A stretch of 64,000 nucleotides of DNA from Microthyrium microscopicum (GCA_010405405.1 MU004240.1:882316-946315); one strand, 5' to 3'; shown: positions 1 through 64,000, counted from the stretch's first letter. Notes: generated by a model from the sequence alone, not told the origin. Translations and numbers: made by a program.

Positions 1-201
1 CAGGATATGAAGTCTGAGCGGCTATATATTGTAGCAGCTAAGTAGGACGTCGTGGATGCGGAAGCCAGAACCCTGCATGCGCGCCGTACATGTGCCAAAC
101 GGAGCTAAATCCACCAGAAGCGGTGGTATTTGGTTCCGATCATTTCAGAGCTTGAGAACCTTACCGTGCTTACTTACCTCATCTACAAAATCTTTCTAAC
201 A

Positions 202-1750
202 ATGGCCGATATCTTCGACTTTGGATCCCTTGAAACTCCGCTTTCTGAAAAGACGGCACAGAAATTGGACAGTGAACATGGAATTTCTCAGCGCGAACAT
301 TTCGTGATTCCGACGCAAGCCGATCTAAAGAGGCGAACCATCACAGCATCCAAAAATGGTATGTGCAAAAAACCGATGTCTCTGAACCTCTAAAACCAAA
401 AGCATATTACTAATCGACACGCCAGACACTGCTCAGGAAAACCACAAATCCTCAATATACGTCTGTGGCAATTCCCTAGGTCTACAGCCAAAATGTACCA
501 AGACATATATCGAGCGCTACCTCTCCACCTGGAGTACACAAGGAGTCTACGGGCATTTCAAATCACTCGACGATGAGCTCACGAAACCATGGATGAACAT
601 TGACGACCAAGCCAGCGCCGCCATGGCACCCATCGTCGGCGCCACCCCCAACGAAGTCGCCGTCATGGAAACACTGACCGCCAACTTACACTTCCTGCTC
701 GCCAGCTTCTACAAGCCCACCGCATACAAATACAAGATCCTCATTGAAGGCAAAGCATTCCCAAGTGACCACTTTGCTGTGCAAAGCCATCTCGCGCAGC
801 ACAACTACTCTGCCCGCGAAGCACTCGTGCTTCTGGAACCGGATGATAGTGACAAACACTATTTTTCTACACAGCATATTCTAGACACTATCACTGAGCA
901 CGCTGGATCGCTGGCTCTTATTCTACTGCCAGGCATTCACTTCTACAGCGGCCAATTCTTCGACATCAAAAACATCACTGCGCACGCTCACGCACACAAC
1001 GTTCTCATCGGCTGGGATCTCGCGCACGCAGCTGGTAATGTCCCTCTCCAACTACACGACTGGGACGTTGATTTCGCCGCGTGGTGCACGTATAAATACC
1101 TCAACAGCGGACCAGGCTGCATCGGCGCACTATTTGTGCACGACCGCCACACCGCAGTCGCGAACTCACCGGAGAAGGCATTAGAGAGTAGTAGTGCGCC
1201 TAATGATGTGTTGACGGGTGGTCTTGAGGCGGAGAAACGCTTTGGTTTTCGTCATCGGCTATGTGGTTGGTGGGGCAGCAGTAAGACGACGCGGTTTGAG
1301 ATGGATAATGTGTTTGTTCCGATTGCGGGTGCGGCTGGGTGGCAGGTGAGTAATCCGAGTGCGTTGGATACGACGAGCGTACTTGCGAGTTTGAGTGTGT
1401 TTGAGCGCGCAGGTAGTGTTGTGGAGTTACGGAAGCGGAGTGTGTTGTTGACGGGGTACTTGGAGTATTTGCTGCTCAACTGGCCGACAGTAGATGGCGG
1501 ACAGCGGCCGTATACGCTGCTGACGCCGGTGAACCCGGAGGAGCGCGGAGCACAGATTAGTGTGCGGCTGGATCCGGGGTTGCTGGATGGTGTGGTGGTG
1601 GATTTGGAGGCAGAGGCCGTGGTGGTGGATGAGAGAAAGCCGGATGTTATTCGAGTTGCGCCGACGCCGCTTTACAATACGTTTAGCGATGTATGGAACT
1701 TTGTGGACATTTTGTCACGGTCACTGGAGAAGCGTAGGAAAGCATCATAA
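202..1750 (+). CDS. BNA5: Kynureninase (PLP-dependent)
   Basis: Exons 202-358 and 426-1750 (GTATGT...CAG intron). The spliced protein has YVCGNSLGLQPK, AFPSDHF, GWDLAHAAGN, WCTYKYLNSGPG (PLP lysine) and DERKPDVIRVAP. Confidence 0.95.
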
Positions 1751-1881
1751 GCGAATAAGTTTCTTCAGTATAGCATTAGCGAAGAATAGACAGACACACA
1801 ACTCATATATCCAAACCGAATTGCGCCGCCGAATGAAAATGCAACAGTCATACACAAAACGCCTGAGAGAAGCAACCGACG

Positions 1882-4800
1882 CTATGCCTTGCGCGCAAAG
1901 GCAAACAAGTTATCCATCTGCACCCACTGGCGACCATTACGGTCCAGATATCCCTTAACCACATCGCGCGCCGTTTCAAAGCGCTGGCGATTACACTCGG
2001 CGAGCACAAGGGTCTTATCCTTGACTTCGCGATCGACCACCAGTGCCGCATTGCTCACTCGCTCCTTGACCTTCTCTACATCAAAGACGGTCGAGAGGTA
2101 CAGTATCTGGTTGTAGAGCGCCTTCTCCGTAAACTCGTATTGCATCTTGCCTGCGCATCCAGAGCCTAGACCCTTGGGCCCAAGACAGCGATGGCCGTAG
2201 ACGCGCATTTGCCGCGTGCGCTGGCCGCATGTCGTGGAATCGTCACAGACTAGCCAGCCAGCATAGTAGCGCGCAACATGCTGCCGAATTTGCGCGTCGA
2301 GTTGGGCGGCGATGCTGAGATTGGGTAGGACAGCGCCGCAGGACTCATACGGACATGCCAGGCCGTCGTGCACAACGCGCGTAGCTGTTGGCTCTTCGGG
2401 GGTGGCAGTCATGGACGGTGCGATGCCACGGAATGTGGAGAGAGTTTTACAGGCGCGACATCGTAGGAAGAGAGGTGCGGCGTCCTTGAAGCGGACGGAG
2501 TCAGGGATTTGTGATTCAAGTGGTTGCAGTTCAGCTTCTACACGGGTCTCGTTGGAGACAGTGCTGACGCGATACTTGGATGTATCTAGTCCGAGACAGT
2601 CTGCAAGCTGGGTGACGTTGGTGCCAGATATTGGTGCACATAGACGTTCCACGGGCGGTAGGATCTGCTTGTGAAGATAGTATTCGATATCTGTAGACTT
2701 CGTTAGTACAATATTATAGATCGACGGTTGCATTTCTTACCAGGTTTTAGTTCTGAACCGACTTTGAGGAATTCGTCGAGTGGGAATGCATTTTGTGCTG
2801 CTTTCTCATTTGATCCAGCATGATCTCCTGAAATCACGAAAGACATGACATCTTTTGCTTTGACTTTCTTGCCTTTTGCCATCAGTTTCAGTGCCACTTG
2901 GACTGATGGCATACTGTTGCCATTAGGATAATCTTTCGGATCTTTGCCTAATTGCTATTTCTAGTTAGAGAGGACCTGCTGCAAAGTAGATTGAACATAC
3001 CGTGTAGATCATGTATTTCTGGACAGGAATCTTGTATTCACGCATGTTGGTAGCAAGTTGGCGTAAATGGTCGTGAACCTCGGCCACCACCTCGTCCGGC
3101 TCTTTTCCAGACAGTAAGAACTCGAGTAGTTTGGTCGAGGTTTCTTTGGACAACATGCAATACTCTCGACGTCGCATGTCCAGTCCTTTGACCTCAATCT
3201 TCTCTACAAACTTTCCATCAACTTCAATGACATTGAGTGCAGCATACTTCTTCTTGGCATGAAGTAGTAGCCGGCGAAATACATTGTCAATATCAATCTC
3301 AAGGAGTTTGTAGCGATCATTGACGGCTTTTTTGAACTCGCGTCCGAACTTGAGAGCTTCTGGAATGGTATCCATATTGGTGTTGATCATGACAGAGTCA
3401 GTGTCACCATAGATGACACGCAACTGCATTTCCTCTGCCAGATCTTTAGTGCTTCTGAGAATTTCACGACCCTTGAAGGTGGTGAGAACCGCAAGAGGAC
3501 GGGCGTAGAAGCGAGATTTGGTATAACCCAAACAGCCGTACATGGAATTTGCTGTGAGCTTGAGTGCCAACTGCTTGATATCCCATGTGGCGAGCTGATC
3601 AGGAGATGCTTGGGGATCTTTCATGAGTTTCTTGACTTCGCGACGTCGCTTAACAAGTGTTGAAATGAGCTTTGGCAGGATTCCAAGATCTTGATCCGCG
3701 GGTACTTCAGGCACTTTGTCGTCTTCCTCTGAGAGATCAGACCGCTCGACTGTGGTAAAGCAGATGTTGTACTCCTGAATGATGCTTGGATACAAACTGT
3801 TGAAGTCCATGACAAGGATGCATTTGTCGTAAAGACCTTTTTCGGGCTCAAAGACGAGACCACCCTTGAACTTGTCTTTCTTCTTTGCATCGGTGCCTTC
3901 TTCGTTCTCTTCGTCCTCAGTCTTGACTTTGGCTTTGCCCCACGCCTTGTCTGGACAGATGAATTTGTTTTTGTTAAACTCATGTAGCAGAATATACTCA
4001 TTTCGCTCCGCTCGAGTACCACTCAGGGTTCTCGCCCAGGAATTGCCAGCAAGGTTGGTGAGTTGCTTACTGAGAGCGAGCATCTGAACTTTGAGTGCGA
4101 TTGCAGCAATGAAATGGGTGTCTGCTTCACAATGGGTGAGATATTGCATCAGGCCCTGTCTTGTGGTAGCCCAAGTTTTGAGTGCTTGCTCGTTGTCGAT
4201 TTCGCGGCGAGTTTCACGGAGGATGAGATCGCACATCTCGCTGAGACTCCAAGACTGGCATTTAGTCATAAGAGACTTTCCGAGATCGTTAGCAAGATCG
4301 CAGAGCAAGCGACCAGCAACGATTTGTCGTTCGGAGAAGTTGCTACCACCACGACCCATAGTCTTTGGCCAGTCACTTCGTCTAAGACGACCGATACGAT
4401 GCCAGCCCGGTGTCTTTCTCTCCTTTAGACGATTGAGGAGAATCGGAATGTCCACATCGTCGAGCTTGTGACCCATGAGAACATCAGGGTCAGCATTTCC
4501 CAAGGCTGCCATGAACTTTGAAAGCAGAGCTGATTCGGTCTTTTCCATGCCAATGAAGCCTTTATGGTGCGCTAATTCATCTTGGAAACCAATCGGATAA
4601 TGACCTTCGATGGGTCTCATGATTGTGAATGTTTTTGAGGGCAGTCTCTCGGCTGGTGTAGTATCGGCTAGTGAAATGTTTTCGTAGATTCGTGCACTAG
4701 CAATGAGAATCTCTTGCTTATTCGCTGAGGCATCGAAGGTCGTTCGGAACGACATACTCATCAATGTTAGAGGAGGAGCCTGCAATTCTTCAGACTCGGG

Positions 4801-6445
4801 TGCAGCGTTTATCAGTGCTGGGTTGTCGACCTGAAGCTCAAGCTTACACCAAGAGGCATTGGTGACAGCATTGAAGTTGGCCCCTTCAATCTTGAGCCAG
4901 CAAGGACCCATGATATTCTTCCAAAGAACAAACTGTTCGAACATTGACGTATTGGCACCAAAGACGTGGGAGAATGTTTCTCCAGTAGTATCAGTTGGAA
5001 TAGGAGGATTGTCGTCTCCTTTGCTGTATGGATAAAATGTCTTGAGATATTCGGCCTCTTTGGGAACGTTTGGAAGCTCGAAAGCATACTTGCGAGTTGC
5101 AAACTTGCACTTGAACTCGGCGATGCGCTTTCTCGACATGAGTTCGTTGACTTCAGCGTAGACGTCTCCTTTTGAAACCTCCTCGCGGGTGTCAATACCA
5201 CTCTTCACTCGAGTCTCGCGTGGAAGGAAATATAGCTTTCGCTTGATGTTGTCAATTTTGAGGAAACAGCTGACGTATTTGTCAGTAGCTTTGTCCTTGA
5301 CTTTGCCGAACAGGCATAGACTGCCTTTGACTTCCACAAAGTCGAACCAAAACATGCGCACGCTACCATCTTCCTCTATAGCAGACTCATGATCAAGCTT
5401 GCCAAAAGAAGGAGCAGTTGATGTCGCAGGGCTGCTGAGCACGTTCAGCTTGCTCGTGACAGATGTCCAGGCGGTAGCGTCAACGGCATCGCTCGCGGGT
5501 CCCGATGGAGATGAGCTCACTGGGGTGGGATAGATGGATTTTTTGAGAGCCTTGGGAACTGGACGGCTTCCAGACATGTTTACTGAGGCAGCACTTGTAG
5601 TACCGACTGCCTGAGTGATTTCCATCATATCATAGTCTTCTTCCTCCTCCTCCTTGATAACAGGCTGCATTTTGCGTTCGACAGCTTTAGTAACTGGAGA
5701 GGAGGGTAGAGGATCACTCATTGGGACATCATCGTCTGCGGCTTGAAGAACAAAGTCGTCATCGTCCATCATGGGAGCATTTTCAATCTCCGAATCTGGA
5801 TTAATCGCTTCGAATGGTTCCTGAATTCGTACTTTCTTGGTTTTAGGTTTGGCTTCGTCAAGGGATGGAGACAAGACTCGAGTCTTCCGGCGTGATTGAT
5901 CCCGCACAGGCTTTGTACGAGACATTGGGCGATGGCTGTTGACATTAACATCAACCTCGCCCAGTAGATCGTTCATGAATGCATCGTCGGCCTCGGTAAC
6001 TTTTGGCACTGCCTTTGGCTTGGGAGCCATGGCGGCAGCTTTGGCACTGAAGTATTTGCTAATGCCATTGTTGACCTTTTCTTTTCGTTCGCGATCTTCT
6101 TCACGTTTCCGCTTGGCTATGACACCGTTAGTGAGAGGAGTAGATATGAGGGGGAGGTTTCATACCACCATGCTTGCCAGGTCGACGAGAATCCTCCTCA
6201 CTTTCACTCGCATACTGTTCATTCTCGTCCCACTCCTCTCGACCATCGTCAGCATATCCGGCACCATTATCGTCAACTACAAAGTCATCTTCGTCCAAGC
6301 GTTTGCGGACAATTTTCTTGTAGTCCTCGTCGTCTACTTCGTCGTATACGGCAATATCTTCCTCGACTTCAAAGTCGTCAAGTTGTGAACGTCCTGATTT
6401 TCGAGCTGCACGGAGTTGCGCAAGAGCAGCAGCTCGAGAAGCCAT
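1882..6445 (-). CDS. POL1: DNA polymerase alpha catalytic subunit
   Basis: Exons 6445-6166, 6116-3001, 2954-2741, 2690-1882. Family B motifs MDFNSLYPSII, KLTANSMYGCLG and YGDTDS; N-terminal DDFVVDDNGAGY; C-terminal Cys zinc fingers. Confidence 0.97.
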
Positions 6446-6527
6446 GGTTGGTGAAGAATAATTGTGTGGATAATTGGGAGTGCAGAATAGAAGAGTTGAT
6501 CTCAAGATGTCAATTAAAGATTGGGAA

Positions 6528-6558
6528 GTCGCGACCTGGACGCGACATTTGGACGCGT
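6528..6558. promoter_or_regulatory. MCB-like cell-cycle boxes in the POL1/REX2 divergent promoter
   Basis: ACGCGT at 6553-6558, plus ACGCGA and TCGCGA variants within 30 bp, about 110 bp upstream of the POL1 ATG. Confidence 0.55.
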
Positions 6559-6703
6559 TGAGCTGCCACGCTAGTCTCAATTAGCACTAGACTTCCCCAG
6601 TCCTCCCCCTCCACGCTTTCCAAATAATCATGAATTTGCTCGGGCATTATTTGTTCTGCACCAATTGTTTGTAAACTTTCGAAACCTCTTGAAAAGCCGC
6701 TTT

Positions 6704-7529
6704 ATGCTGATGAGATTCTTTTCATCATCTAGAACCATTCTTCGCCCACAATACCTGCCATACAAGTCTTTGCGCATTCAATTTAGAAAAACCAGTCTTC
6801 TATCCGAGCCAGCCATGGGAGAGAAAAGCTCAAAGCAACCATTGGTGTGGGTAGATTGCGAGGTATGTTCACCAAATTTAAGGCGCATTACTTGAACTAA
6901 CTATGTCAAAGATGACCGGGCTCGATATCATAAACGACGAAATCATACAAATCGCATGCTACGTAACAGATCATGATCTCAACCTTCTCGAAGAATCCGG
7001 CTTCGAGACCGTCGTCCACCAGCCAAAAGAGAAGATGGATGCAATGGGCGACTGGTGCATAAAGACACACGCAAAGACAGGTCTCACCGAGCGAGTACTC
7101 TCCTCAGAAGTCACACCCGAATCCGCGGCCGAGAGCCTTCTACAATACATCCAGAAATACATCCCAGACGCAGGCAAGGCGATCTTGGCTGGCAACTCTG
7201 TGCACTACGACAAGGAATTTCTGCGCAAGGGACCATACGTATCGACGCTCAATCATCTGCATCATCGGATTCTAGATGTGAGTAGTATCAAGGAAGCAGC
7301 GCGACGGTGGTCTGCCCCGCATATCGTAAAGAAGGTACCGAAGAAGAAGGGGACCCATGAGGCGAGACAGGATATATTGGAGAGTATTGAAGAAGCAAGA
7401 TACTATCGCGATGTGCTTTTCAGATCTCAGGTTGCGAATGAGGATGAATCAAAAGCAGAGCAATCACAACCGAAGCAGCCAAAGCAGAAGAAGGCCAAGA
7501 CTGAACATCCAACCACAACAGCAACATGA
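6704..7529 (+). CDS. REX2: Oligoribonuclease (DEDDh 3'-5' exonuclease); upstream ATG may add a mitochondrial presequence
   Basis: Exons 6704 (or 6815)-6862 and 6912-7529. Motifs LVWVDCEMTGLD, LAGNSVHYD, HRILDVSS and HEARQDILESIEE. Confidence 0.93.
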
Positions 7530-7563
7530 GCTCACTGAGCTCGTGGTGCTGTTATATTGGATA

Positions 7564-10500
7564 CCGTAGAAATCCAACAACATGTCCGCAAGGTAGCCAA
7601 TCGATTCAGCCAAAACAGGGTGTTGAGGAGGATAGCGCGCTAGAGGGCGTTGAAAATATAGCGCTAGTAATTTAGGTAGTATCTATTTTTGACGCCCTAA
7701 TGTTAGCGCTAAGCAAGCTATTTTGATAGATTTTGACGTTTTTAAAGATAAACTAACCTACTTTAAGCAGAATATTATTATTTTAACGATAAAGGTGTAT
7801 TTATTATAATTAGGCTAAAGCCTTGCATAGAACTTTATATATAGATTTTGCTATAAAATTCTATCTTCTTCTTTAATCTAATTAAAAGCTTTAAATATCT
7901 ATTATCTTAACTTAATCTAATTAAAAAATATTAAAATTAATATCTACAACTATGCTAAAGGTACTAAAAGAAGTATGCTAGTTATAATAAGTGCTATTAG
8001 CTAAACTAGACCTAAATATTATAAGGACGAATTATCTACGTCCTTTAAGGGCAAAACTATATACTAAAAAAAGTAAGGGATTTAATCTTTAAAAGGTTAT
8101 TACTATTACTCCTAAATTTAAGTTATTTAACGCTGCTTTAGTTTAACTATAGATAGAAGTAGTAGCATAAATACTATAATAGTATTATATACTATCTCCT
8201 AGTGAATAGTAATACCTACTACTAGAAGGTATAAAATAGTATAAATGTCTAGATATAAATTAATAGTGGCGTACTAATATAGCTATTAAAGCTACTTAAT
8301 ATTACGCGTTAAATAAAAGAACTATATAGTAGTAATAGTATTAGCGCTAGTTATTATAGTTAATTCCGTATATAAGCTATTAAGTTAAGCGTCTAGATAT
8401 ATAGAGGGAGTACTTTCTTAGACTTAAAGATATTGTTTATATATAGTACTATAAATAGCGAGCTAAAAAGAAGTCTATAGGTACTCGTTAACTACTTTAG
8501 AAAGCTAAGGCGTTATACCCTTATATTTATACTGCTAAAATTAAGACTTAAGAGATACTAGCAATCTATTAATTCTTATAAAGCTAGCTTTATAAGCACT
8601 TAAAGCGCTTCAAAATTGTATAAAGGAAGGTAACTCGCGTAGCTTAGAAACTACCTAATAAATAGGTTCCTTAGTATAGCAATCTTATTAGATTTATAAA
8701 GCTTATAACGTATAGGGCCATAGCGCTAGCTAGTAGTCTTTAAGTAAATATTAATATAGTATTAGATAAGGAATTAAAAATAGTAGTATCTACCTATTAA
8801 ATTATTAATATAGACAAGATGCTAATATCTTTTTGCAACTTTAGTAGTTATACTTTGGTAGATGTAGAGTTAAAGACAATTGCGATTTATACTTATAAAG
8901 ATAAAGATAATAAACGTTAAATAACGATCGTATTAGTAATAACGGCTAATAGTACGCTTTAAATTCCGCTACTAATTATCTTCTACGGTACTACTAATAA
9001 AGATAAAGGTCGTATCTTAAAGACTAAAGGTACGTTCTATAACTAAGAAGTATTTATTAAATATAATAAGATAGCGTAGAATAATAAGGATATTATATAG
9101 TAGTAGTTAGAATATTATTATCTTAGAAGATTAGATGTAGTAGTAAAGGGTCCTAAAGGGCCTTTAGAGGGGTCTAAATAGTCTAAAGATATTCCGTCTC
9201 CTTCTACCTTAGGTAATTCCTCTCTTATACCTTCCTAAAATAGAAATATTTTAGTACTAACTATAAGATCTAAAGCTTAATTTAACGATATCTCTTCTAA
9301 AATTAAGCCCTACTAGTACCTCTTTAATATCTTATACCTTTTTAATATTTTTAATATTTTCTACTTCTTTAATATTTATAATATATACTTCTAATCCTTC
9401 TATTCTTATTATAGACGCCTTCTCTACTTATAAAATAACTACTATTAAGTAATAGTATAAAGACTATAATATTGTTATTACTATCGTTCCTCCTAGTTAT
9501 ATATTTAAAATTTAACTGCTTAACGTTAGCGTAAATAAGCTATTTAAATAACTTGTTAAGGACCTTTAAGACTTATAGGCCCCTATATTCTATATATAAG
9601 AGTGCTTTAAGGATATAAATATTAAAGATTTAGACCCCCTTAATTAGAATATATCTTAATATTAAGTATTTATAATATATATTATAGTAGAAGCCTAGCA
9701 ATGAATTTACTTTAATAACTCTCTAATAATTAGACGCTTATTTACTACTATAGGGTTAAATACTATACTTAAAAACGTTATTATGGATAAGAAGAACAAC
9801 ATTAGTATTAAAGATTTAATATTACTATTAGACCTTTTAAACTAATATGCAATAAAGTAAGAATCTATTAATATTCTTAGTACTAGTAAAGATAAAGAGT
9901 AAGAAGAGATAAACGACCCTAATATTAAAGCTAAAGATGTTAGTAATAATAATAGTAGGGAATACTACGATAAAGAAGAAGTTAAGGGTTATATTCCTCT
10001 ACCTATTAACGAAGATAAAGTTATAGTAAATTTATCCTTTATTAAATTAATAGAAGATATATAGCAAAATCTATATATAAACGACCTAATACTTGTATTA
10101 TTACTAATTATCTTACTGTATCCTAACCCTTAGCTTAACCCTTAGCCTAATTACTAGATTCCTTTACTAAAGGATTTTAAGTAGTATTACTACTATCTTT
10201 ACTAAAATTAATAGGTAATTAAGCCGTCTAATAGCCTCTCCTAAAATGGATTACTTAGTAAATACGAAGAGTTCTATCCTACTAAGATTTAGTATCTAAC
10301 TACCTCTTTATTACTAATATTAATACTAGTATTCTAGTATCTAGGGCTTCTTTAATCTAACCCCTATCTTATTAAACGACCTAGCTAAAATATCTATCTT
10401 TAGTATTTAATAGCAATATTCTATTATTAATAAGACTACTTAAATTAGTAGTTAGACGTTAAATTAGGCAGTATTCTTAGCCTATAGTAAATATAGATAA

Positions 10501-10800
10501 GTAATAAAAATCGTAGGTAATATCTACTCTATGTTAGTATTAAAAATATGCTTTAAAAGCATTACTTATATATAATACTATATCTTCTTATTCTTACTAT
10601 TTTATACTAATAAAGATATTATTATATAGCTTTAATTTTAGGTATTTAGTAGATTTAGGGATAAGAACGCTATTATAGCTTTTAGCGTTCCAAAAATAGA
10701 TTACTATAAAATTACTATAGGGGGCATTTCTACAGAAATCGCCCTAAAAACGCCTCTCTAGCGCCCTCAACCTTGCAGACATGTTGTTGGATTTTTACGG
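7564..10800 (+). mobile_element. RIP-inactivated pogo-like (Tc1/mariner superfamily, DD35D) DNA transposon
   Basis: 30-bp TIRs CCGTAGAAATCCAACAACATGTCCGCAAGG at 7564-7593 and its reverse complement at 10771-10800 (2 mismatches), with TA on both flanks. Interior is very TpA-rich and CpA/TpG-poor. Reverting RIP gives N(M)D(E) near 8807, (M)DAFS at 9411 and (QP)L(D)V(G)VNK(P)FK at 9513. D2 at 9414 and D3 at 9522 are 36 codons apart, i.e. D35D. Confidence 0.9.
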
Positions 10801-12578
10801 TACTCGGATGTAACAACGGTAGGTAGACTTCATCTAGATTCAGCTGGGTGATAGTGCATTTTAGTAGAAGCAAAAACCACTAATTCTTGGACTGGCATCC
10901 AGTTGATTGGATGATCGGACCGCGTATAACGTGAATAGAATAGAAGTAGGACGACCCAAATAAGCGCGCATAATTTCGGATAGAACAATGGGCGCGCTGT
11001 CAATCATTTGTGGTGGTTGAAATACCTTAATACGGGTGCCTTTCAATCACATTCAATAGTCAGGGCACTGTATGATATCAAGAGCCATGCCACTTCGTTT
11101 CCAATCATCGCGCGTCGCTTGGGGAGTGCTGTTATATTTGAGAGGCGATAAAAAAGCTTCAAAATGGAGTTTCAGAACAGGAAAGGTGCCGGAAGGACAT
11201 TTGCCGCGTGCTGTAAGCATCAAACGCAGGTTCAAGTCGAAACAGGCAAATTTATCATGGCCTTGGAGGACCTGAAAGCTAAAACAGGAACGCGACACGA
11301 CCGGCTAAGGTTGTGCTTGTGAGAGAGCAACGTAACCCCAGCGTAATCCAGGGGTGTAATTCCAATAGTACAACCTTCCCTGTGGCATCTGTGCTTTGCG
11401 AGGGGAAATGATATAGGTAGGGCTGAAGACTTAGAAGAAGGGAAGATAGTGATCAGAATAATTGAATGGAGGTTTGAAATAATTTGAAGCGTTGAAAATA
11501 TGCTAAAACATGAGGCTCGCGGCAAATGCATACCTACCTAGCAAGCAACCAACAACAACGGGACGGAAACAGCAACTGGTAAGCGTCAAGGAACATCTGA
11601 ATCAGTGGAGAGGTTGCAGATGCTGGCGAATTTTGATAGGGATGAGCATGTCTTGGGGGGTGCTTAAGTCATTTTAGGAGAGGACTGACGGATAGACTGC
11701 AGGGACCTTATTCAACGGAACAGGCGCGATTGGTCAGAGTCAGTTTGCATAGCCTCGCTCATACGTAACACCCCTGGCGACGGAGGTTCGATTTGCATGG
11801 CTCTGATCCAAATCTAGCCAACCAAACCACCGTCTAGTCGCCTCTTGTGTGAGCCCACCAACAATGAATTCTCTGTGGTGTTGGAGAGTCCAGCAAAAGC
11901 CCAGCCATTTCAGTCCACTCAGTCGCGGGCAGGTGCGGCAGTCGTCATTCCCTCTTTGGTCTTGGCCCACCTGCTGCACCTGCTGCACCTGCCCAGAGAA
12001 ACAAGGTCTCCCTTTGCTCTTTCCCTCCAATCTCCTGCCCAGTTGCCCTTCCAGCGGTTCCCCAGCCCTTCTCTCAGCGACAAGCGTGCAGCATCCCAAT
12101 TCGGCTGACTCAACACTTCCCAACTGATCAAGATTCTATCTCGTCTTTCGTTTACAACCTCCCTTCATACTCTCTCAAACAAACCACCATCCTCCATCTC
12201 CGCCGTTATCCTCTGTCGTCTACTCATCAACAACGTTCGCTGTCTAGTGCTCCCATTACACCAAGTTTTTCGATTTCCCACTCGCTCCCATACTCTGCCG
12301 TTCGATCACCGATGCGAGCGGCAGGAGTTGACTTCCTCGTTACCCGCCTTTCACGACATTAACAATTCATTGCTCTCTCACCTAGTAACTTCCTGGGCAC
12401 GCTCGCTTCTCAACTAGATTCGCCTAATTTGAGACTCTCTTCTCCCTCCGCCGGCTCCGGATCACATTTCGCGTTTCAGAATTCCGACTCCATAGTTTGG
12501 TTCTCCTTTGCCTTCAACGCCAACTCCCCGGCGACTTATTTTATAATTGTCTAATTGACAACATCAACAAACCTCAAG

Positions 12579-14817
12579 ATGCGGATACCATCATCTCCAT
12601 TGCCACTTCTGGTGGCAATTCTCTCCCTCCTCACACCCTTTACCAGCGCCATTCGGATATTAGAATCGAACGCTCTCGGACTATGCATGTCAAACTCTAG
12701 CTTTTTTGCCACACTATTTCAAGTCACATTCACACCGGACAATGGAACCCTTTCTTTCAACCTTAATGGTGTTTCTCAAATATCAGGAAAAGTCATTCTG
12801 GAATTTCAGGTGCTTGGCTATGGTTATTCAGTCTACCACGGAACGATTGACCCCTGTGCCGATGACACTTTGAAAGGTCTATGCCCCATGAACCAGGGTG
12901 CTATTCCCAACTTACCATCAAATGCTGAAATTCCGCAAAGTACTGTCAGCAAAGTACCAAGTATGTTCATCAATATCATCCTGCTGCTTACGCGACTGAC
13001 GAAAATATAGATGCTATTTACTACATTCCGGACATTGATGGCAAGGTCCGGGTCTGGATCAACAGCACTGATGGAACACCCCTTGCATGCGTGGAAGCCG
13101 AACTAACCAACACAAAGACTGTCAACCAAAAGGCTGTGGCATGGACTGTGGCTGTTATTGTTGGCTTGGGCTTGGCCATTTCTGCTATCATTTCTGGTCT
13201 TGGTCATTCGGTGACTGCTGCACATGTGGCTGCTAATGCCTTGTCTCTGTTCAGCTACTTCCAGGCACAGGCCTTCATCGGTATGACATCTGTCGAATCT
13301 CCTCCTATCGTAGAAGCCTGGACTCAAAATTTCCAATGGAGCATGGGTCTTATTCGTGTCGGATTTTTGCAAAAGATGGCTACCTGGTATCAACGATCTA
13401 CTGGTGGAACTCCCTCGACATACCTTTCAGCTCTTTCGACAGCTTCCGTGCAAGTTCAAAAACGATCATTGGCTGTTATGGGAGCAGTCGCAGGATTGAC
13501 CAAGCGTTCCAACAGTGCAACCACCAATATCGAAACCATGAAAGTACTCACCGTCAGTGGCATCAAGCGTGTGGGCTTCAAGGGCAATATTGAACTTACC
13601 AACATCTTTTTTACCGGATACATCTTCCTGGTCATTTTCGTCATGTTCGTCACGCTTGGTGTTTTTGCGTTCAAATTCATCTGCGAAGCACTTATCAAGT
13701 CCAAGAAGCTCAAACCGGAACAATTCCACGATTTCCGAAATGGCTGGACTCTTGTGCTCAAAGGAATCTTGTTCAGAATTGTTCTCATTGCTTTCCCACA
13801 AATGGTGGTATTGTGCTTCTGGGAGTTGACACAACGCGATTCATCCGCAGAAGTCGTTCTTGCTATCTCAACCGTTGTCACCATGATCATTTTGCTCGCC
13901 TGGGCGTCCCTAAAGGTCTGGAGAATCGCCCGTCGTTCAATCGCTCTCCATCAAAACCCGGCTTATATCCTTTACTCTGATCCGAATGCATTGAACAAGT
14001 GGGGTTTTCTCTATGTTCAGTTCAAAGCAAGCATGTACTACTTTGTTGTCTTTTGTCTTGGATATATCCTTATCAAGGGAATGTTCATTGCACTTGGTCA
14101 AGGAAGCCCTACTCTGCAAGCAATAGCATTGGTTATCATTGAAGCAGCATTCCTCATTGCCATCAGTATCATGAGACCATACATGGACAAGAAAACCAAC
14201 GCCTTCAACATTTCCATTGCATCTATCAACCTTTTCAACGTCATCCTACTATTATTCTTCACAGGAATCTTCAACATGCCGGTAAGTTTTTGACAAATCA
14301 ACCAACACCTCTTTTCAGTACTAATTTTTTAAAGGCACTTGCTATCGGTATTATGGGCGTACTATTCTTCATCGTCAACGCCATCTTTGCTCTAATCGTT
14401 ATTCTAATGGTCGCCTGGGTTTCGTTCAAGGCACTCACAACCAAAAACCCAGATAGCCGCTATCAACCAATGCGTGATGATCGCGCATCCTTCATCAAGT
14501 CCCAAAACAGCCTTGGTGGAACCCAAGAGCTCGACGCTCTCGGCGCCACTGCCCGCGGAGACCAATTCGCCGCCGAGCGCAAGCGCATGGATCTCGAAGA
14601 TGAGGATGACAGCATGGCATCATCTCAAAACGTCAGCCAGGTCAATCGACCTCAATACAATCAGCAAGAGATGGGCTATTCAACTCCACAGGAGCCTCCG
14701 AGATCTGCTACAGCAAGTCCCTATGGCTATAGCAACCCAGCATCACGAAGTGCGCAGCAATTCCGTGCGCAAAATACCGCTAGCCCGAATATGTGGCAAA
14801 GAGGTGTAGGATATTAA
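12579..14817 (+). CDS. FLC-family (TRP-like / flavin carrier) membrane protein
   Basis: Exons 12579-12960, 13011-14281, 14335-14817. Signal peptide, ML-like domain, WTQNFQWSMG, WYQRSTGG, KWGFLYVQFKA, RPYMDKKTN and RYQPMRDDRASFIKS. Confidence 0.92.
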
Positions 14818-15490
14818 ACGAATTGTTTTTTTCTGGAGGCGTTGGGGTGTTCAAATCGAACCAGATTTTTTGTATAACGTAGCATAGTTACTCCGTAGTG
14901 GCGGGCTGGGTTAGATGCCCGCTATTAGCATCAATGTTAAAAGCATTCACCAAATTTGCACAGAGTGTCTTGTTCTCCTATTATTTGTGTAACTCCCTTT
15001 GTCTAGGCGCATCGAATGCTTCCATCAGGAAAGCTGTTCAGCCTTGGACAGTTGATCGAATGCAGTAAGAGAAGCATGCACACGCGCCGCGATGGCATTT
15101 ATGATGCCCCGTTTGTGCTCACCCACGTAAGCAAAACTAAGTATGCAAGATATTCATTACAAATATCGAAAGATTTTGATCTAGATCTTTTTAGTCGGCA
15201 AAAGTGGTGATCAAGATGAGGAAGGAGCAAGGTCTTGGCGAGCATGGATGTGGCGCTAGACGTTCGGAAAATCTTTGATCCGGCCTGCGGCTCCCACCAC
15301 TTCTTGCCATCAAATTGGTAACCACCACCATGAATTTCTAGCGCAGATTGACTTCATCCCTCCACGATCCTCGCCAATTACACTTTCAGCGCCATTGTCT
15401 CGCTGTTAGAAGTCCCGGAAAACCTCTTGCTGAATCTTATCAACTCAGCATTCGACCCGGTCCATCAAATCTCCTTCTACAACCACCAAC

Positions 15491-16288
15491 ATGTCTGATT
15501 CTGGAGAGGAGCTTCAGGGTGCATTCAACCCACTCCCAAAGGACGTTGTCGCAGACTTGGGTAGCACCAAACTATTCAACAAATGGTACGGATATGGCGA
15601 TTCGGAGAAAAGAATGGAAGATTTTAACCAAGCATGAAGGTCCTACGATGACGTTGAAGTCCGCGATATCTCCCTCACCGATTACATCAACATCCGAAGC
15701 CCCGTCTACGTTCCTCACAGTGCTGGTCGATATGCTGCCAAGCGTTTCCGCAAGGCCCAGGTACATAATATGGAAATACGAGGATATGACTTGTCTAACA
15801 GTTGGATAAAATAGTGCCCAATCATTGAGCGTCTGACTTGCTCTCTCATGATGAACGGTCGCAACAACGGAAAGAAGCTCAAGGCTGTGCGCATCGTCGA
15901 TCACTGCTTCGAGATCGTACGTCAAGCATATCATGGTCAAATTCTGGACTGCCTCTAACTATAATTATAGATTCACGTCATGACCGACCAAAACCCTATC
16001 CAAGTCGCCGTGGACGCCATTGTCAACTGCGGACCCCGCGAAGACAGCACCCGTATCGGATCTGCCGGTACCGTACGTCGTCAAGCTGTCGATGTGTCTC
16101 CTCTCCGCCGTGTCAACCAGGCTATCGCCCTACTCACCATCGGTGCCCGTGAAGCATCTTTCCGTAACGTCAAGAGCATCGCCGAATGCCTAGCTGAAGA
16201 GCTTATCAACGCTGCCAAGGGAAGCAGCAACTCTTATGCTATCAAGAAGAAGGACGAACTGGAACGTGTGGCCAAGAGCAATCGGTAA
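15491..16288 (+). CDS. RPS5: 40S ribosomal protein S5 (uS7)
   Basis: Exons 15491-15585, 15640-15760, 15815-15916, 15971-16288. Motifs [23 protein letters not shown] and [14 protein letters not shown]. Confidence 0.98.
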
Positions 16289-17058
16289 ATGCATTGGGAA
16301 AAGATTTCAGGCGTGCTATGGCTGTGCGAGTCTTTTGTTTTTTACTTGCATGCGGGAATTTGAAAAAGGTGGTATAATCAATCACCAAATTTCCTTGCAG
16401 GTTTTGTAGACCTAGCAATGAAAACATTCAAACTCTTCGATTCTAGGTGTTTTCTTGATTGATTTCTATCAAAGAGCAAGGAAGCATTACTAATGCAAGG
16501 CGTTCTTTGAACCACTTGGTTTCTCCCTTGACTTCAGATCGTGTGGTTTACAAAGCGCGTATGCACGAGGAGCTGATATTCAGCAAGGGTTCCCACGAGC
16601 TCATGCAAGATCGAGCTGCCTTGAACCTATTGTTTTCAAGTTCAAAAGTTATCGCGGCATATTGTGAGATACTAGTACTTGCAAACGCTCCATTTGTTTG
16701 CCTGCCATTTTCTCGCCTCTGTACCCATTGACCATTGGCCTTGCAGATAGAGTACTGGAGCGACTAACCTCCTGCAGTAACCTAATGCATTGTAATAACT
16801 GTCTCACGCTGCCAGTTGAATTATCACGATATCCGCAAGATGCCTTACTTTCACTCAATGCTGTAACACTCCATTGAAAAGTTGTGGGAGGTAGCAATGC
16901 GCTAGCCTTCATGGCCAAATCGGGAAGGAACCTCAGCTATTGACCCATTGTCAGGTTTTGCTATTGTTACAAACTTTGGATCTATAAGCCCAGGCTGCCC
17001 ACTTCCTCCAACTTTGTTCAAATATCTTCAGATTTACCTGCTGCCTCACTTCAGCTCC

Positions 17059-19191
17059 ATGATGGCCTTTACTGGAGATCACGGTCACGACTTTGGGCTT
17101 CCAAACTTGGATGGTCTATCATTCTTCTATATTGCTTTGGCTATCGCGTATTCTGCTATCATATTTCTCTCTTTGCTAGTCCTTTACTGGCAGCGAGCTA
17201 CTACTGAAGTCAAGCTTCGAGGTTTTGGCAATACTTGCTTGACGGTGCTCACTCTTCATGTATATCTGGTACTCATTCTGCTAGTAAGTATTCTCTGCGT
17301 GTGGAATATATATTTGGTCACTGACACTTTTCAGGCCTATACTCTCAATGGCCTCTACAAATGCTCGGTAGAGTTTTACATCATGAGCGTCTTCCTTCCG
17401 TTCAGTATGGCTTTGTTTCAGGGTGAGTTGTCCCTACTCTAGATCTGTCAGTCAACTAGAGAAGTAACTAACCTCCTTGATAGCGTCTAACATGCGCCTG
17501 CTTAACCATTTTGAAACGCAAAAGCAGCTAGCCAGCACTTGCCATCTGGAAGCTCGATCTGGCAAGCGCACTGTTCGTCAGAGTCTGAGCTTGTCTGGGC
17601 TCTGGCAGCGATGGAAGGAGCAAAGCAGCATGGCACGCACCTATACCATCATAGCGGGAGCTTTGGCAATGCAGGTACGATCCTCTCCCTCAACCACTCC
17701 CAATTGCTCTTCCCTCTCTTTCTGAAATTAAATCGTCCCATGACATGGCAATCTGAAACACTGCCATTCCCTTCTCACGAGACATCTATCGCATGGGCTG
17801 ACTCCATCGTCACTTTCAGGTAGCACTAACTTTCATACTCTTCTTTGCATCACGCCGGTTTCACTCTTCCTACGGTCTATTTGGCGAAAACGTGGATGCC
17901 GCACAGTGTCGACGAGGCCTAGAGTGGTAAGTAACTCCCAAAATATTACAATATTTTGATTTACTCACGATAATCGCAGGATTCCATCAGTATTCTGGCA
18001 GTTTCTCTGGTCAACTGTCTTCGGTCCCTACATTCTGCTTCGAATCAGAAATATCAAAGACTCTCACTACTGGGCCTGGCAAACACGCCTTGCTATAATT
18101 GCTTGTCTCCCTGCTACACCTCTCTGGCTTATCTTCACCTATTCCAACAGTCCTACAGTCGCCAACGTTAACAAGTGGTTTGTTCCAGCTGGCTGGTTTG
18201 TCTTCCCTCTCCCGCACACCCTTCAATATCAAGAAGAGCAGCTAACAGAATACACAGGTTCCTACCCTCATTAATCACAATGCAACTCTCCTCCATAATA
18301 TTCCCCCTCCTAGACGTCCGCAAAAAGAATGCCACCCTCGCATCCCGCCAATCAACCACCTCCTCAAGCAGCAGTCTACGCAAAAGCCAAACCCGTGAAA
18401 TGTACTCCATGTCCTCCCTCGAAATGCAAATCTCCAAAAACCTCGATCCACTCCTCCGCTGGGCCTGCGAAAAGGACTTGACGGCCGAAAACATTGTGTT
18501 TCTCCGCGCCGTCCGAGACTTTCGCAAAAAGTGGCTCGCGGCTGAAAAGCGCTCGAAAAAGGACCTGTCTAACGAACAACTACGAGAGCGCTTTGAAGAT
18601 GCGGCGTACATCTGGTTCAAATTGGTAAATCCACTGACGGCACGGTTTAATATCAATATTGATTACCGCACTTACTCTGATCTTGAGACGATCTTTGTGG
18701 GCCTGAGATATGAGAGCTGGGACGACGATGTTAGCGCCAAGAGTGTACGTTCTGAAAATGTGGTTACTCCGTGGGCGGACTTTGAAGGCCGTCCGCCTAG
18801 TCTCAAGAGCCAAGGGTCTGAGGAGTGCAAGATGAGCGATGTCGATCGTCTCTATGTACTTCCCGTCACGGAAGTTCGCATGGAGAGTGCCACGGATGAG
18901 GACGATGGGTGCGTGGATGCGTCTGTCTTCCATATCCCGCCGGCGTTTGGTATCGATGTGTTTGATAAGGCGTATGAGAGCGTCAAGACTGATGTGTTTC
19001 ACAATACCTGGCCGCGCTACGAGGCGCGATTCTCGAGGCCGAATATACATTCTTCTACGACGCTGGGCTTTGATGATGAGCAGGCGTATTTGTGTCGGAC
19101 GCCGTTGTGCAAGAGTGTCAAGAAGGCGACGAGTCGGATGTTGGGGAAGGTTTGGCCGGCGAAGAGTCCACTGGTGGGCGAGGTTGTTTGA
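17059..19191 (+). CDS. Membrane protein with C-terminal RGS domain (7TM-RGS, GprK-like)
   Basis: Exons 17059-17283, 17335-17422, 17484-17674, 17820-17926, 17980-18195, 18258-19191 splice in frame. Hydrophobic helices, CRRGLEWIPSVFWQ and KDSHYWAWQT, then an RGS domain (KDLTAENIVFL, FNINIDY, VFDKAYESVKTDVFHNTWPRY). Confidence 0.85.
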
Positions 19192-19609
19192 TAGGGGATG
19201 AGTGTATTGATTGGTTTCTATTTGTAATAGTGTAATAGTCCATGCTGGGTGGATGGGTTGGTGTGAATCTGCTGGTCAGAATAAGGTGTTGTCGGTATTT
19301 AGTGTCAGTGTCAGACTTGAGATGAAAGATGAAATGCACTCTGAATTGTCGTTGTCGTGCTCAGTTCCCTCGTGGCTGTCGTGGAAAATGGCTAGTCAAT
19401 GGACTGCCTTCACTTCATTACATATATAATGCAACGCAAGGGGTATGTACGTAACTATAAATACGTCAACAAGCTGCTCTTACCAGAGCGTCCCATATGC
19501 ATAAAGTAGAGGAGAATACCCTCTTCCAACGCCCAAACACAAATCCTATACACTCGCCAGTCGCTATGCATCATTCCTTTCCCTTCCCACCAACCCCATT
19601 CCCCAACTA

Positions 19610-20262
19610 TCACCTCGGCTTCACCACACTCGTCACTGGAAACTTCAACCTCAACGATTTCTCTACAACACCCGTTAGCCCAAGTCCACATCCACATACA
19701 CCCATCCCCCTCGCCGCTCTCCCAACACCCCATTCTCACTCAGTTACTTACCACTCGTCCTTGCCTTATACAGCGTATTCACCCAAGTATCCGTCTCATT
19801 CGCCGGCAAACTATTAAAGTGTTTCCGCACCGCCAGCGCCAACGTCGCCTTACTCGTCCGCCGTTGAGCTACTGGGCGCGCCATGGTGGGTGAGTAGCGG
19901 CCGATTCCGTGCTCGAGAATGTGGTGGGCGTGTGGGTTTGCGTAGGCGGCGGGGGTGCGGAGGCGGTGGGCGGTGCGGTAGGCGTGGAGGAGGGGGGAGG
20001 GGGCGTGGTGCCAGGGGGATTGCTGGAGAGGATTGTTAGTTGGAGAGTAGAGTATGAGGAGGGTGTGGTGTATGGGGTGTGGTGTAGGAGGAAGGCTTAC
20101 GGTGGAGGATGGGCGAGTGTGTGTGTTGGTGCTGTCGGTGGTGGTGATGTTGGCGGCGGGTTCTTTGCCGTTTGTGGTTGCTTGTTTGCGGTTGCGGGCG
20201 GCGGAGGAAGATGTTGTGGGTTTTTTGGGTGCTGGCTGGTCGTCTCGTGTGGTTTTTGCCAT
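19610..20262 (-). CDS. SAP30: SAP30-like Sin3-binding subunit of a histone deacetylase complex
   Basis: Exons 20262-19752 and 19662-19610 (GTAAGT...GCTAAC...TAG intron). Motifs LLHAYRTAHRL, LALAVRKHFNSL and terminal EKSLRLKF. Confidence 0.8.
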
Positions 20263-20596
20263 GGTGGTTGGCTTTTTGGAGAGTTGAGAGCGGTGGAGGA
20301 GAAATATTTGGCAGGGTCCGGCTTTTGGCAGGTCTGGCTTACGGACAGTGGATTGTTGCAAAAAGCGTTAAGTGGTATAGAAGAGCAGGAGGAGTCAGAG
20401 TAGAGATCTGCAGAGGGGAGCTGTGTGTTTCTGCTTGTGTGCTTGTCTGGTGTTGGAAGTCTGTGTCTCTCCTTTGGACTTGATCCGACTCCGAGGATGG
20501 CGTGGTTTCTGCAACCAAAACCAGCACCAACTGCTCTTTCCCAAATTACTAGACCCTGAGCCCGCTAGCCGAACAGGGATAAGCCTAGTTGCTTCG

Positions 20597-20648
20597 TGAC
20601 GTCAGAGCATGTTAGCTTCGTGGGCCAATCAACGCGTGGTTCACGCGT
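20597..20648. promoter_or_regulatory. CRE-like TGACGTCA, CCAAT and two ACGCGT (MCB) motifs upstream of the SAP30-like gene
   Basis: TGACGTCA 20597-20604, CCAAT 20625-20629, ACGCGT 20632-20637 and 20643-20648. Confidence 0.4.
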
Positions 20649-21426
20649 CCCTCCTATCCGACATCCATTGACCTGATCTGGTCAAGTTTCTTTCACAACC
20701 ACCCTCTTCAGATGTTTTGCAGTCTTTGCTACACTCTTGTAAACTGTCGAGAGTCGCATGGCTTCAGCTGTTGCCATCACTTGTACTCGTCATGTTGGTT
20801 CAAAGTTTTGTGCGTAATGATTGCAAAGATTATGGAGCCGTTGGTACCTTGAAGGCCTTTGGAAACCAAAAGAAAGTTGAAATTGATATCGATTTGAAAA
20901 GATATCTTTGGAAGTTAGATGTTTATTGCAGTACCATCGGCTTACGAAAGCTGGCTTTGGTTATGATTAATTGCACGGAGTTACTGCACAACAAGGTCGA
21001 GCTTACTAAATGCAGGGCACAAGCTTCAAAATTTCCTCTTTGGGCAAGCAAGATATCGAATGCTCATAGCACCCCTTGAATTTAGCAATTCTGCTTCGCA
21101 AACCACGTTTAAGATTCTGTATAACCAAGTTTTGTGATACCGTAAGTTGAGCTTTGCAAGCAACAAATCTTTGCTGGCTTATGAAGCATGGAGGCATCAT
21201 TCTTGCTTCATGCCGAGGGCTCAATTGTGTTTAACTCCATGGACTGATCGCAGTATAAATACCAGGCGAGCTGGTTCGACTTTGACAACATCAAATTCAA
21301 AACACTCATCACTTCAGTTCCAACTCATCAAACTCTAGAGAAACCAACTACTTTATATCCAAAGCTCCTTCCATCATACTCTCTTCAACTACCACTTCCA
21401 ATCAACCAAACCAACCATCATCATCA

Positions 21427-22467
21427 ATGGCAAACGATCTCGTCCTTCTCACAGGAGCCACAGGCTACCTAGGCTACCTCACCCTTATAGCCCTTCTCAA
21501 GCGTGGCTACAAGGTCCGCGCTGCTGTCCGCTCAAACAGCAAAGTTTCCAAAATTGAAGCAGCACCATCATTCAAGGCTCTCAAACCCTCTGTCGAATGG
21601 GTCATCGTCCCAGACATGACTGCTGATGGCGCATATGATGAGGCCGTCAAGGGCGTCAAGTACATCGTCCACGTCGCCAGTCCCATTCCAACATTCGGCA
21701 CCGAAGCCATCCCCACAGAGAAACTGGAAGAATACTTCTTGCACCAGGCTCCCAAGGGCGAACTCGGCATGCTCACATCAGCACATAAAGCCGGCACCGT
21801 TAAGCGCATCGTCGTGACCAGCTCAGTGGTCGCCATCGTACCGTTTGAATACTACATGGGCGAAGGCGACTACAGCAAAGTCATACCAGCCTCCAACCGC
21901 ATTCCCGATGTAACTGGACCATTCGTCGCTGAGTTCCAGGCCTACAGTGCCGGGAAAGCAAAGGCAATCAACGCCTCCGAGGCTTGGATGGAATCCCACG
22001 ACACCATCTTCGATCTCATTTCCGTCATACCTGGCTGGATCTTTGGCCAAGATGAACTAGTCAGCAGCGTAGAAGATTTTACCAAGGGCAGCACCAACTC
22101 AGTCCTACTAAATCTACTCCTCGGCAACAAGGAGGAGAACGGCTACAACGGCAATGTCGTTTCAGGCGAGGATGTTGCACAGCTACAAGTCCTTGCTCTG
22201 GACCCAAGCATCAAGGGTAATCAAAGCTTCATCGCGTCAATTGATGCTGAGTGGGAAGATGCTATCGCTATTGTCAAGAAGGAATATCCAGAGCAAGTTG
22301 CAAATGGAGATTTCAGTGTGGACGGCAAACAGCCCACTTTCGATATCAAGCACACTTGGAAGGAAACTGAGGCAACTTTTGCGCCATTGGGGTTCAAGTT
22401 TGCTCCTTTTGAGAAGATTGTCAAAGCTGTTGCAAAGCAGTATTTGGAACTCAAGGCCAAGGCTTGA
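21427..22467 (+). CDS. NAD(P)-dependent aldehyde reductase / epimerase-dehydratase (GRE2/ARI1-like extended SDR)
   Basis: Single exon. TGATGYLG Rossmann motif, HVASP, VVTSS and YSAGK (YxxxK). TATAAA near 21254. Confidence 0.92.
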   Translation: MANDLVLLTGATGYLGYLTLIALLKRGYKVRAAVRSNSKVSKIEAAPSFKALKPSVEWVIVPDMTADGAYDEAVKGVKYIVHVASPIPTFGTEAIPTEKLEEYFLHQAPKGELGMLTSAHKAGTVKRIVVTSSVVAIVPFEYYMGEGDYSKVIPASNRIPDVTGPFVAEFQAYSAGKAKAINASEAWMESHDTIFDLISVIPGWIFGQDELVSSVEDFTKGSTNSVLLNLLLGNKEENGYNGNVVSGEDVAQLQVLALDPSIKGNQSFIASIDAEWEDAIAIVKKEYPEQVANGDFSVDGKQPTFDIKHTWKETEATFAPLGFKFAPFEKIVKAVAKQYLELKAKA

Positions 22468-22676
22468 AAGTGTGACGAAAGCTTTATTAACTGTTCTTAT
22501 GTTCTGTCATGTTCTTAGTTTTAGCCAGTTGACCTAATATTACTTCTTTGTTTTAGACACGCACCTTGGCATTGGTGACATCTTCTCAACCTCAGGGGAA
22601 AGCAATTTTCTCAATATCTTGATTGTTCCAGTTCAGTTGTTTACTTCGCAAGAGACCACCAACTCATTCTTGTCGT

Positions 22677-24427
22677 TCAATCGAAAACCACTCCAGACTT
22701 CACACCCATTCCAATCAAAAAGCTGCCCAGAGAATTGGCCCACGGATTCGTCTCTACAGATTCAAAGACCTGCTTAGACAACTCACGAGCTTCCGGATAC
22801 TGCATTAGTTTGTCCAGCGGCTCCTTCCGCGTGGAATCTGCACTATTTTGATTTCCCTCTGCATCTCCCTGACTCACTTGAGGCTGGACGTTGCTTGCTT
22901 TGCTTGCTTGTGAACTCATAAAGAAGTGAATTGCTGTACCAACGGGCACCGTAATACACTGTAAAGAAGCTATGCCATTCGATGGATTGAGAAAGTATTT
23001 GACAGAAGCCAAAATGGAATCAATGTATTTCCTTGGATTTGCGGTATTTTCATACACCATGTAGGCGAGTGGTAGATCTTGGGCACGACCGTTTGCTCTG
23101 ATTCGGTTGGCGAAATCGGAGAGTCCCATGTGGACTATTACCATGCCTGTCCAGAACATGACTGTTGACTGTGCGATGCCTACTCCGTGGGACATGTATT
23201 CGTCAGCGGCCAAAGACTCGATGTCTTCGCTAAAAAAGTTCTGTTTGGAGATTTGTTTTGTGAGGGTCGTGAACCATTGCTCCAGCCTGGAGTGGATTTC
23301 CAAATAGTCGGTTATGATCTCAAGATATGTTTCTATGTTGTTGCTAGGGGTTGCCAGACGCCCCTTTTCCATGGCGTTGGGGATTTGCAACAGAATATCA
23401 TAGAGAAGATCTTTCAATGTCTTTTGATCGTTGCGCCAGGGTATTGTACACCACACTTCCGAAGCAAAAACCGATGCTTTCTGGAGTGTGAGTGAATATG
23501 CAAATTGAGACTGGCGTGACATTCGAAACAGCTGAAGGGCTTCTGGGGAGGTAGTTTGCTCAGGTCCGCGCATTTGAAAGATGGATGCAACGCCTTCGGT
23601 ATGTGCAATCCAGTTCATAGCCTTGGCCCAAGGATTTTCATGATTAAGTTTGTTAAATTGTTCATAACTACCGAGTAGCATACACGCAGACAGGATAGTG
23701 GTATCTTTAGCTGCGGTTTTCGGGCTCTGAAGAACTCGATTGAGTTGGAGAAGTGATTTTCCGTAAAGTTGTGCTCCGTGATGCATCATTGTATTGTTAT
23801 TGTTCTTATTGGAGAGACAGCAGAGACTGATAGCGCGAAGCGAATTGGAAAGAATGATGCTGTCTTTGCTTTCAGACATGACCATGTTGGCCCATCCTCT
23901 AATGTAATCATCTGGACTCCTGGCGTTTGGCTGGAAACTAGCGGTTGGGGAGTAAAGATCCAAGAATGCACCGACTAGAGCTGAATGAGTAGCTTCAGAT
24001 GATAGGCTCATGCTTTGTTGACTGAAAGAGGATGTAGTTGTCTCAAAATTCTGACTTTGAGGTTTTGGCTTGTAGCGTGGATGCTGAGGAGGATTGCGTT
24101 TTATACGGAGACGATCTGAGCCATCCTCAGGGGGTGCTTCATGATACACAAATTCTGTCTTTCGCTCATAACCTGTGAAATAACTTGATGAGTTTGCTAT
24201 CTGTATATATTTAAAAAAAGATACTCACCTTCACATACATGACCATCTTTAGTACAACGAAGACATGAAGGTCTCTGAAGATCACACTGGATAAACGTCA
24301 ATATGAATTGAGCAAAACAACTTCATATTACCTAAAGTGAAATGAATGGTGAAGAAATGATACGTACTCCTTTCTTGCGACGCCTGCAAGTGTTGCATCC
24401 CTTTGAGCGACCTGCTACGTTCACCAT
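22677..24427 (-). CDS. Zn(II)2Cys6 transcription factor
   Basis: Exons 24427-24368, 24286-24229, 24172-22677 give MVNVAGRSKGCNTCRRRKKGCDLQRPSCLRCTKDGHVCEGY, followed by a fungal TF middle region (WIAHTEG...MRGP, WCTIPW). Confidence 0.92.
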
Positions 24428-24996
24428 GTCTGGTACCAGATTCGGATAAGAATCTTATGCTTTCACTGTAGATCTTCTGGCGCAATTTATTGCTGAATTC
24501 AGAAGATTCCCCCGTCAATAAAATCTTTTTGTGCCTGTCCCGTAAAGCCAGTCGACGATTAATTTGCAGCGCTGTACTTACTACTACCGCATTCGATATC
24601 CTGACGCGAAGGAATTGGCCATCCTTTCGAAGCTAAAGTACATCTTGAGGCTCATTATGCGCCTATGCGGCAAAGTTTGTCTCAAGTGCAGCCTCTTGAC
24701 CACCATAGCCATCGTGGGCAACTAGGTCAATGACGGCCTTCGAGCGTTGTAAAGTTGTGAGACAAGTGAGAATAGCAGATCTCCCGCCAAACCCGATCGA
24801 GCTCCACGGTGGCTTCCCGTAGTGGCGCTATTCTGACCAATCAGTATAGAGCGTCATAATTCGAACCAATAAAAGGATGTACATTCCATTCAGCCTGATC
24901 GAAGGGCTCCATCAAGACGTCAGAATCTTGATCTCATTTACATTTTGCTCCGGCATATTTTGATATTAAATACAACGCTACACATACAATTACAGA

Positions 24997-25480
24997 GCAT
25001 TTATATCACGTTGGAGCAACTACTTCACGTCCCGTCCCTGCGCCCGAATTGCGTCCTCATATCTCCTTATAGCAGCCTCAGAAGCAGTAACATCGTTTTA
25101 TCCTGTCTGCCAGTCGTTCTTTAATGGCTCAAAGCCTCTTCAAGAAACTTCTGTTGCAATAAACTATAAAGGACGTCCTGAAGAGGTTGGGGCTGCAATA
25201 GGCGAAGGTTACGCTATGGCTGTGTGGCTTTCTCTGGCATTTCAGGCTGCCGGCGTTGAGATATATGTAAGTAGAACGCTCCAAGGTTGTTTCAATAGCT
25301 TGATGTTGATACACTAACATCATTTTCCGTAGCTAAAACTTACTCCACGTGAGTCAGAAAGGCTTCGCCAAGTTTCTTACGAGAGGCAGATTAAAGCTGG
25401 AATGCGAGACCCAGGAACTTCCTCGATTAGTCGTTCAACGCTTTGGTGATACGATGCTTGGGTTCCCAGAACAATCCGCC
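24997..25480 (+). pseudogene. Degraded DUF2306-like membrane protein gene (C-terminal part)
   Basis: 24997-25266 and 25333 onward (GTAAGT...CTAAC...TAG intron) read AFISRWSNYFTSRPCARI...FYPVC...MAVWLSLAFQAAGVEIY|LKLTPRESERLRQVSYERQIKAGMRDPG, then shift frame before LVVQRFGD. The upstream part has no intact frame or start codon. Family assigned from recall of the conserved C-terminus. Confidence 0.7.
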
Positions 25481-25770
25481 AAGAACAAGATAAGAGGGAT
25501 TAAACCAGAGGACCAGGAACAAAAGCTTCAGGTTCTTACTGGTGCTTGTAGGGCAGTGCCACTGGGCCGGTCAGATTGACTTGTGCTTCTTCAGTGAAAA
25601 GAATTAGTAGACTATATGCGTGAAGCTTGAAAGATGGGTGTTATGAAAAACTATCAATTCCATCTCTAATGATTATTGTGTCTCTAAAACTACATTTTTT
25701 CCCTGAGTCTGCAATGTCCATAACTTTTCATCATACCATGAACCCCTTTGGCTTGATTTTTCAAAGACGC

Positions 25771-27297
25771 TTAGGAGTCAAAGACAGGACCGTATGCAGG
25801 AATGCCTCGCGTCTCCATTGCGTAAACAACTTTACGAGTAAGCTTGCTATTACTCAGAACAAACACAGCTTCTGCCCCTGTCTCGATATACATTCGATAT
25901 GCGAGCTCAACAAGATTTGGGCGACCCTCCACTCTCGTATCGATTATGAGGGCTTCAGGATCAATTTTGCGGACAGTATCACAGATCTTCTCGCCGAAAG
26001 TTTTGAGAGGAGAAGGAGTGCTCCATACAATCCGAACGGACTGGCGACGCGAAGGGTTTGCGAGGAACGTCATGCAAGGACCGATGCCAGAACCAGTGGT
26101 TATAAAAACGACAGAGCGAAACATCTGAGCCATACTCATTGGTCCATGTCGCGGCAAGCCTTTAACCCAATATTGTTTCTGGGGGTTCTTAATCAGGCTG
26201 TCTGTAAAATCTCCAGCATTCGAAACGATAATGGAGTTGTTTTTACCGTCTTCAGATGGGAAAGTTGCGAAAGGATGCCATTCTTTGAGTGGAGATTTTG
26301 AAAGCGCGATACCGCAGAACGGGTGGATTTTGCGAGTAAAGTTTAGACGGACAGCGTGGGAAGATAGGTGCTCAGCCTCGAAATCCCAGCGGCGAAGTCG
26401 TAGCCAAGGATGGATTGAGTGACAAACACTGATGATCAGCAGCCAAAAGGAAGGCTGTTTTGTGAGCGCTTTTATAAGAAGAACACCACTAGCGTTGTCA
26501 TGGAGAATCGATACGAGCATGACTATTTCGAACCAGAATACAATCAGAGTAAGCCAACCAGCATAGCGATGCGTCAACTCGAAGACATCGTGCATGCCAG
26601 CACGTATTCTAGGGTAGGCGAAGATAATTATCAGAAGTAGCAGCGCCAGCAGAAGGGATGTAGTGACGAGAATAGGGGTTGAATGCAATCCGCCTGTTGC
26701 AAAGTTCCTCCAGAGGTTGGCCGTGAGAACTATGAACCAGATGGTTCCTGACACTGCAGCACCACTGTGGACACCGCCGTATTCGTAGGCCTTTGCGAAA
26801 GTTCGCCGAATAGATAGAGGCGCTGATAATGGGATGAGCCAGCATGTGCGAAACAAAAAGTTAATGATGTATTCCTGCCTGATAGCCGTTGCAACGAGAA
26901 AATTGGCTGAAGCAGCCGAAGCAGCCATTGAAGCAACATGCAGGCTGAACATAGAGAACCTTGAACTCAGTATGATGATAGCCAACACATTGGCCAAGAG
27001 GACAACGGAGAACAACCGTTGGTATGTCGTCAATATGGTATAAAGGAGTCCTCGAATGAATTTCCCGTAACTTTTGGCCGGTATTTCTATCTGGATTGAC
27101 TTTGTGTTCGTTTGGCTTATGAAGCTTGACTTGGGAGTAAAGGCTGGTTTGCATTTCGAGTCACCAGATGGACTTGGTGGTGGCACTAATGTCGATCTGC
27201 TTGAATATGTGCTCAGCACGTGGACAGGAAGTGGTATTGGAAGGGCAATGGCGTCAAGGATAGGCTGCGGGTCTTGATGAGGAAAGTCTGTCATCAT
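25771..27297 (-). CDS. tmpA: TmpA-like integral membrane flavoprotein/oxidoreductase
   Basis: Single exon, start at the MMTDF methionines. Several TM helices, YEYGGVHSG, HDVFELTHRYAGW, EWHPFA (FAD-binding-like), TTGSGIGP (NAD(P)-binding) and C-terminal AYGPVFDS. Confidence 0.8.
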   Translation of the reverse strand: MMTDFPHQDPQPILDAIALPIPLPVHVLSTYSSRSTLVPPPSPSGDSKCKPAFTPKSSFISQTNTKSIQIEIPAKSYGKFIRGLLYTILTTYQRLFSVVLLANVLAIIILSSRFSMFSLHVASMAASAASANFLVATAIRQEYIINFLFRTCWLIPLSAPLSIRRTFAKAYEYGGVHSGAAVSGTIWFIVLTANLWRNFATGGLHSTPILVTTSLLLALLLLIIIFAYPRIRAGMHDVFELTHRYAGWLTLIVFWFEIVMLVSILHDNASGVLLIKALTKQPSFWLLIISVCHSIHPWLRLRRWDFEAEHLSSHAVRLNFTRKIHPFCGIALSKSPLKEWHPFATFPSEDGKNNSIIVSNAGDFTDSLIKNPQKQYWVKGLPRHGPMSMAQMFRSVVFITTGSGIGPCMTFLANPSRRQSVRIVWSTPSPLKTFGEKICDTVRKIDPEALIIDTRVEGRPNLVELAYRMYIETGAEAVFVLSNSKLTRKVVYAMETRGIPAYGPVFDS

Positions 27298-27831
27298 GAT
27301 AATGGTATAATTTGAGCTAATGATAGGAACTAAACAAAAGAAGGCCAATCAAGAGATGAAGCAGTGCTGGTTCAGAGATGCGGTAGGGACTTATATAATG
27401 ACCTGATCAGACGAACATATAATTGCCCAAGCTTTTGCTGCCTCCATAGAGTTGGAACTCCTTTTGCAATGCATTGCGGCACATTTGAACTTAAGATTCG
27501 CTTGAGGCGCCAGGTCTTGGAGCAGACTGGCCGCGATGTTGATGTTCTCGTCCAGAAGTACGTTTCAAATTACCGCCAGCGAATTCGAGGCGTTCGGCCC
27601 CGATTTGCAAGATGTGTGAGCACTGAGTGAGCCACGAGGCTACGGCCCTGATTTCATCATCTATGTGCCTTCAAAAGGTTCTATGTATAATTGAGTCACG
27701 ACCTACAGCGACTCTAAGTTATCTGGTGCAGTCGATCGGAAATTGTTGGATCTAATTGAACGAGCTTTGGCAATTTTGTTACGCCTAGCTAGCTAGATAC
27801 TGAACCTGATAGATTTCAAAGTGAGATCATA

Positions 27832-28302
27832 AACGGCCCCAATTTTCCAGCTAATATGCTTATCAATGCCAGCCTTTTGGCCCCTTAGATATTCGAAAGC
27901 CGTAGTAAGCCTAAGAAGCTATCAGTTCGACTGATAATAGTTTAGCATCGGGCTAATTATGGCAATTTACTATTACCTTAAGCCTACTTTTACCTCTTAC
28001 TAACTTACCTACCTACTCAAAACTAACATATAAGTTAACCAACACCTTCTAAAAAAAATAGACATGTTGAATTAGAGGCGTAAACAACGTACAATGTATA
28101 AGAAAATAATAGCCTTATAGTAGAAGGGCTTTGAAATCAAGACGTTAAGGGCCGTAGGATCAAAAGTGCTTTGCAAACTTATACAGAATATCTACCGTTG
28201 GCTTCTTATTTGGGAAGAGCTTAACATATTTTCGGCTTCGCACGTCTAAGGGGCCAAATAGTTGGAAATAATAGGCAGATAAGCTGGAAGGTAGAGGCCG
28301 TT
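27832..28302. mobile_element. MITE-like non-autonomous element with ~70-bp imperfect TIRs
   Basis: 27832-27902 (AACGGCC...TTCCAGCT...TTTGGCCCCTTAGA...AGCCG) is the imperfect reverse complement of 28233-28302. TA on both flanks; AT-rich interior. Confidence 0.7.
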
Positions 28303-28462
28303 TATCAAATTCCGGTTTCAGAGGAGGTCAAATATTGATTGAAATGGCCGGAGATGCAGAAAAGCCAGCAAGCTCCGGATCTTGTATCCCAACCCCTATA
28401 TAGTGGTTCCAGTTACGCTCTAGTCATCGGCTGCTTGTTGCAGAGAGTGTAGCTAACAAAGA

Positions 28463-29059
28463 TTAAGATCGGCTTTTCAACATAGGCCCCACATTTTGGG
28501 AATATTCTCCAGCAACGTTACCTGCAGGCGAGTATTCGCAGACAAACATATGGTTATAAGCCAAACCACCCGTTCCTGCACAGCGAGCCCAGGCGCATCC
28601 AATGTCGGTTGTGGCTTTCCATACGAGCTGGGTGAAATGTCCGGTTTGTTGAAGACTACTGCCTTCAGGGTTGTTGAAGTCGTAGTTGGACATTTCTGAT
28701 ATCCACGCGTTGTAGGCACTTGAGGTTAGAGATCCGTAGTCGGGGTCTGATTCACTATTGCTGATCATGAAGAGATTCTCGCCATAACCACTTCCGCTCT
28801 ATTCGTTTTGTCAGTCATCGATATCAGAGTATTTTATGCTGCTTACATGCTTAAACACGCATTTGTCTGCAACTTGCTTCGCCACCAGTGCTAGCTGACC
28901 ATTCCAGTTGACAGGCTGAGCTTGAGCTTGAGTGCGAATGTTGTTGTTTTGAGATAGGTTGAGATCTTGGAAGCTTTGGTCATTGATATCGGGAACACCG
29001 GCAAGAATGTGGTGCGCCAAGCATGATAATACAATCACGAAGGAGTTGAGATATTTCAT
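28463..29059 (-). CDS. Secreted CAP/SCP (PR-1/PRY-like) protein
   Basis: Exons 29059-28847 and 28798-28463. Signal peptide MKYLNSFVIVLSCL, CVFKHS, YGENL, GHFTQLVWKATTDIGCA and VCEYSPAGNV. Confidence 0.92.
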
Positions 29060-31668
29060 GGTGCAATCAGGTTGTGAGGTTGATCTGTGAGGTTTATGAA
29101 AGATGCTTGTAGTTGTTGCATAATTTCCACAAAGCGAACGTGCTCTGGCTTTATACAATTTTCATCAAACGCAAGGACGACGAGCCTGTGACACCAAAAG
29201 TATATTGTGATACCTGATCCTAGAGAAGTGACATTGTACAAACAGGCATACACCATAAAGTAAATGCTACTCAGGTATTTTACTCACACATAGAGTTATG
29301 ATATTTCTCAAGTGACGCACATAGCATGAACAACTTATCAGTTATTGAGCCCTGCTATCGGGGAGCCAATAAATCGTTTGGTTGAGCAAGTGTCCTGTAA
29401 CATCTGTATAAAAATGAACATGCAAGGCGGACGTTTAGCACGTCCATCTTCAATACATCTCAAAAATTCTGTCTTGGCGAGTGCATTTTGGTTTGTATAG
29501 AGGAATTCGTTGGAAGTTCGTAAAGGTCTAGTTTCGATGCTGCTTCAACGTGATGATATGTTCCTCCAGTTTTCACTGATATAGATTCAAAGGTCATGGA
29601 ACAGATCAATTGTAAAGATGCCAAGACGCCCAAGACGCCCTATGTCAATAGTTAAGACAGTGAACTGGTTGTGAAAAAGCGCTCGGATATATGATGGTAG
29701 ACTCTTAGATTTATCAGCTTTCTCAACAAAAAGAGTAAAAACAGTTGAAGTTAAGTTGTACTTTGCAGGCCACAAGAAAATGAGAGGATCACGCTATCAA
29801 TTCAATGATAACAGGTATTAGTATAACAGCTGATGCTACCATCAAGATATGCTGAAATCCTTATGAACTTATTTTCAACTCTCGCAGGAGTGCAATAATG
29901 TCATTGTTCCTTGCGGACTCTTGGTCTTGTCCGAAATTGAGATAGTATAAAGGAAACTTCCATCATATGTTTGGCATATAGCTTATCAAACTAAAAGTTT
30001 TGGCTGGAGATATGGATGTATGACCATTTCCCACCACAGCGAACATATCCTGTCCTACCCCAAAAACAAGTCGATAGATGATCTTTTCAGATTAGATGGG
30101 GCTTCCTACACCTACTCCCTTAACTGGCTGATTACTTTAGGCAAATGGGGACAATGTCTTCCATATAAGCTAATTGAAGTGCTAGGTTTCGAGTAACATT
30201 ATTGACCTCGTTGCTAAAAGTAAGAAATATCTCCAAGAATACGTCTTGTGTAATAAATTCATACATATTACACTCATACAATGAATTTAACGTATCACTA
30301 CTTCTACTAGATCATAACACAATTCCTTCCTTGAAGAGATAGCGGCGTGACTTTTTCTGGGCCAGAATCAGGAAAGAAATAACAATCCAACTTGCAGCAC
30401 TTTTCCATTGCAGATCTGCGCTTTATGTCTCCCATTATTGGAGGTTGGAACATCACGCTGGTTGATTTCCAGACGGCTATCCATATTTATGGCCTATTGC
30501 GCTGAAGGATTGGTCAGTGCGATAAATCAGCTCGATAAGGCGTTGCTGATTATAATTTCTTTGATCATTGCAGGATTTGCTTTTTCTTTACCCCATAAAG
30601 CTTAATTCTTATGTGCGTAAAGTAGTACCATATTGTCCTACTGTATTCTAAAGATATCTTCTATCTTAGCCTACTAAGCTGCGATAGTCAGCATAGATAC
30701 TGGAAATGGTCCCTTACTGCTTTTCCTATTTACTGCTGCAGCCGAATGTAAACAATATTGTGCAGCCAAGCCAGCCTGATGCTCTTGTAACCCTGTCAAA
30801 CATGGGCTGCAGACGCAGAAGTGCCCTCGTCTCGACCCAAGCGGATACGAAACCAACGCCAGTCAGCCTCCCCTTTTGCTTCACTTGAGCTGTCGTAGCA
30901 CCTCGTTGTTCTCGCACCGCCGAGAGTCGAGAGTCGAGTGCCAGGCCTAGCCCTACAGATGGGCGCAACCGTATATTCATGATGATCAGTTCAAACTCAG
31001 CAATGTGAAACCAGGTTCCAATGTTGGCAAAATGTAGAGGGCCGCAACGACATCTCCCCTTTGTGAGCAAACACTATTGCGAATGTCTCTTCTACTATCA
31101 TTCTGAATCATCAATCAAGGAATGATATTAAAAATAGCTGTTATTGGCAGTACCTTGATAAGGTTCCTGACTAGTCTAACCAGGCTAGATAATAATCTCA
31201 AAAGGCGACCTGGAAATGGTGCTGCAGGGGTGAGAAGTCGGCGCAAACTGTCACCTCAAAACGCCAACGTTCAACGCCTCCTGCGACTTGACTCGTCCCA
31301 AGGTTTCGACAAAGCCGTTGACATCCCGCTTGGCCTGCAAGTACAATGTCTCTTCCGCAGCCACTGACCTGGAATGCGGGCCTTGTCATTTAGGGATCTG
31401 CTTTTGGACTCGATGTGAGCTCATGGTGTGTTGCTCTGCAGTATATGATCACCGTAGTCCCTTTCCCACTTGCCGCGTTTCAATTCCATTTCACCACAGC
31501 CAGTACGTTTTGTTGCACTGCATTCTATTCGAGGCTTCCGTTCGTTTACTACCTCTTGCCTCTTGAAATTTTCTCTCTGACTTGTTTTCCACACTCTATA
31601 TTGTAGTACATTCAGCATACTCAACCACACACCAGTACCACTAGACTACCTCGACTAATTATACCACC

Positions 31669-32117
31669 ATGCGCGGCCTTATCGCTATTCTTCTCCCATT
31701 AACTGTCCTCGCTCAGGGGAATCCAGTGGGAAACCCGGCCGGCGTGATTCTGGGAATATACGGAATGTGTGGAACAAACCCAGTGGACTGCGGAAATGGA
31801 TGGTGCTGTCTGGCTGGCCAGACATGTGCGAGTGCTTCAGCGAGTGCAAACAATCCCATGTGTTCCTTGGACGCTGCCGATGGGTGAGCCTGTTTGTCAG
31901 ATTTTCCAAGGCTCTCGAGACTAACTTTTACAGACAACTAGTCGTAAATGCCGCCTACTTTGGAAAACTTCAATCACATCAAGTCGCTCCAAGTACCGCA
32001 AACGGATCTTCGAAAGCACCAGAACAACAAACAACGAACAGTGGTTCAAAATCTGGGGCATCATTAATATTGGCCTCTGCTCTTACTGCCGCTGCGCTGG
32101 CGGTCTCAGCACTATAA
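31669..32117 (+). CDS. Small secreted Cys-rich, probably GPI-anchored protein
   Basis: Exons 31669-31883 and 31934-32117. Signal peptide, 6 Cys (C...CGNGWCCLAGQTC...C), Ser/Thr linker, SGA omega-like site and a hydrophobic tail. Confidence 0.8.
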
Positions 32118-32716
32118 GCTTGGCTTAAAACTGGAACGGCACCTATATACAACAACTATTCCAGGAGCTGCACATCCCTACGTCTGTTCAGCTCTGCATA
32201 TCACGGAGTTCAAATTTGGGCGGAACTGACATGGAAAGGTCAAATGTTGTTGATTCATAAAGGAGTTCAACGACCAGAAGTATCAGGCACTGGTCAAGTC
32301 TAATGGTGTAATGCTGAGCAAGATATGGGGCTGGGGAATTATAATGGCGCCTCATTATCAATTAAAAACTAATGCAGAAATCGATCATCTAATGCCCGGA
32401 AATGTGAGAGACGAAATGCTCCACCTTCAGCATACGCCTGACTTGTGCATTAAGACCACGAAGTAAGGTGGCGTTTGCGATGAGTGCCCAGAATCGATAA
32501 TGTTTATGAAATATGAAGTTGCCTGGCACTGATATTGTTTGGTGATTACAGTATGGAGGGCTGTTTCCGACCTCGGCCGGTTGCACTTGAAGCTCAAGGA
32601 GAGGAAACAAAAGTATCCAAAAATTCATCCCACCAAACCCCGCTGTTGTGATATTTCCCCTTTGTACTTCTTCCTCTCCTAAATTTCTATCAACACAAAC
32701 ACAACCAGCGATAATC

Positions 32717-33965
32717 ATGTCATTCGAATTAGTGTGCCTCGAGAATCCCATTCTAGATATCTCCGGTCAAGGGTACGCAGCCATCATAGACCTCAATGGA
32801 TGCTGACAGCTGACGTGCGATAGAGATGAAGCTCTTCTTCAAAAATATGGATTGAAAGCCAACGATGCAATTTTGGCTGAGGAAAAGCACTTGGGTCTCT
32901 ATGAAGACTTGATACAGAACCATAACGCGAAATTGATCGCTGGAGGAGCCGCGCAGAACACTGCTCGTGGAGCGCAGGTAGCTACACTTTGGCATGCCAG
33001 TGCTACTGGGCTAATATTTTCGCATAGTACATTCTTCCTGCTGATTCTGTAGCCTTTATCGGCTGCGTTGGCAAGGACAAATACGCCGATACACTAAGAG
33101 AAGCTGCGAAAGCAGTTGGCCTACGTGTTGAGTACCGCGTCGACGAAGAGCAACCCACTGGACGATGCGGCGTCATCATCACTGGTCACGATCGATCAAT
33201 GGCCACCGATCTAGCGGCCGCCAACTGCTACAAGCTCGAGCATCTCAAGTCCGAGAAAGTCTGGCAATTGGTCGAACAGGCCAAGGTTTACTACGTTGGA
33301 GGCTACCATCTCACAGTGTGCCCGCCAGCTATCCTGGCGCTGGCTGAGGAGGCCGAGAAAAAGAACAAGGTTCGTATTCGAGTCTACTACCTCTATCCCA
33401 ATGTGCCCTGAGCTGATGTCATTATTAGACATTCATCCTGTCGATATCCGCGCCCTTCATCCCCTTTGCCTTCAAAGATGCTCTGGACCAAACCGCACCA
33501 TACTGGGACTACATCATCGGAAACGAGGCTGAAGCCGACGCGTGGGCGGAAACACATGGACACAAAGGGAAATCCAGACAAGACATCGCAAAGGAGCTCG
33601 TCAAACTTCCAAAGGCCAATGCAAAGCGACAGCGCACGGCTATCATCACACAAGGCACAGATCCAACCATTGTCGCGATCGGAAAAGAAGGTGGAGATGT
33701 GGAGATCAAGGAATACCCCGTCCATGAGATAGGCAAGGACAAGATTGTGGACACACTTGGTGCTGGGTGAGTATTTGATAAACTGTACTTTCCGGAAATG
33801 ATCTAATAACTGTTTAGTGATGCTTTTGCTGGAGGATTCGCTGCCGGAATTGTTCAGGGTAAAGATTTGGACACATCCATCAACATGGGCCAATGGCTGG
33901 CCAAGCTCAGCATACAAGAGTTTGGTCCTTCTTACCCCATGCCTAAGCAAACCTACTCAGCTTAA
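32717..33965 (+). CDS. ADO1: Adenosine kinase (PfkB family)
   Basis: Exons 32717-32772, 32824-32977, 33028-33369, 33429-33766, 33818-33965. Motifs CLENPILDI, AGGAAQNTARG, PTGRCGV, IGNEAEA and DTLGAGDAFAGGF. Confidence 0.95.
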
Positions 33966-34436
33966 AAGCTCCGTCAAGAGCTAGAATGTGGTATCGATTG
34001 CATTGTCTGCTGCATGGATGGAAAATCGGAGTCTTCCTTTGAGCTGGATGAGGGAGAGAGCGTATGACGATTAGTATCAGATACCAAAAGATCTTCAACA
34101 ATCAATGTATAATCAAAACAACCTTTTCAACGATTTATTCTTCAATCCATAGCCCGACTAGACTTGTTGCTTGACAATCTCCAAAAGCAAGGCTGAGCTG
34201 CCACCAATCACACGAGAAGGGACTACCCGGCGCTAATCACCTATTAGCGTGGCGTGCTAAATCTTGACAACACATGGCGTTGTCCTGGCAATCCATACTG
34301 TAAATAAACCAACTTGGACTTTTTCAAAGACCCCAATTCCGCCAATCTGTCCTCGTGTAACAGAACAGACTCCCACAAAGAAAACTACTTCATCACATTA
34401 GCTTTGAGATCGCGCTCAGAATCACAGTCACATTCC

Positions 34437-36278
34437 ATGGCAGCACTGACCGCAACTTCCTCTCCCGCTCCTGCGAACCAGCATTTACCCATCCCCGACT
34501 ATCACGAAGACGACTCGCACCACAAAGCCTACGCATCGAGCGAGCGTACAACTCCTTCACGCCGTCAGTCAGGCTTTACAAACATCTCCTCCATTCCACC
34601 CTCTCTACCAGCCGACGACATTCCTTACATCCACCGCAAGCACCGACAAGCTTTCCGATCTCCTAGCTCCGTCCGCGCGATCCAACTCTCCTCGCCATCG
34701 CCCGTCGCATCTCCACGACACAGCCTTTCTGATACGCGGAAATGGTCACTCGCAGCAGTGCACAAGTACGGACCACGTGACGATTTGCACAGCGAGCCAG
34801 CGACGTCTGAGCCGGAACATGGGTCGCATCTTCGCCATCGGCCTGATAGCGGCGCGAAACTTTATCGCGCGCCATCAGATACTACTACGAATTTGACATC
34901 TTTCACTGAGTCACGGCCACCGCTGATTCTGCTGCATGTCAGCGTTCTGCGTGGCGCAGAGACGAGATACTCGCGCTCGCTGTTGGAAGCCCATGCGCCA
35001 CGCTATGTGCAGGATAACTTGAGGCTTCTGGCTGAGAAGTTGAGCGATGAAGTCGTCGCGCGAGGCGTGTTATTGCCACATCCTGGTGATGAGTATGAGA
35101 TGCTGGAAGAGCGGCTGTTGGAGGCGCTTGAACTGGTCCCACCACGCGTGCTGGACTGCGGACATTTTTATGACCCCGAAATGGACGAGGCTGAAGAAAT
35201 GGGAGACGATCGATCGACGGTGGGTGATGGTGGTGAAATGAAGACAATTTGCAGTTATGCGCATGCTGAGATGGATGGCGCACCTGATGAGATTGCTCGA
35301 GATCCGGTTTGCGATACTTGTGCGCAGCCCATGCACCTGCCTTCCCGCGGTGCAGGACATGGAAGTCAGCGCTGGGAAATCAACTTCTATGCGGCAAACG
35401 GTCTGATGCGGGCGGGTGCTTGGGCAGCGGCGTGGCGAGAAATGGAGCGGGTTGATGTTGAGATTGCACCGTGGATGTCGAGCTCAGTCAAGCGGACAAT
35501 GGAAATGGCAGCAGCGAAAGAGGAGGAGAAATCTGCTACGGAGCGTCGCGAATTCGAGCTGCAAATTGACATGTTGCAGATGGATGTCAAGGAAGCGGCT
35601 CAACGAATTCATGAGCTTGAGGATGACTTGGTTAAGCTTCAGACGGAGAGAGAGCAGAGTATACAAGTCCCGGTTTCTACGAGCGGCGATGGCAGCAAAG
35701 AACTTCCTACTACTTCAACCATTATTCCACCGGATCTTATCCAGATCTCGACGATTCCGCTGCTCAATGAAAGTCTTTCAAGCGTCGAAGCTACCACAAA
35801 ACCGGAACGCCTTGCTCAAGACATACCCCTTGGTCGCTTACTCCAGCGCTATGTGATGCTGTGGGCTCAAGACCGACGAAATATTGCTCTATTCATAATG
35901 TCAGTTGTCGTTCTGTTCCTTGGAATGGCACTTGTGTCAAAGACTGGGTCAAGCAATGCTATATTACCACCTACACTGGCACCAACATTACCGTCGGCCC
36001 AAATTTCACCTGTCGTGGAATATCAAGTCCCACAGCTTTCAACATCGCAGAACTTGACCTCTGCACGTCCAATAGTTGCCGAGGCCATAGTCCCAGATGA
36101 TGTCAAGCTCCAGATACAAGAGCCGATCGAAGTCTTGGAGCCAGAGAACTCCGAACCACAAGCTTCAGCAATGCTGCCATTATCCAACGAGTCCAGACAA
36201 CAATCCGCTCAAGCTCAGCCGTCGGGCGAAGGTCAAGACCCAGTACTTGAGAAGATTTATCCCTCTATTCCAGTCTGA
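34437..36278 (+). CDS. Conserved fungal hypothetical protein with coiled coil and one TM segment (family often labelled 'pathway-specific nitrogen regulator')
   Basis: Long intact ORF with motifs PLILLHVSVL, RGVLLPHPGDEYEMLEERLLEAL and YAANGLMRAGAWAAAWREMERVDVEI, plus TM segment IALFIMSVVVLFLGMAL. Function cannot be assigned. Confidence 0.75.
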   Translation: MAALTATSSPAPANQHLPIPDYHEDDSHHKAYASSERTTPSRRQSGFTNISSIPPSLPADDIPYIHRKHRQAFRSPSSVRAIQLSSPSPVASPRHSLSDTRKWSLAAVHKYGPRDDLHSEPATSEPEHGSHLRHRPDSGAKLYRAPSDTTTNLTSFTESRPPLILLHVSVLRGAETRYSRSLLEAHAPRYVQDNLRLLAEKLSDEVVARGVLLPHPGDEYEMLEERLLEALELVPPRVLDCGHFYDPEMDEAEEMGDDRSTVGDGGEMKTICSYAHAEMDGAPDEIARDPVCDTCAQPMHLPSRGAGHGSQRWEINFYAANGLMRAGAWAAAWREMERVDVEIAPWMSSSVKRTMEMAAAKEEEKSATERREFELQIDMLQMDVKEAAQRIHELEDDLVKLQTEREQSIQVPVSTSGDGSKELPTTSTIIPPDLIQISTIPLLNESLSSVEATTKPERLAQDIPLGRLLQRYVMLWAQDRRNIALFIMSVVVLFLGMALVSKTGSSNAILPPTLAPTLPSAQISPVVEYQVPQLSTSQNLTSARPIVAEAIVPDDVKLQIQEPIEVLEPENSEPQASAMLPLSNESRQQSAQAQPSGEGQDPVLEKIYPSIPV

Positions 36279-36485
36279 TATGCCCCGTACGCTCAATTGA
36301 CGCTACTCTACCTACCTACCCACTCCTGTTAACGCCCCTTCCTGTAGAACTTTCCAGCCATTTCCGTTTCAATATACCCCCGTACGACCAATGTATCTCG
36401 CTCCTATCATGTCAAGCGCACGTATAAATGTCAGACTTATTCTTGTAATTATGCCAGCCCGTATTTAGCCAGCCAGTAATGAAAT

Positions 36486-37599
36486 TTATGCTTCTTTCAT
36501 ACTCGCCGCCCGCAGTACCTTCATACGTTGTTCCGACTTCTTCTTACCTCCTTCAATCCATGACTTGTAGCTATCATCGCCCTCTGCCTGCTTGGCCTTC
36601 ACCACGCCCTTGGTCAAGTCGCCAACGAAGCCTACAAAATTGTGGCGCCGCAGTGAGTTCTCCCACACCCACTCGCGTCGCTTTCGTTCCTCGATATGTA
36701 GCGTCTCCACATCACCGATCTCCTTTGCGCGGATCCGAGGATCTCTGATCATAGCTAGGAGGTTGAAGTGGATCTCACCTTCAGGGTAACGGTTGATCCG
36801 CCGTTGTAGAACGGGGACAACTTTGTCGGGAAGTTCAGTGGGTAAGCAGGCGCCATGTGATATAGGAGCTGGTGCTAAGCCATCAAGCTCGTATAGAATG
36901 CCATTTACTGATGTGTATGCGATGAAGTGATAGACGTCATCTGAGTCAGTAGAAGTGCGCTGAGTTTCGTCAATGAAGGGTGAAGCTCGTGCGAACGAAT
37001 TGTGCACCGATCTGATTAGGTCGGAATTAGATAGAGTCTCGCCCCGAAGCTGTTGGTCATATGGTTAGCATGTGAAGTGAATATGGAAGAATAAGATTGT
37101 TTCCTACATCTGGAGGAAAGGCTATAGTGAAGTCTTTGAATTCACGCAGAGGGGCGCCGATATCAACGTCGGGTATATTGAGAAGCACGCTTAGCAGAGC
37201 CTGAGTCCCACATGCATTCTGGATGACTTGTTGAGCGAAGAAGATATTTTCTGCTGCTTCTGTGTCAAAAGTGCCATCCTCTGGTTTGTTGTCGGTCGCC
37301 TTTGAAGAGACCCATTTGAAGAGAAATATTACGCCATAGATTGGGCTGTTGAGTTTCAGTATTCCGCTCGTGGCGAGATAGCGATGTAACAGACCTAAGT
37401 GAATGAAGACTGTCAGCATCTAAGCTTACAAGCTCTTCAAACTGCACACCCTTGGCTCCGAGACCTTCTAGTAAATGGGTAAAGACGCCCTGTAGATCAC
37501 AACAAGTTGTCAGTCTATGCGCCTATAACAGAGAGCACCGAGGGAAGGGTACGGTAGACGCACAGCATCGCTCTCAATCGTATTCCATCCACCAGACAT
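36486..37599 (-). CDS. UCH37: Proteasome-associated ubiquitin C-terminal hydrolase (UCH37/UCHL5)
   Basis: Exons 37599-37564, 37489-37395, 37345-37108, 37049-36486. Motifs WNTIESDAGVFT, QVIQNACGTQA (catalytic Cys), YHFIAY, YELDGL and ENSLRRHNF. Confidence 0.95.
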
Positions 37600-39394
37600 A
37601 GTGGTGTGCCGAGTACGAGATATGCAGCCGCAAAGCAGAAGATTTAGATGAGGACTCAATCCGTCGGATCTCGGTTGCGGAGATTGTGGAGAATTCGGTA
37701 ACAAATTATTGGCGGTGATGAATTTGATTGATGATGTTTAGTGGTTGAAGTGGAATTGGAAGGTTGGAAATTGAAGCTCCCCTGATCCCTGCAAAGCGTG
37801 TCCTGCCATCGACCTAGCAAAATAAAATGGCACGCTCCCCATCAACGCTGATGGCTTCCAATCACCTCCAGAGTCCAGTCAGTACAAGTTGCTATATTTG
37901 CCATCGCATTCGATAAAGCGGTAAGATGTGAACGCCCTCTATGCTATGGCAAATAAAGCACTCGATACCGAGCCATCTCTTTCTCATGCAGTGCTTCCCA
38001 GCCTGCTTATGCCCGCCTATTACCACAAGAGGAAAATTCCGTATCAAAAGCGGCAGTGACCGCTCAAAGCCTCGAGCATCTGCATCTCCTTGACATCAAT
38101 GCGGTCCAACTCCGCTCTCAATCTGGACTAGAGCCGATCAAACGTTCTTCCAGAACATCCTTCCGGAATCAAAACTCACGTACATACCCTGGATCCTAGA
38201 ACATGACGCAGCAAGCATAAGATCGCCTCATTAATCGTGCTTATGCTCTGATAGGTACCCGGTTTTGAGTAACTCGCCAGGTACCGAGGAGCAGGAGCCG
38301 CATATCACTACTTTATATGCGAATCAAAGACGGAACAAGCCATCAAATCTCTAACAACATGTCAACAAAGCAGACTTGCGCCAGAAACAGCCTGTTGTCA
38401 CTGTGTGCTCTGGTCTTGCTTGTTAATGTGGTATTGGCTCAAAGTCTTGTAGTTAGAATTTTCGGTGTAGGATTTAAACCACTAGTATGTAGGTATGGGT
38501 ATATGAGAAAGAGATGGTCGATCTTCTTTGGTAAGTTACTTCCTGGACATTCGGAGCCTCCAGGGCTCTTCTAAGATCAAGGCCCTGGCCGTATATAGAC
38601 GGTTTCTGGACATTTCAAGGAGATTTCCGTCAAACGTGTCCAAGCTGCTCACAACCTCGTCTCCGGTTCGGTATATACCAGCATTGTCCACTTATGACCT
38701 ATATTCCATGCCCGGTAAACACTGGGAATGTACTTTGGGAACAACGAGTTCACTCTCCGGAATTGACGGTCTTCCACCTCGCCTACGGACACAGCTATAA
38801 GTCGAAGAGATATTCCCGAGATCGAAAGTGAAATGAGATGGACCCTCTTTTTACCCCGAAAGTTGAGTAATCAACAGCTCTGATAATTCGTGACATAAGA
38901 ATATTTAAAAAGCCTACCGTTTGTCATCCAACATGAAAGTACAAGAAGAACCATAATCCAATGCGCTAATGTGAACGAGATGGACCAGATGAACCAGAAA
39001 ACATCAGGGATAAAGAGAAAACGCTAAGCGATATGTTACAAGGAAAATACAAAAGAAAAAGAATCCGAGCAAATCAGATATCCCCGCGCGCGTGCCTGGT
39101 CCAAAGCTGACATCGCTAGGCCACCGCTGTTGCCCATCATTAATCATAATATAGGAAATATAGCCTCCTAGCCCTTGTTTTACCCTTCCAGCGCCAGCCT
39201 GATGATAAATGCCCCTATAAACTCACAATATAAGATAATGTCTATACAGCATAGACAAGCGAAAGGAAGCAGCAGTAGATCCCCTGGAGATCAATCCTAA
39301 TCAATATGCGTGCCGGATTGCCGGATGTTCGTTCGATGGTTCCTGATAGCTAATTCAATGTACCCCTGCTGGTACTGCTATCATTGGTTGAATT

Positions 39395-39514
39395 TGTATT
39401 AGCAGGCTGATGTTGTGCATCGTGTTGCAACTGTTGCTGTTGTTGATGTCGCTGTTGCTGTTGTTGATGATGATGGGAAGTTGGATGAGAATGAGGATGA
39501 GGATGCTGTTGTAA
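39395..39514 (-). repeat. CAT/CAA/CAG trinucleotide-rich tract behind the C6 TF stop codon
   Basis: Minus strand CAT CCT CAT CCT CAT ... CAT CAT CAT CAA CAA CAG CAA CAG CGA CAT CAA CAA CAG CAA CAG, in frame with the CDS. Confidence 0.85.
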
Positions 39515-39565
39515 TGTGCCAGCCCTGGTTTTCGTCTTAGCTGGATGATGGAAAACAACATCTTG

Positions 39566-41619
39566 TCACGTCCAAACGGCCGTAGGGACCACGCACCCGC
39601 CGGCAATGCCTCCAGTGCTTCCTAGATATCCGGCACTGCTTGAATTTAATGCACTCCCATACGGAGAGATTGGCGACACTCCCATTCCTCCAAAGTCTAC
39701 TGCGGCTCGAGGCGCATGGTGAAAGTCTGGTAAAGGAAGCTGATACGTTGCGCTATCTGGCTCTGACTTGAAGCCAGGGGAAATCAGGGGTGAATTTCCA
39801 TATGCTGAGGTCGGGGTAGTCTGATATGATGTAGTAGGCGTATAAGGTTTGTAAAATCCGTCAACTGCGCTACCAACTGCACTTCCAGGCACTTCCAGAA
39901 ACGGCGATCTCGGGAGGTTCGTGGAGATAGGTGGTGGAGTCATATGTATCGTTGTCGATGCAAAAGCTGGGGAAAGGCTGGGAGTATGAGCCTGCTGATC
40001 GGCTAATTGTGTGATCAAATCAAGGCCCATGTTTTCTGCAAACGGCTGTCCGACTGGAGAATGTAGCGATGCTTGTTGCTGAGCCCATTCCCGCCGACTT
40101 TTAAAGCGAGACAAAGCATCTCGAGGAAAGTCCATAAGTACCGCCGCCGTTTGAGAAAGCGTGTCGTATTGTTGAGTGGCTTGACAAGTCTGGATAATGT
40201 TAATGATTTCAGTCAGTGGATTTGCAGCATGCGATGCTAGAAATGGTGCTCCAACGTCTGGAAAGACTCGTTCCAGGAGAAGAGCAGCTGCGTAGAAATG
40301 CGATAGCACCAAAAGAGTATGGATGTCTCCTCTACGAGACGAGAGTAGATTGACTGGTAGCCAGAAAAGCATTTTGCGCAAATGGTATAATTGGTCAAAC
40401 TGCTCTTTTGGCGTTTGAGCGGGCGGAGAGTTTCGTAGCGAGTCCATCAAGGTTCGCATTTGATCAACTAATTTGGTATCTTCTGGAGGCTGGGACACAG
40501 ATGTCTGTAACCTGTGAAATGCAGCGTGGATAGTCTGTATCGTGTTTCCATTTTCACGGCGGTCTTCTGCTGTCACCTGGAAAGCGCTTTCGTTGTTGAA
40601 GCCTTGCAAAGGGTCAATTGGACTTTGGGAAAGATATTCCTCGAAAACGGACTCGGGACGAAATCGCTGCATGACATGTATAACCTAGGACATAATTAGT
40701 ATTCATAGTTGCAGTGGATCCCGAAGACGTACTGTCTTCAAGCCCGACATTGATTGAGCCCAGTTTTTCCTAGAAACAGTTAGTGCTGATGTGCTTCAAT
40801 CCGAGTGGCTACACTTACCAGTCATTTTGAAGCCATGATAAGATCAAGCTCGCAGCCAAGATACCATCCGCATTGGTCTTGGAAAACTTCGCACGCGTGT
40901 CTTGAAGCCCTCGAGTAGCTAAACCGACATAATCATTGGCGAGTACACGCGCATCGTTCGATTGCGTCTCCCATGCCATATGCGAAGCTGAGAAAGCGTA
41001 GATAGCGTGCATGACAAAGTCATGGTTAGCCGCGACTGCTAAGCACCTTGATGACATGATTAGTTTGTAGTACAAGAAACAAAACTGTCAATATAGTTAA
41101 CTTACTTGGGCATTATGTTTGTCCAAAGAGCAAGTTTGGCCGTTCGACTACTGAGTAGCCCGTTCAAAATGGAGCAAACATGGTAAAGTAATCTTGCTTC
41201 GTTGCGAGAAGCAGTTTTGACTTGAGGTTGTGGGAAGATATCCAGCTCTGGAAATGGAAACTGATCGGTTTGCCTCCATACCTCAACAGCCCTTTCAATC
41301 TCTGAAGTCCAATTCAATCCAGTCTGCGTAGATATTCGCAACCCTTCATCCACAACTGGTGGAAGGTCCATGTAGTCACACCTCACCTGGTGCTTGGTAC
41401 AGTTGCGGCTATAAACTTGTCAGCAACAGCGTAGAGGACTTGAGTTATCCTTACCATTGCGGAAATGTCTCATCGCATCTTATATGCCTCCGCTTGCATG
41501 TTTTACAGCCCTTTCTGGACTTAGTATGACTGCGTCCGTTTAGCAGGATGTAAGTACACTCGTAAGGCTATTGCTAAAGCTTACCTGCGACGTGAAGGTC
41601 CTCCACCACGACCAGCCAT
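39566..41619 (-). CDS. Zn(II)2Cys6 transcription factor (Upc2-like 'C6 finger' family)
   Basis: Exons 41619-41585, 41529-41455, 41408-41106, 41046-40819, 40769-40733, 40684-39566 give MAGRGGGPSRRSHTKSRKGCKTCKRRHIRCDETFPQCRNCTKHQVRCDY, plus FVMHAIYAFSASH and LRKMLFWLP. Ends VVPTAVWT*. Confidence 0.93.
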
Positions 41620-44600
41620 TGAATTTGAGTGCTCAAAGGAAATTCTGGATCAAAGCAAATCAAGCTCCTTTGGATTTCGGACCCGGTAGTAGACGATCGC
41701 TGAAGTGAGAAATCTGATGATGTTGGGAGTACTAAACTTGTTTAGGAGGAGATATTCCCAATAGGCCGCCGTTTCATATGACAAGGCTATTGCTAGCAAC
41801 TACCTAGCACACTTGCTGCTCGTGTTCTTTGAGCATGAAAGACGTCAATGAAGAGGCTTAGATGACGGGAAGGGCCGTAAGATTGCCGAGCGTGGTGATT
41901 AGAACTCGAGAGGCGCAGAGTAGAATACGATGTGTCGAAAGCGTAAAGCTATTTGTCAAACCAGTGGTGCCTTGTTCTGTACATGAGAAGTTTGAAGTGC
42001 TCACTTCAAACTTGAAGAATACAAAAGATGGTGTATCGAGAAGAAGACGGAACAGGCAGGTAGGTAAGAAATGTTAACGAATGGCGGAACGTGTATGCAG
42101 GGAGTTAAACCCAAAGAGAACAGGACGAGGCTGTGGACAGAGAAGTAATATCTTGCGAAACTGAACGCATAGGTACATGTCAGACCTATCGCCTTGCTTG
42201 TGGGGGGATGGACGGGGTCAGTGATTTTCCTTTTGGGACGTTAAGTTACAGCTGGGGATAACCGGACTGGAGACGCATATGCTAGTAGGAATGAGTATAC
42301 GGTACGGACTACCTTTAATAGAAGCAGGCCACGGACAGAGCTATGACCAAGGAGAAATAAGTCGAAACTAGAGGGCGGACCGACAGAGTCCATCCTCAGC
42401 AGCTCCAATAATTCAGAATGACACGGCTCGAATTGCCACTGGTTGGTCAGTCACCGCCAGCCAGCAACCAGCAGAAGCGTCCATCCAAAGCAGCACCAGA
42501 GTTCTCCAACCCCGATTTCTCGTATAGCTTAGCCTCAGTGTCACAATCCTACTAAAATAAAACTACATTCAACGCTCCGCACGCAGCCGAGCGGGCTGAC
42601 AGCTCTGCTGCAGGACCAACGTTCAGCCACCGTTGACCGGCTGTGGTTAGGCCAGTCGGTCCACAACCCAAACGCTTTGAAGATGTGATGAATGGGGGAC
42701 AGGGGGAATGGTGAAGGGGTCAATGTGTTGTGCGCCATCATTAATGTTTCGGGGGATATTTACCACGGAGCATGGCACCAAGTCTAGACATGGTCGCAGG
42801 AGTCCAGTAGTGTGAGCAGGGCTGGAAGAAGAATGGCCAAGTCTAACTACGGAGGCATAGACATGGGATAGAGAATGGGACAGTGCCGGATGATCAACAA
42901 CAAGACGCGAAATGGTCGCGGTGGGAACTGGGGGTTCAGCAAGAAATGATTTCATAGGCGAAAGCAATAATAAAGATCCCAACGGGGGGGTGGGAAGTCT
43001 GAAGGAGAGGGGATTAGTTAAAGAATCCTTGGAGAGTCATTCAGCCGCGTGTGGTCGCTGTGGTGTGAACCAAAACCAAGCCATGCTGCCAACCCCACAA
43101 ACGCCGTGGCAGACAAGGAGCGGACCGTCATTCCAGTCAGTCACCGTCGTGATGGCCATGGTGTGCTGCTTTGTCGTGGATGCTGCGAATTGCTGAAGAG
43201 TTGAACCCTGAAGCCACCATGTATGATTGAATTCCTCATCTTCAGAAGACACGCCAGATAGGACAGGAGTCTAACCACGATTCTTAGTGTCACAAACTCA
43301 CAGACAGACCACCAAGCTGGTATTTCCAAGATCCCAAAGTACAAACCCGCAGTTGGCCTCGCTTCATCTGTCCGTCGGCTTGCATACTCCAGTCCCTATC
43401 CTAAGTCAACACACCAGTGCAGGATCCGACCACACGGGCTTGCATTTTAAGATGCAGCTGCATCATAACCTTGAACCGACGTTGGACTGTTGACTTGTCA
43501 AAATTGGGTAATATCCATCTGTTAATCAATCCGCAAGACCCTGTCGTTGCCCGCATGGAACGACCATTTGGTGCACAGCCCTGACCTGAGCATTTTGGGA
43601 CAAGCCACCCGCCGGCCCATGGTCAATCAAGCTGTCAATCGATCCATGAACGATCAACTGTCTGCCTGATGCTGCGGAAGCTGAGAGCCCACGAGCCTGT
43701 CTGGTCCAAGAGCTCCTCAACTCTGCACGGCCAGGCGATTCATCTCAGGGCCAAAGACGGCCAAGCAAGCGAACATACGTAACCAAACGAGGACCTTTCT
43801 TTGACGCCCTACTCTATCTCGTTGCGTAGTCCTACGGCTCGTTGCTTTGATTCATTCTCTAGCACCGAGATTATTCATGATTTTGATATGGAATTATTAT
43901 ATCCCATCGGAGGTGACTTGACTATTCTAGCCACTGGCCAGCCGACTCCAGCCCTACCTCTACCGAGAAGTTGAGGGTCGTTGTCGTGGATCATGGCTTT
44001 AAAGTACAAATTGATCGACTAATTCTCCTAGACTTCCGCCTCGCTTCCGGGTTATTCCATGTGCACTTCCCTGACAGGTCCAGTATTGTTCCAACGGTCG
44101 AGACCAATTAGCCAATTGATACTAGCGCTTCTTTGAATCCAGGCACCACGCTCGCTAGTCTTACGCACGCTATGTAAAAGTTATTACAGTAGGTAGATAT
44201 ATCATTTACTCGTTCACCTATACTTTACATTCCTTTCATGTCTGTTTATAGTTTTAAGATTTGCAGGTGAGGTAGAACACTCACATACACCGTTGGCTTC
44301 AAGATCTCTTGTCCCGTTTATCATTGACAGATTTTTACGCATGACTTTGTTTGGTTCTCTTTACTTTCCACGTACATAAGGATCAGTGTTCAATAATGTT
44401 ATTTGCATGGCGTTCTTCAGACGAGAAGCTAGCTACAAATGGAATGCAATCAACAAATGTCAACTTATGTCATCACTGTATGTCAGAATTGCCGCTCGTC
44501 TGCACATTTATCAATTGACATGCCGTCGGCCGATGTGATAGCTTTCTTGAACAGGTCAGCGAGAAAAGCTGCCTCTTTTTCTTTTCGGAGCCTCCTTTTT

Positions 44601-46893
44601 CTGCTCAACGTCAACCTTCTTTTGGTAGTGTTTCGCGCAAATATTGGGTTGCGCACGTTCAAAGTGTCAGTAGTAGCGGCGCCTCTACCGAGATGGCACG
44701 CACCCAGTTCTATTATTATCTCCCTGATCGCGTGGGCACATGTGGTACAACCTCTAGGTATTTTGTTGGAACATTGGGCCAATTGTCCAAAGATCCTTTG
44801 CAACTTGGGTCTTTGAGCACAAGTTACTAACATGGAGTGTCAACCTTGGAAGCTACGGAAGCGCGACATGCTTCCCTCCATAGGAAGGGTAAGCGACAAA
44901 TATTGAAGATCGTTACATCGAGGTTGCACTAAAAGGACTACAAAACCAAAAATAGCAAATGCATGGCAGGTGCATTTAGTCTGCAACTCCGCATGCAGCG
45001 GTAGCTCCAGTGTCCACACAGCTAAAATCGCCAAGTCCCATTCCAATGATGATCAAAAAGATCCTACCATTCCTTCGAAAATACCATGTAACATTAACCA
45101 GCGCGTGCAAACACCTCTTTTGGTTAAGATTTAGAAAAGTTCCGCCTCAAGGGAGATGAAGATCCAACCGGAGCCTTTGAGATGGCTACAAAACAGAATG
45201 GTTTTAGGCGTTACTAAACCCAAGTTTTGCAGTATAACGAAAATACATGCATACCAGCATACCATTCAAAGCAACGGTAAACAAGTTGTCGGACCATGCC
45301 TTGCAGTTAGCTTCCCTGTCCTGGCAGCATTTCAAGAGTCATGAACTAACGGCACTTGTTTCTCTGAATCGGTGCTGCTACCGCTCAGTGGCAGTCCTCA
45401 AGTAGAGTATTCAATGAATGGGGTCAGACGAAAGTGGCTCAAGCGATTCTCGGAAAGCAGTTCCGGAAATTACTCCGCAGCTTGTATGGAGGCGCGAAGT
45501 ACAGTCGCGTTGAGCGTACCTGAATACTTGCAATGTTGGCATTCTCCTACCATAGAGTACGGAGTAAGCCACCACCAGCGTGCGTCTCATCAACTGATGA
45601 AACCACGATCTAGCCTAAGTTTGCTCGAATGGATTGAAGAACATAATCCTTTTGACTGTTTGTGTTATGTCATGTCGTGGATGACACACTATGACATACC
45701 AAGGCAAATGATAAATCATCAGGGGCAAACTTTTATTGGATTGGGGGCGTAAAAGGAGCACAAAGGGCCTCTAATTCTAAACTGGCCTGACCACTAACAG
45801 CATATTTCCCCACTGAAAGTGGACTGACATGGCGATGCACCGCACTAATTTAGCGTTGCCGAAGCCAATGTCTATTTTTATCCCTCTGGCGTTGAGCTTG
45901 ACCACACTCCACTGCTTCGTTGCCTCTACTCCTCCACTCTTAACATGACATTACTCTCCGTTTCTTGCCTTCATTCGTCTCAATTTGCTCAAAAGCCCTG
46001 GTCGCAAATCACTGAATCTATTCCTTTTCTCTGAACTGTAAGTTGGCTCCTTGGACCTTGTCTTCAATGAGCCTATGAGGGCAGGAACCGGAGCTGATTC
46101 CGACCAAATTCTTGTCAATGCCTGGCAGGACTGGTATCTGGCAAATCTTCTGAACAGTCAACTCCTTGCAGTGTTCTTCTTGTTTCTGTCCAGGTCTACC
46201 TTGATATTCTGAGGAGGGAGTGCCGTAACCATTATCTGGACTGTCTGTCACCACACCTGCATTGTTTCTGTCTGCACCCCACGAGGCATAATCTGCCATA
46301 TCTCAATCCAGCAGAAATCCTTCCAAATGCAGGGGAGATATCATTTAGTGAATGGTTGGCTTAGAATCTCGATAGCTCAGTTCTCTGCGCGCTGTATGAC
46401 ACTCTTCTAGAAGCCTTCTATTCACCGTTTCTTTTTTATAGCGTGGCCTGTACCTCCCACGTCAGGTATTTGTTTTCCTACGCGCAGAAAGATAGAGGTA
46501 GATTGTACCATAAACTTGATCGCTAACAATATGTCAGTTCTGAAGATGGTGCCTGAAGCCGACCCACTCGGGGCTAACCGAGATCTCTCCCTTTTTGATC
46601 GTATTGGCCAGCATTCTGGATCCAGAAAACAGTATAAATCTCTCCTGGCCCTGTCGTAAGGCAAGATTCGTATGATAGCTAAATTTATCAGCCATTGACA
46701 ATCTTACCATTGGCTTCCGAGTACGTGGAAAACAATTGTCAAGATATGGAGATCTTTGATCTAATCATTATCAATTCAAACCCACTTCCCTATCAAAGTC
46801 GTAGTCCAAAATTCTGTGAACCTCGCTACCTCTTCCTTTTTAGGTCCTAGGGTCGACTGGAGCAAGAGATAATTCCCTTGGAGGTCCAATCAC

Positions 46894-46941
46894 CATGAGT
46901 TTTACGGTCTGTATCTGCATGAGTTCTAAGGTCTGTATCTG
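46894..46941. repeat. 24-bp tandem duplication
   Basis: CATGAGTTTTACGGTCTGTATCTG followed by CATGAGTTCTAAGGTCTGTATCTG. Confidence 0.85.
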
Positions 46942-48189
46942 TCTCTGTCAAAGTCTTCCCCGGATTGTAGCCTCGCCAGCATAGAGCAAGGCGCTTTCTG
47001 CGACTCTGCTCTACGAGGGACATCTTTAAATGCTACAGGGGCACCCTCATTATTGAAAACAACACGATATCAATATATAGGATCACATCGCTCATTCCGA
47101 CTTGCTCTCGAATACGATGTTTAAAAAAGATGGTTAAATCTCAATTCTGTTCTTTGGAAATGTTCCAGTCAGTCGGTCTCCCCGCTTCTCGTACTGTGTC
47201 CCTGACAAAACCCATCACCAGGTCCATGGAGCGATTGAAGCATTTTGAATCGTATCTTCGTATTCGATACCTCCAACTTATCGTCAACCCGCTTTCGGCC
47301 AGCCGGTCCGCACTTCCTCCAAAACGTCAAAATTGCACAAGATCTGCTGTAAAGCTAGTCTGTAAGCAGGCCCCATCAAAAAGGGCTTTGTAGATAGCAA
47401 CTCGTACTTGTAATTCTCCAAAAACATTGCTAATATCGGCAGTTTGTGCTCAGACAGATAGCCGCGAATGTAGAGCCCAGCAAACTCATCCATGCTCATT
47501 GATACACAACCGAATGATGCTGGGCATATGATCGCTTTCCAAAACTCGTCATCTCCCATCCCTGTTCAATTTGCTTGCGAATACTGCCGTCCAAACCAAT
47601 ACTTTACTACTATGGCCGAACCCGCAACATTCAAGATCGTCCGGGCGGTAGTGAGCAATCAAGATCGTCCGGACGGTAGTTACCGGCTCAAAACGGAATC
47701 TTCCTAGGGCAATGCTCTGGGAGTTAACGTTGGCAATAAGACATATCCTGACGTTGATAACAGTGACCTGATCAAGTGTAACGACCTTTCAGATTCTCAA
47801 GAAATTCGTTATAAGTGATAGATTCCAGGGCCCCCATTTCCAAACTTATTCGTACCTGTTAGGCCCGACTTGTCATCGTCCGCCTCTATAATTTCAAAAC
47901 AGTTGTGACGCTAGATAACAACTTCCCCGTCTTCTAGGTAGATCACCAGGACATCTGCTACTAGGAACCTACTCTAGCTTCATTCTGACCTGATGAATTT
48001 TTTCGATGTAGTCTCTCTCTCACCTATCCCAGACCGGGGCATGCTCCGAATCTATGACTTGCCAAATGCCCCTGTTCGCATCTGACATTGAAAACAACAA
48101 ACCAGCATCAAGCAAATAGTCGTCGATCAATATTCACCAAGAAACAATGCAAAGAAAAACCTGCGTAACCCCCAGCAAAAAAACCCCAT

Positions 48190-48930
48190 GAATCCTTCCG
48201 ATCCTTCATCCAAGGTCTGGGTCCGCGGGCGAACCAGTAGAAGACTCGTCTGTCAGCAAAACCCTTGGAAGGTACCGATCATGGACAAAGCGGTAAAAGG
48301 TGAGCGAGCCTCGCCCTGGTACCTGCCAGCGGAGAGCACTGTTTACAGAAATCTAGCAGATCTTCCACTAGTGTTGCATCTCGGTCGCAACTTGCCGGCG
48401 GCCATGTAATTCCATGAAATCTGGCAAAAGGGCCGCTTCTAGAGGTGAGAAAGCAAACGGATCAAACGGCTCTTTCAGAAGATAAAAAGTCATGCAAACT
48501 TGAGCCCCAGCAATTGATTCCCGCCCCACACAAGGGGTAGAATACAATTTCGCATAGCTAACAAATGCAATAGTGAATGCGAGCTCTGGGACAGTAGTAA
48601 GGTATGTGCGAAATCTGAACCAACATTACTCCAATATATCGGACTCCACACCACGTAATTTAGCTTATATTCTTCTTCGCCCCAAAAATCTTTCTTTCTC
48701 GCCACGGTGGCAGGGAACGGCTGTCGGATCGTCAAAGAGCAAATGGGAAATAAATCTATCGCATTGGCCGTCCCTGAGGACGAGCGGCCAATATATCTGT
48801 CCAGGTGAGCTGGGTCGTTGAAAGTAAAGGGCGTTGACATGGGACCTAAATTAGGCATTTTTATATTTTTAACAAGAGGTAAATCGAGATTTAGGTATAA
48901 TATGCATCTGATAAGGAGCCAGGGACGGCC
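48190..48930 (-). ncRNA. Candidate structured non-coding RNA, family unidentified
   Basis: About ten consecutive inverted repeats, several closed by G-U pairs only on the minus strand. No convincing coding frame. See findings. Confidence 0.3.
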
Positions 48931-49261
48931 TAGTTCATTATGAATCCGATGTCTTTGAACGCTATTTATGGCTTTTAATGTTGAATCTACACAAAGGCAA
49001 ATGTACAAGCCTTACAAATGATTCGTAATACATCAAGCTGGAAAGATTGAGCCGACGACGCTTCAGTTATGCATTCATTGCGCTCTCATAATATTCATCC
49101 CATCTTGTCCCAAAAAACTTTCTCATCCCGTCGAGTTCGCTCTCACACGCTTGGGGAAGTAAACGCCAATGATGCATATCATTACAATGATCCATGGGCT
49201 CAAATATGGAATTGAGCACAGAGACGGTCTAAGTGCTGAAAACGTCACTACTGAAATATAC

Positions 49262-52198
49262 CTACGCTACGTATATCCGTATAAACTTGTTTTGGTTCTC
49301 CGAGGGCATCTGGGAGATGAACTGGTCAAAAGTAGGCATGAGAGTCTTGTACTGTAGGACGATCTATATCAGGGTGAGATTTTGATGTGAAACAGAGCTT
49401 GGTCACAACTTACTGCTTTTGCCAACATTTGTTGCTTATCCGTCCAAATTGGCTTGACTGTTGTTGGCTCAGGTATTGTTGAAAGCTCAACAAATAGTTC
49501 CAGTAGACAAGATTCCATAGCCTGAGGATTGAGTGAGACCATTAGCAACAGGCCCTGTAGAGCATCGACCTTTTCTTCAGTCCACGCAATTGATCTGAGT
49601 GCTTTGAGGAAATGGGGAGCAATTTGTCCTAGATGCGGAGCAAGTTGATCTGAACACCCGAGTCCCAGTCTTCCAAGGGCGATGGCGGCATTTTCGCTGA
49701 GCGATTCAGGCACTTTGTCATTAAACAATATCATGGCCAGCTTTTCAAGCAATCCATCAACATATGGTCGCATCTCCTCCTTCTGTCGAACGCAGATCTC
49801 TCCAAGTGACCAGCAGGCGTTGTTAACCACTGAGTACTTGGTTTCTTCGCCATCATACTGCACTTGATTCATATCCAGTTGAGGTATTAACACTCCCAGC
49901 ATTTCCGGGAGATAAGGACGCAGTTGCTCAAAGACATAAACAGCTGAGTCTCCAAGCAATGCATAGCCAGATTGGCGCACGTCGTTACTGTCATCTTTCA
50001 TGCAATAAACTAGCATCTCAAACATGTTCGGTTGAGAGGAAAGAACCAAGATGGCGCTTTTGTCGCTAGGCAGTGCTTGTAGAATCGCACTGAGAAGATC
50101 TAGACTGGTGATTAAGAAGTCCTTTTCTGGAATGTCGAAGCCGGGATTTTGAGACGCTTGAAGAGCATCTTCTAGGTTCTGGTAGATGATTTTGATACAT
50201 CTCCCAAAGATGGGTTCTGCGAAAGGCTCAAACCTGTCTCCAAGTGCGCTTGCGACGTAAGATAGACATTCAAGCAAAGGAAACATCTCCCTTGACTGGT
50301 CTTGGACCTTGTTCCAGCGGTTTATGAGTGCTGGCATCAATGTGTTTACTAAATCTGGCTCGGAGAGTTCTGGCCCTACGTGTTCGGCCAGTGTTTGGAC
50401 GCAGTCGTACAATATAAACATGTTGCGATCCTTATACTTGGCAAAGCAGTTGACAAATTGGCGAATTATGACTGAACAATATGGTTTCAACTGGCTCGTA
50501 GCCTTCTCCTCGAGGTTAGCGAAGGCAGAAGCTGCGGATTCCTGGACCTTCTTGTTGCTATCCAGCATCCGTTGTAAGATTCCATCCATCATGGGCTCAA
50601 AGAATTGTTGGCGACCAGCATCGTCAAGCTGGGAGGCCCATCCTGAGTATCGACCAAGGGTCCAGCACGTTATTTGTCGGACGACCGGCTCTTTGTCTTG
50701 GAGTAGTGTGAGAAGGTAATGTGTCAAATCCGGAAGATGAGGCTGCACGGCATCCATACAACCATCAGCAATCGCTCCTAATGCAAGTACAGCAGCCTCT
50801 CTGTATGGCCAATCTTCATGAACGAGGTGCTGCTTGAAGTAAGGCAGCGTGACCTCAAATACTGGATCATGAAAGTATGATGCAAACACGTCCAGAGCAG
50901 CGGCAGAACATTTTCTTAGAGTCCAGCTATCCTCACCATCTTCATCGTCAAAGGGATCGTCGTCATCGTCTGAAACTTCGCCTTCGCTCATTTCTCCAGG
51001 GTCCGTTGCTCCATTTGCGCCGGATTCCTGTTCCTGGCCATTCGATGCTCCTGCGCCTTTGGTCGGCTTAGCAGTAGCAAAGGTCGGTTTGATGTCTTCT
51101 GCTCGATCATCCTCGTCGGCATTATCGTAGTCGGATTCCAATCGCAGTTGCTCTTCTTCATTGTACACCATGCTTTCTAGCAATACTGGGACAATACTCG
51201 CCAGATATGGCCGTAGATGCGGAACGATTCTCTCGTCTTCACCCAAGCATATCCAGAACTCAGCAGCATCCAAAGCCAATTCATCATCTTGAGTGTTTTT
51301 CTGCTGGGTGAGCGTGTAGTTAACAAGACCTTCGAGGTTCGGGATGATGCTCTCCGGACTTATTTCTGCTACATGAAGTAACGAGCGGCAAACTTGTTTT
51401 CGTACTTCGTTGCTTTGATCCATGGCCAGACTGAACAGTATTGAGAGCAATTGGGCTAATGAGGCCATTGCAATCGGGTGTTTTTCGGGTAAGAAGACGT
51501 TGATACATGACAAGGCGGTGGCTCGAACTTTCGGAATTGGACTCGTCGTAAGCGCTAAGAGCTTTGGGTATATGAAGCCTAGGGGTCGTTCGCCGTTGTA
51601 CTCTCTATCCAACGCCCGCTTGTTGTCTTCGCAAATCTTTAGCAGTGCCCCTATGCTTCCTTCTTGGGTCTGCTGGGAAAATGTGCCATCTTTATTGTCC
51701 AATAGCGTGAAAAGATCGGAAAGAAGATGAGGCCAGGCCAGAATTCCACCTTGCCGAACCACTTCTGTAATGACACTGCCCGAATAGTTGCGAATTTGTG
51801 GAGAAGAGTCCTGTAGGCCTTGAATTATTACACTTCGGATATATTGCTTGCTTGCGTCTGGTATTGTTTTGTAGTCCGACTTGATGGTGTTCTTGAGAGT
51901 GATTGCAGCTGCGCTTCGAGCTATATCATAGGAATCTCGCGGAAGTGTTATAGCGGCAGGTTGGTTCGATGCGGCCAGCAGGTAGGTAAGGTAATTTGTG
52001 AAGTCGGGCGAAGCCTTCGCATGCTTCAACATCTAGAAGTAGACCTCAATCAGTATGGCGTTCACTGATTATGAACCAGCCCGTATATGATCTTACTATT
52101 TCGGCATTTTTCTGGGCAGTCTTGTCCTGTCCGCTCAACGAATCCTTGAGATATTGCGCGAGCTGGCGCAAAGGCTCGTCGGAAGGTTGCCAGGCCAT
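49262..52198 (-). CDS. KAP104: Transportin-1 / importin beta-2 (karyopherin)
   Basis: Exons 52198-52097, 52032-49414, 49363-49262. MAWQP start, acidic H8 loop, WTLRKCSAAALD, REAAVLALGAIADGC, DSNKKVQESAASAFA and VVNNACWSLGEI. Confidence 0.95.
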
Positions 52199-52699
52199 AT
52201 TGGATGGCTCCTAACGAGTGATCAGGCGGCAGCTAGGTGCGCGCAAAGGAAGAGAAACGCAGTTGTGGAGGTGGGCAATTGGATCTTTTAGGTATGAGAT
52301 GGAAGGTAGCTTTTTGGAATGTAGTTGGCGTTCAGACGTCAGGTCTGGCGTGCACGCACTACAGCTGGGGTTGGAGGGGTATGAAGGAAGGAGCGATCAA
52401 GATGGCAATAATCCGTGACACGTGTTTGTGAAATAAACGGAAGGAGCTTGTGGTGATGGGAAGGTGCGTTGGAAGGAAGATGAAAATTGAAGCAAAAGCA
52501 CTACAGTACCAATGAGCAGCAGTTTATAGCAGCAGAAGTTGGCAGCAAGTTTGATCAGAGTGCTGCTGAAACTTTCGCTGCCTTGCACTCTGGCCTATTA
52601 GCAAAAGCGGGTGTGAGGGGCACTGGCCTGGGAACCATAAGGGGCCATATATAATATCGGAATCAAGCCTTGCTATTCTAGACACAGACACAACCTTTT

Positions 52700-53518
52700 T
52701 GTGGGACTTTGATGAATTTTTTGGGGGGAATTATAGCCTCGATCAGCTTGAACCTGAGCTCTCGTACTCATCAGAGTCATGAGATTCCGGGACGCAGCGA
52801 TTTAGGCTCGCTAAAACGCCTCTCTATAGGCTTAGCAGGTTTAGACTCTAGAACCCTTAAAGTTCCTAAACCTAAATTACTTCCTATAGAGAGCCTAAAT
52901 TAGAAGAAAGTATAATACTACTAAGCTATTTAGAGAACCTAAATTATATTACTAATAATTAATTCTATTATAATTCTACTAACTTTTTATAACCTATTTT
53001 AAAATACTTAGTATATATTAATTAACTTTAGTATATATATTTATAATTAAAGATACTCTATATAATTCTAATATAGTTTATATAAACTTAAAATATAAAG
53101 AATATAAGTATATTATTAAAGCAAACTTTAATTTTCTAATAAAGGTAGCTAACTATAGCTACCTAGTAAATAAAAGAATTTCTTTATAATTCTTCTAAAT
53201 AAAGCTAAAAGATACTAAAGACTAACGAACAATAAGGTAGAATTCTACTAGAATTCTTTATTAATGCTTATAAGCATTATAAAAGATAGTAGCTAAGTAA
53301 GAGCGTAACTAGTCTTTATTACTATTTTTATTATAGCTAAAATTCTAACCTAATTCTAACTCTTCTAAAACGTTTAAGTAACTAAAATTACTTAATAAGT
53401 TACTTAATAAGTTATCTTCTTTATTAACTATACGCTCTTTATCTAAGAAAAAAGTAGAATTATTATTATAAGCTATTATAGATATAAGTAATTATAGTAG
53501 AATTATAGAAAAAGATAT
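52700..53518. mobile_element. Unclassified RIP-degraded repeat relic at the edge of the AT-rich block
   Basis: Gradual switch to TpA-rich, CpA/TpG-poor sequence, interrupted at 53519 by an LTR start. No domain recognised. Confidence 0.5.
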
Positions 53519-56500
53519 TGTAAGGATTCCTTACTAAAGTATAATAGCTTTAGTATTAAGCTAGATCTTAAATAAAGATCTAGCGGCGCTAGTCCTAATT
53601 AGGACTAGCGTCCCTAAGGATCTTCTAAGCATTACCCTCTTCTTCCTTTAGCGTAGATTCTACTCTACTTCTCTCTCTTCCTTTATACGCTAAATTATTA
53701 AATATTATCTACCCTTTGCTTAATTACGTACCTATTAAATCTTTATATAATCTAGCGTACCTATTAAACCTAAAAATCAACTTTAAAATTATTTATACAT
53801 TTATCTTTAGGGATTAGCGCTCTTAGATTTTAGGACCTATACTTAAGAGATAGCTTACGCGCGTTCTTACTTATAAACTCCTTAATATAGTTAGGTAGCA
53901 TATCTTTACTACCTTCTAAAAAATACTAATTAATTGTCTTTAATAAGGTATTTAACGTAAACACCTAGATCTTATAATAGTCTAAGCTCTTAGAACCTCT
54001 CTACTTAGCTATATAGAACCTTTATCCTTCTACCTCTCTTTATACTACTAACCTACATTTTAATTACCCTTAATTTATTAACTTATCCATCCCTAGTAAT
54101 TAAGAAATTATCTAATTGTTATTACTCGTTATTACTTCTACGTAACTACTTATTAATAAAACTATAGACCCTTTTAAAGAGTTTTCTCCCTTAGCGCCTT
54201 TAGGCCTTAACGTAACTACTTACTCTTAATTATAGTTTATATCTTCTTAACGCTAAGATGAAATAGTTCTAGGCTCTTCTTATAGCTACTATACGTTAGT
54301 TATTAGCTACTATTAGGATTAAGATCCTAAAGGCTTATTTATAAAGAAAGTAGTAATAAATATATAAGACTCTATATAAGCTACTATTTAGACCTCTTAA
54401 TAAGAAAAGAGTAAGCGCTAGCTATTATATACTAATTCTAATAAAGATAATAATCTCTTACTCTCTAACTTATCTACTTATAGCTAAGTAAACTAGAAGC
54501 TAATCTTATTACCTATTTAGTACATATTTAGTAGTAAACTCTTATAACTAATTAAAACTATAGCGTTTACTACGCTCTTAGTAGAACTAATTACTCTAGT
54601 AATACCTTTAGCTTTTTATAAGAACGTATAAGAAGCAAAAAAAGGAAAGATATTTAAAGGAATCTATTCTACTATATTAGTCTAGTTATAAGAAATATAG
54701 CTCTAAAATAATAGTTATAAGGAGGTCCCTTTAGCTTTCTAAAATAATTACCTAGTAGTTAATAATATAGTACGTATTATATTCTTTTAAGTCTTCTAAG
54801 GCCCTCTCTAGATATAAGTTTATAAAGATCTAAAAGTAGCTATACTAGAAGGTTTCTTAAACTTATTACTACTATTTTATCGTTAAGAACTTAATCTTAT
54901 TACTAAGGTATTTAAAGATTACTATCTAATTTATAATACTTAAGAGCTAAAGTAAGAAGTTATATAGAAAGATTCTTAACTTTTATTTAATTAAATTTAC
55001 GCTACCTTAGTTATAAACTAAGCTATAGTAGTATACTACTAATTTTACTATAATAAATTATAAAAGAGTAATATCTAAAATGCTAAGTTTTTAAAGGAGA
55101 TCTAAGATCTTACGAATAAGGTAAATAACCTAAAAAGCTTTATAGTTAACTATAAGGTAGAAGTAGATAAGCTCTTCTTAAAAGTTAAAGGACTTTAGAT
55201 TAGTATAATTAATTATTATAAACTTATTTCTAATTATTATTAACTATAGCATAATATTTAGGTAATAGAAAACTATACTACTTTTATAAAAATAGAGTTA
55301 GTATATTATATAAAATAACTCTAAGAATATTATAAGTAGATATAACTTTAGAATACTACTATTATAAACCTTAATACTAAAAATAAATCCCTTACTTAAC
55401 GTCTTTATACTATAAAGTAGTAAATATAAGATCTTCTAATCTTTATAAAACTTTATAATATACTAGCTTTTATACGCCTAAGAGATAAAGAAGATGCTAA
55501 ATTACTTAGTAATATACTATATTAACTTATAGTTACTTAACTTAACCTAGTATAAATATATTTTATATTACCTTTCTTAGAAGTAGAGTCTAATTCCTTA
55601 AATAACATTACTCTATATATTAGTTAATCTTATTATATAGTTAAATAGTATAATAGTAAGGATAAGAGTAAATACTATTAGTAGAAAGATTAAGTATTAA
55701 ACGTTCTAGAAGAAGATACTTAGTTTTACTTAACTAATAAGAAGAAGATTTAGTTTATTCGTAATAATCTAGATAATTTAATATAGTCTCTAATATTATA
55801 TTACTTAGGCTACAATTCTATAAGCTTCTACCTTATTGTTAATAATATATAGAAGGACCTAGACGCTTATAATAAAGTAATAAATAAATATAATATTATA
55901 AAGTAGTAGTTCTACTTAGTAGACGCTAAAATAAAGACTATAAAGGACCTAACGAAATTCTTAGGCTACTTTTTAAAGAAAACTAAGAACGTAGACTTAA
56001 AGGATTATAATAAAGTTATAGAACTATGCTTACTTCTCTTAGGACAATTTATTTGCCCTCTAATAGAACGTAATATTAAAACCTACCTAGAACTCTATAT
56101 ATATCTATATAATATAGAATAAGACCTAAACTTCCTAAAGCAGAATAATAATAATAATTCTAATACTAATAACTCTAATAGTAGTAGTGCTAATAATAAT
56201 AACTTAACTAATAATTTAGGGAACTAGAATAAAGGCGCCTATAATAATAATAGCTAGAATAGTAGTAAATATCTATACTACCTAAATAATGTCTTTCTAG
56301 CTTTATAAGTATAAAATAGGTGCTCTAAATATAGTAAAAAAGGTTATACCTTAGGATAAAAGGATACTCTTTATAGATAGAAGACCTACTTAATAGATAA
56401 TAAAATTTAACTAAAAGTTTTAGTAATACTTACTACTATAGTAAATGCTTTCTAGGTAAAAATACTTAGCGTATATTTATATAAGTATTTAAACTAAATA

Positions 56501-58044
56501 CTCTACCTTACTAACGTAAGGAGGAGCTAAACCTATAAAAAGTATATAATTAGCAAAAGAAGTAAGAATTAGGCTAGATTTAAGATAAGATTTAGGAGCT
56601 AGAAACCTAGTAAGCAAATCTAAACCTACTATTAGTAGTATGCTACGTTATTTAACTATCCTTAGTAGTAATTAATCTAGGATAGCTACTACTAAATAAC
56701 GTTAACTACGTACCTTTTATAGAGCTATAATAGATAATAGTTAAAAGCATACTAATTCTAGAAGCTAATACTTTTAAGAAGTATAACGTACTAATTAATA
56801 TTAGTAGTAGCGTACTTAGAATTATCTATACTTACTTTATTAAATAATATAATATACTAAAAATATAACTTAACTAATTACGCTTAGTAGAGCTTATAAA
56901 TAGAAAGACTATTATTAAAATTAATAAAGCTATACTAGTTACTATACGTATTAGAAGTTATATTAAATAGATATACTATTTTGTAATAAAAGCAGCTACT
57001 TATAATCTTATTCTTAGTAACCCTTAGATCTAGCTTTATAAGGTATACCTAAGAGAAGGTAAGAAAACTATTACGTTTAACTCTTATTATTACTTTTATA
57101 ATTATATTCTAATACGTTATCTTATTAAAGTTAATACTTAAGGACAATATAACTTTATTACGAAACCTCTAGAAAATAAAGAAGTAGTAGTAGTATCTAT
57201 ATACGTTATAATAATACTTATAAAGCGCAAAGGTTAAATAGTAGAAGTTCTCTATTCTAAGGACTTTGCTAAGCCTAAAGATAAAAAGTTACTAGATAGC
57301 TCTTTACTAAAGAACTTTTTAATAGAGAAGAAGAAGCTATTTAACCTCTTAGGAATATTAGACCTAATCTTCTTTATAGATAATATAGCAATTAATCTAT
57401 CTACTATCTTAGAATATAATTTTAAGAAGTAGCAAGAAAAGCATAAGCGTCCTTATCTTACTTATAAAGAACTTTATAAAATAATTCTAGAGGAATTTTA
57501 TTACTATCTTAAAGTCTTTAATCTATAGAAAGTAAATAAATTACTACCTTACTACCTAGGTTTTAATTATTCTATTAATCTTATACTAAACGTTACTATA
57601 CTAAAATAATATAGTACTAGTATAAACCTAAAATAAAATATTATTATTAAATAGTATCTAGAAGGTCTATTAGGAAAAGGCTTTATACGCTCTTCTAAAT
57701 TATACTTTATAGTACTAATATTATACGTATATAAACTAGGTAAAGGTATTTAAGTCTATATTAATTATTAAGGTCTTAATAAAATCTCTTATAAGAATAA
57801 GAATATATTACTATTACTTCCTAATACTTTAGTAAAGCTATATTAAGTATAGTACTATAGTAAATTTAACGTCATTATAGCCTATAAGTAAATATAGGTT
57901 AAATCTAGGGATAAATATAAAATAGCCTTCTCTATATAATATAGTTTCTATAAGTTTATTATTATATCTTTTAGATTAACTAGCACTCCTAGTACCTTTT
58001 AAGTATATATTAACTACGTCTTAATAAAGTATCTTAACGACTTT
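53519..58044 (+). mobile_element. RIP-inactivated Ty3/gypsy LTR retrotransposon A (5' part, interrupted in RT)
   Basis: Probable LTR 53519-~53747 (TGTAAGGATT...AATCTTTATA, read as RIP-mutated AATCCTTACA). RIP-reverted protease end Y(D)LIL(G)NP(W) at 57001; RT KGFIRSS...(R)V(C)I(D)Y(R)GLN near 57676-57780 and (MP)F(G)LT...YL(D)DF up to 58044. Confidence 0.85.
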
Positions 58045-61000
58045 TGTCACGGACCCCTATAGACTCGCTATAGAGGCATAGGTATCTTGCTACCTCTTTA
58101 CTCTCTCTACTCTTACAATACGCTATAGAAAGGCTTTTTGCTAGTAAACTACTAAGTTAATATAAATAGTACCTACTCTCTATTATAATAAGATAAAGCT
58201 AAATAGAGCTAAGGATAAGAAGAAGAAGTAGCCTTACTAAAAAGAAGATAGAGAGGAGTATAAGTAAAGAAGTAGACTTAATCTCTAGAGAGATTAAGTA
58301 TTAGTTTTATCTTAATACTAGTTCTTAGAATCTATTTCCCTTACTTTAAACTATCCTTTATAATTCTAATACTTCTCAACGTACTATATAGTAGTAAGCT
58401 TAATAGATTCTTATAATAATAAGGAGTATAAGGAACTTTAATAGAAGCTAAAATAAAAGCAAAGATAAAAATAAAGACCTAAATAATAACTTAGATAATA
58501 ACTTAGATAATAACTTAAGTTAATATAATAACCTACTACTACTAATAGACTTAGAAGCTACTTTAGCTATCCTTTATATAATAATAGCTTAAATTAATGA
58601 ATAAGAATAAGCACACGTAGCTAAGATATAATAGCTCTATAATAAGATTATAGCCTTATTATAAGCCTCTTAATAGAATCCTCCTCCTCCTTCTTAACTA
58701 AGAGAATTAAAACCTACTAACCTTATAGTCCTTTAATATAAAACTTAATAAGAACTTATTAACTAGACTATAAGAGTAGAAAATGCTTTCTATTTAGTAC
58801 CTTCTTAATTCGCTATATAAGAAAACTATATTAGATAAGCTAGCTAGTTTATAAGTCTTAACCTATAAACTTAATAGAACCTAAAGAAGAAGAAGATTAA
58901 GCTACTAACTTAAACTTAGGAAAAGTTTATAGAATAGCTCTAATATTAATACGCTTACCTTACTATAGCTAAACTTTTAGTTACTAAGAAACTTAAAAAA
59001 GCTAAGTAGCGTTCTACCTAGACTCTTATAGAGTTTAATACCTACTTAGACTTACTAGAAACCTAACTTAGTATTAATATGACTTACGAAAGAGATAAAT
59101 AATACTTAAAATTCCTTACTAAGCTAACCTTAGAACTATAGAAATAGATTAAACTAATAGAGTATATCCTAATTACTAGACTAGATATAGTTAATACTAT
59201 TAAATACTTTTAGTAAATTACCTATAAGCGCTTATAAGAAGATCTATTAGGTAACGTTAATTCTTAACCTCTATAATTAAATTATAATCTATAAGATAGC
59301 TAAGATAAATAATAGAGGCGTAAAGGTCGTATAAGGTATATACTATTAAATTACTTACTAGTAAGTATAAAGCCTAAAAAAGATAGCAAGATATATAAGG
59401 GAATTACCTATTATAATTATAACCTATTTAGATATTATATAAATAAGTATAATAAGCTTCTAAGAGGCCTTTAGGTTACCTAAAGGCAAGGAAGTTTCTT
59501 AAAATATAGAAGCTAAAGGAGGAACCTAAATACTATTCTTCTCTTATTAAGATCTAGAATTAACCTAAAAAAAGAGTAAGTATTATAGGGGTTAAGAACC
59601 CTATCCTTATAATACTAGATTAAACTATAGAGGTATAGATTTAGATAATAACTAATCTTCCTCTTACTATAAAAGATTAATCTATAAACGTTCTCTTAGA
59701 TACTAGTAGTTAAATTAATATTATTAATAAATAATTTACGTAATACTATAGCCTTAAGAAAGTAACTATAGAAAGTATTTAAGTTATAGGTTTTACTAAT
59801 AATATAATAGAAAGCAAATATTATAGTATATATTAGCTATATTTTTATTATAAAGACTTCTCTAGTATCTATAAGAATATTAAATACTATTTCTTCTCTT
59901 TTAATTAGACTAAATATATCTACCTTATAGTATAGGGAACCTCTCTATAAGAGAAATATAATATTTCTATCTACCTAAGGTAGAAGAAGTAGCTATTTAG
60001 AAAAGAGAAGCTAAAATACGAGATTATAGACTAGAATATATTTAAGAAAAAGCTATAAGAATATAGTAAAATATTTAAACTAACTATAAAATTTAATAAG
60101 TACCTATACTTAAATAGTAGAAAGGTAGAGATCTCTAGTATTAGCTTTAAGCTAAGCTTATAGGCAGATATTAATCTAAAAAATAAACTACTATAAGAGC
60201 TATAGAATTTAGCCTCTTAAGTTAAGGCTAGAGATAAAAATAAACCTATCTCTAAAGGTATTAAATATACTATTAAGATAACTATAGATCCTCCTTTTAG
60301 ACCTATCTATAACTTATTAGTAATAAAATTTAAGATACTATAAGAATACCTTAAGTTAGCTCTTATAAAAGGCTAAATCTAGGAATTAACTAGCCTAGCT
60401 AGAGTACCTATACTCTTTATACCTAAGAAGAATAAAGGATTACGACTTTATATAGACTACTACTTACTTAATATAGTTACTATTAAAAACTATTACCTAT
60501 TTCCTTTAATAAGTAAGATATTAGATTAACTTAGTAGAGTAGTATACTATACTAAGATAAACCTTAAGAATACCTATACCTAAATACTTATTAGAAAATA
60601 AGATTAATAAAAGATAGTATTTTATACCTAATATAGATACTATAAATACTAAGTTATACCTTTTAGACTTACTAATACCTTAGTTATATTCTAAGCCTAT
60701 ATTTATAAAGCATTAGTAGAACTCTTAAATATTATTTATATTATCTACCTTAATAATATCCTTATCTTCTTTAAAATATATAAGGATTATATTTATAATA
60801 TATATACTATATTAGAATACCTACTAGCTACTAAGCTTTATACTAATCCTAAAAAGTATTAATTCTTTACTAACGAGGTAGAATTCCTTAGTTTTATAGT
60901 CTCTATAAAAAGAGTAAAAATAGATCTTAGTTAAGTTAAGTTTATTACGAAATAGCTAGAGCCTAGGAGCTATAATAATATATAAGTATTTATTAGCTTT

Positions 61001-64000
61001 ATAAATTTCTATTATAGGTTTATTAAAGGCTACTTAAAGGTAACAAAACTCTTAACTAACTTACTTAAAAGTATATAACTTAAAAGGAAATATAGACCTT
61101 TTATTTAGATAAAGAAAGTAGCGTAAGTATTTTATATACTTTATATAGCTTTTAATAAAGCTCCTATCTTTATATATTTTAACTTAAAGAAAAGGATTTA
61201 CCTTAAAATTAATATATCCTAGCATACTATTATAGGTATTCTTTCCTAGCTATAGAAAGATAGCTAATAGTACCTTATTACTTTTTAGTTAAGGAAATTA
61301 ATAAAGGCTAAGATTAACTATTAAACTTATAATTAGGAACTTCTTATTATTATTAAAGCTATAAAATATTAGTAATATTATCTTAAGAATAGTTACTACT
61401 CTATTAAGATTCTAACTAACTATAATAACCTAGTAGGGTTTATAAAATAGAAAAACTTAAATAGGTACTAAGTGTGCTAAGCAATTATACTAGTAAAGTA
61501 TAACTTCTATATTAGGTATTAAAATAGAAAGATAAATTTTATAGATATACTATTAAGATAACTTAACTATACTACTATAGAATAGGCTATAAATAACTTG
61601 CTACTTACCTTTTAGAAGAAGCTAGAACTCCTTTTAGAAAAAGAATAAAAAAAGCTAGTCTTTATAAATAGTCTTAAGCTAATAAAGTAACTTACTAGTA
61701 AGATACTAATAATAAATAAGTATAACTTTATAGATAAGATATTTAATATTAAGTACTACCTAGTACTAAATATATTAAGAATAGGTAAGATACCTTATAA
61801 GTAAATAAGTAGCTAAGATGCTATAAGTAAAGAGAGTAAAGACTTTCTTAGCTCCTAAAAAATAGTTACTACTCTAGACTATATTTATATCCTAAGAATT
61901 ATAGTAAGAAAAGTAATATAAGACCTATATATTATAAATAGAGAAGCTCTAAATATACTAATTACTTTAGTCTAAGTTACCTAAGATAGTAATAAGGAAC
62001 TTAAGTATATCTAAGAAGTATTTAATATATAGCTAGAGTCTAAAGAGACCTAATAGCTAAAGAATACTTAGTTAGTTTAAAGAGACTACCTCTACTATAA
62101 GAGCTAATTATATATACCTTATAAGCTTACCTTAAGAAATAAACTCTTAGTAATATACTATAATAACCTACTAGTAAGATACCTAAGGATCTAAAATACT
62201 ATAAAACTACTCTATAAATAGTTTTACTAGCTAAAAATAGAAGAAGACGTATAGATATATATAAAGACTTACCTAGTCTACTAAAGGATAAAAGTAAGAT
62301 AATATTAACCCTATAGTGAGTTAAAGTCTCTACTTTAATTAACCTAACTATAATAAGAAATTACTATAGACTTTATTATAAGTTTACTACCTTATAAATA
62401 TAAACTTATAATATTTAACGCTATACTAGTAATTATAGATTAGTATACTAAATAAATAAGGTATATTAAAACTATAAAAAATATAACTACTAAAGAGCTA
62501 GTAGAACTTATAGAAAAAAGAATTTTCTTAGAAAAAGGCCTACTAGTAGGTATTATATTAGATAGAGAATTTATCTTTATAAGTAAATTTTAAACTAAAC
62601 TATACTAAGTAAGAAAGGTAAAATATAGGCTATCTATAGCCTAGTATCTATAAATTAATAGCTAAACTAAGTAGTAAAACTTAGTACTAAGATATTACCT
62701 ATAAGCCTTTACTATTAAAAACTAGATAAACTAGTTAAGCCTCCTACTTATAGTATAATAGGTAATAAATATATCTTATAATAAGATACTTAACTATACT
62801 CTAAATATAGCTAAAATAAGATATAAACTAACTCTCTTAGTAGACCTTCTTATAGACTCTAAGAATAGGTTTAAAGAAGAAGGAAGTAAGGTAGTAATAG
62901 TAAAGTAAAGAGTAGTAAAAATAGAATAAGACTAAGAAAAGATAGTAGAATGCTAAGGAAAAGTAGTAGAATACTAAGCTAAGTTCTATAATAAGAAGTA
63001 TACCCTAATATTATTCTATATAGGAGATAAGGTTCTACTATTAATAAAGAATATTAAACTTAAATTACTAAGTAAGAAGCTAGCTTTTTACTATATAGAA
63101 CTATTTAGTATTTAAGACGTAGTTAGAGAATAAGCCTACTAACTAAACCTTCTAATAGGCTACTAAATCTATAACGTCTTCTATATATCTAAACTTAAGC
63201 TATATTATTAAAAAGAAGGTTAAGAAGAACTAGAGCTCCTTATAGCTATTAAGCTAAAAGATAAAGAAGAATAGAAAGTAAGAGCTATCTTAGATAAGAG
63301 AAAATAAAAAAGGAAAGTTAAATATTTTATTTATTAGTAAGGCTATCCCCTAACTTATAACTCTTAAAAATAAGAAAAAGACTATAAAAATATATAAGAC
63401 TTAATTAAGGTTTTTAAAAAAGCTAGTAGACCTAAGTTTATTATTATAAAGAAAAGAAAAAGAGAAAAATAAAACTATAAAGAAAGGTATTATAAGAGAG
63501 AAGAGATTTTTATATACTTTTTATTTACTATAAAAAAGTAACTAATTAGTAGGATAAAAAATAGAAAACTAAAAATAAAAATAGTAAAAATTATAACTAG
63601 GTAAATTATTAATAAGACATAAATAAAACCTAAATAAAATTAAGGAGTCTTATAAGAGACTAGTAGGCTAGTACTATAAAAAAAAGGACTCTTCTCTATA
63701 GAGATAAAAAGAGTAGACTACTAGCGAATATAATAAAAAATAAGAATTTTTCTTAAACGCTATAATTATAGATAGCAAGTTAATAAAAAGACTAGTCCTA
63801 AAAGATATTAAGACTAGTAACTTACGCCTAAAGAAATAAATAAATATAGTATTTACGTAATTAAAACGTAACCTAATTACTAAACCCTAATTCTATATAT
63901 TAAAACGCTATAACTTTAAAAGTAGGCGTTAGATACTATTAGTTACTCTAAGACTATTAGAAAAGGAGTATATAATAAATATAGCTAGAGTAATTAGCGT
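58045..64000 (+). mobile_element. RIP-inactivated Ty3/gypsy chromovirus B nested in element A
   Basis: Starts TGTCACG at 58045, LTR to ~58190. RIP-reverted gag CX2CX4HX4C knuckle 59409-59450, protease LLDT(G)S near 59693, RT YL(DD) at 60746, RNase H, integrase (M)DFI near 62367 and (S)DR(G) near 62557, chromodomain E(WE)V..IL...(WQ)GYP...(D)S(WE) near 63269-63370. No 3' LTR recognised inside the window. Confidence 0.9.

What the first reader, a model, noticed from the sequence alone, without database searches (positions are those of the whole stretch)
39350..39568. In-frame His/Gln-rich extension behind the TGA-CAA stop of a Zn2Cys6 transcription factor: candidate programmed readthrough
Seen: the CDS ends GTT TGG ACG TGA (39568-39566, minus strand). 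It is followed by CAA and 71 open in-frame codons to TAG at 39352-39350: QDVVFHHPAKTKTRAGTLQQHPHPHSHPTSHHHQQQQQRHQQQQQLQHDAQHQPANTNSTNDSSTSRGTLN. The Gln runs mix CAA and CAG codons, which looks more like coding polyQ than a pure slippage microsatellite. Established: UGA followed by C is the leakiest stop context, CAA after the stop occurs in known readthrough signals, and His/Gln tracts are typical TF activation or condensate-forming regions. Inference: a fraction of this TF may gain a Q/H-rich tail by readthrough or by stop-codon editing, giving two isoforms. Caveat: a second frame is also open over this tract (ORF 39355-39606), so openness alone is weak evidence.
Basis: partly seen in the sequence, partly recalled or inferred. 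Interest (0 to 1): 0.72.

Follow-up and report, generated by a model that had tools for sequence, protein, structure and literature searches.

The report
Conserved splice switch hiding a stop
The stop codon of this fungal gene regulator lies inside a usually unspliced last intron, so splicing rather than ribosomal readthrough most likely gives the protein its glutamine/histidine tail, and the same two-ending switch is kept in relatives from three classes of moulds.

Summary
The open 71-codon His/Gln frame is real, but readthrough is not supported. TGA-C occurs only in this gene among 30 distinct homologous ends, and the frame behind the stop closes within 10 codons in 16 of 30. Instead the stop lies inside a 72-nt intron (39596-39525) whose donor is built into the last conserved Gly-Cys-Val codons. 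All 30 ends keep the donor (Gly codon always GGG, background 15%), a non-consensus branch point and a CAG|G acceptor, with lengths in all three frames. The tail looks in-frame here only because 72 is a multiple of 3. Retention gives the conserved ...VWT end and dominates; the one RNA run for this gene shows only that form. Splicing swaps the last 9 residues for a 57-residue His/Gln tail. Both forms are annotated in Neurospora (TAH-3), Verruconis and Botrytis. Two short-contig ORFs read across the junction, and the alternative exon shows purifying selection and a terminal KGK motif. Splicing in this species is inferred, not seen; the function is untested. My literature searches found no description of the event.

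The parts
41620..42957 (-). 5' leader, at least 1338 nt, with 16 upstream ATGs
   Evidence: RNA contig reaches 42957; uATG list
41585..41619 (-). coding exon 1 (ATG at 41619)
41455..41529 (-). coding exon 2, Zn2Cys6 cluster (PF00172, aa 19-50, runs into exon 3)
41106..41408 (-). coding exon 3
40819..41046 (-). coding exon 4, part of the Upc2-like middle domain (PF11951, aa 140-234)
40733..40769 (-). coding exon 5
39597..40684 (-). exon 6, shared by both isoforms: rest of the helical core, then a disordered S/P/T-rich region
39525..39596 (-). alternative terminal intron, 72 nt; retained in the RNA seen; holds the last 9 codons and the TGA
   Evidence: comparative; retention:
39591..39596 (-). 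5' splice site GTGCGT, inside the Gly-Cys-Val codons (GGG TGC GTG)
   Evidence: GGG-T[TG]C-GT in 30 of 30 distinct ends
39569..39598 (-). conserved terminal motif of the retained isoform, G-[FC]-V-x-P-x(n)-[VI]-W-T
39566..39568 (-). TGA stop of the retained isoform
39536..39541 (-). branch-point motif GCTAAG (A at 39537, 12 nt before the acceptor), non-consensus purine after the A
39525..39527 (-). 3' splice site CAG, followed by G
   Evidence: AG|G in 30 of 30
39350..39524 (-). predicted alternative last coding exon: 57-residue His/Gln/Asn/Ser-rich tail and TAG
   Evidence: inferred for this species
38083..39349 (-). 3' untranslated region as far as the RNA contig reaches

Best explanation
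The gene is a TAH-3/Upc2-like Zn2Cys6 transcription factor whose stop codon sits in a weak, anciently conserved terminal intron. SHOWN: the retained mRNA (this species and relatives); the conserved donor, branch-point motif and acceptor; spliced forms in relatives; coding-type evolution of the alternative exon. INFERRED for this species: splicing of 39596-39525 removes the last 9 residues and the TGA and adds the 57-residue His/Gln tail. INFERRED mechanism: the hydrophobic G[FC]V..WT motif at the end of a disordered arm is the activation or cofactor-docking element. Splicing deletes it and puts a polar tail in its place, which in many lineages ends in a basic KGK motif, so the splice choice works as a switch between a fully active factor (default) and a form with the same DNA-binding and middle domains but altered activity, location or stability. 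The sub-optimal splice signals are kept so that retention is the default and the ratio can be tuned. Odds: conserved splicing event in the family 0.93; use of this intron in this species 0.75; activity-switch function about 0.45.
For: Gly codon GGG in 30 of 30 distinct ends against 59 of 397 other Gly codons and 24 of 122 Gly codons before a T. Phe codon TTC 28 of 28 against 271 of 403. Branch motif plus CAG|G-type acceptor in 30 of 30, against 21 of 6000 shuffles and 0 of 834 deeper 3' windows. Intron 52-90 nt, length mod 3 = 0/1/2 in 8/12/10; tail at least 17 aa in 30 of 30 in the spliced frame, under 17 in 14 and 7 of 30 in the other frames. 25 of 31 non-canonical database ends leave the common sequence right after that Gly (script flagged 27, I dropped P0184 and P0173). 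Isoform pairs: N. crassa ESA42437/ESA42438 identical for 553 aa, V. gallopava KIV99742/KIV99743, B. cinerea P0204/P0205. JGI ORFs P0269 and P0273 (contigs of 1272 and 1383 nt) match loci L019 and L022 in two blocks 55 nt apart with a frame change. Alternative exon, 11 non-overlapping pairs: mismatches 69/331, 82/327, 117/328 by codon position (P 2e-5), pooled dN/dS 0.34. KGK occurs 16 times in 63,238 residues of 111 proteins, always 5-9 residues from the end of an alternative tail. Branch motif ends in a purine in 30 of 30 terminal introns but in a pyrimidine in 20 of 20 upstream introns. Middle domain matches the Upc2 ligand-binding domain by sequence (7vpr E 3e-12).
Against: No spliced junction for this intron in the only RNA run held for this gene; its contig runs through the intron unbroken. 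42 of 44 transcript-like proteins from JGI/Logan/ENA end in the retained motif, so the spliced form is minor. Most spliced-type entries are gene models and may be ab initio. No DNA of the closest relatives (P0002-P0016, 39-60% identity) was obtained, so conservation of this His/Gln tail itself is untested, and it lacks the KGK motif. Two of 11 pairs (L002/L005, L015/L025) have pS below pN; dN/dS of the tail (0.34) is weaker than upstream coding (0.13) and is biased down by protein-guided alignment. The 30 ends are related, not independent, and the splice grammar was drawn from the same sequences. Rival acceptors exist at 39541 (56 nt, immediate stop) and 39536 (61 nt, other frame). The AlphaFold model gives the terminal motif no structure (pLDDT under 50 for 540-598), and the fold match to Upc2 is weak (E 0.025, TM 0.43 by target). 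No functional data on either end.
Confidence: 0.78

Rival explanations
1. Programmed readthrough of TGA-CAA adds all 71 codons.
For: UGA with +4 C is a leaky context (established knowledge); the frame is open and lies in the mRNA. Low-level leak in this one species cannot be excluded.
Against: TGA-C in 1 of 30 ends (this one); TAA or TAG in 8 of 30; two homologues have tandem stops; frame closed within 10 codons in 16 of 30; homologous tail out of frame with the stop in 22 of 30. Fungal core motif reported as UGA-CU with the second base important (PMC4207609 section 6).
Confidence: 0.04
2. A-to-I editing turns the TGA into TGG in some stage.
For: Stop-loss editing exists in Fusarium sexual development (PMC13123824, search listing only).
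Against: RNA contig over the stop has 0 other letters (one run, contigs drop rare variants). The same frame argument as for readthrough applies. Recalled, not checked here: fungal editing prefers U before the A and is reported mainly from Sordariomycetes.
Confidence: 0.02
3. The intron is ancestral and works in relatives but has decayed or is never used in this species; the His/Gln tract is a neutral 3' UTR repeat.
For: No junction in run X1; tail lacks KGK; weak tandem arrays in the tract; 71 open codons is a roughly 5% event.
Against: All three signals are intact here in the family pattern, with a 12-nt branch-to-acceptor distance inside the family range of 11-19; branch motif GCTAAG is shared with four... 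homologues such as L038, L042 and L044; Gln/His-rich tails occur in spliced forms of relatives (P0025, P0075, P0204, L039).
Confidence: 0.12
4. Splicing happens here but to another acceptor (39541, giving a form that simply lacks the terminal motif, or 39536, giving an Ile/Asn-rich frame).
For: 39541 has a pyrimidine run before CAG and gives a typical 56-nt length.
Against: No family-type branch motif upstream of either site; both overlap the GCTAAG motif; all 30 family acceptors are followed by G, these by C and A.
Confidence: 0.04

Closest known systems
Neurospora crassa TAH-3 (NCU03686, annotated 'oxidase assembly protein 2'), two annotated isoforms of 564 and 644 aa
   Same: 37% identity over 521 aa, E 3e-121; same domain order; its two isoforms part after the same Gly. 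Name link via a table in PMC5940138.
   Different: Tail is Pro/Ser-rich and about 90 aa, not His/Gln-rich. Passages read on tah-3 (PMC4065252, PMC4399147) cover staurosporine sensitivity, plasma tolerance and about 30% lower secretion, not isoforms. Orthology is by similarity; no tree was built.
Yeast Upc2 sterol-sensing Zn2Cys6 factor
   Same: Middle domain matches solved Upc2 ligand-binding domains best. Upc2 is described with a C-terminal activation loop that binds Hsp90 (PMC13304746 passage).
   Different: Only the first roughly 140 residues of the domain align by sequence; fold score weak; sterol binding untested. Upc2 is not reported to swap ends by splicing in my search.
Conserved fungal alternative splicing: SKI7/HBS1 and PTC7 (PMC3597508, abstract and outline)
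   Same: An ancient event giving two proteins from one gene, described there as rare in fungi.
   Different: Those use alternative 3' splice sites or an internal intron; here a stop-containing terminal intron swaps C-terminal motifs, and its donor doubles as coding sequence of the retained motif.
Cryptic peroxisomal C-termini made by readthrough at UGA-CU (PMC4207609, abstract and section 6)
   Same: Minor isoform with a new C-terminal signal.
   Different: Context here is UGA-CA and not conserved; the tail does not end in a PTS1-like tripeptide; mechanism is splicing.
CRG1 of Trichoderma guizhouense, a Zn2Cys6 factor with light-enhanced intron retention (PMC12232718 passage)
   Same: Intron retention tunes a Zn2Cys6 factor.
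   Different: Another gene (orthologue NCU07745), second intron, and its orthologues did not show the light-regulated event.

Membership tests
Programmed stop-codon readthrough | Leaky stop and 3' context conserved in homologues | tested here: not met
   TGA-C in 1 of 30; TAA/TAG in 8 of 30
Programmed stop-codon readthrough | Extension kept in frame with the stop | tested here: not met
   Homologous tail in frame in 8 of 30; frame closed within 10 codons in 16 of 30
Programmed stop-codon readthrough | Ribosome footprints or peptides past the stop | not testable with these tools
   No Ribo-seq or proteomics available
Stop-loss A-to-I editing | A-to-G at the stop in RNA | tested here: inconclusive
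   0 other letters in one run's contig; contigs drop rare variants
Conserved alternative splicing (terminal intron retention) | Conserved donor, branch point and acceptor | tested here: met
   30 of 30 distinct ends; controls 21 of 6000 and 0 of 834
Conserved alternative splicing (terminal intron retention) | Retained form present in mature mRNA | tested here: met
   Run X1; intron-less contigs L023, L025, L026, L028 keep this intron; 42 of 44 transcript-like proteins
Conserved alternative splicing (terminal intron retention) | Spliced form present in relatives | tested here: met
   P0269 and P0273 read across a 55-nt gap in L019 and L022 (assumes an intron-blind gene caller, supported by separate 41-aa calls P0260/P0262 on long contigs); annotated isoform pairs
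Conserved alternative splicing (terminal intron retention) | Spliced form present in this species | tested here: inconclusive
   No junction listed in the single run
Conserved alternative splicing (terminal intron retention) | Alternative exon under coding constraint | tested here: met
   Third-position excess P 2e-5, dN/dS 0.34, 2 of 11 pairs reversed; terminal KGK in 16 of 31
Conserved alternative splicing (terminal intron retention) | Isoforms differ in function or are regulated | not testable with these tools
   Needs experiments or condition-resolved raw reads
Zn2Cys6 factor of the TAH-3/Upc2-like group | N-terminal Zn2Cys6 cluster plus PF11951 domain | tested here: met
   PF00172 E 1.5e-8 and PF11951 E 1.8e-6, both above cut-off
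Zn2Cys6 factor of the TAH-3/Upc2-like group | One-to-one orthology with TAH-3 | tested here: inconclusive
   37% identity, one match in own genome, shared intron position; no tree
Upc2 sterol sensors | Ergosterol-binding pocket and sterol-dependent nuclear entry | not tested
   Only sequence and weak fold similarity

The most novel reading that the evidence does not exclude
A splice switch as old as the split of Dothideomycetes, Leotiomycetes and Sordariomycetes converts a Upc2-like stress regulator between an activator ending in a hydrophobic WT motif and an antagonist or relocalised form ending in a polar, KGK-bearing tail. The conserved non-consensus branch point and the donor written into the motif's own codons act as a sensor of spliceosome state or stress, so the factor's output is set at the RNA level.
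Probability: 0.35. Interest if true: 0.82.

Novelty: new member of a known kind. Interest (0 to 1): 0.66.

Why it matters
Deeply conserved alternative splicing that yields two proteins is described as rare in fungi (PMC3597508 abstract). This case sits in a stress-related transcription factor with a knockout strain in Neurospora, so it can be tested directly. It also explains why gene models of this family disagree about the C-terminus, and it warns that an open frame behind a stop can be an unrecognised alternative exon: a stop-containing intron of length 3n mimics readthrough.

Tried and rejected
Readthrough and editing: rejected on comparative grounds. RNA search listed one run, kind guessed, no holder on record as RNA; its spliced introns show it is RNA. 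The missing junction in contigs is no proof of absence. The assembly break at 39595 was considered as a sign of splicing and rejected: a spliced path would restart at 39525, but the next contig starts at 39594, and bin 39263-39513 shows no extra depth. Pfam found nothing in the 71-aa frame. AlphaFold showed no docking of the terminal motif. Foldseek gave no match at E 0.001 or better. The representative search (150 of 244 listed) gave no spliced-type end among the closest relatives. The bacterial promoter scan was irrelevant. (indel survey) stopped at the 16th of 17 pairs; I use it only qualitatively. Rows dropped: 8 of 50 loci run off before the stop, L036 ends before the acceptor, 12 duplicates; L023 dropped from the upstream-intron control; P0184 and P0173 dropped. 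Earlier-findings look-ups returned nothing. Literature searches listed no paper on this event; the library lacks most subscription papers and I read no supplements, where genome-wide splicing tables may list it. Paralogues in the own genome were not examined.

Full report
1. Observation. The sequence is as described: TGA at 39568-39566, then CAA and 71 open codons to TAG at 39352-39350. The gene has six coding exons and 598 codons. A database protein of 598 aa is identical over the last exon and is named there as a Microthyrium microscopicum protein, a Dothideomycete. It has a Zn2Cys6 cluster and PF11951. The one sequencing run listed is RNA, since all five introns appear as joints. One contig covers 39594-38083 with no changed letter, so the stop is unedited in the main form and the His/Gln tract lies in the mRNA. 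Openness alone is about a 5% event in this window.

2. Readthrough fails the comparative test. Of 36 proteins aligned first, 35 end at the same place and 33 of these in a Trp-containing motif. A metagenome scan gave 50 loci: 8 run off before the stop, 1 ends before the acceptor, and the other 41 plus the window give 30 distinct ends. Stops are TGA 22, TAA 6, TAG 2. The +4 base is C in 3, and TGA-C occurs only in this gene. The frame behind the stop closes within 10 codons in 16 of 30. The fungal readthrough core in PMC4207609 is UGA-CU (abstract and section 6 read).

3. What is conserved instead is an intron around the stop. In all 42 loci with a stop, the motif's Gly-[Phe/Cys]-Val is coded GGG-T[TG]C-GT, which spells a donor, GTTCGT or GTGCGT. 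The Gly codon is GGG in 30 of 30 distinct ends against 59 of 397 elsewhere in the same exons; the Phe codon is TTC in 28 of 28 against 271 of 403. Behind the stop each end has a branch-point motif and, 11-19 nt on, an acceptor AG followed by G; this pattern arises in 21 of 6000 shuffles and 0 of 834 deeper windows. The pattern was drawn from these sequences and they are related, so these are not independent trials. Intron lengths are 52-90 nt and fall in all frames (8, 12, 10). In the window the intron is 39596-39525, 72 nt. The branch motif ends in a purine in 30 of 30 terminal introns, and only 1 of 30 has a consensus-type motif nearby. The next upstream intron has the pyrimidine form in 20 of 20 usable loci of 29 examined. 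The signals are thus kept weak.

4. Both forms exist in relatives. Of 111 new proteins from a profile search (best 120 of 381 listed), 80 end in the retained motif and 31 do not; 25 of the 31 leave the common sequence right after that Gly (two flagged rows dropped by eye). N. crassa has two annotated isoforms identical for 553 aa, and V. gallopava and B. cinerea show the same pairs; these are a Sordariomycete, a Dothideomycete and a Leotiomycete. Gene models can be ab initio, so two JGI ORFs matter more: P0269 and P0273, on contigs of 1272 and 1383 nt, match genomic loci L019 and L022 at 99-100% in two blocks 55 nt apart with a frame change, exactly the predicted intron. On long contigs the same exon is called as a separate 41-aa ORF, which fits an intron-blind caller. 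Retention dominates: 42 of 44 transcript-like proteins that I picked from the source columns end in the retained motif, and four intron-less contigs keep this intron.

5. The alternative exon behaves like coding sequence. It is at least 17 codons long in 30 of 30 in the spliced frame. In 11 non-overlapping pairs, mismatches are enriched at third positions (117 of 328 against 151 of 658, P 2e-5), with pooled dN/dS 0.34 against 0.13 upstream; two pairs run the other way. KGK occurs 16 times in 63,238 residues, every time 5-9 residues from the end of an alternative tail. The window's tail has no KGK, and I could not get DNA of the nearest relatives, so its own conservation is untested.

6. Against the reading: run X1 lists no junction for this intron. 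Contigs drop rare forms, so this leaves splicing in this species inferred (0.75). Two rival acceptors exist but do not fit the family pattern.

7. Mechanism. The model has a confident helical core (about 70-435) and a low-confidence arm from 458 to the end. The core is closest to the Upc2 ligand-binding domain by sequence (E 3e-12) and weakly by fold. The terminal motif is therefore a short linear motif on a disordered arm, kept even in distant family members. By analogy with the C-terminal activation loop of Upc2 (PMC13304746 passage) and, from general knowledge, the C-terminal activation regions of Zn2Cys6 factors, I take it to be the activation or cofactor-docking element. Splicing removes it and adds a polar tail, often with a basic motif. 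The most likely role is a switch between a default active form and a minor form with altered activity, location or stability (about 0.45). This step is inference only.

8. What is known. The nearest named protein is N. crassa TAH-3 (37% over 521 aa; name link from a table in PMC5940138). Passages in PMC4065252 and PMC4399147 link it to staurosporine tolerance, plasma tolerance and secretion under ER stress. The Botrytis homologue is listed as light- and resveratrol-induced (passages); PMC12941672 lists homologue ids (passages). None of these passages mentions isoforms. Nine searches listed no paper on the event; no supplements were read and most subscription papers are outside the library. The kind is known, conserved fungal alternative splicing as in SKI7/HBS1 (PMC3597508 abstract and outline), and both isoforms already stand in annotations, so I rate it a new member of a known kind.

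9. Verdict. Observation confirmed; readthrough not supported (0.04); conserved stop-containing terminal intron best (0.78). Interest 0.66.

Noticed in passing
window 41620-42957 (-): 5' leader of at least 1338 nt with 16 upstream ATGs (uORFs of 1 to 102 codons); suggests translational control.
   Followed up: partly
window 39595: Run X1's contigs break exactly at the +2 base of the donor. By depth arithmetic all 6 unlisted records lie in bin 39514-39764. Fits a single-base bubble such as a sequencing-error hot spot; unexplained.
   Followed up: partly
window 43141-43500 (+): Low-depth spliced transcript (GT..AG intron 43221-43287) on the opposite strand, divergent from this gene's leader; only short ORFs there.
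   Followed up: no
window 36486-37700 (-): Ubiquitin C-terminal hydrolase gene (PF01088, PF18031) downstream on the same strand; also found behind the stop in 4 of 11 loci with at least 2500 nt, and fused to the factor in one gene model (P0148).
   Followed up: partly
window 37838-37967: Contig in X1 with two short matching pieces and long loose ends, probably chimeric.
   Followed up: no
proteins P0316-P0457: The G[FC]V..P..WT end persists in many distant family members at 25-35% identity; whether they carry the intron is unknown.
   Followed up: no
P0184; P0212, P0215, P0216: P0184 (Logan) leaves the common end a few residues later than the others; three Botrytis models have a tail 11 residues shorter at its start, as if a later acceptor were used.
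   Followed up: no
window 8001-11000 and 53001-64000: AT-rich blocks (GC 0.21-0.30), probably RIP-mutated repeats; a telomere-like 12-mer array at 10122-10150.
   Followed up: no
L013, L016, L019, L024: The intron that precedes the last exon here is absent in several homologues whose contigs keep other introns, while the alternative terminal intron is kept.
   Followed up: partly
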